DNA of 63,993 bases, filler included. It is 9 parts of 9 records of this genome, joined end to end, with 100 filler letters (N's around TTAATTAATTAA, not from the genome) between each part and the next. Parts side by side here need not be neighbours in the genome. Positions count along the whole stretch, not along the records: positions 30,099 to 38,854 come from SRR7504441_6173; positions 38,955 to 46,674 come from SRR7504441_6174; 7 more parts are not named here. One strand, written 5' to 3'. Positions within the stretch are counted from its first letter, which is position 1. Each line of letters starts with the position of its first letter. Below are positions 1 to 63,993 of this stretch, piece by piece. The notes beneath the pieces are model-generated. The model was not told where the DNA came from. It saw only the letters and a list, made by a program, of their open reading frames with translations, and made no database searches. The position numbers and the translations under genes are program-made.

Positions 1-3000
1 TTTGCTTCGTCTTCTGTTGTCTTGGTACGCTTGATAGTCGAGTCTGGATTTGCCTCAAGGACCTTGTTGATCTGCTCTTCAGACAGTTCTGAGTGAAATC
101 GAGTCATCAGTGCAGGGCATTTGTCTACACTCGTGTTTGGGGGGTCAGGCTGCTTCGAGTTCAGCAGCTCGTAGAAGGCCCGCTTACGCCATATAGATGA
201 CAGACATTGCTGCCACAGCTGCAGCTGACATATCTCCTCCAAGCGCATGCTATTCGACACAAGCCAGGCAACCACGTCACACAAGACATTGCCGGTCTGA
301 TCTACAGTGTCTCGTATCAATTCAGCGATCTGAGGCACAATGACAACGCGTATAGACTGACCCTTTGCGATTCCTCGCATTCTCCACACGCCCTGCGCAT
401 AGTCCCGCAGGTCCATGTCCTTGCCAAGGGTCACAACCGCGCACGCATCCAATGGCTGAGGGATGTCTGTCCCTGTGGTGTGGATCTGATCAAAGAAACT
501 GAACCTCGCCTCGACGGCAAGTCCACACCGGTCCAGTGGTACTGCAGGGCTTTCTGTCCTGTCGACCACCATCTTTCTGTCACCTCGATCCAAGAAGACG
601 CATGCATCTACGTGCTCAAGACCGGCTGCGAGGAGGTGTCTCGCCACTTCCTCGTTTGTCATTCCTGTAATCAGGGCACCTGTGTCTATCAGTGCGTGAT
701 AGTGCCCCCTTGCGACACGGTCGAGCAGCGATTGCACGCTCCAATCCTCGAGTACGTCGGAAGAGACATATGCCTCCGAAGTGAGCACTCTAATCATCTC
801 GGCCTCAGAGCCTTTCTCGTAGTGGCAGGGCGAAAGCTCCTTTGGAAGCAGATTCGATGGAGTGCCTGAGAAGCCGAGCCTGACACCGAAGAGCAGATCA
901 CTCCCCAGGTCGACACCCGAGGCCTGCAATTTCATTTTCTGGTGCTTGGTAGTGAAGGGGAAGACAATGTTGTTCAAGAAATGAAGAGCAACCTCGGGCA
1001 CTGACCGCAACGTTTGCCACACCTTTTGCATCTGCGGCTCATCTTCCAAGCCCACCAGATCAAGCGGCAGCACATCTAGAGCTCGTGAACCTTTCTGAAC
1101 ACCCGCATCATTCTCAACACTAGGTCGGTTCTCTGATTCAATTGCAAAATCTATCCATTGATCAAACAGCACTCGGGTAGCGCGCTCTTTCATCGGCCCG
1201 GCCTCACACTCGAGCTCTTCCTTCAGAAACCGGACTAGTTTGTTGATGTCTTTCTGGCGCAAACCCTCGTAGCGGTGCCAGTAGTGTCAGGCCAATTTGC
1301 ACCTCCTGCGCATTGATTTAATACAGACCACATGCCATAAGCGAACGCACCGGATGTGAGAATTCGGAAGCAGGGCTGGGCCGGTCCTTACCCACAAAGG
1401 GGACAGCCATAAGCCACCGCGACGACTCAGACGCGGTCTGGCCATCCACGCCGTACTGTAGCAGACCAAAGCTGACCTGACCATCGTATCAGGCATGACT
1501 CATCAACACAGGCATACCCGGTTGATCTTCTCCAAGCAGTGAGGGAGGAAATTGCACACCCACGACCTACCTAGATTGAGCAGCTTTGTGGCTTCGGGAT
1601 GAGCGCTAAAGTGCTCTTCGATCACCAGCTCGGCTTCTCCAAGCAGCTCTGGTGCTTCTGAACAATATGCCACTGCCAGCACCCGTCCAGGTTAGCCATA
1701 TACCCGAGAGAGCCGATACCTGCAGCATCTTGAAGCTCACTTGCAGTGATGCCCTTGCCGTCATGACCCGCAGCAGTCGACCCAGCGCGGTGGAGCTCAG
1801 TTCCCGCCTTAGAAACTGTTCTGCTCAGAGCAGGCGTCTGACCAACTGTGCTCTTCGAGCGCTTGAGTGCGTCGACATGCTGCGAGGCTTCAGCAGCGGT
1901 CTCCACAGCACGCTTAAACTCCGGCTGAGCCATGATCCACTGTACCGCCCAATCCCCAAACAGAGGCTGAAGCCGCTCTTTGTAGTAATCAGGGAGCAAC
2001 AAGACGAGATGCGGGGAGCTCTGAAAGGCGTTGCTACGGATTCCGTCTCGTATGGCGGTATCAATCGCCTGTAGAGTGTGAGCCGCGCGCTCGGCGCTGT
2101 CAGCAGAGCTCTGAGCTAGCCGACCCAGCTGCCTGAAGAATAAAGCGTCCAGCAGGTGGCTGGCAAAGGTCCATCGTTTGGGTTGGAGATCGAGAGGCAG
2201 CTTGCCTCCGATGGGATAGTTTAGCTCAGACCGTAGAGGCTGGAGCAGCATGTCCACCTCATCTAGCAGCACCACGCCGTTCTGTTTCGACCCCCAGAGC
2301 GCCACCAGGTCTTGCAGGACGTCAGCGCACTGAGCGTACTTATCATACTCTTCGGCCGAGACTTTAGCGCTCTGCAACTGCTTTGGGGTGAGTCTATCCA
2401 TTGGAACGCAACAAAGGCCCGAAGCTGTCTGCACGAGGTGCAATAGATCTATATATTTTAGCATGCAGGATTTCACGGATTCTGGTGTGGCCAGAACGAT
2501 GCTCCGTGAAGCCCGTGCTCGCTCAAGCTTTTGCACCATCTGTCGCAGCAGCTGAGGCGTCTCTGTTTCCTTCGATGATCGGTCAAAGGTAAAGGTGAGA
2601 ACGGGCTTTTGGATGACGGACGAAAACAGCCTCTTCATTACGCCGCGAGACTGCTCCAGGAGGGCTGACGGAACCACTTGCATGATCAGCGAATCAGAGG
2701 TTGCGAGCATTAACGCCAATAGCGGAGCGATCACTGTTGTCTTACCTTGACCCATAATCATCTGCTCCACACGGGATTGGTCCTCCTTGTGCGAGTCCAC
2801 AAATGCTCGGACTAATTCGACTTGTCTGGCGCGGAGCAGAAACCCAGACAGGAATTCAAAGACAAGGAACCGAGGATCTAGTGCGAATCCTCCGCCAGCC
2901 TTTTCGGCCATGTACGCCCTCTCTGCCTCGATCTCGTTCGCCAAATCCTGCGCCGAGTGCTCTAAAATATGACACATTGCAGTCAGAGACATGCCATCAC

Positions 3001-6000
3001 GGTTTCTTTCATCTGTTGCTTCATCACCAGTGGGGGCGAGCTTTTGTCCTTGGTAAAAGCAACGCTTCCGTGATAAGCGTGCCATTTCCTCGCACCGAGT
3101 GGTGTTTTCAAGTATGGCGCGAGCTTCATCCATGCTGAAACCAGCAAACTGAAGCACCATCAGGCACTGCGTTCTGCTCTTGCCACTCCGGTCCTGCAAC
3201 TGGTGGAGCTCTGCACACAGGGCATGCGAGGTAGCTACTGCAGCTTCAAAGCAATAGTTGCTCTGTTTGAGAGCTGCCCGCAAAACCAGCGCTGGAGCCG
3301 AATGCAAGTCCTGCAACTTGCGAAAGGCTAGCTCCTCGACATGAGCTACAAGCTTGAACCCCTTGGATATGCAACGGTTGAGCTGAGACAGCCTAGCGAC
3401 ACGCAATGAGTAGGGAATGACAACACCGGGGAGAGAAACCTGACGCAAGTGAAGAGGATCTCTGCTGTCTGAGTCAGGAGACAAGAGCAAGCGGCGTGTT
3501 CAAGGTATGGGTTGATCCTTTGAAGGTCCTCGACACTCTTGGTAGAAATGAGCACACTTGCCAGGTACTCAAACCAGAAGGTGCAACGCAGACCTGCAGC
3601 GCATGGTGGTCTCAGTTGGTGTCACAAAAGCTTACACCTGCTTCTCTCAGCAGTAGGAACACAACTTTCTCTGAGTCTGGCTCTCCATCTGTCGGTACTC
3701 TGTTGGCCGTTTCCAGAAGCTCGGCGATCTGGCTTGGTAGATACTCCTTGTCGATCTGCTGCTGCTGCTGCAGACGCGTGAGAAGAGCGAGTAACTCTGC
3801 ACGAGCACTGTGCAATGTTGCAGCAGCCTCACTGGACTTGCAGCCTGTTTTAAGACGCAAGACCTGCACCACAAATGGTCAGATCAATTGCAACAGGACA
3901 CGAATGCCTGAATTCGATCGGCGCTCAGGCACGCAAGGGACGACACCTCGAGCTGCTCCATTTTGTGAGAGAGATAGGCCGTGTCCTGTGTCATTCGCTC
4001 GAGGATAGCTTTGCCCGCAAACCCAGAAGCACTGAGCTGAAATGGGAGCTCTGGCTTGATGTCGACTGCCTCTATTCCATGCTGTGTCCAATGTGCTATC
4101 CCGTCAATGACACCGAGAGGAGCTCTAGCAAACACGTGCATCTCTGCCGGGAGAGGAAGATACGCCTGGGCAGTGTCTGTGATTCCCAGTTGCGCTTGAG
4201 ACCAAAGAGCTGGTTGCAAAGTAATCTTCTCTGGCTCTTCTCCCGGCTCATCTGTCACCTTGCTGATTTTGGGAGCCGGATGCAAGCCACTGCTCTCCGC
4301 ATTCGACCATTCACCCGTGGTGGGTGGGGTGTCGGCCTCTGAATAGGCACGATAGAAGTCGCCGTCCAGCTTGTCGAGCTTCGTTCGATCGGAGATATAC
4401 CAGAAGGCTGCCTTGTGCCCGTGGCGCATTCGAAACCGATACAGTATCAAATCACTCCCATCGTCTTGGTGGGTGTATATTGGAACCTCTGACTCTGGGA
4501 TTAGCCCCGCGTAAGTATACACGCCGTTGACGTGCGGGCTACCAGCACCGGCAACGAGATACGAGCTGCCTTCCTGTGGGCTTTCTTCTCCAGTGTATTC
4601 CTTCCAAACGAGGTCGTCCTGCAAGATTCGCCGGCCCAATACTGTTAGTTGTGCGATGAGGGTTGCCAGCTGTGGGTTGGTGGCAGGAGTGATGCCCCGG
4701 AGTAAGGAATCTCGGTTCTGCCACACAGTCTTAACAACCTATGACAGGAGTTCGCACCTTGGAAAATGGCAAAGAGGGGAATTGGTATGGAAACTGTATT
4801 GCAGAGTAGTTGGCGCTTGTCAAGGCCACAAGAGGACAAAGTGCGCTGTATGCCACGAGATGCTTGCGAATTTCAGCGTCCGCGTCTTTCTTGACATCAC
4901 CAGATGCATCGACCATAGTGCTCACAAATGCGCCATGAAGCATCATCTTTGCGAGGGTGGCACAGCAGCTGTGTACCCGCCGAGGACCTTCATCTGCCTC
5001 CACGATTTTGTGCTTTTCAGTCTCTGCTTCATCCTCGTCTTTAATGGTTGCAGGCACTTTTGCAGTGGCCTTAAGGGTTGCAGGGTCTATGTGTCGAAGG
5101 CACTCAACAGCGTGTTCGAAAACCCCTTTCGCCCGTCGGAGTGCGAACTCCGCAACCTCTCGCTCTATCCTCATATTCAGGGCTATGGCGGCCACCTCCA
5201 TCAGCTGCAGTACAATTGGTTCGGGCTCGTTCCCTGACTCTGCGTCTAACACCTTGATTTCCCCGGTCAATGCGCTGTCAACAATGCGCAGGTCCACTCG
5301 TCCTACCAGCATGTCATAAAGCAGACCAAATCCCGTGGCTCGAAAACTGCCTGCAAGATTGTCGGACCAGAAGAGATTGAGCGTCTCAAGAGCACCAGCT
5401 CCGACCAACGCCTCACCAGTTGGACGGTTGTATTTGACAGCAAAGTCGACAGAACCGGACTCGATTCCCTTGACGATATCCTGGTTGCTCACCTGCCTTG
5501 TTATGCTTGCCAATTGCTCTAGCAATCCGCCAATCTCTTTGGATTCAGGCTTGGGAAGCTCGAAAGTTGACGCGGCTGTAGGATCTTGGTGCGCCTTTTT
5601 CAGCGCCTTTAGATAAGAAAGCCGGCTCTCGTGGGTCTGGACCAGCTCCTCCTCAGAATGATCCAGCTTGCACAACGCAGAAACGTGGCCGAGTGTCTGT
5701 GTGTAGACTGCCACCGCACTCTCAGATTTAACACTCTTGGGCACGCATACCTCCAAGATCCTTGTCAACGTCCCAAGGTACCTTTGTTCGGGCCTGCTGA
5801 CACAGCAGCACGAGCCTAAGGCGACAAGCAACAGCATCTGGATGCGCATCTCGGAAGAATTTCTCGTCAGCGGTTCGGTTGATGAGCGAAAGGATAAACC
5901 TAAGACCCAGTCAGCAGAAGGATGGGGTGCACTAGGCTACACACTGTTGCTCTTTGTCGAACGGGGAATCAGTGGTGCAGGATTGCAGCCCTCGAGTCGC

Positions 6001-9000
6001 ATCAATGTACTGACATCCAACTAGTCGAAGCAAGACCAAGTAAAGAGCTGACGAGATACCATCTGTCTCCAGGAACGAGTTGCTGAGGTGCATTGGGTAG
6101 ACATAGAAGCGTGTTTGGACGCTGTTACTCCACTCAGTTGAGCGGTCAAGCACCAGCTCGGTCGAGAACGGGCATGCGCGTACCTAGCATAACTGTAAGG
6201 TCTTGTGAGCCTTCGGAGGGCTACCTTCACTCTTGATACACCAAAGTTGGGCACGAAAAGAGAGTACTCTCCATATTGGTTTTCGAGGACGAGTGCATGC
6301 GGGATCCCAATCAAGTGCTGTCGTACCTCTGCACTCTGGAGGCCACCCTTACTCACAAACAACCCTTGATGGTCGGAAGACATCAAGCTGACTCCGCCAC
6401 CAGGGCACGGCGCAGCTGTAAACTTGGTGTTGAGTCTTGGGAGCTCGACACTTGTGATCTCGCATATGTCGCCTGGCTCACCAAGCGATGTGCTCCAGAC
6501 CAGAATGTGAGATGCGTTCTCCATACGGGCAAACATAGACAGCACTAACGAGAGATCACTGCCCTCCGGGGCTTCAATTGCATTGAACAGCACCTCACTG
6601 GGCTCGGTCTGGCACTCGTCAAGACGCCGAACCACTGCGTCCCCACCTGCAAGCACAATATTCATTCACGCCTGGACGGTGTGCACCGTCAAGACCCTCA
6701 ATGAGGATCTGCTTGGATCCAGAATGCCTGGCGTACCCTCTGATGGTGTTATCACCAGTTCGCCAGAAGCTGAACTGCTCCAGCAGGCACTCGGGGACAA
6801 GCCCCCGCAGAGCATCTTCAGGCACGTACACCTCCATGTCCTGCTCTCCATGCACTGGCTTCAGCGAGGGCTCTGTCGCAGCCCGATGGCGCGAAATGAC
6901 CAACGAACCTACATCATGGTCGAACATGTATCCAACCCCAGGCACTTGCGGCACCGCGCCATCAGAGCTGAGGTAGCCTTCCAGGAAGTGCCCAGCAGCA
7001 AATCTCAGTCCGTCCGCCCACGGTTGCTCCCGATCCTTGCTTGAGCAGGCGAGATCTCGCAGCTCCCAGCGCGAATCAGTTGAGTAAACCAACTTCCGCA
7101 CCGCCTGGCGTCCGTGTATGTGTGTCAAGTAAATAGCTATCGTTTCCCTGGCGGCACGAGCTTCGATCTCAAACAGAGCGCCCGGATGGCCACGTCGCTG
7201 ATCTGTGTCTCCAGGGCCCTCCCTGAAATGCATCAGCCATTTTGCTGCCAAGTGGCTGGGACAGGCTTCTGAACAGACGTACAACGTAGGAAATTCATCG
7301 ACAGTGAGACCCCCATTCCGCTCGCTCGCAGTCGAAGGGTCGTAAAGTAGCACTTCTTTGAGCCGTCTGCTGGCCCAAACTGGCGCATGAGGCGTAGACT
7401 CGCAGTTGAGGTCGTAATCTTCATAGGCAGATCCACGGACGCTGACGCCGTGTGGACCAACTGAAGGCAAACCAGCAGCAACAGACGAGTCAAGCCCACC
7501 AAGCAGGCCTGTGTTGACGCCCTCCTGCCGCCCTGCAGTTCGTGCAGCCAGCGAATGCTTCACCCAGCCTGCTGGGGTGGACTGCAGCGGCCGCCAGGCA
7601 CACACGTCGTACACTTGGTCCTTGTTGAATACCTGTATCGTTTTCGAAGTAACAGACGTCCCCAAGACGGCACAGTAGAGTCCACCAGAGTCAGAGCCAT
7701 CAAGCTGCAGCGCTGCCCTGAAGTCGCGATGGCTCGATATCGAGGGCGGGACAGGCACACGAATTCGGCCACGAACAAACACCTCGGCGGTCTGTAAGTT
7801 GACTCGAAGCAGCCCATTAGGATCTTGGAAGACGCCACGGACCGCCTGCTCGCCAGCACTGGACTGTTGCATAGCTGCGTCATAGACTCCTTTCTTGAAA
7901 CCGGACCTGACCTGGTCGGTGTTGTGGCCTTCAGCTTGTAGAGCCTTCTGAACAGCAGCCTGCGGCACCCGCAGCTCTTCGCTTAGGGCCGCAACCACGG
8001 CCTGGGATATTGGTGCGTGTGCAGTGACCCGGAAACCCCAATCTTGGTTGGACGAATCGGACGAGAACTCAACAAACACCCGATCAGCACCGACCACCAG
8101 AGGAGGCCGGCCGTCTTTACCGGGCCAGTGCTCACCACTGATCCTCTCAGCTCCAGGGACGGGCACCAGACGGCCGGCTTGCTCTGTGTAGAGAGTCACA
8201 TAGTCACAGAGCGATTCAGTTGAGCACTGCTCATCGAAGTACAGCGTCATGTACTCCACCCCAGGAAAGTAGAATTCGTCGCGCTGGACCAGGTTTGGGT
8301 GGTATGGGTGGCTGGACTCTACAGTCCGGGAACACATTAACGGCTGCGAAGTGACCGAGACCCAATCTCGAGTGACCGCGCGTGCTGAGTCGGCGTCTAA
8401 CGAGGCCAGTCCACCTTTCAGTGCGACCGAGACCAGATCGCTGAGCACCAGATCCAGCTCATGAGGCTCAGCTGCACCGACAAGCAGCAAGAGCTGGTTC
8501 CTATGCACCTCAAACATGCCCAGCACAGCGCTCACTACCCCGTCTCCAGGGAAGGGGTCTGTGCCGGGAGGGGGACCAGGGCCTGTGAGGATAGTAAACA
8601 AATCGGCTTCTTCCTCTTCAACGCTTTCCGCCTCACCGCTGGCTTGTGCTGGGTCGACTCGCTGCTCGCTGTGCCAGGACATGACATACGCAACTGAGCA
8701 TAGGAAGAGCCTGCCGGTCTGAAAACTCAGGGCAGGGCTGCTTCCATAGACAAGCGCAAGATGAGCATGTAGCCGAACTGAATTAACAGTCTCGCCGGCT
8801 GCCTCGGACTGCGAGATCCAGAAGCGCAGCAAGGATACAATTCTCTCGAGACAGGGCCCGAGGATGCCATCCTCCGCAGGCCAGCTAGCATCTCCAGCGA
8901 AAGTCTTGATCCTTACAATCAAGCGTACTACAAACAGTAGGACTTCGACAAATCGGGAATTGTGATCACCAGTGCAGAGCGCCATGATTCCCTTGGCCAG

Positions 9001-12000
9001 CTTTGCTAAAGGCTCCAGAATCGAGTCAATGTTGTGCTCAATCTCATGCACCAGCAGTCCTTGTGCTGTGCCCAGGTAAGTGGCCCGGTCTTCCGCGACC
9101 ACTGGTATCTCCTGTGGCGAGATCTCCTCTGCAGAGTAATGCCGAGGCTCGAAAATGACGCTCTCAAGAACGCTTTGCAGCTTCGCACTGATGAGTAGCC
9201 TTGCACGCTCAGAGGCAAAGAAGTTGAGAACGAGTTGGATTGAAAGGCCAGGCACCGTGAGAAAAGAAAGAAACAGCTCAGCTGCGACATCAAAAGTAAT
9301 CAGCAGCCCTAGTCAGGGGGTCAGACCTTCCTCGTGAGAGAGTGTGTCATCAAACAAAGGGAGCTGGTCTCTCTTTATGTAAAGCACATCGGCCTCAGTC
9401 GCATTGTCGCTCTTGTAGCCTTCTAGCCCTAAGTATGTTGTTGGATCTGCCGGGCTGGGAGGATGAGGCATCCCGACGCCAATCATGTCCGCATCAGCTA
9501 CAGAGACTTTGAACGCCGAAAGCGACTCTTGAGTGGTGACAAATGCGAACATTGGTCGTGCATGGCTCGTGTACCACATTGCTGGCCACCGTTTGTTCTT
9601 GGGGTGGGCAGCCAGCAGCCCTGATGGCTCAAGCATGAGCTTATACAAGAAAATGATGTCCCTCAGATCGGCCATCTCAGGGCACTTGCCTTGCCAGCTG
9701 GACGCAAACCAGCGACCTAGTCTCTCGGGTTCGCCACAGTGGCCTGTTGCTTGATGGTATTGCGCAAGCCTGAGGTTGGCTGCGGGCAGCTCCTCGTCAC
9801 AACCAAGCACCTGCTCTTTCCGATTCAGCCCAGCTCCCGCAAGGCTCACGCCTGTGTCAGCTTCTTAGTGAAACCCAGTGTGACTTCATCTGCGTTAGCA
9901 GCAAAGTTGACTGCGCACAATGTCAGCATTGGCCACCTGGCAAGCCACCGTGTGGATGAGTGCCCACGAAGTTGAAGTCACTCATCAGGGCTGGCCGCTC
10001 ATCTTTTCCAAAGTATGCCAGCGCCATCTTGCGAGCAGCTGAGAACTCGCGAGAGTGCAGCAGCATGCATGCAGATAAGCTCTCAAGGCTCACTCCTGTG
10101 TGACTGGCTGTTGACACTGTGTAACCTTTATCCGCCTCGCCCTTCGCAGGCTTATCGGAAGGCTTCGTCTCGTCCTTTGCTTCAATCGAGCTAGCGCCTG
10201 TCAGCATCTGGAACAAGGCGGATGGCTGATCTGTAGCCTGCACTCGGATCACAGCCAGTGTGGTTGCGAGCAGCATGGCCATGGTGACGGCGTGGGCCGA
10301 ATCCATCCCACGGTCGCTGTCTTTCGACTTGCAAGCCGAGACATATTGCATCGCTATCTCCAGCAACTGACGAACGAGCCTTTGCTGAGCCTCAAGAGTC
10401 AATCCGTCGTTCGGAAAGCCACAATTATGCTCAGGCAGCTTGACGCCTCCGGTGAACGTGCGCTCGACCACAGCGCAGACCTGGTGCATAGCGGTCACCG
10501 GCGACGAGGCGATCGACTTATCACGAATTTGCGAGCAACTCTGACCCGCCAAAGTAAGCAAGCAGCTGTGGGTCGGGGCGAGTGCACCTCAAGACATTCT
10601 GTCAGCCGACCTGTGAGCTGGGCAAGGCTAGTGGTCGGTTCGCTAGGCTCCCAGCATAGGTCAACGAACAGGTCTGGCGCCACCTAAGTCGACCTGTCAG
10701 CTGTTTGTTTGGACTAGCCAACGACCTGCGTGTTCTTGCCAACAAAAGCCTTCACATCAGGGCATGTCAGTACCGCCTCCAGCCCACGAAACGGCATCAG
10801 CTCTGCCGACCCGGCCAGCGCAAACGCCTGATCCGCCAGTGAGTCCTTCTACAGGCCGATTCGATTCAAACAAACCTGGTCGGGTGCGCCGACGCTCGCC
10901 TCAGGCGCCACTTCTGCAACGAGCGCTGTGACTGCCTGGAGCCCCTCCGCCGCTCTGCGCAGCTGCTCAGGGCTCATCACCCCGCGCTTGTGCAGCTTAG
11001 CGGCCGCCAGCCCGGTCTGCTGGACAGCTAGCCGCACCAGCCGGCAGTCCGAGCTGTTGAGAGTTGGATGCGAACAGGCTCGGATCTGCCTTTCTGCCCT
11101 GCAGACAAACCCTGTTCGAATCCTCCAAAACAGCTGCTTCTGCTGGTCCACAGAAAACCCGTCCACCTTGAGCAGGTAACGGAAAGCGGTGAGCACGCAA
11201 CGGTAGAAGCACGTCCCAGACCGCTGTGGCGTCTCAAAGTGGCCACCAGAGTGCTGCGAGCGCTCTAAAGCTCCAGCCGGGCATGAGCCAGCCAGGTGGG
11301 GCAGCAAGACCTCGTAGAACATGGCCGAGCAGTTCTCCGGCCCGACGGTCATGATCATCTTCATAATCACGTACCAAGTTGCCTGGTCGCACACCTTGCT
11401 TGCCGGTACGCCCTCCAGCCGCATTGCGCATTGCCTCTTGAGTTTGGGATATTCGCCGGTGCTCTGCGGGTGGTACTGCACCCCGCCACCGGTGTTGCAG
11501 GTGACCAGCCCAAAGCTCCCGTCGTCGGCTTTCTCAAGGAGCAGCACGATGGCGTGGTTCCGGGCCGGGTTGGCGTTGATCCACCCCGCCGGGAAGGCCA
11601 GGCGCTCCCCAGGGGCCAGCCGGCTCACTCTGTCCATCATCCGCTCGACCATGGCCTGCATGTGCCCCGGGCCCCGCTCGGCCTTGATCTCCTCGTCCAG
11701 ATCTGCCAGCTGCTCTATAGCCGCCAGCACCGGCCCCAGCCGCCTCAGCTGTTCCTCGCTGAACAGGGTGAGCTCCCCGGCGCTGCCGCGGGCTCATCCG
11801 GCGGCCAGCGCGCGCAGCGCACCTCTGCAGCGCCTCCCGGGTGACTGAAAGCAGCGTGCGGATCGCCGGGCCTGGCCAGGGGCTCGGCCGCGGGCTGCGG
11901 GCTGGGCGGGCGCACCGATCGCCCCGCCCTCCAGCGCGGTGTTCTTGATGAAGGCGTCCCCGAACTGGCCTGCGAACGCCGACTGCCGCCAGATGCATTC

Positions 12001-12008
12001 CTCCGCCG
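1..12008 (-). CDS. Giant multi-exon DUF3638/DUF3645-type protein with degenerate P-loop/helicase-like motifs; partial at both ends
   Basis: Chain of minus-strand ORFs separated by ~40-nt introns. Motifs: DPRFLVFEF...LLRARQ, QMIMGQGKTTVIAPLL, LLDEVDMLL, VPFVGKD, RYEGLR, FSGTP, DQIHTTGTD, YAQGVWRMR. N-terminal HAIVLLLEK...CNTGGG...QRSGTC module; CUB-like ESSHPY...FDEQCSTE insert near 8000-8330. Confidence 0.8.
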
Positions 12009-12108
12009 NNNNNNNNNNNNNNNNNNNNNNNNNNNNNNNNNNNNNNNNNNNNTTAATTAATTAANNNNNNNNNNNNNNNNNNNNNNNNNNNNNNNNNNNN
12101 NNNNNNNN
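12009..12108. other. Artificial contig spacer; identical spacers at 23734-23833, 29999-30098, 38855-38954, 46675-46774, 51539-51638, 55554-55653, 60832-60931
   Basis: 44 N + TTAATTAATTAA (stops in all six frames) + 44 N, eight times. Confidence 0.99.
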
Positions 12109-13683
12109 CTCAGCAAAGGCCCTGTTGTATCCTCTGCAAGTTCGCCGCTGTTCGGCTCAGCCAACGGTTCGGCCATACAGTCATCAGCTGACTCACTCTG
12201 AGCAACTGATGGCTCGAAAAGCTGTTTGAGATCAGTCGCATTCCTGTGCAAGTTCGTCAGACCAATGCTCGAGCGCCGACGCATCCGCTGTGACAGAGAG
12301 TTGGCCTGCCACACCCGTTAGATGACCGTTGGCAGCTAGGGATGACCTGCTCGGCAGCTGTACTCGCAGGTGCGTGCTCGGGCGGAGGCTGGCTCCGAGC
12401 TGGGAGCGGCGCTTCCATTGGGTCGATAGAAGGCTGGACGCTAGCCGGCAGCGGCGCTTCCATTGGATCGACCGCGCTGGACTCGGGAGAATTCGACTCG
12501 CCAGTCTCCTGGGCTTTTGGAAGTTTCTCCGGGGCAGCCTGCTCTTTGGGCGGGCTTATCTGCTCCTCGTATGCAGAATCCAGCAGCGACGAGAGCGGGG
12601 CGTTGAAGTCATCTGCGATCAACTGCTTACACCCGGCCGGGACGCGACGGGCTCACCAAAGCCAACGTCCACAGCTCCGAACGAAGACCTGCGGCGAAGC
12701 CTCTGGGACAGAGTAGTACCTGCCTCCTCAGCCGGGGAGGGCTCGGCCTGTGGCCCCAATCAATCAGCCATCCTATCACGGAGCCGTTACCTGCGCAGGC
12801 CGAGCAGCTGGGCTGACGCTTGGCGAGCCGGCTTGCAGGAGCGTCGACAGCGACAGCGGCTGTGCTGCTGCTGTATCAGCCTGCAGCACACAGCTCACTA
12901 GTGCATTCGGAGAGCTGGGGCACCTGCGCCGGTGCGACGCTGGCTGGCTCAGGCACGGACGAGGCCGAGAGGCTGTGCTCGATCACCTCCATCTCGGCTT
13001 CTATTTGCTTGGCCCAGGCTTCCGAATTGAGAGATTCCGACACTGCGAGTGATTCGGACGGCTCCGGCTGGTTGCCCGTGCAGACGCTCCCGTCGAACGA
13101 GAGCTTGGACACCGGCGAGAGCTCGTCGGCACTGGGTTCGGTTGGAGCCGCAACGGATGCCTCCTGCATCGCCTCGCGGAAGCCAGTGACTGGGCGCTGG
13201 CTAGCGTTGTTGGCCTGCGCTGCGGGTGAGACCGAGGCGCCAACCGGGCGCACCTGCGTGTCGCAGTGCACCGAGAACGGCGAGCTGGGCAGCGGCGAGT
13301 TCTTGACGAATTCGCGGACCTGAGGCCGAGCTCGGGCGGATGATTGGCGGGGAGTCAACCTCGTCTGGCATCGCGGAGAACGAGACCCGCCGGCCGAGCG
13401 ACTTCCGGGGCTTCTTCCGCTTCGGCGACTTGCGCACCACAGGCGACTGCCTCAGCTTGGACGGCGACGGGTTCGGCTGCGCGTTGCGTCCGAAGGGCGA
13501 GGCGATCTGCCGGCCAGGCGGCTCGGGGTGCCGCCGGGAGAGGCTGGGCACCTTGTTGTTGACTAGACTGCCCAGGATCGAGCGGGGCGACTCGGCCATC
13601 GAGTTGTTCGGCCGCTTGACCCGCCGGATCGGGCTGGCCTCCGGCCGGTCCGCCGGGAGGGCCGCTCTGAACTGGAAGGCCAT
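12109..13683 (-). CDS. Low-complexity protein with SILG and RRVSF motifs; candidate KNL1/Spc105 kinetochore scaffold N-terminus (3' partial)
   Basis: ATG at 13683. PRSILG...KSLGRRVSFSAMPDE|VREF across a 40-nt intron, then a disordered region with a repeated DPMEAPLPA motif. Confidence 0.45.
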
Positions 13684-13749
13684 CAGATCTGCATTTTTCG
13701 TTCCAAACAATTTCGAGACCGTTGAAATCGAATAAAAAAATTCTCCGAC

Positions 13750-14938
13750 ATGATGCAGGAAGGAGGTTGGGACGAGGAGTTCGGGTGGCTCGGGCTGCTG
13801 CTGGCCGCCGTCTGCGGGGCGGCGGTGCCGATGCTGCTCCAGCGGGTCCAGCGGTCCGCCGCACCGGCCGGCCGCACTGGCTGTCCGCTTGGGTTCGGCC
13901 CATCAACCAGCAGCGCCCCCCCAACCAGCGGCGCCCCCCCAACCAGCGCCGCCGGCTGTCCGCTCGGATACGGCGCCGCGCCGACGGCGCCGCGGGATGA
14001 GGTGCGGGTGATGGTTCTCACAGGGGCGTCCCGCGGCATCGGGCACAGGCGAACCCCGGGCCGGCCGCGGGGCGAGCGCGTGGCAGCACCGTGAAGCTGT
14101 TCCTGGCGGCGGGCTGGCGGGTAATCACGCTCTCTCGGACGGCGTGGAGCGCGAGCAAGTGCCCGTGGGTGGACGGGGCAACCGATCACGTGGTGGTTGA
14201 CCTGAGCGACCCCGAGAGCACAGCCGAGGCCGTAGCAAAGATCAAACAGCGGCTCGGGCCCGATGGCAAGCTGCACGCCCTGGTGGCTCGGCGGCCGGCC
14301 CGGGCGCCAGCGGGCGAGCAGGTCAACAACGCGGCGGTCTCGCCCAAGGACGGGCGGGGCCAGCGGCTCAACAGCGTCGAAACAGATCCGGCGCTCTGGC
14401 GGCAGGTGGCTGCTCAGGCCAGGCGACAGGTTTAGTCGCGGGCAGGTTTTTGAAGTGAACTTCTTCGCGCCGATCCTGCTGGCCCGAGGGCTGGTGGAAG
14501 AGCTAGAACGGGCCGGCGGCTCGGTGGTCAACGTGACCTCCATCGCTGGGAGCCGGGTGCCACACGTGTGTGTCGGCTCCTGCAGTCGCGGGCTCAGGTG
14601 CATCAGTTCGCGGGGACGGCCTACGCTACCTCCAAGGCGGCGCTCAGCTCGCTCACACGGGAGATGGCGGCTGACCTTGGCCCGCGCGGGATCCGGGTTA
14701 ACTGCATATCTCCCGGGGAGATCCTCACGGGCAGCTTGCACACCTGGTCCGGCCATGAGGCTCGGGGGCAGATATTCTCTCACCGGGCACAGAGGACTTG
14801 GTCAAGCAGACGGTGCCGATGCGACGGCTCGGGACGGTTCTCGAGGTGGCGCACGCGATCTACTTCCTTGTGTCAGAGCAGTCGTCTTACGTCAACGGTG
14901 CCGAGCTGCACATCAATGGAGGCCAGCACGTGTGGTGA
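13750..14938 (+). CDS. Short-chain dehydrogenase/reductase, FixR-like, with N-terminal membrane anchor; 5 introns of 38-41 nt (2 GC-AG)
   Basis: Spliced product contains [43 protein letters not shown] (YxxxK), [12 protein letters not shown] and [17 protein letters not shown]. Confidence 0.9.
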
Positions 14939-15286
14939 TTGCACAATCATGTAGACGGCTTGTTCGTATTACGCATTACGCATTGGGTAATTACAGTTGT
15001 TGCACATGTTTCTCCGTGAACTTTCGTACTCAGACACTTCGTGCTAGCTCCGTAGAATGACGTGTACTAAAGACTGACTGATTTACACAAGTCAGTACGT
15101 ATCACTCAGATACCCGGCGTCAGCTGACCGAACCGTGCGAAGACGTTGCTGCTTGCCTGTTTTGGCAATGAGAACGGCCTGACAGGGAGCACCACAGCGG
15201 CAGCGGTGCGGGCGCCTGCGGAGGCCGATGTGGGACCCGGAGCCGGCGAGTGGGTGAGCTAACCGGCCTCCAGTTGGGGCGGTGCA

Positions 15287-18200
15287 ATGTTCCTGGTAAA
15301 CCGGGCGAGCGCGCTGGTCGGGGAGACCAGCTCGGTGCTGCCCAAGCTGCTCGGCGGGGCACTCGACCCGCTCATGTCCGAGCAGTCCGTTGAGTACTAT
15401 CTCCTCAGGCTGGCCGGATTCTGCGACTGCGACACGCACCGGCAGGCGCTGCTGGACGCCAAGCACGACCACAGGGACGCGGCCATCCAGCTAACCGAGC
15501 TGATGGTGCACACGCCCAGCCTGATCATCAAGGCGGCCTGCCTCAAGCTCTTCCTGACCTTCGTCACCCCGACCGGCCAGTTCCTCACGGAGCTCGGGGT
15601 GCATCGGCAGGCGATCCAAGCCACCATGAACGAGATCGACCGCGTCCAGACCGGCTGGCTCCCGCGTTTACCGCAAGTCCCACTAGACCAACTCCCCGTC
15701 CCCTCACAGCGCGGGGCTGCCCAGCCGGCTGACCCGGACCCGGCCGAGCCCGGCGAGCGGACCGCCGCCGGGCTGCTGCTGGCAGAGGTGGAGACGTTGG
15801 TGCAAGCGGCGGTGTTGCTGAGGCACTTTGCGGGCAGCAGGTCAGTTCGAGCTGACATGCTTGCCCGGGCGGTCGGGCCGGCGCTGCTCCGGCTGACCCT
15901 GGTCTGCTCGTACTTTAGGCTGCCGATGGCGCTGACTGATAACCTGCTCGGTGCACTGTGCGTTGTGGTGCAAGGCGAGGAGCAGGTGGCGCTGTTGTGT
16001 GCCAGCCCTGGCGTAATCGACCAACTGTGTATGCTGCTCGCACACGCCGAGCCGCTGCTGGGCCAGGCAGCTTACCGGCTGCTCGCCAGCCTGGCCAGTC
16101 AGATGCTCTCGGCTATAGATCAGCATCCGCTGCTGGCCGGTCTTGCCAAGCCGCTCTGGGCACATTTACACGCAGCGACCGACCAAGGCTCGGCCGACTG
16201 GAGCCTGCTGCACGCCCTCTGCGCGCTGGCCGCTAGTCCAGTCGGTCTGGCCCAGCTGGTGGCCTCCGAGACCGCCGGGCCGCTGTGGCAAGTGGTCGAA
16301 AGGCTCCATTCTGGAGGGCTGCTCGAACTGTTCCGATTGCTCACTCTACTTGCCAGAGCGCGTGGTGATTATCCGCAGGCGCTACCGCTGCTGGAGGGCG
16401 CGGCCGAGCACCTGGCCCCACTGCTCCAACAGTGCCCCCCGCCGGTGCAGTCCCAGCTGTGTGCGCTGTTTCTCGAGCTAAATTCGAGCCCAGAGCTGCT
16501 GATAGAACCAGTGGCCGGATGTCTGAACGAGCTTGGCCAACAGGAGGCTGACCCGGCGCTGCTGCTGCTACTCGGCGGCCGGCTGGTCGCGCTGCTCCGC
16601 CGGCTCATGTTCAGCCACTCAGAGAGCGCCCAGCTGCCTGTAGCAGTCGAGGCGCTCGTGACAGCTGCGTACTCGCCGCCCGCGGAGGCGCCGAGATTGG
16701 CCCAGCTCGTGGTTCAAGTGCTCACTGAACGCATCGGCCAGGAGCCTGGCACTGTCCCGCAGTTAGTGAGCTGCGGGCTGCTCCCGGCAGCGCTCAGCTG
16801 GCTCAGGCGGTGGCTGCCTAGCGCCCAAGGGCACGAGCAAGTTGTTGGAGTCGAGAGGGTCCAGACACAGACCGCACAACTCCAACTGCTCACAGCCGCG
16901 GTCAGCCCAACCGGGTGTGTGCACCCTGAGGTGGCGCGTGGTGTGGACCGGGCGGCCGAAGAGCTGGCGCCGTTGCTCTGTAGGATCTTGAGGATGTTGG
17001 CCTGCCTCTGGTCTGCCGCGGTGCAGGGTGAGGCTCCAGAGATGGCTGAAGTAGCCGAGCAACTCGAGCAGCAACGGCAACTCTGTCTAACGGCAATGCG
17101 GGCGGTCTGTAGGGACAGCTCGCCAGGGTACCGCTGGCTAGCCGACTGGCAGGTAAGGATAGAGCCTCTTGTCCAGCTGCTGAGTGAAGTCCCGCTCTCG
17201 CTGGCCAGTGCTAGTCAGGCAGTGGAGGATGCAGGGTGGCTGCTTGGGACGGCCACGGAGCAGGCTGAGCAGGGTGTGGTGAGTTCAGAGGGTTGCGCGG
17301 CGGTGGTGGCTGCTGGCGCGTGCGTGCTGCAGCTAGAAAGGCCAGAGCTGGTGCCAGTGTGGCTCAAGCCAGTGCGTAAAGTATGCGACGGGCAATGGGT
17401 TGGTTGCTCAGACTCTGCGGAGGCCGAACTGGCGGTGGCGGCCGGCCGGTGGCTGTGGCCTGGAGCGTGTGGGATGGCCGATGAGGAGCTGGCAGCCCAG
17501 GTGAGGCTCTGCTGTGTGTTGATGTTAGTGGAGCTCGTTTCAATAGATCCAGGCGGGGCACTCGCGCTCTTGCACCCGAGCAAGCCGCTGTTGGGAGGGG
17601 TAATCCACCTGCTGTGGGAAGGTGAGACGGTGGAGGCCATCATGCCGGCTGCTCAGTTGCTTCTGACCCTGGCCAATCATTCGAGCCCAATCAGGTACAG
17701 TTTGCTAAGATTCCAGCTGGCACGCGCAAGTGGGCAATCAATCAATGTTCTCACGAGCACCGCGAATGCAATCCAGAGACCCGACTGCCCTGCCAGCGTG
17801 CGGTCAGTGCTACTCCAGCTGCTGCTGGTCCTGTGCACTGAGGGCCCGCCGGTGACGGGCTGTGTCGCTTGTCTGGTACAGAAATGGCTGCTGCTGCACC
17901 GAGGCGAACCAATCGTAAATGAGCTGCTACTGGCGCTCTGCCCTATACAGTTGACCGAGGTGATTGGGGTGAGGGAGGCGATCGTTGGGCGAGGGCAAGC
18001 CAAGTTGCTGTATGAGCGGCCTGTTGAGGAGTGGGAGGCGATGCACTCGAGCAGCCGGCACGGCCAGAGCCCGTCGCCGAATCTGTATACTAGCCAAGGA
18101 ACGGGGAAGCTTGTGCACCAGCGGGCTCCAAGCGTGCAGGCCCTCTCAATGCGGGCGGCCCAGCTGAGGGCTGTCTCGCAAGGGAGCAGCGCGAGCAGTG

Positions 18201-18295
18201 ATGTCGAGGTGGAGTTGAGCAAAGAAGTGATTGGTGCTGAAGAGAAGCGAGACTTTGATCTAGATAAGGTGAGCACAGGGTTAGGGGCGCGCTGA
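15287..18295 (+). CDS. ~1000-aa Leu/Ala-rich helical (ARM/HEAT-like) protein, apparently intronless
   Basis: Single 1002-codon ORF with amphipathic helical composition; start codon uncertain. Confidence 0.6.
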   Translation: MFLVNRASALVGETSSVLPKLLGGALDPLMSEQSVEYYLLRLAGFCDCDTHRQALLDAKHDHRDAAIQLTELMVHTPSLIIKAACLKLFLTFVTPTGQFLTELGVHRQAIQATMNEIDRVQTGWLPRLPQVPLDQLPVPSQRGAAQPADPDPAEPGERTAAGLLLAEVETLVQAAVLLRHFAGSRSVRADMLARAVGPALLRLTLVCSYFRLPMALTDNLLGALCVVVQGEEQVALLCASPGVIDQLCMLLAHAEPLLGQAAYRLLASLASQMLSAIDQHPLLAGLAKPLWAHLHAATDQGSADWSLLHALCALAASPVGLAQLVASETAGPLWQVVERLHSGGLLELFRLLTLLARARGDYPQALPLLEGAAEHLAPLLQQCPPPVQSQLCALFLELNSSPELLIEPVAGCLNELGQQEADPALLLLLGGRLVALLRRLMFSHSESAQLPVAVEALVTAAYSPPAEAPRLAQLVVQVLTERIGQEPGTVPQLVSCGLLPAALSWLRRWLPSAQGHEQVVGVERVQTQTAQLQLLTAAVSPTGCVHPEVARGVDRAAEELAPLLCRILRMLACLWSAAVQGEAPEMAEVAEQLEQQRQLCLTAMRAVCRDSSPGYRWLADWQVRIEPLVQLLSEVPLSLASASQAVEDAGWLLGTATEQAEQGVVSSEGCAAVVAAGACVLQLERPELVPVWLKPVRKVCDGQWVGCSDSAEAELAVAAGRWLWPGACGMADEELAAQVRLCCVLMLVELVSIDPGGALALLHPSKPLLGGVIHLLWEGETVEAIMPAAQLLLTLANHSSPIRYSLLRFQLARASGQSINVLTSTANAIQRPDCPASVRSVLLQLLLVLCTEGPPVTGCVACLVQKWLLLHRGEPIVNELLLALCPIQLTEVIGVREAIVGRGQAKLLYERPVEEWEAMHSSSRHGQSPSPNLYTSQGTGKLVHQRAPSVQALSMRAAQLRAVSQGSSASSDVEVELSKEVIGAEEKRDFDLDKVSTGLGAR

Positions 18296-18654
18296 GCTTG
18301 GGGCTGGGCAGGAGTATGCTCGGTTGATTGTGGAGGGCGCCATCTGATCAACGGTCTGTGCATGCCTTGTCTGTGGCCCTACTATGGCCTCCATGCATTA
18401 GGCCTTCCATAGGCCTACCATCTAGGCCATGTTCATAAGCCATGTTAAGCTCGATGACCGCCGATGAATTAAGCCTTGACAGACTACAGTACCGATGACT
18501 CATTAAATGTTACAGAGTTATTGAAAAGGTTTATTAGTAAACTTATTAATAACATCAGAGCTTTATCAATCGCGATGGATTCGGCATGTCATCTATTGGA
18601 AGCAGCCTGTCTCGAGAAGCAATCTAAGAATGCGCGTACGCTGTACTAATCACG

Positions 18655-21600
18655 TCACGCCTTCTGCTTCTTGGGCGGTGCGACCATCTCAATCGAAACT
18701 TGGTCGTAAGCTTCCATCGGCGGACAGGCACACACAAGGTTCCGATCGCCAAACTCGTCATTAATCCTTGCAGTTGGCCAGAACTTGGCCTGCCTGACCC
18801 AGGGCAGTGGGAAGGCTGCCTGTTCCCGCGAGTACCTGGCCGACCAGTCTCAGAGCCGGCCATGCCAAGCGACTCACGGGTGGTTCCACTCCCCCTGCGT
18901 GATCTTGGTGAGCGAATGCGGGGCGTTCACTAGCGGGTTATCATCTTTAGGCATCAGCCCTTGCTCCACTGCCCGGATCTCCTCCCTGATCGTGAGCAGC
19001 GCGTCAATGTAGCGATCCATCTCGGCTTTGTACTCGCTCTCCGTGGGCTCAATCATCAGCGTGCCCACCGCTGGCCAAGACATGGTGGGTGCGTGCAGCC
19101 CAAAGTCCATCAGCCGCTTGGCAATGTCCTTCTCGGAGATGCCTGTGCTGGTCTTGAGCGGGTTGATGTTCAGGATGAACTCATGCGCGTTCCGCCCGTT
19201 CTCTGCGGTGTACAGCACGGGGAATGCCTCCTTCAGCCGGGCGGCCATGTAGTTGGCGTTGAGCACAGCCACTGCAGTGCCTTGCTTGAGACCAGCCGAC
19301 CCCAGTGTCTTAATGTACATGTACGATATCGGCAGAATGCTTGCAGAGCCCCAAGGCGCGGCCGCAATGGGCCCAAGTGGGTGCTCCCCGCCGGTAGGGA
19401 CCACCTGTCTCAAGCGGTGAGTCGCGGCCATCAGGCCAAACTGACCGGATGCGAAGGCAGGAACGGAGCGAGGTGCGCTGCCACGCCGATCGGCCCGACT
19501 CCTGGCCCGCCTCCGCCATGCGGGATGCAGAAGGTCTTGTGCAAGTTAAGATGGCAAACGTCAGCCCCGATCTCGCCAGGCGAAGTGTACCCGACTTGGG
19601 CGTTCATGTTGGCTCCGTCCATGTAGACCTGCCGCCGGAATGGTCAGGGCTAGCGCGCTCGACGGCTGCCTGTCCGCCGTGCTCGTGGATCTTCTTGCAC
19701 ACCTCGACTACGTGCTCTTCGAACACACCAAACGTGGAAGGGTAGGTGATCATGAGCGCCCCGAGCTGTTCCGAGTACTGCTCGGCCTTGGCGGTGAGGT
19801 CCTCCATATCCACGTATCCCATGCTGTCGCTCTTGACCACTACCACGTCCATACCACACATGGAGGCCGAGGCAGGGTTGGTCCCGTGAGCCGAGGACGG
19901 GATCAGGCACACCTTCCGGTGATCGTTCCCATTGGCACGGTGGTACTCCCGGATAGCCAGCAGCCCAGCGTACTCGCCCTGAGCACCAGAGTTGGGCTGC
20001 AGTGTGATCGCTGGGAAGCCTGCCCACACCAGTCAGCCCGGCACACCTCGGGGATCAACCGGTGATATCGCAGAGGTCGGCCGATAGCTCATCTATCATC
20101 TGCTTGTAGCCCTCAGCCTGGTCCGCCGGGGCGAACGGGTGCATCTTCCCGAACTCGGGCCAGGAGACCGGGAGCATCTCGCAAGTGGCGTTGAGCTTCA
20201 TCGTGCATGAGCCCAGAGGAATCATGGATCGAGTCAGAGAAACGTCCCGATCTGCCAGCTTGCAGATGTATCGTGTCATGGCAGCCTCGCTCTGGTAAGA
20301 CGTGAACACAGGGTTCTGCAGGATGGCCCCCTCGCGCGCGATCCCGGCCGGCAGGCTCAGATCTAGCTCGCTCAGTATCTGCTCGGGGCTGCTCACTGTC
20401 TTGCCATCAGCAAACACTGAGAGCACATCAGCCAGGTGCGCGCTGGTTGTGGTCTCGTCAAAAGAGAGGCCAAGCCCGTCATCGAACTGGCGCATATTGA
20501 ACCCTGCGGCCACGCCGGCCTGCAGCAGTTTCTCCGGCTGGTCGCATCGCACCCTAATAGTGTCGAATATGGCGCCCTGGTCTACTTGGTATCCGAGCTG
20601 CTCAAGACCCGCCCTTACCACACTCGCACAGGCATGCGTCCGGTCCGCAATCCGGCGGAGCCCCTCCGGCCCGTGATAGATGGCGTACATGGAGGCCATA
20701 TTGGCCAGCAGAGCTTGCGCGGTGCACACATTCGAAGTTGCCTTGTCCCTCCTGATGTGCTGCTCTCGAGTCTGGAGAGTGAGTCGGATGCCAGGCAGCC
20801 CGTCCTCGTCCTTGGAGATGCCCATGATCCGACCGGGCATTTTGCGCACGATAGCGTTGCCGCCAGAGACCGCGAAGAAGGCCGCGTGTGGGCCTCCGTA
20901 TCTGGTCACACTATCAAGCACGCATCTACTGCCAGGCCACTTACCCCATTGGGACTCCAAAGCGCTGAGCCGAGCCGAGCGCGATGTCAGCCCCGAAGTG
21001 ACCGGGCGGCTGGATCTTTGTGAGCGCCAACAAGTCTGTGGCGACGACCAGCTTGCACTTGGCTGCCCCTTTATGACCCTAGGCCCAGCAGCTCGCTCGC
21101 ACCGTTGGTTTTGACCTTGGCTGCCAGCCCAGACATATCCTCCAGCCGGCCGTCCGTCGCCGGGTACTGCACCATCGCGCCGCACAGATCGGGCGTGCCC
21201 TCGAAGTCGAAAGAGCTGTGGTCGGCTACGATCACCTGCCAATTGAGGCTCCTCGGCGCCGAGGCATAGAGCCCTACCTCAACTCCTAGTGGCTCAGCGC
21301 GCTGCTTGACCACGGCAATGCTCTGCGGGTGGCAGCTGCTCGAGATGAAGAACTTTTTATTCTGGAGAAGGCTCAGCGGGTCGGGGCCAGGCCGAGCGCC
21401 TTTGGGCTGAGGGAGAGACACATGGACATGGCTTCGGCACTCGCTGTGGCCTGTAACAGATTGAGCGGCCGGCCGGCGGGAGGGCGAGCCTCGTCGAGCA
21501 GGGATGCGTTGGCCAGGTCCATGGCGGTGAGGTCGGCCACCATTGTCTGGTAGTTGAGAAGCGACTCCATGCGGCCTTGCGACACCTCAGCCTGGTAAGG

Positions 21601-22195
21601 CGTGTACGATGTGTACCTGCCCAGCGCGGTCGGCCTGCCCAGGGCCGGTCGATCGCACCAGGACGGGTTCTCCAGGATGTTCCGCAGAATCACGGGCGGC
21701 GTGATAGTGTCGTAGTACCCCATCCCTATGTGTGAGCGCACCATCTGCCCGGGCTTGTCCCGCACGGCCGGGGAGGCTTATCACCCGGTTCTGACCGGCG
21801 ATGGCCTGCAGCTGGGCGAGCGCCTGGGACTCGCTCAGCCCTGGGCCCACTTGCAGCTCCCGGTGGTTCTTGATCGAATCAGGCACCGTGTGCTCGATAA
21901 ATTCATCCAGCGTCTGCCCCCCCCCCCGCTGGTCGACCGGCCCGCGCCCGGCCGGACCTTGTACCCGAGCACCGAGAGCATCTGGCTCACCTCCTGCTCG
22001 GACGGCCCGATGTGCCGTCGGACCAACGAGTCGCTAGGCTGCGGCCAGATTGGTCAGCTCCGGCTGCCCCGGCGCCGCGCGCACCTCGAGCAGAGAACCG
22101 GCCGAGCACAGCCAGCGGGCCGGCTCGAGACGGCGGAGGGCGCGGCAGTGCTTGGCCAGCCGAGCCGGCGGGAACACGCACATCCGAGCCATCAT
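18655..22195 (-). CDS. GLDC: Glycine dehydrogenase (decarboxylating), glycine cleavage P protein; 13 introns of 38-46 nt
   Basis: [80 protein letters not shown] (PLP lysine), [11 protein letters not shown]; Arg-rich N-terminal transit peptide. Confidence 0.97.
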
Positions 22196-22602
22196 CGCGC
22201 GCCGAGACTGAGGGTCGCGCCGTGCGTAGCAGCGAGCCAATCGAGAGATTTTAACGGAATGGCAGACACGCAGCTCACGTTCTGTGACTGGATCGACGGA
22301 TACGTAACGGACACTGCTGAGTACCAGTAGCTCCCAAACGAGCCATCCAGCCCGACCCGCCGCCGGTGCGCTTTACCAGCGGTGACCGCCATAAAGGGTG
22401 CCATGCTAGAGTCTTTCTCCAAGCCGTGATTTGAGGTACAGCGGTGCAGATAAGGTGCAGACATAATTCAATACCCTTGCAGTTACTTTCCGTTGCAGTT
22501 CTGTTCCTTTGCTGTTACCCTAACGGCCTCCACAGAATGTTAGCCTAGAAGAAGAAACATGTGCCGTTTATATTGAGCACCAAAGTGTAACCAAAGTGAC
22601 CG

Positions 22603-23526
22603 ATGATCTTGGGAGCTCTTTCAACAACGGAAGAAGCAGTGTGCGCTGGAGAGATGCTCCAGGCCCTCGACGGCCGGGCGGTGCCGGCCGACGTGCTGGC
22701 CCGCGTGGCCCCGGGGGCCACGCTAACCGCGGGTTCGCCGGCCCAGTTCAGCCGGCTGCTGCACCGTTCGATCTTGCCCGGGCCTGCGCCCGAGCGGCTG
22801 GTGCTGGCTGGCCTGGACCTGGAGATCGCCGCCATGGGTGACGCTGATCCATTGGTCACGCTCTCCAACGTGGGCGGCTTCCACAGCACGCAGGATCTGT
22901 TCGACCCGCCCTGCCCGGAGTGCCCGCCCCCCCTCGACCCTGGAGATCCGGGGGCAGGCCGCTCGCGGGGCTGGGTCGGGCGGTGCTCCAAGCGCTCAGC
23001 AGGCACGGACCCGAGGCAAAGCCGCTGGAGGTGCAGCCGAGCGCGGGGCGCGCCGAGCGCGGCACGGCGGGCAGGCCTGGGTGAACGTGAATCGGTCTGG
23101 CGACTTTAATCTAGCGCACGACCACCAGGGCGCAGGCTGGTGAGATCCACACAGTACGCCGCACCGCTGACCGGTGCGCACAGGTCGGGGGTACTGTACG
23201 CCGATGCTGGACTACCGGGCCGGAGCTGGCACAGCGGTCGGCTGATGCTGATGCTAAGGGACGGCCCTGACTGGCGCTACGTGACTGTCCAGCCTGCTGA
23301 TGGAGAGATGATATTGTTCCCCGGCTGGTTGCGGCACGCTGTGCTGCCCTTCGAGCCGGTGAGAGAGGAGCAACTCAGGCTGTCCTACTCGTTCAACGCG
23401 TTCACTATGAGATCGATCTCCGAGCAAGGTTACGCCGCAGGGAACAATCCGGAGGCCGATACAATATCGCTAAGCTCACATGCCGGCGGCCCGGAAAGCA
23501 TAGAAAAGACGCGCGATAAAGGTTAA
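22603..23526 (+). CDS. Putative 2OG-Fe(II) oxygenase (TIGR02466-like), multi-exon
   Basis: SNVGGFHS, AWVNVNRSGDFNLAHDH, SGVLY, FPGWLRHAVLP, RLSYSFN. Confidence 0.75.
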
Positions 23527-23833
23527 ACCACAATCATCAATAGCCCACTCGTACAGGCGTTGTTCCTACGATACAAGTTTAGTCTCGGTTCTACAATAGA
23601 TGATCAAGTTCGCATTATTGTTTGGTGCAACCTAAGGCTGAATGTGGTCCAGATCTCTGGCCTATGGATCCCCGTCCCTCTGGGCTCGACCAACCGGCGA
23701 TCCATCGTGGCCCGGCACCCACCCGGGCAGCCCNNNNNNNNNNNNNNNNNNNNNNNNNNNNNNNNNNNNNNNNNNNNTTAATTAATTAANNNNNNNNNNN
23801 NNNNNNNNNNNNNNNNNNNNNNNNNNNNNNNNN

Positions 23834-23846
23834 GCTCTTCCGATCT
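23834..23846. other. Illumina adapter remnant at contig end
   Basis: GCTCTTCCGATCT is the reverse complement of the adapter sequence AGATCGGAAGAGC. Confidence 0.9.
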
Positions 23847-24952
23847 CATCGGGAGTTCATCGAAAGTCTAGCTAGATTGAGGAAGCAGTACTGACCAGGC
23901 CTGACAGAGAACTGACCGGCCACAGCCACGGTGAGTCTGGTGACGGTGTGGTCAGCGCACACGGATGCCTCGAGCACAATGGCGCCCTCGTACTGGTGAT
24001 CGATCCAGATTTTGGTCCACACGGCCACTAGCCCGGCCAGCGCCGCCAGCCCGGCCAGCTCGGCCACAGTCGGGCCGAGCCAGTCGGTCCGTGTCCGCCG
24101 GGACGGTTTAAGCTGTTCGGTGAGCTCTGCCGGCTCGTAGGATTTATCAAGCCAGGCCAGCCTTGTGGCAAGCAATCGACCGAATCTAGGGCTCCAGCCC
24201 GCGGCCAATCCGCACAGCGACAGGAGGTAGAGGAAGCCATAGTAGACCGCGACGTCCTTCCACAGCTGTAGCACTAGAGCAGGGCCGAGTCGGATGCACA
24301 GCAATGCTTCCTTGCTGCAGCTGCTACTGGTCAGTTCGCCCGCTGTCCATTTACCCCAGAAATGATCCGGCAGCACCATCGTGAGCAGCAGGCAGCCCGG
24401 TAGGAAGAACACAAGCAACAGCCACCCAAGCCAGCCCGTGCCGGCCGACAAGCGGGCCGATGCTGGCTCCGCCTCGGCCTCGGGCGAACCGGCCTGCCGA
24501 GCGATCGCGACCACGAGCATGGCGCAAATAACCAGCCCGACAACGGTGCCGATCTGGCCCCAGTAGACGGTGGTCGGGTCCAGATCTTCGTCCCCGCGCA
24601 GCCAGGCCACCGGCTGGGCCCAGAATACGGCCGCCAGCCCGGTGCCCGCCAGCGCCACCAGAGCATCGAGCCAGAGCACCGAGCGGCAGCGGCGGACAGC
24701 GGCGCGGTTGGCGGCGACGAGGAGGAGGGTGAGCGAGGCTGGGAAGAGCAGCAGCGCAAGCATCAGGTGCCGGGTGCTGGCCGGGGTCGGTCCGTCGCCC
24801 ACCGCCGGGCTGGTGACGAAGTTGAGGAACTGTTGCCACTCGTACGCGGCCCAGGCGAGCAGGCCTGTGGCTGAGAGGAGGAGCAGCTGGGGCGCCAGCC
24901 GACTCGTGGCCTCGACCACCCGCGCGCATGGGCACGACGACGGCTGAGCCAT
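23847..24952 (-). CDS. Multi-pass membrane protein, ferric-reductase/NOX-like (3' partial, apparently internally deleted)
   Basis: Several TM helices, then the FAD-binding-domain start TRLTV...FSVRPGQYCFLNLARLS. Confidence 0.55.
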
Positions 24953-25237
24953 GTGCGCGCGCTCATAGAGGGAGTCCCGAGACAAAGACCGGTCATCCGG
25001 AGGTGTTAAGGACTGGACTGACTGTGACCGAAAGACTCCTTTGGTGCGAATAAAAAGGTAACTAGAGCTTTGCGAGCTCTGGGCGAGCACAACACTTGTT
25101 CTTTAAAGACCCAACTCGAATCACTAGGTTGTTGAGGTGCCTCAAGTGTAAGACTCCGCTCTCCTCTCGACTCGCACAAAAACATAGCAACACACACGTG
25201 TTCATGTGGTTGACATGAATGACACGTGTACTCGTAC

Positions 25238-26367
25238 TCAGAGTTTGCTAGACAACCCAACGGGGCTATCCGCCACGATGGTCGTACGCCACATCTCCCT
25301 CGCGTACCGATCCGAGTCAAACCCGGTGGCGCAATGCACTGTCCCAGCCCGCTCACCCCCACAGTCAGCTGCACGCACCGGTGCTGCGATTGTCCCAAAT
25401 CACGCAATCTCCCGGCTGCCACTGCCACTTGATTACGAATCTTCTCTCAGTCACGTGCGGCAGCATCGACCGCCATTCCCGCTCCACCTGCCGGTCACGC
25501 TCGCCCGGGCCGATCACCGAGGCGCACGCTCGGGCATTCAAACACGTCGAGTTCAAACTTGTCCATCTCAGCTTGGCTGATCTGCTGACCTCGAGGCAGC
25601 ACGGCGCACGTAGACGAGTTAAATCCGTACAGCCCCTTCCGGCCAGTCACTGGATGCCGCAGCACCACAGGCACCTGTCCCCAGGTCGGATTACGGGCTG
25701 GCCGCGGGCTCACTCGCTGCGCCGGGTTGGCTGCTCTGTCATCAGGTGAGAGGGTTGGGTAGTCAGGGGAGCGCTGGTGGCACTTGGCGTCGTGGTGGGT
25801 CAGCGAACAGATGCACTCCAGCTGCTCCAGCTCCTGCCGCCGCCTCTCTGGCAGTGCAGCGAACGCGGCCACAGTGTCTGCGAAGCAGGTGGCGCCACCG
25901 GTCGGAGGGGCTTGCTTGCAGAAGAGCGCCGAACCGATCGGGGGGCGACGGCGGAAGGTGCTGTCGGTGTGCCACACAGGGGACCGGTCGTGCGGTCTGT
26001 ACTGGGCCGAGCCGTCCGGCGGGAGCGGCTGGTTGTTCGATTTGAGGGAGACCAGCCTGCCGTCGCTGTCGCAGATGTTGCCGATCCGCATCACCGATTG
26101 GCAGCCGTCGACGCACAGGTGGCGCTTGCTACTGTCCAACTCGGTCTCCAACTCGCCGAATACCTGGCTCACGGCCGCCAGCTCGTGGGCAGTCAGCTCG
26201 TGCAGGCCGCGTATTACCAGCAGCCCACCGTGCCGGCGCCAGGCTCCCAGCAGCGCCCGTTGGGCCTCTGCCGAGCCCAGGATCTGGCCCGCTGAGCTGT
26301 AGCCCTCCACCAGCGCCCCGAACCCGCCCTGGATTGCACCGATGGTCACCTTGTTGGCTTCCCGCAT
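25238..26367 (-). CDS. TauD/TfdA-family alpha-ketoglutarate dioxygenase with C-terminal PTS1 (SKL)
   Basis: WHTDSTF, GGATCFADTVAAF, LRHPVTGRK, WQPGDCVIWDNRST|VHCATG, REMWRTT...SSKL*. Confidence 0.9.
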
Positions 26368-26420
26368 TTCTTCCGTTGTGCTGATTATGTAATAACGGCA
26401 ATCGGGCCTGAATTCAAGAA

Positions 26421-28913
26421 ATGCGCACAGGCTTGCTCTTGGTGATGTTCTGGATGGTTCGGGATGGGCAGGCTCACCGGCGAGCGAGCAGCGGGGCCGC
26501 CCCGTTCGCCCGGCCAGGCCCGGCCCGCCCTCCGTTCGTGAGCACCCCGCGCTCGCCCCGGCACCCCGCAGGGCTGCCCCCGGTCCAATACAGGCACCCT
26601 CGCCGGCTGACCCGCTTCCTCGACTTCACCATGTAACCCCTCCCGACGGGCCGAGCAACGATGTGCGCCCGGCAGGAACAACGAGCCGTACGGCAGCCCG
26701 GCCGACATGCGGCACCTCAACCTCTCCTCATGGTACAGCGAGGTGACGCCCAGCGTGACCGCCGAACGACTGGCCTCGATAGCCGCCAGCCTCAAATGCG
26801 ACGCATTCGAGTATGACGGTACCAGCCCGGCCTGGCCCCGGACTGAGTCCCGGCAGTGCTGAATGATGGGTCTGGCACCGACGCTGGGAACGGCCACCTC
26901 GCATACCTGAGTGAAGCCGGCCCGGCTTACCCTCAGCTTGTGGCCAAAAAGTGCGACTTCTTCGGCGAACTGAACGCCGCGCTCCGGCAGCGGGGGATTG
27001 AGGTGTTCGTGTACATGCCGATCGCATACAACCACCATTTTACGCTCGAGCATCCGGAGGCAGGCTGGTTGTACCGTAATAAGAGCTCGGGACGGGTACC
27101 GCGCCCTATGAACATCAGCTGCGTTAATTACCCGGGCTACATCGACCAAGTGGCGAGCTACACGGCGGAGGTGATACGGCGGTACAATCCGGCGGCGCTG
27201 CGGTACGATGGCTTTCAGATGACGATCGATCATCACTGCGAAGGCTGTCGCCAATTCTATCGTGAATTGTACAACGAGGAGTTGCCTGAAGTATGGGCCC
27301 CTTCACAGTGGCGCCGCCAGTATGACTTCCAGCGGGCGAGCACCACGCGAGCTATCCGAGTGCTCCGCGAGACGGCGGTGCGCTTGAACCCAGATATCCT
27401 TACCTGGGCTAACGGGATTATGGACAATGAAGATTGGGAGCTTAACTCATTCGACGCGATGCGCGCCAGTCTGAACACGGGATTCAACGAGGGGGGCGGC
27501 ACTGATTGGGTCGAAGGGCTGTTCGGGCAGATGCTCATGCTTGGAATGGTGCATAAAGATCCGTCCGGGCCGCCGTCAAGCTGCGTGGCAGGACAGTGGA
27601 TGCAAGACAAGTTCGCAGGGCACCGCGTCATTTTCGCAGTGCTCAACGGGATCTTGTACGAATACTCCGGGCTGCCGATACAGACCGCGCTGCCTGAGCT
27701 GACTCCGGCGTATGTAGACTTGGTGCAGACTGTTTATGGCGTGGTCGAGGACTTGGACCCGCTGTTGCAAAGCTCTAGGCTACCTCGCACCGTGGCTCTC
27801 GTGTACTCGGAGGCCACCAGGCTGCGCTATTTTCACTACGCGCGGGAGGGTTACTTGCGCGGTCTACAGGCGCTCTGGGCCATGATGTTTAGGGCGAACG
27901 TGCTAGTACAAGTCATTAGTTCAGCTGACCTTATCGGCGTGACCGCTTCAGACTGGCCTGTGGTGGTGCTGGCAGAGACGAGCGGACTCACAGTCGCCCA
28001 GAGCGATGCGCTCGAGCAGTACGTGTCCTCCGGAGGGCGGCTTGTGATCGCGGGCGACGCGCTGCTGTATGGCGCAGACGGCTCGCAAGACAGTTCAGCG
28101 GCTGCACGGATGGCTGAGTGGGTAGGGGCCGAGTACCAGGTGCGTGGAGGGCGGCCCAGTGAGACTTGCAGCTGCGAAGGTTCGGCTGGATTTGAGATAG
28201 AGGTCACAACTGGCAAGCAGCGATTCGGGGCAGGCCCTAGCTGCTGGCTCACGGCTACGCCGGTCGGAGGCGCAGTTGTTGCAGTTTCAGCCAGGATTTC
28301 CCGTGTAGAAGACCCGCACAATCCGGCGTTTGTGAGATGCTGCGACACGCCAGAATCGTGCCCCTGGCTTGAGGATGTGCCGTTGGTCATAAGCAACAAG
28401 CACGGGAAGGGGGAGGTCCGCACCGTGCTGTGGAGGAACGACGCGTCGTGCAATCTCCGGGGCGATCCGTGTCCGGAGTGCCCTCACGGAGACTACCGGC
28501 GTACCCCATCCGGGGGCGGCTGCTGTGGCGGCCAGACCAACTCGACCGATATTCTGTTTGCTCAAGTCATGGAGCTGCTCCGGGGCACGGGCGGCATTCC
28601 CGCACATGCTGTCGGTCTGCCGAGCAGTCAGGAAGATCCAGACTTCCTTTTGACGATGCAAGACCTCAATGCTTCGGGGTTTGACCGATCTGCTCCAGTG
28701 GTGCGATTCAATCTCTATCTCACCTCGGACGCACCGGTGATTGTCGACGTGTGCGGTGCTTCTGTTGGGATCCTTTCGCAGTACCCGGCTGAAGGTTGGA
28801 CTGTGCACGCCGAGAGACCCACGGGATCTGCGTGCGGTGAGGACAGGTCGGTGACTCGTGTGGTGGTGAGCAACACTGGCAATATCTCCAATAGGGTGGT
28901 GGTCCTCGCCTAG
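26421..28913 (+). CDS. Secreted glycoside-hydrolase-like protein (TIM barrel plus beta-galactosidase trimerisation/GATase-like domain)
   Basis: Signal-like N-terminus; DFFGELNAALRQRGIEVFVY, HPEAGW, CVNYPGY...RYNPAALRYDG, VALVYSEAT, LEQYVSSGGRLVI; short 5' introns. Confidence 0.7.
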
Positions 28914-29116
28914 TTGTCGTATGCGCGTGGTCAGTCAGGATTCTTACGTACGATTCTGAACTAGATCAGAATCTAAGGCTACGAATGATAAGTTCTAGAT
29001 AGTGCTCGATGCGTGTTGAACTACAATGAATGTTAAATGAATGTCATGATTGTTACAATATGTAATAAATCAATCAGATCGCATTCTATCAGTAGTCTTT
29101 GTCTTAGTAACCCTAT

Positions 29117-29998
29117 CTAAATCGCGGATAGCGATTGATGCGGCGGGTCCGCCTCTATCTTCACGGTCCATGCACCGAGCGCATCCGGATCTGCCTTGAT
29201 CACACACGTCACAAGACAATCCACCAAATAATCTGCCAGGTCGATTGCATCTCGGCGTGCATCTTTGGACCCTTCATCGGTCAGGTCAACCACTTCCACC
29301 ACTTCGCTTGAAAGATTCTCTTGTGGTTGTCGGATCTGTGGTGGCACTTCGCTGCCTAAAGCGCTATAGTAGTGCTTTAGGCAGCGAAGGCACCACAGCA
29401 GCTCTGTTTTTTCGCCTTGTGCCTCTAGTGCGATCAGCTTTTCTGTGAGCTCAGGTCGCCTCAGGTTCTCCACTAGCCTAACGCCATTCGTCTGACGAGC
29501 CGTGAGCCGGATACAGCCACTGCGCGACACCGATTCGCGGACGCTGTGCACCGATGTTGACGGCTTCAGGAAGTGGTCGCACAAGTCTTGATACTCGGTC
29601 TCGTCGAACGGCTGAAGCCGGAGAGCCTCGTAGGGGCCCTGTGCTGCGGCGGACTCCGTTTTAATACCCGGGCAGGGCACACCCATGTCGGGCTCCAACG
29701 CCGCAGTCACGGCAACTTCAGCACTGACCTGCGGCTCTGCAGACCTCTGTTGCTCTGCCGCGAGTGCATCTGCCTGAAGCTGGCGCCTGCGCTTGGCTCG
29801 GCTCTGAAGCTGCTCGAACAGGTCATCTCGCTCATCCTCCACTATGTTCTCATCACTCGCGTTGAAGAAGCTATCTCCCGGTTCATTGTGATCGGGCTGC
29901 TCAGGTGGGTCGTCAGCTGGCTGACACAGCGCCTCGGGAGCCTTGCGCTTCCGACCCGTGCTCTGTCTGCACTCCTTGCACCGGTCCCGCCTTCGGCC
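29117..29998 (-). CDS. Hypothetical protein (5' end uncertain or partial)
   Basis: 241-codon ORF with coiled coil and EVVDLTDE motif, followed by an AT-rich 3' region. Confidence 0.45.
   Translation of the reverse strand, partial: GRRRDRCKECRQSTGRKRKAPEALCQPADDPPEQPDHNEPGDSFFNASDENIVEDERDDLFEQLQSRAKRRRQLQADALAAEQQRSAEPQVSAEVAVTAALEPDMGVPCPGIKTESAAAQGPYEALRLQPFDETEYQDLCDHFLKPSTSVHSVRESVSRSGCIRLTARQTNGVRLVENLRRPELTEKLIALEAQGEKTELLWCLRCLKHYYSALGSEVPPQIRQPQENLSSEVVEVVDLTDEGSKDARRDAIDLADYLVDCLVTCVIKADPDALGAWTVKIEADPPHQSLSAI
29336..29398. repeat. Long near-perfect inverted repeat (hairpin)
   Basis: CTGTGGTG-gca-CTTCGCTGCCTAAAGC-gcta-tag-tagt-GCTTTAGGCAGCGAAG-g-CACCACAG: 16-bp perfect core plus 8-bp outer arm. 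Confidence 0.9.
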
Positions 29999-30098
29999 NN
30001 NNNNNNNNNNNNNNNNNNNNNNNNNNNNNNNNNNNNNNNNNNTTAATTAATTAANNNNNNNNNNNNNNNNNNNNNNNNNNNNNNNNNNNNNNNNNNNN

Positions 30099-30797
30099 CC
30101 CCCCCGGCTGACATGAGGTGCCAGGACCATTCGGAGCCAACATCGCCTTCGCCATCCGGGCGCGCGTGGTCAACCTGCGTGACATGGGCATGTGCCAGAA
30201 CCCGTTCGGTCCGTTCCGGCCCAGCTGGCAAAGCTGAGTGCTGCCCAGGCTCGTTCCTGTTGGTCCAGGGTCTGGAGACGCTTTGCCTTCGCGGACGGGC
30301 GCACTGCGAGAACGCCAACGCGGTGGCCGCCTGGCTCAAGGACCACCCCGACTGCGCCTGGGTCTCCCACCCTTCTATCTCCGACCACGCGTGCGCCCAG
30401 TAGCCTTGCGTGCCGGCTGACAGCCAGGGCCAGCGGGCATGCGTGTGCTTCCAAGTACTTCCGGCCGGGCTGCTTCGGCGCGGTGCTCAGGTGCGCTCAG
30501 GCCGAACCTGCCAGCTGACTGCGGCGCAGCTTTGGCGTCAAGGCTGCTGATGGCAACGGGCTCGAGGCAGGCAAGAAGTTCACTGATGCGCTTGAGTTGA
30601 CCTCCAACCTGGCTAACGTGGGGGATGCCAAGACCCTGATCATTCACCCGGCGAGCACCACGCACGAGCAGCTGAGCCCGGAGGAGCGGGTCGGCTCTGG
30701 CGTGTCTGACGACATGCTCCGGCTTTCTGTTGGGTTTGAAGACCTGGAAGATATCAAGGCTGACCTGCAGAAGGGCTTTGACGCGATGAAGGCCTAA
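30099..30797 (+). CDS. MET17: O-acetylhomoserine/O-acetylserine sulfhydrylase, C-terminal part (5' partial)
   Basis: [68 protein letters not shown]; 3 introns of 39-43 nt. Confidence 0.9.
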
Positions 30798-31307
30798 GCA
30801 AGCGCCAGACAAGTGGCCCGGCCCGTGTCCTGCTGATCGTCGCTCGGAAATTTCCAGCTCAGACTCTCCTTATATAGCACTCCCTTTGGCATGATTTTAT
30901 ACCGGGTGATGCTCATGACTCTACGTACAAGTTGTAGTTCCATATGAAGAACAACTTCAACTATAGGAAGGTAGTGAGTACCAGTGTGAGTACGAGATAC
31001 AAAATCTTGAATTATAGTAAACATGTGTGAACCTGACCTGCCATTAAGCTTATAAACGCTTATCTTCGTCATGAACGATCGTCTCATTCCCCGCCCCAAA
31101 GACCCTACTGTACTAACTGTAGCCAGCATGAGCCACTGAGTTGTAGCCAGCTGGGCTTGCAAGCCACATACGCACAATCATAATCATATTAATTAAGTGC
31201 CGCACGTGCCATCAATCTACGGGCATCGATATCGTTAAATATTAAGCATCGGGTGAGCCGATCGAGCGTGGTTTTATGTAAAGTCCAACTTGAAAGTCCG
31301 AGCACCT

Positions 31308-34191
31308 CTACTTAAACACCTTGTGCTTCTTCTTGGGGCGAATGCTTTTAAGCTGCTCCCCAAAGAACGCCGCGTTGCTGCCCAGCTCAAGCTCCTGCCG
31401 CATGAACTGCATCGCGGCCACATTCTTCCCGACCATCAGCTTGAGCGCCCGCAGTTTGCCCCGGGCCAGCTGCATCAGCTCCTCCAGTTCGTTCAACACG
31501 TCCCGCTGCCCGACCATGATCTGCCGGTGGTGCAGTCGGAGCACAAAGAACAGCGCCTTGCAGCAGAGCTCTACCTGCACCCCCTCCGCCAGCCAGGCCT
31601 TGATATGCTTCAGCAAATACAGCGCGCTCGCAAATGGCAGCAGCAGCAGCGAATGCTCGAGCGCCGCCGCCGAGGTGCCGCTGAGCGTCTTGATCAGATG
31701 GTCAGGCCCGGTCTGGCCCAGCAGGAGGATGTTAGGCTCTGGTATGGTCGGTTCCTCATACGGCTTGCCCAGCGCCTCGGCTGCGTGCTGGGCCGCCTCG
31801 ATTGCTTTCTCGTGGCCTACATGTCGCGCCTCGTCCTCCTCGGCCAGCTCAAGAGCTTCAAACAGCCGCTCACTAGCCATCAGTGTCTCCGAGCTGGTCT
31901 TGGCAGCCGGTGCCGACTCGGCGGCTGGGTCGGTGGCGGCCCCGTCCTTGTCGAGGTTTGCCTCGAACAGCTCTTGCAGCGCGTTCTCACGTTCCTCTTC
32001 GATGAACACCTGGTCGTCTGTCCGCTGCCAGTACCGTATCGAGCGGTCGTTAGACACGGTGAGTGCAAAGTCGCCCACGTGGCTCACAGCCACTCCCCAC
32101 ACCTGCCCCGGCTCACCCACGGGGCTGCCGGCCGGGGGAAGACCTCGGCGTGGTGGGCGGGCATTGCCATGACCATCTCGCGCGAGTCACCGTCCCAATA
32201 CTTGACCATTTTGTCCTTCCCCGTGGAGAAAAAGTAGTGCGATCCAGGTACAAACTTGACCGAGGTGACCGAATCGTCGTGCGCGTGCAGCGACTTGTGC
32301 AGGTCTCCAAAGTCCAGCCCCCACAGCTTAATGCCTGCCCAGGGCGTCAAACCGCCAGGCTCCGGCCGCACTCTTGTCAGCAGAGCCCGTAGCGAGCAAT
32401 GTGCAGTCATCAGACGCGTCGAGCGCGAGCACAGGCAGCTTGTGCCCGTACAGCGAGAGGAAGAACTTGAGCGACTCCTCCAGGAACACTTTGACGGTGC
32501 TGTCCAGCATCGCCACGCACACCAGCCGGCTGTCCCTTGTGAGAGTGACTGCGAGAACTTCGTCCGACATGTTCATCGAGTGAAACGGGACCAGTTCCAG
32601 CCTCTTCTCGGCCCCACCGGCCAGCCCGAGCTTCCAAAACCGCACCACCTGCCCCCGAGCTCGCCGCCGGCCAGGCAGGCCCGGGGTGCCTTGTCGGCGC
32701 CTCCGCTGATCACAGTCTTGCCATCTCGTGAGCAGCAGAGCGTCCAGACGTTCCCGGAGTGGGCCTCCTCGAGCTTGTGTGAGACCGACCCAGCCGCCAC
32801 GTCGCACACAGTGAGCGAGCCGTCCTTGGATCCAACCACCAGGTGGTTGTAGCTCCCCACCACAAACACAGCGCACAGAGCTTGCGGCGTCTCGAGAGTC
32901 TGGACCAGCCGCAGTCCGTCGACAGCCCACACTTTGGCGCCGTCGTTGGCACACGTCACTAGGTGCGAGCTGTCCGACGACAGGGCCAGGGCTCGCACAC
33001 CTGCCCGCACTCGCCGGGGGGCGGGCTGCACGAGCCACCGGAGCGATGACCCATCCGTTCGATTGTGCTCACTCGCTTTCCGGTGTCTTTACTCGTCCTG
33101 TAAACGCAGACCGAGTTGTCGTGCAGCGCCAGCAGCATCTGCGAGCCGTCCGCCCCCCAGCTGAACGACCGGGCCCGGGTCCTAACCGCCACTGTGCACA
33201 CTTTCCCCAACTGCGGCCCCGGCTTGCCCCCAGCCAGCCAGCGACCCGCACCTCGAGGGTCGCAGTCTGCCCGCTTTCTTCCTCAGGAGGGGCCGCCCCA
33301 GCCTCGGCCGCCTTCTTCTTCTGCTGCCGCACCCTCTTGGCTCGCCGCCGGTCCACTTCGTCAGCGGGCCGCACTTTGAACACCTCGACGGCTCTGTCCG
33401 CACCTGCCTACCCTCACCCCCGCCCCCCCCGCAGCCGCACCCAGACAGCCCAGCTCGGCCCCAGTCGCCGGGTGGAACCGGACCATCACCGCTCTGTCGC
33501 GCGACTGTCGGTTCAAGCTGCCTAGAGAGGTTACTCCATCGGGCTGCCCGAGGTTGGTTGTGTCGTACAGTCTGAGCTCGCTGTCGTCGGAGCCTGTGGC
33601 CAGCCGAGTGCCGGCTGGGTTCACATCCAGAGTCCAGACCGGGTGCCGGTGCCCAACCACGGTCTGCACACAGTGCTGGGCCTCGAGGTTCCACACTTTG
33701 AGCAGACAGTCTTTGCTGCCCGAGACCAGCTGCCCACGCACGAACGCCAAATCGGTCACCCCGTCCTTGTGCCCCTTCAGCCGGTAAAGCCCGGCCTCGG
33801 CCACCACGTCCCACACGATGATGTCCGTGTCCTTGCCGCCCGACCCGAGCAGCGCGCCCGAGCTGTTGTAGCGCAGCGCAGTCACAGCCGACCGATGCCC
33901 GTGAAGCACCACCCCGGCCGACCCGTCCAGCCCCCAGGTGCGCACCGACCCGTCGCCGTGCCCGGCCGCCAGCTGGGCGGTCCCGGTGCAGAGCGCCAGC
34001 CGGGTCACTTCGGATTTGCTCCCGGCCAGCCTGTGGGCCGGGGTGGCCTTCTTCAAATCCCAAAGCACCACGTCCTCAAGCGCTGGGGTGGCCAGCAGGT
34101 TGGTGGAAGGGTCCCAGCAGGCATTCGAACCCGGCGAGCTGATCAGCCCGCCCGTCTGCTTGAGCTCGTAGCGAAGGTAAGACTTCACCAT
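31308..34191 (-). CDS. WDR3: U3 snoRNP WD40 protein UTP12/DIP2/WDR3
   Basis: Starts MVKSYLRY; WD40 repeats; LKFFLSLYGHKLPV, IKLWGLDFGDLHKSLHAH; Utp12 C-terminal domain LLLLPF. Confidence 0.95.
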
Positions 34192-34264
34192 CCGCGCGCC
34201 AAGTCGGCGTGGCGGCCGGCGTAAATGCCGTTGGAGTCGGTGCGGGCTGCGGGGGGACCCTGAG

Positions 34265-36025
34265 ATGGAGGCTCGGTGGCTGGCACTCGTGCTGGCCGCG
34301 CTGGTGGGCGGGTCACTGCTGGCGCTGGAGCTGCGGTCAGAGCCGGCCGAGTCCCGGTGGCGCGGCAGCCTGACCAGCCAGGCCGAGCAGAGCCAGAAGG
34401 CGGCCACTGACACGGCCCTCCGACGGCTGGGCGAGGCGCTTGCCGGGCACACCAGGGCACGGTCTGCCGGTGTGCGGGCTGTGGAGCAGAAGCAGGCGGC
34501 AGCCTTAGACAGAGCGGCCAGAGCGGAGGCGGACAGGGCGGTTAAGGAGGCGGAGCTGAAGGTTAAGGACGCGGCGAGCGGCGCCAAGCTGCAGGCGGAT
34601 ACGGCGGTGGTGGCGGCCCAGCTGCGGGCGGATACGGAGGTGACCAGGGTCAAGCTGCAGGCGGACACGGAGGTAGCGGCGGCCCTGCTGCGAGTGAGGC
34701 GGCTCGAGTCGCGGAATGCGGAGCTGGAGGCGGAGCTGAAGAAGCTACAGCAGATGTCGCAGCCAGCACGGTCGCCTGGGGAAGATGAACCGACCAGCCC
34801 CGGGCGGCCGAGCCAGCTGCGGCATACGCTCTGGCTTTATTTCAATATGCAGGTGTCGCGGCGGGTGAGGAGAAACGTGTGGGATCTAGGGTGCTGCGAT
34901 GAGGTGGCTATTGCTCCCATTCTGAGAGCAGTATACGACAAGTTATACATTGTCGCCCGCACCACAAAGGCTGGACCTCTGAGGGGCAGATTCCCTGCGA
35001 GGACCTTGATCGATGTCGGCGCCAATGACGGGCAGGAGGCCACTGCGCTCCTCAGTGCTTTCCACACAACACACACGGCCGCCATGTGCTACGGCGTCCG
35101 GCACAGCGGCGTGGGCGAGCCAGTGTTCCGTGTGATCTCGTTCGAGCCATCGGTGGCACTACAGGCCAGAGCTCCCACGGTGTGAGGATGAAGCAGATAT
35201 ATCCGAACGAATCCATCAACTGCGCGATGGGCTTGATCCACATCCCGACTTCAAAGATGACAAACGTGATTCTCTGCGCCTCGAGCAGCTGGCTCGCACC
35301 CTGGAGAACGTTGAAGTCACCACCCTCGGCGTCCACCTTGAGGCAAAAGATATCGTCCAATGTCCGGACGCACCTAGGGTGCTGGTGCTCGCATGGCAAC
35401 TTGCTGCTGCCCGTTTTGAGGCCTATGTCGCTATAAGCATTATCGAGTGTGAAAGAGAGGACGTTGACGGCTGTTGGCTGGCCGGTCGATGGCTTACACC
35501 TCTGAGACGACTCAAACACTTGCTCAAACATCTTGGAGCTGGCCCTACCAGGCGCCCCGCCAGCTTTTATGCTGCCTCCCTCATTGCCGACGTCGCTGAA
35601 TTGCACTTCCACTTCGACATTTGACAGCGCGATCTGAAAAGCATAAAATGTGGGGGCAGTCAGATTCCTCTGCTCGGCCAAAGCTCTCAGCCTGCAGAAT
35701 ACAGTCGGGCCGCAACGCTTCGACATCCCGCCCGACGTGGTGGTATCCCCACCTGGACAACATTGAGGATGCGAGTGGCCCAGCCGTGCTAGGAACGTCC
35801 GAGGGCAACCTTAAGATAACATGGTGGGGCAACGGCATCTGCGGCATACGAGGCAGCACGTCTTTGGAGATCTTCTGGCGGATGTATCACAGCACCAGCG
35901 AGGAGGTTCGCCGAGGCTTCCTCGAGCCCTACGATAACACGCCGTACAACCGGAGCGAGATAGATGCAGTATTCGAGGCCAAGGGGCACAAACTGCACTT
36001 AGCGGATGCATTTCACTTGTTATGA
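34265..36025 (+). CDS. Membrane-anchored FkbM-family (Methyltransf_21) methyltransferase; segment ~35153-35708 is coded on the minus strand
   Basis: Plus strand: TM, coiled coil, IDVGANDG, VISFEPS. Minus segment: PTVFCRL...IALSN...TLDN...LKVDAEGGDFNVLQGA...FVIFE...GYICF...LWPV. Plus strand resumes: WWYPHLD...WWGNGICG. Confidence 0.85.
34586..34684 (+). repeat. 33-bp (11-aa, hendecad) tandem repeat x3 in coiled-coil stalk
   Basis: KLQADTAVVAA / QLRADTEVTRV / KLQADTEVAAA. Confidence 0.8.
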
Positions 36026-36285
36026 CATTGTCATGAACCAGAACAATCATTATGATTAAGTTTGCGATGTAGACAGATGTAAATATCTAGATCTACGAGC
36101 AATCATCTGTCTACAACTGTCATGACAGCTGTCTACTGATCATGATCAAGTGATCAGTCAGGAAGCCTCATCAATCGACTCAACCTCGAACCTCGAGCTA
36201 TCATTATCTAGTCCGCTGCTGAGAGCCTCGCCGGCTCGGTAAGACTGCGTCCGTTACTCGTATTGGCGCCACCCGCCCGAGAGCG

Positions 36286-38800
36286 ATGCCACGCAAGCGG
36301 CCAATCAGCGAGGAGGGGCCGGCGGCCGAGCCGGTGGAGGAGGATGACGAGGAGGAGGACGAGCTGGTGGACGTGGAGCCGGATGAGGAGGACGAGCTCG
36401 GGGTGGCCAGCGAGGAGGAGGACGAGGAGGTGGACGAGCACGACAGCCTGGACGACGAAGAGCCCGAGGATGAGGGGCAGCGGGCGGAGTCGGCGGACGA
36501 CGACTCGTCCGACGACGAGACAATGGTCAACACGGTGGGCAACATCCCGATGCGGTGGTACGAGCACGAGGACCACATTGGGTACGACCGGGAGGGCCAG
36601 AAGATAGGCCGCCCGGCCACCGCCGACCAGATCCAGGACTTTGTGAACAAGAGCGACGACCCCGAGTACTGGCGCTCGGTGTTTGACGAGCTCAACCAGA
36701 AGCGGGTGGTGCTCTCCGACGAGGAGCTCAAGACCATCGCCCGGATCCGGGCCGGCGGGTTTGCGCACTCGGATAAGTTCGATCCGTTCGTCATGCCGGC
36801 CACCATGGTTGTCGACCCGCAGGATATGGCCATGCCGCTCTCGGGGGCGCCCAAGCCCAAGTCCAGCTTCATACCGTCAAAGTGGGAGGCGGCGCGCGTG
36901 AGGAAGATGGTCAAAGCGATCCGCGAGGCGCCCCGGTCGGCGCCGCCCGGCTGACATGGGGCAGGGCCGGTTTACCAAGCGGGCGGTGCCGCAGGAGCCG
37001 GCGCGCAACTACTTGATTTGGGACGATGATATGAGCGATCACCGGACGCGACGGGGCGGTGCAGCGCTGCTCCAGAAGCAGCATATCCCTGCGCCTAAGC
37101 CAGTGCTGCCTGGACACGGTGAGTCTTACAACCCGGCCGACGAGTACTTGCCCACCGAGGAGGAGCGGACTGAGTGGTCTGGCGGCGGGCCGGCCCTGTG
37201 TGAGCTGTTGGCAGGGAGAACTTGGACCCGGATGAGCGGGAGGCCAATTGGCTGCCAACAAAGTTTGGCTCGCTCCGGCACGTTCCTGCATACAACAACT
37301 TCATCCGCGAGGCGTTCAACCGGTTAATCCCTGGCTTGCTGTAGCTGCTGACTCGCCGGCAGCTGTCTGGACCTCTATCTTTGCCCTCGGGTGCGCAGGA
37401 TGCGTCACAACATCAGCTCGGATGCACTCATCCCCAAACTTCCAAACCCGCGCGAGCTCGAACCTTTCCCCAAGGCGCTCCAACTGCTGTTCAACGGACA
37501 CACCGGCAGGATCCGGTGGGTCGGCTTAGCGCGGTCCTGCTGAGTGGCCGAGCAGGTCGCTTTCTTTCGAGCCATCGGGCGAGTATTTGGTGAGTGCTAG
37601 CGATGACCACACCGTGCGGGTTTGGGAGGTGGACACTGGCCGGTGCGTATCGCGGATCGATCTGCCGGACGACATGACCGCCACGCTGGTGGCGTGGTGC
37701 CCAGCGCGGGGGCTGCCGTTGGTGCTGGCGGCTGTGGGGAGTGACGTGTGGCTGCTCGATCCGGGCACTGGCGGCCGCGAGGCCACAGGAACTCTGCCTG
37801 GGTCCGACGTGCCGCCCGAGTCCGAGGAAGTGGCCTCGTGGTCCAAGCCGCCGTCCCAGTTGGCCGGCTCGGTACGCCTGTTTGGACTAGCTGGCGCGAG
37901 CCGTATGACAGGTATCTTCACTGCGGTATGTGCTTAAGATGGCAGCGCCAGTCAAGCACCTGTCGTGGCACAGCAAGGGCGACTACTTTTGCACAGTCAC
38001 TCCAGACGCGGCCGGTCTGGGCTGATTGATGCTGCTGGGCTGAATCCGGGCCAGGCAAACCTGTAGTGGTGCACCAGCTTTCGAAACGGAAGAGCAGGGT
38101 GGTATCATCTAACCACATTTGAGCAGCATCTAACCGGGCCATCTCAGGTGCTCAAGAAGTCCAAGGGCTCCAAGGTCCAGCGGGCGCTCTTCCACCCGAC
38201 CAAGCCGTACTTCTACATAGCCACCCAACAGTATGTGCGGGTGTACAATTTACTTAAGATGGAGCTCAAACAGAAGCTCATGCCCGGTGTCCGTTACATA
38301 TCTAGCATAGCCGTCCACCCCGGCGGCGACAACGTGCTGGTTGGAAGCTACGACCGGTCCGGCTGGCCTGCGGCTGGTGCACCCTGAGCGAGCGGGCAGC
38401 CGGGTGGTGTGGCTGGATACTGAGCTGTCCACGCGGCCGTTCAAGATCCTTAGAAATCACACCGAGGCCGTGCGACAGGTTCGGATCAGACAATCAGCAG
38501 GCCGGCAGCTGAGCACTTTGGCAGGTGGCATACCACCGCAAGTACCCGTTGTTCGCCTCGGGTGCGGACGACTGTCTAGTGCACGTGTTCCATGGGATGG
38601 TTTACAACGACTTCCAAGTGAGCAATCGTGCTGGCTGGCGCTGATCATGCTGGCAGAACCCTTTGCTGGTGCCTGTGAAGATCCTGCGCGGGCACAACAA
38701 AAACGGCGACTTGGGGATCCTGGACCTGCAGTGGCACCCGACCCAACCTTGGCTATGCACTGCTGGCGCTGATCACACACTCAGATTGTTTGTGCCGTGA
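36286..38800 (+). CDS. BOP1: Ribosome biogenesis protein BOP1/ERB1
   Basis: Acidic N-terminus, [53 protein letters not shown]40 repeats ending LRLFVP*; many ~40-nt introns. Confidence 0.96.
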
Positions 38801-38823
38801 TCATAATGTTACGTGCACGGCGC

Positions 38824-38854
38824 CAGCTGCTGGCTAGCTGCTGGCTAGCTGCTG
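38824..38854 (+). repeat. 11-bp tandem repeat (AGCTGCTGGCT) about x3 at contig end
   Basis: Seen directly in the sequence. Confidence 0.75.
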
Positions 38855-38954
38855 NNNNNNNNNNNNNNNNNNNNNNNNNNNNNNNNNNNNNNNNNNNNTT
38901 AATTAATTAANNNNNNNNNNNNNNNNNNNNNNNNNNNNNNNNNNNNNNNNNNNN

Positions 38955-39368
38955 GCACCAGCGGAGGGCGAGGCGGAGGCGGTAACGGAGGGCGAGGCAG
39001 AGGCGGTAGCGGAGCCGGGAACGGAGCAGCCCGGAACGGCCACTTCGCCGACGGGTCAGCCCTGCCCGAAGCCGCTCCCGCTGCCAACGGTCTCGTACCA
39101 GGAAGCCAAGCAACTGAACTCGCTCCGGGCCGAGGCCGCCCGTTACAAGAGGCTAGCAGGTGAGCTACAGGCCGAGCTGAGGGCCGGGAGGGAACAGCCC
39201 GGGGAGTGGAAGCTGCTGGCGGAGGTGGGTCGGCTGGAGCAGTGCGTCGAGCAGCAGAACCAGCTGATCCAGGTGTTGAGCGCTGAGCTGGCCGCGCAGT
39301 TGGCGCTGGGAAAGTCGTCGGGCGACTGCCACGCGGAGCTGGTTGAGCTGATGAAAAGCTACCACTAG
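38955..39368 (+). CDS. Coiled-coil protein C-terminus (5' partial)
   Basis: Open frame from the contig start to TAG; EGEAEAV repeat then heptad-rich sequence. Confidence 0.55.
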   Translation, partial: APAEGEAEAVTEGEAEAVAEPGTEQPGTATSPTGQPCPKPLPLPTVSYQEAKQLNSLRAEAARYKRLAGELQAELRAGREQPGEWKLLAEVGRLEQCVEQQNQLIQVLSAELAAQLALGKSSGDCHAELVELMKSYH

Positions 39369-39493
39369 CCAGCCGTCAGTGTGTTAAATTTAATGCGGCT
39401 ATTAATTCAGTGTAGGCTTATAGTTTGAATCTCGAGTGCCGCTCAAGATACTTGCACGTAGCCCGACGGGCTCTGTCTCAGCTCCGTAGTAGC

Positions 39494-40599
39494 TCAGTAG
39501 ATGTTGGTCTTGGCCTGGCTGACTTGGCTGGTGTCCAGCTGGGGCGGTGTATCGCACTGGCCGATCTTTGTCCCGGCCAGCAGCACAAACCCCAGCTCCT
39601 GGTCCACCACCCTCATCTCAAAGTGAGCGCTGTAAGCCCCGAGCACCACACCCGCCTGCTCGGCCTTGATCCCAGACAGCGCGATCGCCCCGCCCGCCCT
39701 GCGGCTGGTTACTAAATATAGCCGGGGCAGCCCGCCTGGTCGCGTAACGGAACTCGGGCTCCAAGTTAATAATAGGCTCAGGCAAGATGTTGCACAGCAC
39801 TATGTCGTAACCGTCCGCAGGCCGCTCAGGCTGATCTAAAAATAGACAGAGCTCAGCCCCGCCGGCGGGCCGGGCACCGCTGTTGTGGCAGAAGCGCGCG
39901 TGGTTGGATAAATTGTTCATCGCAGCGTTCTGTCTGGATACTAGCACCGCCTCCCGACTCAACTCCACTCCGAGCACACTCCTCGGGCCGCCCTTGAGAC
40001 GAGCCGCGGCCAGCAGCCCGAGCAGCCCGGAGCCCGATCCGAAGTCGAGCACCCGCGCCCCCGGCCGGCCCAGCTGCCCGGCCAGCCAGCGGCAGCAGAG
40101 CCGGGAGGAGGCGTGGTCATTGAGCCCGAACACCCCTGAGAGCGGCCCCTGGAGCATCAGCTCGGTGCCCGGCGCCGTAACCCACAGCCCCTCCGGCCGC
40201 AGCGCGCTGGCCCGCCAGTCGGCCCTCATAGCCTCCATCGCCTCCCGCTGCCACTCCTCCATCGGCGTCGGCCCGTCCAGCAGACCCCTGCCCCCTCAAT
40301 CGCCCCGACCCAGGGCGGGCGGGCTGCCGGGCCGCGTCGCCCGGGAAGAGCGCGTGGATGGTCTCGCCCCCCCAGCCGGCCAGCCCGTCTACCGGCTGGG
40401 CCACGGCTGCGGCCCCCAGCCGGTGCAGCCAGCTCTCGACCAAGGCCCGGTGGGGGCCGGCGGGGAGGGCCAGCTTGCGGTATACGGCAGGGGGCGGGGC
40501 CTGGCGCTGGCGGTGCACGGTGAGCATGATCAGCCCCAGCCAGAACAGCGCCCAGCACAGCATGCCGGCCGAGCCCCAGTCGTCATCCAGCGGCCACAT
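39494..40599 (-). CDS. PrmA-like class I SAM-dependent protein methyltransferase with N-terminal TM segment
   Basis: VFGLNDHASSRLC, VLDFGSGSGLLGL, YDIVLCNIL, IALSGI. Confidence 0.8.
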
Positions 40600-40717
40600 C
40601 GGGTGAGCTGCAAGCCGGGGGGTCGTTATCGAGAGAAAAGAAAAAAAGACATTGCCCTGTTGGGAAGACAGGCTGCAGGGTGGCGCCAGCAGGGCGTGAC
40701 CTTGGCACACGGCGGGC

Positions 40718-41407
40718 ATGTGGTGGGCGCTGAGCCTGTTGGGCGGGCTGGCGGCGGCTTTGGACCCGAACAGTCTGACCGACGCCAACGACCGGGCGTA
40801 CAACCTGCCGGGATCCTCCTACTTCCGGCCGCTCTGGTTCTACGACTTCGCCCAGTCTTCAGGCATCTGGTATCAGAACCAGTACCAGGTGTATGCCGAC
40901 CGGGCCACCGGCCTGGGGGGGGCGGTCCCGCTCAGCCCAGCCAACGGAGCCCTCACGCTGACGGAGTACAGCGCCAGCCAGACGGTGCACCAGAACGCGG
41001 TGTTTAGAGTGTATCCCCAGGACTTGTTGGTCAACGGAACCGGCGACAACATCCGAGTGAGGATGAAGATCAAGCTGGGCTCGACCAGAACCGATAGCAC
41101 CGCCGGCTCGGGGCTCGGGGTGTACTATATGCGTCGGAGTGAGTACGATGAACTCAATGTGGGGGGCCAAGCATTCAACTGGCATTCACGCTGCGAGGCC
41201 AACAAGCCCCAGTACGGGCTTGGGGTTTGCCTAAGGACCCGTCGGGATACCGAGGCCACTGCCGTGAACGGCTTCTCCATCCGACTGTCCACCTCCCAAA
41301 CAGAATACAACGACTACGAGCAAAACCCGACAAGTCAGCAACTCCGGAGCATGGCACACCACAAACCTACGCTCATCGCCTATCATTCAGGGATGGGACA
41401 TTCATGA
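40718..41407 (+). CDS. Secreted beta-rich hypothetical protein (3' end uncertain, possibly truncated)
   Basis: Signal peptide MWWALSLLGGLAAA; 229-codon ORF. Confidence 0.55.
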   Translation: MWWALSLLGGLAAALDPNSLTDANDRAYNLPGSSYFRPLWFYDFAQSSGIWYQNQYQVYADRATGLGGAVPLSPANGALTLTEYSASQTVHQNAVFRVYPQDLLVNGTGDNIRVRMKIKLGSTRTDSTAGSGLGVYYMRRSEYDELNVGGQAFNWHSRCEANKPQYGLGVCLRTRRDTEATAVNGFSIRLSTSQTEYNDYEQNPTSQQLRSMAHHKPTLIAYHSGMGHS

Positions 41408-41426
41408 AGTGCCAGCAGCACCATGG

Positions 41427-44400
41427 TTATGTTGGATCCCTTGCCGTCAGAAGATTTACTTCAATACGGTGGTCAGAGAAGCCCACCTCTTCCATCACAA
41501 GTTTATGCCTGCGAGTAGCTGTATTGTTCCAGGCCTCTACTCCAAGAGGCTGATTGATGTTCAGCATAAACTCCTTGACTCGATGTATGTGCATGTAATC
41601 GCCATTATAATGCGCCATGTCGGGATCTGCCATAGTCACCTTGAACCACTCGGTCTGGAACCTCTCCAGGGACTCATCGTTTATCAAAGAACTCTCTAAG
41701 TTTGAACAAAATGTGAAGTTGTCTAAAATCACAGCAACGAAGAGATTGAGCACAGCAAATACTCCTACAATGTAGAAGGAGATAAAATAGATTCCAGCAA
41801 CCTGCCAGCCAGGTCCGATTTAGTTCCAACCCCGGGTTATACTGGGCACCCAAGGCCTGCCACAATCGTCTGGAAGCCAATAGTTGCCCGACAGATCACC
41901 ATCAAAAGTGGTTTCGTACGGTGTACAGTCAGGCCACTGTACTTGACAGTCCTTCATTACAACATTCCAGTTTTCGCCTGTCAAGCACCGGACAAGTAGC
42001 AGCATCGAAGAACCAAAATTACGAAAGTTGTTGTGTGATGAGAGCGCGTCCCCAAACTTTACATTAGCAAACATTTGCATCCCAATCACAGAGTAAATGA
42101 ATAGGACCATGAACAGCAAGCTCCCAATGTTAAACATGGCTGGAAGAGAGACAGCTAGGGTCGTGACCATCATACGAATCCCCTTGGCTCGACGAATCAT
42201 GCGGAAGATCAGCAGCAGGCGTATTGGCCTGAGCGCCTGAAGTGGTATCCCAACACCATCTAAGAAAAAGAGGGCAACGCAGCCATAGATAATGAAAAAG
42301 TCGAACAGGTTCCATGCTAATGTGAAGTATCTGCGGAGTCCTTGGGCAACAATTCGCATATGGAGCTCAACAAAGAAGATGCATGCAAACGCAAAGTTGG
42401 CAAGCCTCATCATCTCTTCCCAGTCGCTTGTTTGAGCACAGTACTCCAGCGTCATCACCGCAGTATTGAGAATCAAGAGTGTCAGCACTGTCTGCTCAAA
42501 CCACTCAGCATTTGTCAACTTGAACATCATCTTTCGAATGTAGTTCTCTGGCTCATTGACAGGCGGTTCAACTACCTGAGTAGCTAGCGACAGCACCATG
42601 TCCTTAAAATTCTTCTGTTCGTCGGTGAGCATGCCTGCAACACGAAACTACTGAGCATCAAGCTAATATCAGGCTGAACCTCGACCCGACATCTGGTTGA
42701 ACTTTTCGATGATCACACCAACCACCATGTTCAAAATGAAGAATGCACAAACAAAAATCTGCAGTACAAAGAACATGGCCGCTATTGGGTTGTTGTCCTT
42801 CACTGGTTGGTTGTCCACTCCATTCATGTCGACGGCAGAATACATCACGTCAGTCCATCCCTCAAGAGAGGAAACCTCGAATAAACAAAGCATTCCATCG
42901 AAGACGTTGTCAAAGCTGTAACCAGGATTGGCCCATACAGCAGGAATCAAAATTCTGCCCCCCATGGCTTGTGTGCCATCCCAGCAGCAATTCTCACCCA
43001 GCGTCACTTTCAGCCAGACCGAGGCAGCTGTCACGCCCAGAGGCTTCGTCGTTGTTGCAAGAGTAAAACTGGCCCATGAAGAACCCCATTCCCATGACAG
43101 AAAACAAGAAGAAGAAGAAGACTGACAAGAACATCACATTCATAATAGCGGGCATTGAGCGCCACAAAGCTCCAAAGATCAATTGAATCTTTTCGTTCTT
43201 GGTTGCCATTCGCAGAGGCCGGATGGTCCTGTATTTAATTAGTTGCAGCAGAAGCTAGCGCTGCGCACCGTAGTGTACGAAGCGCCCTACCAATTCCTCC
43301 AGGAAGGAATGCCAGCAGCAGTGTTGTGTAAGAGATTATGATCACCATGAAATCAAGCCGGTTGAAAGCATCACCGAGATAAGCCGTGCGTGGCCCGTAG
43401 AATCCATAGGCAATTACCCTCATGATGAACTCTAATGTGAAGATGCCAAGCATCACGGGATCCACAATCATCAAGATTTCTGTGATCAGCTTTGATGGCT
43501 GCCATGGCGTGTCCACTGCGAGTGCGAAGTCTGCTCAAGGCGCTATCAAAACGAGCATGGTCACCGCTGTAAACATTTCAAGAAGTATATAGTTGGAGAA
43601 GACAAAGAAAGTGAGCATGAAGAAGAAAGACATGACAAGGTCAAGACCCTCCCTGTGCTCTGTTGGGCAAGCCGGTTCTCCAATCACTCCATTCTCTAAA
43701 TCTGGTGTGGGAAAGCACCGCAGGGTATTGTACATAATATCAGTCCAGTCTTCACCGGTCATAATTTGGAACAGCGTCAGAAGGGAGATCAGGAAGTTGT
43801 CAAAGTTGGCCCTTGGCACTTCACCATCTCCATCAAACAATCGCAAAGAGAAGAGCGAAGTGCCAAAAATTCCAAAGATGACCATGGCAAACATAATGAA
43901 AACAATCAAATTCGCAATTGAAGCCATTGAGCTGATCACTGTGTCAATCAAATCTTGCATCTGCCGAAGCAGCCTGAACATTCTGAAGAGCTTGAACACA
44001 CGAAGCATCGACAGATTGAATGCTGCTCCACCACCAGAAAAAAATCCAATCACCGTTGGGAGTGAGGAGGCAACCAGAATGAAGTCAAAGCAATTTGAAA
44101 AGTTGCCAAAATACCACTTAAGTCCCCCGTACCCACACCACTTTGCAAGCATCTCAAGCACAAAGATGATGGCAAAGATAGCCTCCCCTGTCTTGAGCAT
44201 CTCAATATATCCATCCGACATTCCATGATACTCCATGGCCATAAAGATGATATTCCCCATGATTGCTATGTTGAAGGAGGACGAGTCTGTGCCAGAGATC
44301 ACGGCTGTTGGTGTGCCCTCCACGTCTGCAGCCAGCTTGGGCAAGGGCAGTGGCAGCTCTGCTGAAATGCGGCACAACAGCACGGTGAGTAGCAGCGCTG

Positions 44401-46264
44401 TTACAGGTAACATGAGTGTTTTTCAGGTGCCAGCATCATCCTTTCTAGAAGAGGCAAAAGCAGCAATGGCATCTGAGCAGACTGACGAATTGCACATGAG
44501 TCCCGAGGAGATGGAGAAGATGATGGGCCCTACCATGGCTGTGGTCGTTCCCAAACGCCGAGCAGTCAACATCCGCTCTGTGGCTGCAACCCCTTCGAAA
44601 TATACTGACCACTTCATAAACGAACATCTGGATGGTGAGACAGCAGAGATGTTTCGAGAAAGAAAGCTAGAAGACGGCTGGGGCGAGTGTGCAATATGGC
44701 TGTGGTACCGTAGAGACCCGGAGCCTGATCCAGATTACCCTAATGTGCTGTCAGACCCGATTCTGTTTGACACAGCAATCGGCCGAATGGTGGCGTCGAC
44801 CACATTTGATACATTCCTTGCGAGCGGATTAAGCTCTATCACCTTTGCTCCAGGATCCGTGTTCATGTACCCGCTGAGCTGCTCCTGACTGGTTGCAATC
44901 TCGCGCATAGAAGCCAGCTCATCATCAGGAGGCTGGTCCTCTTTGCTCGCAACCTCGGCTGATGACTGCGATGCCCCCCCGAGTCCCGTCAGCGCCTTGA
45001 CTGCCAGATTCTGCGTGAACACGTTTGGACCGACTCTGTGCTGCGCAGAATTGAGCAGATTCTGCACAGTGAGGGTCCTCCTGCTGCGCATTTCCTCGAG
45101 GGCCTTATCCCTGTCTACTTGCTTGCGCTGCTGCTGGAAGGCAATTGTGATCACAGCGCAGTACAAGTTGATCACAAAGTAGGTGAATGTGAGCACAATT
45201 ATCACCATGTACATCCACGAAGGCTCAGACTCGGCATCCTGCAGCACGTACATCACACCTGTCCAGCCCTCCAGCGTTGACGCTTGAAAGATAGTCAGCG
45301 CAGCGATCGCGAGGTTGTCAAACGAGGTCCAGCCATCGTTTGGATTCTCACCAATCACACATGCAAACCCGCGCGGGCAGGTGAACGCAGCAGTCCCATG
45401 AGCCTTGGCCCGAGTATACAGGTCGGCATCGCACCACCTCTCGGGTTCCATTGCCTCGTCGCTTCCGTCGAGCGACAGGCACTGCTGCTTCATCTTGCAC
45501 TTGAAGATCTGGACGCCCATAATACCAAACAGCATCAACAGGAAGACCGTGAGCGTCACCACGTCCACAAACATGGGCAGCGCCCTGACCAGAGCATCGA
45601 GGATCGCGGCGCAGTACGTGAGGAATTTGATGGCCCTCAGTGCACGGAGTGCCCTGAACGCGCGGAACGGCTTGAGATTAGGCACGCCGGGCATCTCGAA
45701 GAACAAGAGCCAGCAGGCGACCACCACCACAAAGTCTAGCACATTGGCCCCGTTCTGCAAATAGGCGCCCTTCCCGAACATAAAGCCGTTGGCCAGGATG
45801 AGCAACAGCATCTCAACAGTGAACACGCAGTTGGTGGCCAAATCCATCTGATCCAGGATCTTGTAGCCCTGGCTCTTCTCCGGGAACCAGACCGGCGAGC
45901 TCATGGCCATCACCACCGTGCTCCACACAATCACCAGCATAATAAACCCTTCCCAGGCCGCGTTATTCACCAGCCCGATAGCCAACGCCCGGACCCGGTT
46001 GTCGGGCCCAATGCAGAAGAGCGCATTCCCGTGGTCCAGGCAATATTCCTCCTCGGGCTCGGCCGCGAACATGTCCACCGTCGGGGCCACTGCTTGCATC
46101 CCGAGCTGATCTACGAACGGTCGGCAGGCGCCCGGCGGGGGGCCGGGGGGCTCCGGGGGCTCGGGGGGCGCCGGGCTGAGAATGGGGGCGCTGCTGGCGT
46201 CGGAGGCCGAGTGCTCGTCCGAGGAGCCCCCCCCGAGCGGCTCCAGCTGCACCTCCTCGGGCAT
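41427..46264 (-). CDS. Four-domain voltage-gated Ca2+ channel alpha subunit (EEEE filter); segment ~44277-44815 is coded on the plus strand; II-III linker missing
   Basis: Pore loops TLEGW, TGEDW, SLEGW, TGENW; S4 helices RAFRALRALR, RVFKLFRMFR, RALRTLRTIRPLR, RPIRLLLIFRMIRR; IVS6 LNLFVAVILDNF followed by an EF-hand-like segment. Confidence 0.92.
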
Positions 46265-46774
46265 CGGCTAGCCCCTGCTGCGCCCCCCCCCTGCAGCACG
46301 CTGCTGATGAGATTCTTGGGAAACTTCGCCAAAAGGAAGTGCACTGACCCGTCTGTGCCTTGGGAGCGCTCCTGGGGGATGCAAGCCGGCCGGGGGGGCG
46401 CGGGATGCAAGCCGGCGCCGTCGGGGGTGGTGGACTCGTCCTGGCCCCCGCTGGACCCGCACAAGCAGCCGCCCACCCACCACGCATCATCGCCAGCGCT
46501 CGAGTCGTCGATCGCTCCGCCGGCGGTGCTGCACACCGGCCGCCTCGGGGCTGACCGGCCGCAGCTGGCGGAGGAAGCGCCGGGCGTGGACCTGTGCTCG
46601 GCGCCGGAGTCGCCCGAGGAGGAGCAGCTGCACACGGCGCTCCGGGCGGCCAGGGTGCCGCCCCCCCCCCCCCCNNNNNNNNNNNNNNNNNNNNNNNNNN
46701 NNNNNNNNNNNNNNNNNNTTAATTAATTAANNNNNNNNNNNNNNNNNNNNNNNNNNNNNNNNNNNNNNNNNNNN

Positions 46775-47210
46775 GTCTGGCGAGATCGAGTGGGAAGAGT
46801 TCCTAATGTATTGCGCGCACGAGGCAGGCAGGACTGTACCGGATAGGCACCTGCCGCAGAGTATGATTGATATGCGCGCCGAAATCAGAAGCCGATATCA
46901 ATCTCTCAAGGAGGATACTTTGAACGATACTGCAGGCAGCATCTGGGACTCGAAGGATACAATGTCGAAGAAACCTGAGAACGTCCCTGAGAAAAAGCCA
47001 CTTGTTTCAGCACGTGACGTCAAGGAGGACAATACGAACTACGCGAACGATCCAAACTGGATCCAAAGTGCCCCAACGAGCTCGAGACCGAAAAGCTCGA
47101 TCCAAGGAGTCGAGGAAATGATCGTGTCGCTCCAGAAGTATGCACGTGTTCAGTATAAGATGGTCAAGGACGTGCAACACATGGTCGACCCTGGGACGTT
47201 CGTGTCATAG
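46775..47210 (+). CDS. EF-hand protein C-terminus (5' partial)
   Basis: SGEIEWEEFL at the contig start, open to TAG at 47210. Confidence 0.6.
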
Positions 47211-47689
47211 ACGCGTCAAAGTGGACTGAAATGGGACTAGAACGCAATTGAACATACGTGTATGCCTATGTAATAGTAACTTCATGTATGATCAGGATAT
47301 GATCAGGAGTGGCCGAGCACTAGCCGAGCATTCTCGAGAGTACGTACTCGTACATGACTCTATACATTCGAGTATACGAAATACGTACTGTACAATCGTA
47401 ATTTAAATAAAATACAAAACAAAGGCGTGTGTCCGAGAAAGAAGCACGTTATGCGTACATGATTAGTACATGATTGAATCTAGCAAATATCTGTCAAAGA
47501 AAGAAACACGTTATAACTATTGTATCTGGTTTACATAAATTAATACCGGTAAGTTGGTACGCACTCGATGTACCATGATCATGGCCTAAATCATGGCCGC
47601 AGCTACTATCTTGAGAGCTTTGATACTGACCGACGACACAATTAGACGAGTGCGCATGCACAGCAGTGGCCGACTCAGAAGTTAGGTTA

Positions 47690-49933
47690 TCATAGTGACA
47701 CGGCAACAAGCCAAAGCCGAAAAAGGCCCTCCAGCTGCGCAATCGAGTCACTACAAAACTCCCCCAACTCCGTAGTCTGATTGATCCACCAACTAATCCG
47801 GCAAGGTAGCATCAACTCGCCATCTCTTTGGGCTTAGGTTTGGGCAATGCGAACTCGCCTTCAGCAGCAGCAGCCTGCTTACTCGGCGACGATTGCTGCT
47901 TTTTGCCTGGGCTTTTGTCTTTAGGACTTCTTGATTCTCTCGCCTCCTTGGGTGGGCTAGCCCGGTCCTTTCTCCGCTCGACCTTGATTTTCTTTGGGGA
48001 AAGCTTGGGCTCACTACTAGGCTTGGCTGGTCCATTCTGTGTACTGTTCCCCGGCTCTTGGTTTGTCGGCGCCTGCTCGGCTTGGTTGGACGGGTTCTGG
48101 GCAGCCGACTGAGTCCACGCCCGCTGTGAAGTCCACGCGTTCTGCTCCGTCCACGCCTCCTTCCACTCAGACGCCGGTCCCGCCTGCTGAGCTGGGGCTG
48201 CCGCTGCCGGCGCTTCCACCGGCTGTGGCTCGACCGCTGCCGACTCCTCGGCTGCTGCCGGCTCCGAAGCGGCCGGCGCCCCCTGGTCCGGTTTGCGGGG
48301 CCGTGGGCTGACGGAGTCACGTCGGTCGGCAAAATTGACTTTGATTGGCAGCCCTGCCTGGCCAGCATACTCTGAGTGGCCTGTGCCCATGAACTTGCCG
48401 TGCAGCGCATCGGCCGCCTTGCGGGCGCATGCTTCGTTCATCATCCGGACGAACCCACAGTGGCTCTTGGGCAGCAAGTCGATTGTCTGCACCGCTCCGA
48501 ACTCTCCGAATGCGGCCATGAGCGTTTGCTCACTCACAGTCGGTGACAAATTGCCCACCCAAAGGTGCCGGGACGGTCGGCCCTTGCCGTAGCTAATGCT
48601 CACAGCATGTCCGTCCGTGGCCGCCTGCGCCAGGGTGAACTGAGCCTGCAGCCTCGCGCACCTTAGTCTCCACTGCCTTCCTAGCTGCAATCGCGCTGCT
48701 GATGCTGCTGAAGTCCGCAAAGAAGACCCCCTCGCTCTTGGGCTTGGGCGTGATGGTCGCACCCGGCGGCAGCGCGGCACGCAGCCAGTCGGCGCTCACA
48801 CCAGGCGCCTGGAACACTAGATGCGATGTGGGCAGCTCATCGGACGACCTGCGCCCCTAGTTCAGCCGCTCGCAGCGCTCGGGCGCACAGAGGGGTGCGC
48901 TGCCGGGCCGGGGACGGGCGGGCAGGTTCGAACTGCTCCTTGGCGTATGAGATGGTCAGCCGTCGGTCAATCAACGTCTTGTGGTTGAGAGAAGTGAGCG
49001 CTGTGGTGGCGGCCTCGACGCTTTCCATTGTCACGAACGCGCTGTGCCGCTCCTTGAGCAGTTTGACCTTGCTCACCGGGCCTGCCGCCGGGCTCACTGC
49101 ACGGGCTGGCTGGGCGGGCGCCTTGCTCTGAGAATAAATCCTGCAGGTCGGCGGAGTTAGCGTACGGAGACACACCCTGAATGCGAAGCACGCTGTCCGC
49201 ACCCGGTGACAAGGGAGGGGGGGAGGGGGCACCGGGTGGGCTCGCCCAGGCGGACGGGCTTCTTCTGGCCGGGGCTCGGCGGGCTCGCTCTGACTGGACT
49301 GGAGCTGGCCGGCTTGGAGCTTGGCTTTGGGGAAGACGACTCCGGCGGCTTCGAGCTCTTCGAGGCTGGACCGCCGGACTGGGGCGCGGGGGCCAGCTTC
49401 GGGGCCGGCTTCGGGTCCGGCTCCTTGGCCGGGGCGGGCGGGAGCAGGGCCAGCTCCTCTTCTTCCTCCATCTGATCCACCCAGCTCGGACTGAGCAGTT
49501 CAGGCTCGTCGGCGCCGGCAGCCTCCGGGGCGGCCGCGGACGGATCGGCGACCTCGGGCGACTCCGGGAGCTCGTCGCTGCCGCCGGGGTGAGTCCAGGC
49601 GGCCGGCGCGGAGAGACCTGAAGCTGCCCATCCGATCCCCCGCGGAGGAGGAGCCGGCGCTTCCGGCCTTCTTCTTCTTGCGGCGCTTCTTAGGCCTGCA
49701 GCCGGGTCAGTCGTTGCGAGCCGCCCCAGCGCACCCGTTCCCGAATGTCACCAGCTCGGCGGCGCGCGGTCGGAACAGCCGAGTGTAGAGCGAGGCGACC
49801 TAGATAGCGGCCAGGTCGGCGCCAGCCCAAAGGGGGCGGCTACCCAGGCGACGATCCATGCCCAGAGGAGGGCCAGCCGGCCGGGGGCGGGCGGCTCCCG
49901 GCTACTGGCCTTGCCCCGCTTCTTGGGGGCCAT
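47690..49933 (-). CDS. Multi-RRM RNA-binding protein with low-complexity linkers
   Basis: VLRIQGVS...AFVTMES...LTISYAK; FFADFSS; HLWVGNLS...CGFVRM...IKVNFAD; both ends approximate. Confidence 0.75.
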
Positions 49934-50058
49934 TGGGGCTGCGCAGAGGTGGTTGCTTCTGACCAGTGATGACGACGGTGGCGCCAGAGACGAAGTCGTC
50001 CGTTGGCTTGGCTTGGCCGACTGCAGCTGGTCGGGCTGCACTTGCACCCTCGTACGAG

Positions 50059-51017
50059 ATGGGTCGGGCTGGGGACCGCCCGAGGCCTCAGCAGTTCGAA
50101 GACAGGTACCAGCAGTCCAGGTGCGCCGCTGGGCCCCGCACCGGGCTCACTGCCTGGGCTAGCGACCGCCGCCGGGACCGCAGCCGGAGCCGCAGCAGAC
50201 GGGATCGGAGCCGGAGGGACCGGAGCCGGAGTCGGAGTCGGAGCCGGAGGGACCGGAGCCGGAGCCGGCGCCGGGATCGACGGTCGCCCGAGCCCCGGAG
50301 CCGGGAGCCTGTGCGGCGAAACGAGCCGGACGCGCACCGCTGGCGCCGCACGATCGTGGAGCAGATGCGACCGGGGGAAAAAGTGGCCGCACTGCTGAAG
50401 AGGCTGAAGGCTGAGGATAAACGGCTTTTCGACAGAGTGTTCCGAGCGGCTGACTCGCTGGCCGACAACGGATACCTCGACGTGTATATAGACTCGCGCG
50501 ACAAGATCGGTTCAATGCTGGAAGGTGTGTCTCGCAGGCTGGACCGGTCCGAACCGGTTGGTGCAGACTTCGAGCCGGCGGCCCCGGCGCCTGTCGCGCC
50601 GGCGCCGGCTGTGGCCGAGAAGCAGTGGGAGTACTCGATGGACCGGGAGGCGGTGCAGGGCCCGTTTCCTTCTTCGACAATGGCCGAGTGGAACAGGTGG
50701 CCTGCCTGTGGCCTGCTGCCAGCTCTGCGGGGCAGGCAGGGGCACTTCGCGGCGGTGATCTCGCAGCTGTGGGTCCGGGAGGCCGGTCAGACCGAGTGGT
50801 CTCGCGCTGCGCGGGTGGGGGGGTTCAGCAAGGTAGCGAGGGCCAGCCACCGGGTGCTAGCTGGGGGCAGCTGTTTGATTCTGGTACTCGGCAGCCGCTG
50901 GCAGCCCATTACGCGCCAGAGCCAGGTGCCTGTGTACTAGGGCCGGGGTTGACTAGAGCTGGGCCAGGGGCCGCGGATGAGGCGGCTGATGCGGGGCTCA
51001 ACGACGAGGCGTTATGA
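50059..51017 (+). CDS. CD2BP2/U5-52K (Lin1)-like protein with RS/RD-rich N-terminus and GYF domain
   Basis: MRPGEKVAALLKRL...ADSLADNGYLDVY; WEY...QGPFPSSTMAEW..GHF; CCGGAG-type repeats at ~50165-50305. Confidence 0.7.
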
Positions 51018-51403
51018 CATAAGTACTCGAATCACTGACCTAAGTATACTTAGGAATCTCCCTGGCGTAACATGGTACGCTTGTAGATCCACTTCCGACG
51101 CACTACTCCGTGGTGGCATGTATTAAAATTGATTATGACCTGCGTGGCGGTAGAGACGTACTGTATTGCACAGTCATGATTATTACGGGACTTATTGTGT
51201 ACTTATTGTGTGACCGGGGTGGTTCATGGTTTTAAGAGACTTGAGCGGATGTGTTGAGAAGATAAAGCGACGGAGTTAAAGCGCGGGCGAGTCTCTGCGC
51301 ACGAGGTGTTCACTTATGAGTACGGTACCTGGTAGCGTGTAGATCCACAGTTGCGTCTCCAACGTCCAACGGCAGCTCCCCGAAAGGCCGAACGGCGAAG
51401 ACC

Positions 51404-51538
51404 ATGTGCTGGTGTTGCTTCAGTACCAAGCCGCTCGATGACGACGAGAAGAAAAAGTACGACAAGGACCACCCGATGTGCCGGGACGAAGGCTGGTACG
51501 CGACCCATGGCAAGCAATTCAACCGGTTCCAGACCAGC
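51404..51538 (+). CDS. N-terminus of a hypothetical protein (MCWCC..., 3' partial)
   Basis: ATG after an AT-rich intergenic region, open to the contig end. Confidence 0.4.
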
Positions 51539-51638
51539 NNNNNNNNNNNNNNNNNNNNNNNNNNNNNNNNNNNNNNNNNNNNTTAATTAATTAANNNNNN
51601 NNNNNNNNNNNNNNNNNNNNNNNNNNNNNNNNNNNNNN

Positions 51639-51821
51639 CAGCTCGGCGCTCAGCCGCTGGAAGGCCGGGCCGGCGGCCTCGGTGGTGGCGGGTGTGGCGG
51701 GCTGCGGCTGGTTCCTCTTGTTTGATCTGGTCCTCGGCATTTCGTCCGTTACTCGCTCGCAGTTGCTGTTGCGTGGTGGCGGGTAGTGCTGCTGCGCTGC
51801 TGGGCGGGGCCTCTTTCTCAT
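51639..51821 (-). CDS. N-terminus of a possible F-box protein (3' partial)
   Basis: MRKRPRP (NLS-like)...FQRLSAEL, resembling an F-box start, running into the spacer. Confidence 0.35.
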
Positions 51822-51891
51822 GGTGGTGTGGAAGATCGAGGGCAAACGCCCCCGGTGGAATCACTCTCCAGCTGTGCACGGCAGGAGCAGG

Positions 51892-52308
51892 ATGGACATG
51901 ATACGCCCGAACTTCGAGCCCTACAAACCACCCCAACCAGAGCCGCCTGTTGAGCGCCGACTGCAGGCCAGCAGCCCACCCAGCGCTGGACTGACGTGAT
52001 GGCAGGCCTGGTTGGGTGCGTTCAAGCCCGAGCGGTTCCCGCCGCCGGAGCACCGGGGGATGGTGACGGTGCAATTGCCCGACGAGTTGCCGCAGAGCTT
52101 GAGCAACCGGCGGGTGGCTCACGAGTGGCGTTGGGTCTCGCGGGCGTCGAGCGAGCTGTTGAGGCCAGCCGGGGCGCACGGCCGGACGCAGCACGAGCTC
52201 ATGTACGATATGGAGGAGACGTGTGTGGTCACGCGCCGCCGGAACATGTGCACTAACGAGTACGATCGTGGAGAGAGCACTGTGCGCAACTTGACTGGGA
52301 TGAATTAA
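51892..52308 (+). CDS. Small hypothetical protein with one 39-nt GC-AG intron
   Basis: MDMIRPNFEP...RRLQ|AWLGAFKPERF...NLTGMN*. Confidence 0.5.
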
Positions 52309-52833
52309 TACTTATAGGCACGAGGGGTTCCGATGCCCTGTTTCTGATGCCCTCCTCGTCTGACGCCTTACTGCTGCCCTGTAGCCTGGACGGCCTCCAA
52401 AAGCTGACACCTTGTGGATTGACGCCTTGTTCGGCTCATGGCGTCTCGGCACCTCGTAGGCACCTTGTACTGTTATATAATATTAAACGACTTTGGGCTC
52501 TCAGCAGAGCCTCGTTGACCGTGCATGTATAGCCAGAGGCGAGGGTGACCGCAAAGAACAGCACGAGCACGAGTACAAGCTATCGTGCATAGAATCAATG
52601 ATTCACCGTCAACGTCACTCGCGGCATACCAGACAATCATGATTGTACCGAGCGCCATCGGCAGCTGCAACCGCGCCCCTCAATGCGCTACTGATCCACT
52701 CAAGGGCAGGCGGGCCGCAATGGCAGTCCAAACCTTAACTGGTGCAGAGAGAGAGATGCAACTGAATTTAACAGATCTATGTAAGACCTACGAGTACTAG
52801 TACGAGTATGGCATAAGCCACGTTAAATGATAA

Positions 52834-55553
52834 TTAGCCATCGCGCTCGGTGATGTCAGTCGCCTCCTTGTCGACGTCAGTTTGCTGCAAATAGTCTTGA
52901 TGAGATGGCACGTGGGCATACATCGCAATCCTATGCCCTCGCGTCAAGGCACTCACTAACCACCGGCTGTCACCATAGGCAGAAGAGTACGACCATCATT
53001 ATCCCCGTGAGCGCTTTTGTTCGGCCGGTGAGTGTCACATAGTTTAGCGTCATCACGGAGGTCACCACCCCGATGAACGAGAGCGTAGGGAACACGAGCG
53101 AGAAGGAAACGTTGTCGTCGTCCTCTTTCGAAATCACCGCAGAGAACAGCACGAGTACAGGCATCAGCACCTGCCAGCGTCTGGCTCGCATGCAGCTAAA
53201 TGCCTTTCAGACACCATGGCCATCTGCACCGCAGCCATGTTGGCGATGTCAATCCCAACAGACACCTACCCCAAGCTGGTCAGAACATGCGCTCGGCTAA
53301 AACAACTTCGCCGGTCAAAGCAAAGTCGAAGGCGGTTTTGATCGGCGAGTACGTCACCACGGCCACGATGATCGACGCCGAGAGGAACATATTGCCTTGC
53401 TCTGTTTCCCATCCAGCGTTCTGCAGTCCGCCGTTTAGACAGAGCGCCCGGGCGAGTGACCCACCCTGATCGCGGCTACAAAGGTCTTTGATACCAGGCA
53501 GACAAGCAATGCGACGATGACTGCAGCCCCGAGCAGCACCAAGCTCCTGAGGAGTAAGGCAGTAAGGCAACGCTGGGGAGAGGCGGCACCGTGCTAGCGC
53601 CGTCATGTCGTCGTCATCATCTTTGCCGTTGATCGCAGAGGGGAACACCGTGGGAGCCGGTTGGTCTGCGGGATCCTCTTTACAGGCCAGCTGGTCATCA
53701 GCAGCAGGGGCCAAATCAGCAGAGATTGGGTTGGACTGCTCGTCTTCTCGTTTCTGACACGCAGATCTCAACCACTCACTCCGGGGGCACCTCAACGGAT
53801 CCCGGCGGGGCGGCAACTTGAGGCTTGGCATCTTTGGTCTGCTGCAAATGCTCAGCACGAGTGGTGAGATCGGGCTGCCTGCTCTGCTGCTTCAGCAAAG
53901 AACGAATTGTGCGTAAACACCAGATAAAGCAAGCACATGCAGTACGGCAGCGGCATCATCAGCGCTGGGGTCGGGTCCAATCAGCCCCAGCCAGCCTGGC
54001 GCGCACCGCAGCAATACTCGAGCGGCTTGACAAGCTCTTGGTAGACAATGTCGTCCCCAAAGTCCTTCCGTATGTACCGACACTGCCCGCAGCTGAGAGT
54101 GTAGTCAGACGCAAGTTCGCAGTTCTGACAGTCCATTTCCATCCGGCCGTAAATGTTGTAGAACACTGTGGGGGTGAACACGCTGGCCGCATGCTCAGCG
54201 GGCCGGCAAGGGCTGGACGGTTTTACCCCACAACAGAGGCCATCAAGAGGACACACTGGACCACCCCGGCTGGACCCCCGGTCAGCCGGGCGGGTGCGGC
54301 AGTCACTGTGTTGGCTGGCGGCGTGGATGGATGACTTGAAGTGAGCCACCACCATCGCAAGTCCCGGCAGCAGCACAGTGACGGTCACCAGCGCAAATGA
54401 GAAAACCTCCTGGGCCAGGTTGTTCAACTGGGCCTCCAAGATCCACCAGAACAGCACCACCGGGAGCAGCAGCCCTCCGGCCCGGATCAGCCGCCCAGCC
54501 ACGGCACGCGGCACCGGCTATAGTCGCGCAGAGCACTCCCAGGGGGATCGGCAACAGCGCCATCAGACGAAAGGCCACAAACCTGAGGACTGCGCCCCGC
54601 GGTCAGCCCTGTGCAGGCCGACTGCCGACCATGCTGGAGCATGGCGAGCATCGAGCCGAGCAGCACGGCCAATCCGGCGGTGTACGAAGAGTCGCCCGAG
54701 TGCACTCCCGGGTCTAGCACTAAGTCGTGCTGGTCCGACCCAAGACTCATCATCAGCAGCGCCGCCACTGTGAGCGCTGACAGCCAGGACGCCGAGCCCA
54801 CTGACAGCCCGACCGGCAGCTGCATCGCCATCAGCCGCCAGCACGGCAGCGCGTGCTGGCAGAGCACCGCCGCGCGCGCCGATGCCTCGGCCAGCCCTCC
54901 AGGCAACTCACCCAGGCTTACCAAGGACACCTTGCTGTGCCGCAAGTCCAGCAAGAACAGCCCAATGCTCACGTGGACCTGGCCCGCACAGTCAGCTTCC
55001 GCAGGCCCCGGGCCAGGCGCCTTTGACATTGGCACGAAGAGCACTAGCAGCCAACAGAGGAACCCAGCGGTCAAGTGCGCCACCACCAGGATCGGCCCCG
55101 CGAGCAGGACGGCCAGCACATTCCCGGCGTAGTCAACAAGGCCGCCAGCACGTCCTGGGAAGCTGGCCGGCTCCAGGATGACGGCCTTGTTGAATGGCCA
55201 TATCAAGAACCGAGCCGCCGTGAAGAACCGAGCCGCGTGCCGGGCTGGGATCACCAGTGCAAGCTGTCCAGGGGGTGAGCCCCGGCCCGGCCCGGGGTGG
55301 GACCATCAGCAGCCCGAGCAGGGCCATCAGCCCCGCCGTCCACCAGCCGAACAGCCCCACGTATAGCAAATCCAGAGCCCGAACTGGCAGCTCGTCGCCT
55401 GCGCCGAGTAAACGAGATCCGGCGGGGAGGGGGGACCGGTGTACGAGCTCGGGTCGTCGAACGAGGTGTGCCGCTCGCCCAGCCGGGTGGTGCAGCACGG
55501 CAGGAGCCGCAGCGCCGGGTTACTGACGGCCTGCGCCTGGGGCTGCGCCATCT
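52834..55553 (-). CDS. Divergent Vnx1/CAX-type cation exchanger-like membrane protein with YccF (DUF307) domains
   Basis: LYVGLFGWW...ARFLIWPF; AGNVL...FLCWLLVLFVPMSK; C-terminal VLVLFS...FSLVFP...LNYVTLTGRTKALTG. Confidence 0.6.
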
Positions 55554-55653
55554 NNNNNNNNNNNNNNNNNNNNNNNNNNNNNNNNNNNNNNNNNNNNTTA
55601 ATTAATTAANNNNNNNNNNNNNNNNNNNNNNNNNNNNNNNNNNNNNNNNNNNN

Positions 55654-58591
55654 TGGCTGGGTTGGCGTGGCTCGCGCCGAGCGCCGACCCCAGCAGGTTC
55701 TTCCGGGGGGGCATCGACGGGTCCCGGCGGTCCCAGGGACCTGTCGCCACAGGCCCACATCACCTGACCGTTGGCAAGTGGGGCCAGGACCACAGCAGAG
55801 AGCCAGCGCAGTCATGGCTCACTCGGCGGCCGGTGCGGCCGCGCTCAGGACGGCGCGGCAGCTGTTCAAGGAGGCCGACTCGGACGGTGCGGGCTGTGGC
55901 CGCCGGCGGGCGATCAAGGGCCAGGCAATGGCTGGCTTGACGAGGACGAGTTCGTGGTGGCTGTGGTTCAGATGATGCAAGCGCTCGGGATGGAAGCCCC
56001 CAGCTTCCCAGAGCTGCACAACATGTGCTCTCAAGGCCCGCCTGGAGCCGATCCCGGGCAGGTTTTTCACCTACGACCTCAACCACGACGGCCGAATCAA
56101 TTTCCCCGAGTTCGCAAACATGCTCAGGTGCGCCCCTCCAGCCACCAAACGCACACCCGGCCGGCGCAGCACCCCGCCGCTCAACGCGCTCTTCCCCGAG
56201 GCCGCCAGCGAGGCTCTGCGCAGTGCTTGCCCGCCTGCAGGCCCAGCTGAGCCCTGGCAGCGGCAATGATCGAGCCTCCAGACCAGAGCTACAGCGCCCC
56301 AGTGGGCCCTCGCGGGGCCTGGCGCTGAGCCTGGAGGGCAGGTGTCGCCAAAGCTGGACCGGCGGGCCACTCCGTACCGGCCGGCCGACCGGAGCCAGCG
56401 CGCGTCAATGGAGCGGTAGACCGCTGTGCTGGTCCGGCTGGGGCGAGCGGAGGCTAGGACTGGTTCGCCAGCCAAGATGGCCGGAGCTGAGGTGGCGGCC
56501 GCGGTGGTGGAGCGGGCGGCTCGGCAGCTGTTCAGCGAGAGCGACGCGGACGGTGCGGGCAGCGGTGGGGCGGCGTGAGAGCTTTCGGGCAGGAAATGGA
56601 TTGATCGACCAGAATGAGCTGAAGCAACTGGTCATGCGGCTGTGCGACGCCATCGGCCAGGCTCGGCCTGCCGGTGCGCGGCGGGAGCACGCACAGGATC
56701 AGCGTGAGGCAGGTGCGGCGATGGACAGCCAGGTTCGGGAGGCGCTAGCTCTATACGACACTGATGGCGATGGACATATTGACCTTCCTGGTAGCGTTAC
56801 CACCGGGCTGGCGGCCAGCAGCGTTGGCAGAGTTCCTGAAGATGATCGTCAACCGGCCGTGGAAGGCGCTGCTCCCCCCGGAGGTGCTGGCTGCCATGCC
56901 GAGCCCCGAACGGTCCGCTACGCACCGGCCTCACGCTTGACCTTGACCACCCTACAGCGAACTCTCCCCACGCCAACGGACACTTCCTCCACCAATGGCG
57001 CCTTCCGAGGCGGTGGGACGGCAGTGCTGGCTGCGCCATAAGCTGGAGATGCAGGTGGCGACCTCCAGTCAGTATTTGGAGACTTCCAAGCAGAAGCGTG
57101 CCGCGAATGTGAACAGCGACCTTGCGACTCAAGTGGCTGCAAAGGCCATCGCCCGGGTGATTCACCGGCTCGTCTAGTAGTCAGATGGGCCCAGGCGGCC
57201 ACACGGCTGTTTGATCAGTACGATGCGGACAAGAACGGTCGGATTGACATCTCCGAGCTGGCTGCAGTGCGTGCCTCTGCTCAGGGAGAGCCTGACTCTG
57301 GTTGGCAGCTGATTGATTCGATGCGTCAAGACCTCGGACTGGCCGAGAGCCCCAGGCACAAGCGGCGGTCCGCTGCCGAGCAGGCGGCCGAGGCGATTGC
57401 CAGCTGGAGCAGCTCTGGAGGTGGGCAGGCAGCTCGCTACAGCTCATTCCGGGCCAGATTCGCTGACATATGATGACTTCCTGCGGATGCTCTGCTCCGA
57501 GCAGTGGCGCGCTCTGCTCCCAGCCAGCACAACTGGGCACGCAGTCAAGGACCTGCTGCCGCTGGTGCTCAAGCCGTCAATAGAGAGCAACGCCAGGTTG
57601 GGATCGGCCGGGGTTGGAGCGCTGAGCAGGGCGCAGGGTGGTCACTGCCAAGGAGGCCGCGGGGCTGGGTGTGGTCCGAGCAGCCCGTCAGCTGTTCCAG
57701 GATGCGGATGCGGACAATAACGGATCAATCGACCCCGAGGAGCTCGGCTGGCTGGTGCAGGCGAGCCGGTGCTCAATGCGGGCACTCACCAGGATCCAGG
57801 CCCTCACCCAGAGGATGCAAGGAGACTCAGCAGAGCTCGCGCCGGCGGCGCTCAAGGCAACCAGCGGGATCTACGAGCTGAGCGGTGGCCAGGCGGAGGT
57901 GGACGCTGCGTTCGAAAAGTTTGATACCAACAGGTGGCGCCAGCCGCTGCTCGGCTCAGTCAGGAGCCAGGGACGGCGTGATTTCGTTTGGAGAGTTCCT
58001 GCAGATGATCACCCAGGCGCCGTGGAGCGCACTGCTCCCGGTGGCGGTGCAGGGACAGATCCAGCCGCTCTCCGCCAAGCAGGCGACTAGGCCTCGAGGG
58101 CGTGGGTGAGCCTGGTGGCAGGTGGCGCTGTTTGATCAGAGCAAGGCCGCAGCTGATAGGACGCCAAAGCCCGACCAAGAGGCAACTGGCAGACTGATTG
58201 GCTGGTGAGCCTTGCTGCAGATGGAAGTGCCGCCGATGGACCCGTCAGAGGCTCTCAGATACGCTGCCAAGCATAAGGCCACTCCTGCTGTGGCCGGACC
58301 TGCGGCAACAGGAGGAGCGAGCAGCGCTGGGCCGAGTAGCAAGGTGTGCCGGTGAAGACTTTGGCTGACAGCAAGGACAGGTAGAGGTCATTCGAGCACG
58401 AAACCTGGGAACAGGTTTGCCTGCTCTATTGCTCACCTTTGGTTTGACTGCTGGCAGGACACACACAAGATTTCCGTTACGCTGTGATGGAGAATTCGCA
58501 GCAATTGATGAAGCTAGCCATGCGGATGAACGAACCCACGGCCAGCCATAAGAAATACCGAGCCTCGCTCCCGGTTTGCTTCGATTTCTAA
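55654..58591 (+). CDS. Protein with about four tandem paired-EF-hand modules (probably 5' partial)
   Basis: Repeated ARQLFxxxDxDxNGxID...YDxxxDGxIxFxEFxxM..PW..LLP; many ~40-nt introns. Confidence 0.85.
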
Positions 58592-58719
58592 CTGGCCAGC
58601 ACGAACTACGTATACTAGTAGTTAATAATCGGCAATTTGAGTTTAAAAATGCCGATATTGAAGATTGCGTGCGAGCCGTCAGATGTTAGTCACGTGCACT
58701 CTGGTGATAATTACTACTT

Positions 58720-60571
58720 TTATGGATTGTTATTCGAACCGCATTGCTGGCCACCGTTCGAGCAATAAATTGCATAACCCACTGCCATCACGAGCAGCAA
58801 CATGATTATATATATGCACACCATCCCACATCCACGCGCCCTTAGCCACCGCTTCACCTTCTTGGCCCAATCGACCGCTTCTTTTGCAATAAGCGTCACC
58901 TCCTCTACCTGTTGGCCCATCTCCTCGTAGGCCTGATTGTTCCGCTCGGCCTGCTCCAGCACCTGCCGAGACTAATCGGCCGCGGCCCCGCTCGTTGGAT
59001 GCCTTCTCGCCCTGCATGTACAGCAACTTGTTCTGCTCAGTCAGCTTGTCCATCGCTTCGTCGATCTGCAGGTCCTTGGCTATATACCTGCACACCCGCT
59101 CATTTCTACCCCTGGTATAACACACTTCTGATAAAACTTCCAAGAGCTCGGGTCAAGGTCGGGCATTGCGCCCTCCATCTGCTTACAGGCCACCTCTTCG
59201 ACCGTGACTTCCCCCAGACCATGTTCACCCAGCTCGCTGCTGAGCCTGTGGCTGAATGAGACTCGCTCCGCCTCGGTCGCATTCCGCAGGTCGGCTTGTG
59301 ACTTATGCAACTGATCACTCAATCCCTCTGCCGCCCGGTGAGCGGCCGATGACTGCGGGACGCACCGAACGTGTACGCCCTGGCGCCCTCGCGCGGTCCT
59401 ATCACTTTCACCTGTCTGCAGCTCAGCAGCGGCAGCGTGCCTCGCCTGCCTGCCAATTCGCCGCCTCATTCTGAAAGTATTCTTCAAGAAGCCTCTTGAA
59501 CACCTGCTTGGCCAGCTTTCCCTCCTCTGTGCTCGGCTGACTCCCAAACTCGACTACAGCAAAGACCCTGGCCTCGGTACACAGTTGCCTGCCACTCGCT
59601 CGGCCCCAGCACCGCCCGACGTGAGACCTCAGGGCCTCTGCTGCCCTATCAGCCTTCTCCTTCATGCTCTTGGCCCGCTGGGTGGCACTGCTTTGGACCA
59701 TCCGCTCGATTGTGCCCAGCTGCTCCTCCAGCAGCTGCAATGTCCGTTGCCTCACCGCTATCTCGGTGGGAGACAGCACCGCATCCCTCTTTCCTGGACC
59801 CTCAGTCAGCACCGGACGGCTGGCACTCCGCACCGGACGCCCAGTCCTCGCGGGCCTGATCGCTCATCTCTACGTGGTCCTGTCGGAGCTTCTCGAGCTG
59901 ATCCTTGAGCTCCGGCAGCAGGATGTCCCTGCGCCGCCTCCCGCCACGCCCCAGCCTCCGCACACACCAGGCCTGACGCTGCCGCATCAGCTCCCTAGAG
60001 TCCTCCACCCCCCGCGGCTTGCCCCCAGGCTCCTGCCCCGCCCTCGCCCCAGCCCTCAGCCCTCCGCTCACTGTCGGCTGCTTGCTTCGTATGATCGCGT
60101 GCCCCGCGGTACGGGCCTTGTGAATCAGCCGATTAACTTGGACCTGCCCCGCCCTCCGCGCCCCCCTCTACCCCCCGCTGCCTGCCGTCGTTCGAACGCG
60201 TCCAGACTCACCCGGCCCTGGCTCACGTCCCCCTCGGCGTAAATCCACCTGCCGTAGCTCAGCCCGGCCCAGCAGAGAGCGCGCCCGCAATAGTCCATGA
60301 TCTGATTGGTGGCGTGCAGCATCATTTTGAGCTCGGCGACCGCCGAGCTAAGCTGGCCGGCCGGATCGCCCTGCGTCAGGTCCTCCCAGGTCCGGTCAAT
60401 CAACCGCTCGCAGCAGCCCCTGGTGTCGCCCGGTTTGGGAGGTGGCCCACAGCAGCCCTCCTCGCCGTCCTCACCGTCGGCGCCCAGCTCACCGGCTGCG
60501 TCGGCCAGCTCGTCCACCGTCTCGGAGACCTTGCTGTAGCACCAGGTGCAAGCCAGGCAGGTGCACGCCAT
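58720..60571 (-). CDS. Tail-anchored Qc-SNARE-like protein with long Cys-rich N-terminal region
   Basis: C-terminal SNARE-like coil DLQIDEAMDKL...EQAERNNQ...VEEV, then TM helix CIYIIMLLLVMAVGYAIY. Confidence 0.6.
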
Positions 60572-60960
60572 GCCCGCAAGTTTATCCGAGCCCGCCCGAG
60601 ACTCTCGGCGGGGCTCAGGCGACCCACTCGGAGCCTAGGGCAGTTGAGTCAGTTAGGATAACGCTCGCATCCCTTGCTGGCAGGTGGTCCCGGACCCGTC
60701 CCGCCCCCTATTGTGCCCCGACGGACTTTACCACCTCCTACCGCCATTCTCTGCTGCCGTCACAGTTGCCTCATTCTCCGCGGTCGCATCTGGCGACACC
60801 TCAGCTCCCTCATCCCCTGCTATGAAAGCGCNNNNNNNNNNNNNNNNNNNNNNNNNNNNNNNNNNNNNNNNNNNNTTAATTAATTAANNNNNNNNNNNNN
60901 NNNNNNNNNNNNNNNNNNNNNNNNNNNNNNNCTCTGCAATGGCGGGCAGTTCAGATCCAC

Positions 60961-61008
60961 CAGCTGATCCTCTTCTTCTTCTTCCAGCTGATCCTCTTCT
61001 TCTTCTTC
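60961..61008 (+). repeat. 24-bp tandem duplication containing a CTT microsatellite
   Basis: CAGCTGATCCTCTTCTTCTTCTTC x2. Confidence 0.85.
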
Positions 61009-61180
61009 GTAGTCGATCGGCATCCGCAGACGAACGAGGTCGGAATGCGTGCACGTGGGAATACAAGTTATTGTATATCAAATAAAATAATTGCATATGA
61101 TCCTTAACATTAGTTAGTTGAAGCCAAACGAACCGGTTTGTAATGATGCTCCCACGAAGCTCCGGTTGTCGGGTTGTTAC

Positions 61181-61233
61181 GAAGTACAGCTCTACTAAAA
61201 AAAAACAAAAAAAAAAGAAGTACAGCTCTACTA
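61181..61233 (+). mobile_element. Poly(A) insertion flanked by a 17-bp direct repeat (putative TSD; severely truncated retroposition)
   Basis: GAAGTACAGCTCTACTA at 61181-61197 and 61217-61233, flanking 19 nt of near-pure A. Confidence 0.6.
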
Positions 61234-61327
61234 GCCGTAACTAGCCGACTAGCCGTGTGCAGCCCGCATCAGGCCATCGGCAAGGAAGGAGGCGGGAACA
61301 CTTTTGCGAGATCAAGCCAGTGGAGGG

Positions 61328-63673
61328 ATGTCCATTAGGATGTTGAGATCCTTTCTCCTGGCGCTGGCAGTCTCGGCGGCGGCAGCCGACTGGCTTTTGG
61401 ACCCCAACCCTCCGGCAGCCCAGCTGGTGATGAGCCGATGCACTGCCGAGCTGACCAACGGCCTGATCAGCCGGCTGTTCAGCCTGCCCGGCCCCGGCTG
61501 CCCTGCGCCCGAGTGGGCTACAATCGACCTGCGCGATCGGCTCGACCAACAGCACCAGCCGCGCTCGGCGCTGGCGGCGTTCGGGCCGGAGGGGGTGGTC
61601 GAGCTGGACGGGCGCGTGTGGCAGGTGGGTGGTTATGCCGACGCGTGCCCGGCCAGTGGTCTGTTCGACACTTGCACTTACCTGAACAGATCCCAGCCGT
61701 CCAACGCGGCGCCCAGCGCCAACCTCAGCGCATTCCGGTACACCGGTCACACCACGGGCCCGATCACGCCACAGCTCAACTACTCTCACGCTCGGCACGC
61801 GGCCAGGGCTCCGTGGCCGCCGCGAGGCTTGCACCTGGCTGTATCGTTTGAGGCCCCCGAGGCGGCACCAGCGGCGGTGCGGGCTGTCAGCGTCACGGTG
61901 CACTATGAGATGCTGCAAGGCATCCCCGCGATGCGCAAGTGGCTTACAGTCTCGACCGCAGTGAACGGCTCGGGGGCGACAGTGGTGGGCGCCGTGACAG
62001 TGGAGCGACTCCGGGTGAATGACGACTATGCTGGGACCAGTTACGCTGTAGCCGAGGGCTGGCGGCTGGGTGGCAATCCGCCGCTGCTGTTCGCCCAAGT
62101 TGATGTGCCGTACGGCGCTGGCTGCGGCTGGAGTTTTCAGATGGAACACACATACAACGCCAACCCGATTCTGGAGTGCGGCTACACCGGGCCCAAGATC
62201 GAGGCCCAATGCCATCCCAACGCACACCCAGCCGAAGTTTGCCCGGGCTCAGGCCTAGCCTGCCCGGCGTGTGGCAAGTCGGTTTGTCCTTGTCCTGCCA
62301 GCGAGGCGCCGCCCGGCCCTCACGTCTCGCTTGAAGCCGCCTCGAGCTCATTCTTCCACCCTCGCTCGCCGGACTCTACCGCCGACTTTGTCTTTGAGTC
62401 GTTCCGCGTGGAGCTGTTGGTGTTGGACAGCACAGAGCAAGAGCGGCGGGGGCTGGCGCTCCGGAGGCTGACCAAGCTGACAAAGCCATGGGTGACTGAG
62501 AATCCTCTGTTCATGCATTTAACAGACTCGTCAGATGCTGGGGTACGCCAGGCGGTGGAGGATGCGCAGCGGGTCGGGTTGGAGATGATCATTCAGAGCT
62601 TCGGAACTTCATTCCAGATGGAGAACAACAGCGACGCGTATCTCGCCAAGATCAGGAACCAGACTGAGATGGCCAAAGAGAGAGGAGTGGAGATCGGTGG
62701 TTATGATTTAATCGTGCTTGATCGCGCCGGACTCGGGTATGACAGGGAGCTGGTGGCTAGCGACGGCTCGGTTGGGGGCTCTGCGTGCTTTGCGAGCCGG
62801 TGGGTTGACGAGCTAGTGCCCGAGGTGCAGCGCAAGGTGCAGGCAGGCCTGGCAATGGTGGAAACGGATGGGCCTTATGGCGGTGGAATTTGCACCGCTA
62901 CCAACCACACACACCATAAAGGGCTGCAAGACTCGACCTATTGGCAGACGCGTCTGCAGAGCGAATGGTATTCGTCGCTTAGAGCCCAAGGAGTCTTCAT
63001 CAACGCCCCAGACAGGTATTTCAGCAGCGGATCGAACAAGATGATGTTTTATGGCGATCCAACCAATTTTGGCCGGGCTCGCCGGATAGACCTCACCCTG
63101 TCGCGACAGATGCTGTATGACAGTACGTTTGAGTGGCTACCCACACAGGGCTGGAGCTTAGTTCCAATCCAGAATTACGGCGGCGGTGGGGCTGAGGCCG
63201 CATTCTCACCTTTGGAGGAACACCACAGGGATTATGACTTGGCGTGGGCCATCTACATGGGCATGGGCGTGTCTGGGGTGTGCTGGCGCGGCCCCCGTGT
63301 GTTTGAAGGCCCAAAGTCGCAGGCAGCTGTGAGCCGCTGGATCTCGTGGTACAAACGGTACCGTGATACACTCACCAGCGACATGCTGGTCCACCTCCGC
63401 CGGCCGGACGGCCAGAGCATCGACGCCGTGTTGCATGCCAACTCTGCGGGTGGGTCGCAAGGCGAGCGTGGCATCTTGTTTGCTTTCAACCCCACCACTG
63501 CGCCAATCACGGCCAACCTGTCGGTCCCTCTGTACTATACTGGACTCACTCAAACAGCCACGGTTTCTCAAGGGACGGGTGAAGGCACAACACATCGCCT
63601 CAGGCGCGACTACAGCATCACTGTTGAGGCTTCCATCGAGGCTAACAATTACTCGTGGTGGGTTATTTCTTGA
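61328..63673 (+). CDS. Secreted alpha-galactosidase-like (GH27/36-clan-like) protein, intronless
   Basis: Signal peptide; VHYEMLQGIPAMRKW, PWVTENPLFMH, EMIIQSFG, ETDGPYGG..C...H..HKGLQDS, NYGGGG, WYKRYR, VPLYYTGL. Confidence 0.75.
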   Translation: MSIRMLRSFLLALAVSAAAADWLLDPNPPAAQLVMSRCTAELTNGLISRLFSLPGPGCPAPEWATIDLRDRLDQQHQPRSALAAFGPEGVVELDGRVWQVGGYADACPASGLFDTCTYLNRSQPSNAAPSANLSAFRYTGHTTGPITPQLNYSHARHAARAPWPPRGLHLAVSFEAPEAAPAAVRAVSVTVHYEMLQGIPAMRKWLTVSTAVNGSGATVVGAVTVERLRVNDDYAGTSYAVAEGWRLGGNPPLLFAQVDVPYGAGCGWSFQMEHTYNANPILECGYTGPKIEAQCHPNAHPAEVCPGSGLACPACGKSVCPCPASEAPPGPHVSLEAASSSFFHPRSPDSTADFVFESFRVELLVLDSTEQERRGLALRRLTKLTKPWVTENPLFMHLTDSSDAGVRQAVEDAQRVGLEMIIQSFGTSFQMENNSDAYLAKIRNQTEMAKERGVEIGGYDLIVLDRAGLGYDRELVASDGSVGGSACFASRWVDELVPEVQRKVQAGLAMVETDGPYGGGICTATNHTHHKGLQDSTYWQTRLQSEWYSSLRAQGVFINAPDRYFSSGSNKMMFYGDPTNFGRARRIDLTLSRQMLYDSTFEWLPTQGWSLVPIQNYGGGGAEAAFSPLEEHHRDYDLAWAIYMGMGVSGVCWRGPRVFEGPKSQAAVSRWISWYKRYRDTLTSDMLVHLRRPDGQSIDAVLHANSAGGSQGERGILFAFNPTTAPITANLSVPLYYTGLTQTATVSQGTGEGTTHRLRRDYSITVEASIEANNYSWWVIS

Positions 63674-63993
63674 CGATTGTTCATGGTATAATCATATACG
63701 CAGTAATCGTGTTCTCGATTGATTTCTCGTTCACTCGTAGTTCACTGGATCGAGTGCAGCTAGTCTCACGCTCAGAAGAAGCGTTACCCATATTGGGATT
63801 AGTGTGTTATTAATAAGTTGGCAATAGAGAAGACACGAAGTGGTGCTATAAGCTCAACTAAGACATCCGAGCATGCCGGCCCAGACGCCCGGCCGACCGG
63901 CCCACTTGCGCCCGGGATGCCAACCCGGTCGGCGGCCTCTAGCACAGTTCCCAATAGATGATTGTCGCCCCCCCCCCCCCCCCCCCCCCCCCC

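Follow-up and report, generated by a model that had tools for sequence, protein, structure and literature searches.

The question raised by this locus is whether two genes of a marine protist contain internal segments that were inverted in the organism itself or only in the data that represent it. The window, i.e. the whole stretch of 63,993 nucleotides that was analysed, is made up of nine short contigs with N/TTAATTAATTAA linkers between them, with a G+C content of 56-63% across the contigs and standard stops that read well; the host is a eukaryote, and spliceosomal-type introns are present. An earlier note had described lossless, nearly blunt inversions of about 540-556 bp in two genes on separate contigs and had proposed a gene-scrambling or inversion system as their source, while allowing for a technical or in-silico origin. 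A protist that inverted parts of its genes precisely and without repeats would, if real, represent genome rearrangement of a new kind. Three neighbours of the flipped genes, GcvP, WDR3 and BOP1, served as controls and were intact and colinear, with E. coli GcvP residues 11-956 matching the - strand in order from 22035 to 18706.

The first of the two, gene A on contig 4 (34265..36025, + strand), encodes an FkbM-type (Methyltransf_21) methyltransferase, as identified from Pfam, tblastn, the restored reading frame and alignment to the homolog P0002. Its N-terminal part is long and coiled or of low complexity, and the Pfam Methyltransf_21 match falls on a piece of the gene that lies on the - strand. 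Six of 50 HMMER hits (P0001-5 and P0007) were used as tblastn queries, with the other 44, including the 171-aa P0006, left out. All six, which are themselves colinear proteins, first followed the + strand as far as 35065-35170 and next the - strand, starting at about 35708-35753 and ending at 34992-35160; for five of them the match resumed on the + strand from 35717-35738 (a third match was lacking for P0004), resulting in a strand order of +, -, +. The inverted segment, encoding gene A residues of about 297-481 on the opposite strand, was placed by the homologs and a boundary score scan at 35153..35708 (- strand, 556 bp), with homology scoring giving 556-566 bp and boundaries good to about ±5 nt. 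Flipping this segment back reduced the in-frame stops from 12 to 0 and opened a frame of 586 codons, and gene A is intact only once this middle piece is re-flipped. The restored gene aligned with P0002 residues 53-460 in a single local alignment spanning both junctions. At the segment boundary P0002 reads 'FSFEPS|PMVFCRL', and in the window the counterpart is divided between the strands, FEPS ending at 35152 (+ strand) and PTVFCRL beginning at 35708 (- strand). Boundaries sought from the open reading frame alone were non-discriminating, as 4581 boundary pairs remain open in this GC-rich DNA. A word-based homolog search with the gene A segment found no same-species protein, and in a JGI metagenome scan with the same segment none of 145 pattern matches was confirmed.

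The second, gene B on contig 5 (41430..46267, - strand), is a four-domain voltage-gated cation channel with four Ion_trans repeats and small GT..AG introns. Pfam placed Ion_trans matches in the ORFs 44738-46267, 43538-44422, 42672-43133, 41823-42647 and 41430-41819, with a further match at 43268-43534. The inverted segment of this gene lies at 44275..44817 (+ strand, 543 bp), with an ambiguity of 1 nt and a length of 545 bp if the 1-nt complementary flank is included. On the opposite strand it codes for the linker between domains I and II and for the beginning of the domain II S1 helix. Its boundary was taken from an independent contig rather than fitted, and is in agreement with the restored frame: flipping back 44275-44817 reduced the in-frame stops from 2 to 0 and produced a 910-codon frame that runs through domain I, the linker and domain II, reading '...TTFDTFLNIAIMGNIIFMAMEYH' across its other junction. 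Word-based searches with the channel linker, among both longer proteins and proteins of near length, found no same-species protein. When channel domain II was scanned against JGI metagenomes, 412 relatives were found, and the 80 loci kept were all at most 36% identical, so that none represents a same-species locus. The inversions described in the earlier note were therefore found where it had placed them, by homologs and restored frames, and its account of their sizes and of lossless, nearly blunt ends is correct.

For contig 5 alone, the window was compared with assembled contigs of two independent samples, X1 and X2, of which X2 is an independent aquatic metagenome; samples X3 and X4 yielded no usable sequence for this contig. 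X2 record 9 (261 nt, 1 mismatch) joins 44818 on the - strand directly to 44275 on the + strand, i.e. in the colinear order, and covers 142 letters on one side of the joint and 119 on the other. This joint is carried by one Logan contig at a depth of 2.2, and provides independent same-species evidence for only one of the four inversion junctions. Colinearity in independent assemblies, which the earlier note had named as the outcome that would tell against its proposal, was thus observed for gene B. In total, four independent contigs reach contig 5 breakpoints and none crosses as the window does, X2 records 8 and 7 and X1 record 2 running into other sequence past the breakpoint. Contigs lying inside segments (X1 records 1, 3 and 4; X2 records 6, 10 and 11) agree with the window at about 97-100%. 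As contigs show presence and not absence, the flipped form could also occur in X2. A search of sequencing runs found no run that contained half of the sequence words searched, and no RNA run was listed as containing them.

Further breaks are apparent in the same gene. At 43525..43526 the end of the domain II S6 helix adjoins the end of the domain III S1 helix at a blunt breakpoint, indicating that the II-III linker and most of domain III S1 are absent, and the Ion_trans match of this domain starts at profile position 19, compared with positions 2-10 in the other three domains. X2 record 8 (581 nt) follows the window over 43319-43525 with 0 mismatches and then continues for 374 letters unlike the window. 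The first 30 of these loose letters, translated by hand from the - strand, read RTILCQISSV in frame with the window's ALAVDTPW, one independent contig thereby supplying the domain III S1 helix missing from the window. This loose 30-mer occurs nowhere else in the window. Additional discontinuities lie at 41352..41477 towards the 3' end of gene B, where X2 record 7 departs from the window at 41477 and X1 record 2 departs from it at both 41352 and 41467, in each case with 0 mismatches up to the divergence and a loose end beyond it. The X1 loose 30-mers are likewise absent from the window, indicating that the missing block was not moved within the nine contigs. The statement in the earlier note that other genes show missing internal blocks was checked for the channel gene, in which the window lacks the II-III linker and domain III S1.

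The junctions themselves carry no signature of a known enzyme. Flank complementarity at the two flips is 0 and 1 nt, and pointer-like direct repeats at the joints measure 0 and 0 nt in one gene and 0 and 1 nt in the other, with none of at least 2 nt. No exact 8-nt inverted repeat was present within 40 nt of both ends of either flip, and among the 25 longest inverted-repeat pairs, of 43 and of 54 respectively, none had an arm at each boundary. There was no shared motif at the breakpoints obvious by eye. The segments abut without a spacer, small indels are absent from the flip joints, and re-flipping is enough to restore the frames, no letters having to be added. A Pfam search for recombinase, transposase and integrase families, covering 63 kb and 184 of the 187 window ORFs of at least 120 aa, found none, in agreement with the earlier note, and a codon-usage strand scan of the nine contigs identified only these two flips of about 0.5 kb within genes. 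Given the colinear joint in X2, and with no inverted repeats, no pointers, no recombinase and no third case in the window, the data do not support a scrambling or inversion system.

Both flips are real letters of the window, and the technical or in-silico origin that had been offered as an alternative is now the favoured reading: they are most likely an artefact of the data rather than a property of the organism. Under such an origin, about 550 bp would have been cleanly cut, reverse-complemented and pasted back within otherwise ordinary genes, the flips having probably been introduced while the data were made or handled. Both are lossless and blunt and break conserved genes; gene B is unflipped in another sample, and at least one blunt internal deletion of this gene is missing from that sample. 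The joints are exactly reciprocal and blunt, with neither gain nor loss of letters, in gene B, and are so to within ±5 nt in gene A. That both flips exactly restore a frame implies two reciprocal junctions per flip without loss, and as reciprocal blunt junctions are unlike the chimeras formed by multiple displacement amplification (MDA), a computational step (post-processing of the assembly, or an edit that was simulated or accidental) is a more probable source than a wet-lab chimera. Inversions made by cutting, reverse-complementing and pasting are the product of structural-variant simulators and of strand-handling bugs. The flips resemble software-made inversions in their reciprocal blunt junctions, in having no letters lost or gained and no signal at the ends, in a placement blind to genes and codons, in their similar sizes and the accompanying blunt deletion, and in that the flip of segment B is absent from the contig of an independent sample. 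We infer that the gene A flip and the gene B flip have the same origin, and that the flips and the deletion share one that is non-biological. An inversion arising in graph assembly requires inverted repeats of at least the assembler's word length at both ends, and no such repeats are present at either flip.

Against an artefact, the occurrence of both orientations across samples is also expected of a real invertible or polymorphic segment, and the closeness in size (543 and about 556 bp) could stem from a mechanism. One unlikely explanation is that the window carries unprogrammed structural variants, in which two small inversions, each from two breaks mended by end joining, together with a deletion, would have turned the genes into pseudogenes while X2 populations kept them intact. 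True inversions do yield reciprocal junctions, the window and X2 do differ in orientation, and blunt ends with 0-1 nt of homology fit end joining. However, two precise inversions, each of about 550 bp and both in conserved coding DNA, would have to fall within 16 kb and be accompanied by at least one blunt deletion in the same gene as one of them, which far exceeds the ordinary rate of small inversions. The joints are without small indels, and the neighbouring GcvP, WDR3 and BOP1 are intact and colinear.

An origin in wet-lab chimeras, formed for example by MDA of a single cell and threaded into contigs by the assembler, appears improbable to a somewhat greater degree. MDA joints are mostly inverted and connect nearby segments, as in 85% of 475 chimeras in Lasken and Stockwell 2007 (PMC1855051), and contig 5 has several direct breakpoints relative to the independent contigs. 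The chimeras described there take the form A'C, with one inverted joint, an intervening deletion and, as a rule, 2-21 bp of complementarity. The likeness extends to joints that are inverted and link segments separated by less than 10 kb, theirs being found in amplified environmental DNA. In contrast, each flip in the window would need two exactly reciprocal joints, lossless and blunt, and has a complementarity of 0 or 1 nt, compared with at least 2 bp in 76.8% of their cases, a difference that is weak with two events only.

That the protist itself inverts stretches of its genes about 550 bp long, by cutting and rejoining precisely and independently of repeats, with both orientations circulating in nature, is considered very improbable. 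In the literature that was searched, on MDA chimeras, invertons and scrambled genes, eukaryotic intragenic inversion of this type, without repeats or pointers, is undescribed.

Even less credible is a programmed rearrangement, whether ciliate-like scrambling or an inverton-like switch, in which the window would hold the scrambled or OFF version and X2 the assembled or ON version. The finding of two similarly sized cases in unrelated genes, the presence of segment B in both orientations in public data, and the possibility, in principle, that the block absent from the channel gene sits elsewhere in the genome would all accord with such a process. The junctions do not: in spirotrich ciliates, pointer repeats of at least 2 bp, present twice in the germline, bound the segments and eliminated sequences lie between them (eLife 2022, PMC9797194), whereas repeats at the restored joints here measure 0, 0, 0 and 1 nt and no spacer of the internal eliminated (IES) kind separates the segments. 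The flips are similar to ciliate scrambled genes in that segments are inverted in one version of the genome and colinear in another; the 56-63% G+C content and standard stops of the window are among the differences. Invertons, according to bioRxiv 10.1101/2023.03.11.532203, are bounded by an inverted-repeat pair recognised by site-specific recombinases. Bacterial intragenic invertons resemble the flips in that an inversion within coding sequence recodes or truncates the protein and the two orientations can coexist, and differ from them in that the window has a eukaryotic host, no inverted repeats at the flips and no recombinase family among the 184 ORFs scanned over 63 kb. Segment B is flipped in the window and colinear in X2, but the two come from separate data sets, and a mixture of orientations is not something that contigs can reveal. 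Nor is there a third case in the nine contigs, an obvious motif at the breakpoints or a copy of the missing block elsewhere in the window.

The reading in which there is no inversion, the opposite-strand pieces being separate small genes or chance antisense ORFs, has a negligible probability: although spurious antisense ORFs are common in this GC-rich DNA (e.g. 19550-20062 on the + strand within GcvP, which has no match) and the ORF-only boundary search of gene A left 4581 combinations, it is rejected by the six of six homologs that place the middle and C-terminal domain of the family in register on the - strand piece of gene A, by the restored frames, in which the ends of segment B exactly complete the channel frame and the domain II S1 helix, and by X2 record 9, which joins that segment colinearly.

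With a data artefact as the preferred reading, gene models, protein predictions and evolutionary inferences derived from these contigs would be wrong, as the contigs contain blunt flips, and one or more blunt deletions, not shared by an independent sample. Contig 5 should be treated as a mosaic from about 41.35 kb onward, and the same type of edit is worth checking for elsewhere in the source data set or pipeline.

Two further candidate flips were considered and rejected. The + strand ORF at 19550-20062, a possible third flip inside the glycine dehydrogenase gene, had no PDB match, and the - strand carries the expected residues there in two frames with small introns between them. The + strand run at 40755-41295, situated between two - strand genes, is an ORF in its own right, with a Met and a hydrophobic start of its own, rather than a flip. 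The last 55 nt of this run lie past the X1 divergence point.

The two flips in the window lie on contig 4 (30099-38854) and contig 5 (38955-46674). On contig 4, the ORF from 34265 on the + strand encodes the N-terminal part of an FkbM-type methyltransferase (gene A), with the Methyltransf_21 C-terminal part falling on the - strand by Pfam. An exhaustive HMMER search with this - strand piece returned 50 matches, headed by P0001 (404 aa) and P0002 (460 aa) at ~50% identity, of which six (P0001-P0005 and P0007) were compared with the window by tblastn and the other 44, including the 171-aa P0006, were left out. For all six homologs, a + strand match ending at 35065-35170 gave way to a - strand match running from 35708-35753 down to 34992-35160, and in five of them the + strand match resumed from 35717-35738 to 35893-36022, P0004 having no third match. 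The alignment to P0002 breaks at FSFEPS/PMVFCRL; in the window, FEPS ends at 35152 (+) and PTVFCRL begins at 35708 (-). Turning back 35153-35708 (556 bp; segment A) reduced the in-frame stops from 12 to 0 and restored a 586-codon frame, which gave a single local alignment to P0002 residues 53-460 (score 969) crossing both joints. Summed over P0001 and P0002, the restored frame scored 1780 and the unflipped N-terminal ORF 569. Adjacent boundary pairs scored similarly (1777-1798), so the segment ends are known to about ±5 nt and its size to 556-566 bp. No independent same-species sequence for gene A was found by word-based homolog search or JGI metagenome scan.

The second flip lies in a four-domain cation channel (gene B; four Ion_trans repeats by Pfam) running from 46267 to ~41430 on the - strand of contig 5, in which the coding strand between domains I and II is +. 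Contig 5 was compared with the Logan contigs of four public runs, including X1 and the aquatic metagenome X2, and the segment boundaries were taken from an independent contig and not from fitting. In X2 record 9 (261 nt, depth 2.2), letters 1-142 correspond to 44818-44959 (-) with 0 mismatches and letters 143-261 to 44275-44393 (+) with 1 mismatch; this opposite-strand joint, 44818/44275, is exactly that predicted if 44275-44817 (543 bp; segment B) is inverted relative to the window. Turning the segment back replaced two stops with one 910-codon stop-free frame covering domain I, domain II and the 180-residue linker between them, and the second joint, beyond X2 record 9, restores a normal S1 helix ('...TTFDTFLNIAIMGNIIFMAMEYH').

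The earlier note had described the flips as lossless, nearly blunt and about 540-556 bp, which proved correct, with end repeats of 0-1 nt and frames restored by flipping alone. Flanking complementarity was 0 nt for segment A and 1 nt for segment B, and pointer-type direct repeats at the restored joints were 0/0 nt and 0/1 nt, respectively. Neither segment has an exact 8-nt inverted repeat lying within 40 nt of both its ends, and of the inverted-repeat pairs listed (the 25 longest out of 43 and out of 54) none has an arm at each boundary. Exactly reciprocal, lossless joints have two possible sources only, a true two-break inversion or the computational reverse-complementing of a slice. Graph assemblers are not known to flip a segment except between inverted repeats, as in repeat-mediated misassembly, and segments A and B have none. 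Most MDA chimeras consist of one inverted joint plus an intervening deletion, with at least 2 bp of complementarity in 76.8% (PMC1855051), whereas segments A and B would require two exactly reciprocal events per locus, unexpected for MDA; invertons, whether intragenic or not, have inverted repeats at their borders that recombinases recognise (bioRxiv 10.1101/2023.03.11.532203), and ciliate scrambled segments carry pointers of at least 2 bp with eliminated DNA in between (PMC9797194), whereas segments A and B have neither bounding repeats nor pointers nor eliminated spacers. The flips lack the defining features tested for all four of these classes, and behave like a simulated inversion. Of the 187 window ORFs of at least 120 aa, 184 were scanned (all but three overlapping ones at 33526-34221, 35029-35433 and 35136-35621), and none matched a recombinase, transposase or integrase family.

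Four independent contigs, X2 record 9 among them, reach points of disagreement with contig 5, and none follows the window across. X2 record 8 (581 nt) matches 43319-43525 with 0 mismatches and continues with 374 letters unlike the window, the first 30 of which, read by hand on the - strand, encode RTILCQISSV, which shares its frame with ALAVDTPW in the window and makes a typical S1 end. At 43525-43526 the window instead carries the domain II S6 end plus an in-frame stop, a TGA 10 nt upstream of the break, and the Ion_trans profile starts at position 19 in domain III and at positions 2-10 in the other three domains. Record 8 and these start positions together indicate that the window is without the II-III linker and most of domain III S1, and compared with X2 at least 374 nt have been bluntly deleted inside the gene at 43525-43526. 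Further downstream in the gene, X2 record 7 departs from the window at 41477 and X1 record 2 matches 41352-41467 only, departing at both ends, with 0 mismatches in either match near 41352-41477; the channel's C-terminal region ends early, with a stop at 41427-41429, and from the departures at 41352, 41467 and 41477 it also looks disrupted. A search with three loose-end 30-mers (behind 43525 in X2; before 41352 and behind 41467 in X1), leaving out the 18-letter loose end before 41477, located none elsewhere in the window. Independent contigs confined to single stretches between the breakpoints of contig 5 (X1 records 1, 3 and 4; X2 records 6, 10 and 11) agree with the window at ~97-100%. Two extra letters (TA) in an X1 contig behind 43235, in the small domain III S4 intron, are probably ordinary strain variation.

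A codon-usage strand scan, trained on 15 long ORFs with the flipped pieces excluded and applied to all nine contigs, revealed only two gene-internal flips of ~0.5 kb, at 35229-35679 (-, between + runs) in gene A and 44445-44805 (+, between - runs) in gene B, other flips being just 1-4 scan windows in length. Among control genes elsewhere, E. coli GcvP residues 11-956 of 957 are colinear on the - strand (22035 to 18706), the Pfam pieces of a WDR3/Utp12 gene are in order, and BOP1 is colinear on reading through by eye. A suspected GcvP-internal flip at 19550-20062 was a spurious antisense ORF, of the long kind that arises on GC-rich antisense strands. A third strand sandwich at 40755-41295 (+) was also rejected, being an ORF between two genes that has a Met and a hydrophobic start of its own. 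In this 235-codon ORF (40700-41407, +), which lies between PrmA and the channel gene and matched no Pfam family, a hydrophobic stretch resembling a signal peptide follows an internal Met. Its last 55 nt fall beyond one contig departure point.

Both flips disrupt conserved genes, gene B additionally bearing the blunt deletion, and X2, an independent sample, contains both the colinear segment B joint and the block missing from the window. Given the lack of end signals and of a recombinase family among the ORFs scanned, the broken conserved genes, the blunt deletion and the colinear joint in X2, both flips are most likely artefacts and not a real feature of the organism, a computational origin being likelier than a wet-lab one. 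Against the artefact reading, the independent evidence on orientation is one low-depth contig (X2 record 9) covering one of the four inversion joints, the contigs are compatible with a minority flipped form within X2, and both orientations across samples would also be expected from a real invertible or polymorphic segment. A real strain-specific pair of inversions is nevertheless unlikely. It is very improbable that a marine protist inverts segments within its genes precisely and without repeats. A programmed rearrangement system is likewise very improbable; a genuine inversion system should depend on signals, and inverted repeats, pointers and eliminated spacers are all absent at both segments.

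The window is made up of nine separate contigs (63,993 bases in all; 3.1-12.0 kb each, G+C 56-63%) separated by N44-TTAATTAATTAA-N44 linkers, and seawater and aquatic metagenome runs match it in part. The DNA is eukaryotic in style, with both strands gene-dense and small GT..AG introns (~35-60 nt, - strand) interrupting the glycine dehydrogenase (18706-22035) and channel (43230-43270) genes. Word shares for 35001-45000 were 0.10 in X1 and 0.08 in X2, approximately what contig 5 matches alone would give; on this rough estimate, contig 4 may be absent from both samples, and contigs 4 and 5 may not share one organism. Within contig 5, G+C is ~0.58-0.61 at 38-42 kb versus 0.47-0.54 in the 42-48 kb bins that cover the channel gene, the fall at ~41.4 kb sitting near the 41352 discontinuity, and the contig may join DNA from two origins. 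At 14236-15057 (+), two overlapping ORFs in different frames both match short-chain dehydrogenase profiles, with overlapping positions (103-152 and 139-191), which an intron, a frameshift or a further edit could explain.

Follow-up and report, generated by a model that had tools for sequence, protein, structure and literature searches.

The gene for a voltage-gated Ca2+ channel on the contig at positions 38955-46674 raises a question of orientation: it is read from the minus strand, and a segment that encodes part of the same protein is read from the plus strand. Is this segment inverted in the organism, as the original prediction held, or only in the record? The window, by which we mean the whole 63,993-nt stretch of DNA analyzed, consists of nine contigs, each about 4-12 kb long, with N44+TTAATTAATTAA+N44 linkers between them, and short contigs chained in this way indicate a fragmentary draft. 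The genome is GC-rich and uses the standard genetic code, with GT-AG introns of 35-48 nt. Our analysis suggests, at a confidence somewhat above even, that the 543-bp flip is most likely no genuine feature of this organism.

The minus-strand gene encodes a four-domain, EEEE-type voltage-gated Ca2+ channel. Pfam PF00520 (Ion_trans), the six-transmembrane repeat that defines the family, is found four times on the minus strand (E values of 7e-50 for domain I, 2e-42 for II, 2e-14 for III in a partial open reading frame (ORF), and 3e-43 for IV). The S4 segments are rich in Arg/Lys, and the pore loops in the translations read TLEGW, TGEDW, SLEGW, and TGENW, with a Glu in each that completes a ring of four acidic residues. 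An EEEE ring in the pore confers selectivity for Ca2+. The minus-strand coding sequence is divided into three blocks. The first, at 44818-46267, runs from the N-terminus through domain I (S1-S6, with the pore TLEGW) into the I-II linker, as far as ...NPLA; tblastn places residues 44-443 of the environmental protein P0002 at 46054-44846 with 57% identity. The second, at 43565-44274, holds the rest of domain II from IIS1 (LNIAIMGNIIFMAMEY...) to IIS6 (...EMFTAV) with the pore TGEDW, and here residues 636-874 of P0002 align at 44272-43556 with 76% identity. The third, at 41427-43525, contains domain III from the middle of S1, domain IV, and the C-terminal region, along with short introns and the pores SLEGW and TGENW; it matches Ion_trans and residues 1126-1762 of P0003. 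The Pfam match begins only at profile position 10 for domain II versus 2-3 for domains I and IV.

The closest known systems are the Cav-type four-domain channels of protists and algae, and the nearest of these are the environmental proteins P0002, P0098, P0099, P0003, and P0004. The channel shares with them the four Ion_trans repeats, the S4 charges, and the pore Glu ring, in addition to the domain I and II identities to P0002 given above, and by tblastn it is collinear with the four-domain relatives P0003 and P0004 outside the flipped and missing parts. It differs in that the record places the I-II linker and the beginning of IIS1 on the opposite strand and has no II-III linker region. The frame from domain I to domain II contains three stops as assembled, and coding is interrupted in both the I-II and the II-III linker. 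The gene as assembled is truncated after domain I, and the record cannot encode a working channel.

The inverted unit spans 44275-44817 on the plus strand (543 bp, 181 codons; 44274-44818 is equivalent, given a 1-bp overlap), with its coordinates set by a contig joint between 44818(-) and 44275(+). The original prediction had placed it at 44277-44815; the flip of about 540 bp stands, and the exact ends were 2 bp off on each side. The unit, on the strand that the remainder of the gene does not use, codes for most of the I-II linker and the beginning of IIS1. An open plus-strand frame of 179 amino acids at 44277-44815 lies within a plus-strand ORF of 219 amino acids at 44229-44888. When the flipped peptide P0001 is compared with P0002 by BLASTP, residues 511-632 of P0002 align with 44% identity over 125 amino acids (E 2e-30), and tblastn with the same residues returns 44448-44810 on the plus strand (E 3e-25), between flanking residues that map to the minus strand. 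These comparisons with collinear relatives confirm that the opposite-strand segment belongs to the channel itself, as its I-II linker and the start of IIS1. The relatives that span the region are collinear in every case (5/5: P0002, P0003, P0004, P0098, and P0099), and a conserved linker block directly before IIS1 is common to the channel and all five. A word-index search with P0001, including longer and near lengths, did not find the relatives, an exhaustive search with the same peptide found three, and P0002 was retrieved with a domain I query. Peptide patterns and a 23-nt exact stretch gave no match in JGI metagenome contigs, nor did a 29-nt stretch in prokaryote genome contigs.

Flipping 44275-44817 back restores the gene, as anticipated, with a single open frame of 910 codons in place of the three stops. 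The joints then read NPLA-K-EDES and, as a prediction, FDTF-LNIAIMG. Both differ in one residue from those first proposed: the contigs give NPLAK-EDES and not NPLAR at the first joint, and the second is predicted to read FDTF-LNIAIMG rather than FDTF-FNIA, where the relatives carry I or L as the first residue after FDTF in a MAFFT alignment.

Evidence on which orientation occurs in nature comes from contigs of four public runs, which are other samples and not the source-sample reads; the largest share of the window's sampled words in any public run is 0.31. Run X1 is a DNA library by guess, run X9 is a metatranscriptome, and the two come from different studies. The un-flipped joint is present in natural DNA-library and RNA-library contigs: a 261-nt X1 contig (1 mismatch) and a 177-nt X9 contig (0 mismatches) both run from 44818(-) directly into 44275(+) with one shared base, in agreement with the claim that the joints are almost devoid of homology. 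Across the four runs, the joint is un-inverted in both contigs that extend to the breakpoints (2/2) and as assembled in neither (0/2), and the joint-bearing contigs wholly explain the depth bins, so that 44274/44275 and 44817/44818 are uncrossed as assembled. The contigs cover the window in part, leaving out among others 44734-44817 and 44221-44274 and hence the second joint; the first joint is exact to the base from contigs, and the second exact to the codon from the alignment with relatives. A biological inversion in the organism is accordingly not supported: no contig in the four public runs spans the junctions as assembled, which is the result that the original prediction had given as its refutation, and which is not final because these are other samples. 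Contigs show presence and not absence, and a minority inverted allele may occur in nature.

The main rival account is a real rearrangement private to the sampled lineage or to a second, duplicated gene copy, in which one complex breakage-and-repair event inverted 543 bp. We regard this account as possible but clearly the less probable one. Under it the channel gene would have become a pseudogene only very recently, with the intact gene retained and expressed in other cells of the species. The undecayed state of the remaining frame fits a very recent event of this kind. The assembled joint, however, is missing from both breakpoint-reaching contigs, and the X9 haplotype, which is identical to the window over 177+268 bases, including C at 44321 (T in X1), has the collinear joint nonetheless. 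Over the 934 bases compared, X1 has 5 differences from the window. Furthermore, assembly from a population is expected to return the more common allele, here the functional one.

The ends of the unit bear on the idea that the segment acts as an invertible on/off switch, or that its exon is read off the opposite strand and trans-spliced. The 5-bp repeat noted originally is present, with AAGGA at 44274-78 and TCCTT at 44815-19, and no longer inverted repeat was found at the two ends. Also present on the plus strand, as predicted, is a putative 42-nt GT-AG intron at 44385-44426 (GTGAGT...TTTCAG), which belongs to the same size class as four minus-strand introns of the channel gene inferred by reading (40, 43, 45, and 48 nt). 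Its 14 codons correspond to an alignment gap relative to P0002 and P0098 (MAFFT); retention is also possible since the element is in frame and free of stop codons, and it falls outside the cover of the RNA contigs. An intron-like element in the segment's own orientation and a collinear joint in an RNA-library contig would both suit a switch or trans-splicing. Inverted repeats of only 5 bp, however, are unlike the crossover sites of the invertase or shufflon type, and no recombinase domain was detected in a Pfam scan of part of the ORFs on contig 38955-46674 (those at 38955-39835 were judged by eye). The bases flanking the joints differ from splice signals. The X1 contig with the collinear joint runs 9 bases into the putative intron and is thus unspliced, and the same joint in a library taken as DNA already contradicts this reading, which we consider the most improbable of all.

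The channel gene has a second break. At 43526-43564 on the minus strand, 39 anomalous bases replace the end of IIS6, the complete II-III linker, and IIIS1 up to its middle. Residues 935-1125 of P0003 and 721-883 of P0004 have no counterpart in the window by tblastn, and the only IIS6-end-type motif in the window is the domain IV copy. An X1 contig matches 43319-43525 without mismatch (207 bases) and then continues into other sequence, which reads in frame as an IIIS1 helix; this continuation is absent from the window, and a search for a template of the 39 bases gave none. As a side observation, the 39 bases are readable as a spacer, albeit without support. In terms of a private rearrangement, the same event, by end joining or replication template switching, would have deleted the II-III linker region and left a 39-base filler, and an inversion with a nearby deletion and untemplated filler does resemble a single complex event.

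The original prediction had also counted an earlier flip in the same stretch. In line with this, another reciprocal flip, some 556 bp long (roughly 35153-35708), is probably present within a gene for an FkbM-type methyltransferase on a different contig. The N-terminal piece of this gene, on the plus strand, gave no match in Pfam, NCBIfam, or PDB sequences, and the minus-strand piece gave no PDB or plasmid match. Methyltransferase clusters in the atlas reach only 0.84-0.89 for the plus-strand piece, which we treat as a lead and not as evidence. No flip was seen in the other genes checked (glycine dehydrogenase, WDR3, short-chain dehydrogenase, and BOP1), in two inspected ORF gaps of the giant DUF3638 gene (1286-1622 and 3499-3884), or over the initial 900 bases of the channel contig. 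A triplet-ORF scan for flips was set aside because its 86 candidates are uninformative in GC-rich DNA, and a first codon score proved too weak for flip detection.

Two gene-breaking flips within 64 kb, in genes that are otherwise undecayed, amount to a density too high for a living genome. The second defect in the channel gene, the probable second flip, and the short chained contigs together favor a record fault or a private lesion over a working feature, and we conclude that the flip is most likely a record error or a private gene-killing lesion. The probable flip in the methyltransferase gene, being unlinked, would demand of a private rearrangement a second independent event within 64 kb. 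We therefore favor, at better than even confidence, an error of the record: the organism's channel gene would be collinear, with the flip present in the record and, most likely, absent from the population in nature. The channel contig would then carry two structural faults, the reciprocal flip at 44275-44817 and a stretch at 43526-43564 that has been collapsed or replaced, and the neighboring contig a probable second flip of similar size.

Such faults, which we take for errors rather than for a biological mechanism, may have arisen during production of the record, in assembly, in the orientation or joining of small pieces, through amplification chimeras, or in a later in silico step. We infer both that the flipped form would lack support in the source reads and which kind of step produced it. 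De Bruijn-graph flips require inverted repeats of k-mer length or more. None of the named assembly mechanisms is a good fit, since the channel flip is exactly reciprocal, overlaps by 1 bp, and has no long inverted repeats; its reciprocity fits better with a true cut-and-rejoin in the cell or with a deliberate in silico flip. Exact reciprocity with 1-bp microhomology is the product expected of two rejoined double-strand breaks, and a k-mer assembler should require real molecules with both joints, points that speak for a private rearrangement. Natural microinversions, produced by two breaks and end joining, are sub-kilobase, have precise ends with little or no homology at the joints, and are rare. 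The channel flip resembles them in size, ends, and low homology, whereas two such events in 64 kb inside intact genes, and an identical haplotype that is collinear in nature, argue against this origin.

Published errors offer partial likenesses to the record error that we favor. Metagenome assemblers introduce local errors, with consensus unsupported by even one read, according to passages of Chen et al. 2020 (PMC7111523), and the channel contig is similar in that short gene-breaking consensus occurs in a fragmentary assembly of an uncultured organism; the 39 bases at 43526-43564 fit this pattern. These passages describe flips only between long inverted repeats, however, and a clean, repeat-free, reciprocal 543-bp flip is not covered in them. 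Chimeras from multiple displacement amplification (MDA) provide dense small false inversions and deletions in genomes from single or few cells, as described in passages of Lasken and Stockwell 2007 (PMC1855051) and bioRxiv 10.64898/2026.06.11.730069. In the latter, each green-alga MDA library yielded 5,124-7,604 false inversion calls, averaging 1,493 bp in length; in the former, a chimera joins sequence in inverted orientation and loses the stretch in between, mostly at 2-21 nt of complementarity. The channel flip is unlike the non-reciprocal joins, with a deletion or duplication between the parts, that PMC1855051 defines, as it loses and gains nothing and overlaps by 1 nt.

A further account takes the record as the germline-like or silent form of a GC-rich marine protist whose cells restore collinear genes by programmed rearrangement, as some ciliates do with their scrambled genes. 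The affected segments would be 44275-44817 and 43526-43564 in the channel and about 35153-35708 in the methyltransferase, and the collinear DNA and RNA from seawater would be the processed form. Scrambled germline genes in Oxytricha contain inverted and displaced coding segments that need re-ordering. The likeness lies in one channel segment that is inverted, another that is missing from the locus, and a probable inverted segment in a second gene; both forms are also known as nucleic acid, one in the record and the other in the X1 DNA-library contig. Against this, the channel flip has 1 bp in place of pointer repeats and abuts its neighbors without a spacer, and a GC-rich composition, the standard code, and 35-48-nt GT-AG introns are quite different from what is found in known scrambled-gene organisms. 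We hold this account to be very improbable, although it is the only one that would be important if true.

If the record is at fault, the flip serves mainly as a warning: predicted genes and protein sets taken from the draft will miss or truncate the Ca2+ channel, and probably the methyltransferase, and other small flips of this kind may be common elsewhere in the assembly. If the flip is instead real, it would mark a very recent loss of a voltage-gated Ca2+ channel from a single lineage, a matter of modest interest. The channel as such is sound and present in marine RNA libraries, and it is a member of a little-studied group of protist EEEE channels with the conserved block before IIS1. Within this group, Pfam identifies SAM-domain inserts in the I-II linker of P0003 and P0004, whereas the channel described here and P0002 are without them.

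A four-domain voltage-gated cation channel is encoded on the minus strand of the contig at 38955-46674, with Pfam Ion_trans matches for domain I at 44738-46267 (E 7e-50), domain II at 43535-44422 (E 2e-42), domain III at 43235-43534 (E 2e-14), and domain IV at 41820-42647 (E 3e-43). In the translations, all four pore loops carry a glutamate (TLEGW, TGEDW, SLEGW, and TGENW), an EEEE ring that we take to be the signature of a Ca2+ channel. The closest relatives are environmental proteins: P0002 (57% identity over domain I), with P0003 and P0004 lower (46-47%). Named matches, from green algae and animals, stand at ~30%. SAM domains are present in the I-II linker of P0003 and P0004.

It had been claimed that the I-II linker and the start of IIS1 of this channel lie on the plus strand, and homology bears this out. 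The plus frame at 44277-44815 is open and encodes 179 residues (P0001), which match residues 511-632 of P0002, its I-II linker and IIS1 start (BLASTP E 2e-30, 44% identity over 125 residues). When P0002 is aligned to the window by tblastn, residues 44-443 fall on the minus strand at 46054-44846, residues 511-632 on the plus strand at 44448-44810 (E 3e-25), and residues 636-874 on the minus strand again at 44272-43556, a clean change of strand midway through a collinear protein. In an exhaustive HMMER search, P0001 matched three proteins, two of which, P0098 and P0099, run in a single frame from IS6 through the linker into domain II. All five relatives that span the region (these two with P0002, P0003, and P0004) are collinear. 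The minus-strand Pfam match of domain II begins at profile position 10 and those of domains I and IV at 2-3; the late start fits an absent start of S1. The channel and all five relatives have in common a block directly ahead of IIS1 (44440-44810, plus) with the consensus ...GGET.EM.RER...W.W...DP.P....P...SDP..FD...GR..AS... and no Pfam family, which may mark a distinct subgroup of protist Cav channels.

Logan contigs from four public sequencing runs were aligned to 43000-46300, and the sole joint that they report connects opposite strands, 44275 to 44818. X1, which we guess to be a DNA library, has it in a 261-nt contig (minus 44959..44818 then plus 44275..44393, one mismatch), and X9, a metatranscriptome from a separate study, has it in a 177-nt contig (minus 44936..44818 then plus 44275..44332, no mismatches). 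These contigs set the flipped unit at 44275-44817, a length of 543 bp (181 codons); 44274 is the complement of 44818, so the unit can equally be given as 44274-44818, with one shared base. The segment of the original prediction, 44277-44815, thus stands, with its ends 2 bp short on each side, and the junction expected to read NPLA-R-EDES is NPLA-K-EDES in the natural contigs. Flipping the unit back does restore the frame as proposed: once the breakpoints are corrected, a single frame of 910 codons runs through domain I, the linker, and domain II; in the record as assembled, three stops break it. Contig depth is zero at 44734-44817 and 44221-44274 in the four runs, so the second joint falls outside coverage; it is predicted to read FDTF-LNIAIMG, and the relatives carry I or L at this position.

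Neither 44274/44275 nor 44817/44818 is crossed as assembled by any contig in the four runs, evidence that speaks to presence, not absence (the best run shares 0.31 of sampled words), and the depth bins near both breakpoints are entirely explained by the X1 and X9 joint contigs. The X1 contigs disagree with the window at 5 of 934 bases. The X9 contigs match it at all 177 + 268 bases, including 44321, where X1 differs, and yet are collinear, which indicates that a window-like haplotype is collinear in the sea. We conclude with high confidence that the functional channel gene of the organism is collinear. The proposal of a biological inversion is supported only in part: its strand observation is confirmed with breakpoints shifted by 2 bp, and the natural contigs carry the first joint collinear and give the assembled joints no support in the four runs. 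A switch or trans-splicing is the least probable of the readings considered, since the bases flanking the joints are not splice signals, crossover repeats are absent, and the first joint also occurs in X1, the presumed DNA library.

The 42-nt GTGAGT...TTTCAG element described within the flipped segment is present at 44385-44426 (plus). Introns readable in the window are very short and of the GT-AG type; one of 35 nt belongs to the glycine dehydrogenase gene (region 19630-19665), and the channel gene has four, of 40, 43, 45, and 48 nt (minus, region 41770-43300), so that the element is of the same size class as the other channel introns. It is in frame and stop-free, lies outside the RNA-contig coverage, and its 14 codons form a gap in the alignment with P0002 and P0098; from these sequence features, the putative intron is likely spliced. 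The X1 joint contig runs 9 bases into it with no skipping, which fits DNA or unspliced RNA.

The same gene contains a second defect. On the minus strand, ...EMFTAV of IIS6 is followed by TMLVLIAP, a stop, ADF, and then ALAVDTPW, which is mid-IIIS1, such that 39 odd bases (43526-43564) stand where three parts are expected: the end of IIS6, the II-III linker, and the initial half of IIIS1. In the relatives, IIS6 continues into its conserved end, a ~160-190-residue linker, and then the initial half of IIIS1; residues 935-1125 of P0003 and 721-883 of P0004 have no counterpart in the whole window, where the S6-end motif occurs only as the domain IV copy. An X1 contig matches 43319-43525 (207 bases, no mismatches) and continues with at least 255 bases of different sequence, the first 30 of which encode in frame the missing half of the S1 helix. 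This continuation beyond 43525 was not found in the window, nor was a template for the 39 bases beyond chance 10- and 11-mers. Nearby, at 43100-43133, many 31-32-nt contigs of X9 and X2, another public run, pile up to a depth of 140 with three mismatches each, and one X9 loose end there is a GAA/GAG-rich run; they probably derive from other organisms with a common simple-sequence stretch, not from the channel gene.

When codon likelihood was scanned along both strands, exactly two short strand sandwiches emerged (600 nt or more, counting the 240-nt scoring window, with flanks of 1 kb or longer). One is the channel segment; the other, at 35071-35821 on a different contig (30099-38854), is minus with plus on both sides. 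Here a plus ORF (34181-35182) ends ...LIDVGANDG...ISFEPS, a minus ORF (35055-35810) carries an FkbM-type methyltransferase domain over its C-terminal portion (Pfam Methyltransf_21 positions 115-171, E 4e-7; NCBIfam TIGR01444 positions 106-139), and the plus frame picks up again near 35711. For the N-terminal piece on plus, no separate profile match was obtained; its nearest atlas clusters are methyltransferases, some FkbM-named (scores 0.84-0.86), which serves as a lead only. A second reciprocal flip of ~556 bp, minus at ~35153-35708 inside a plus-strand gene at 34181-36022, is therefore probable, its approximate breakpoints being drawn from reading frames and the N-terminal motif of the family rather than from a homologue. 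It would put the middle and C-terminal part of the domain on minus, with the N-terminal piece and a C-terminal tail on plus. No flips were found in the glycine dehydrogenase, WDR3, short-chain dehydrogenase, and BOP1 genes, or at two inspected ORF gaps of the DUF3638 gene.

Taken together, the channel flip is most likely not a real feature, and we lean toward an artefact that would have arisen in the record rather than in the cell. The assembled joints are contradicted by natural contigs and supported by none, the haplotype identical to the window is collinear, a second defect lies in the same gene, a probable second flip of similar size is unlinked, and the draft is fragmentary; moreover, two gene-killing flips in 64 kb, in genes otherwise undecayed, are a density impossible for a living genome. 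Metagenome assemblers can make local consensus without read support (PMC7111523), and in amplified single-cell DNA small false inversions arise by the thousand, as do deletions (bioRxiv 10.64898/2026.06.11.730069). However, the channel flip is exactly reciprocal with a 1-bp overlap, which counts against every named artefact mechanism; MDA chimeras join inverted pieces across an intervening deletion, with 2-21 nt of complementarity (PMC1855051). Flips from graph-based assembly require long inverted repeats, which counts against such an origin. AAGGA and TCCTT overlap the flip ends as described, and no longer inverted repeat was found at both ends. The main rival, which we consider less likely, is a complex rearrangement that is real, private, and very recent, or else a duplicate copy that was rearranged; a true cut-and-rejoin in the cell matches the exact reciprocity, which is equally compatible with reversal of a slice in silico after assembly. 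A programmed system resembling scrambled genes is highly improbable. What is gained is the corrected structure of a protist Ca2+ channel gene of the EEEE type, together with a caution that the draft contains small flips and collapsed stretches.

The window itself is not a single molecule; it consists of nine contigs of ~4-12 kb each with eight 100-bp linkers between them (starting at 12009, 23734, 29999, 38855, 46675, 51539, 55554, and 60832), six-frame stop spacers of the design N44 + TTAATTAATTAA + N44, and genes on either side of a linker need not be adjacent in the genome. Across 2-kb windows, the GC content varies between 47 and 68%. A very large minus-strand gene of several thousand codons, split over many ORF pieces, occupies 1-11800; most of it has no Pfam match, the exception being a DUF3638/P-loop helicase-like domain at 1625-3499.
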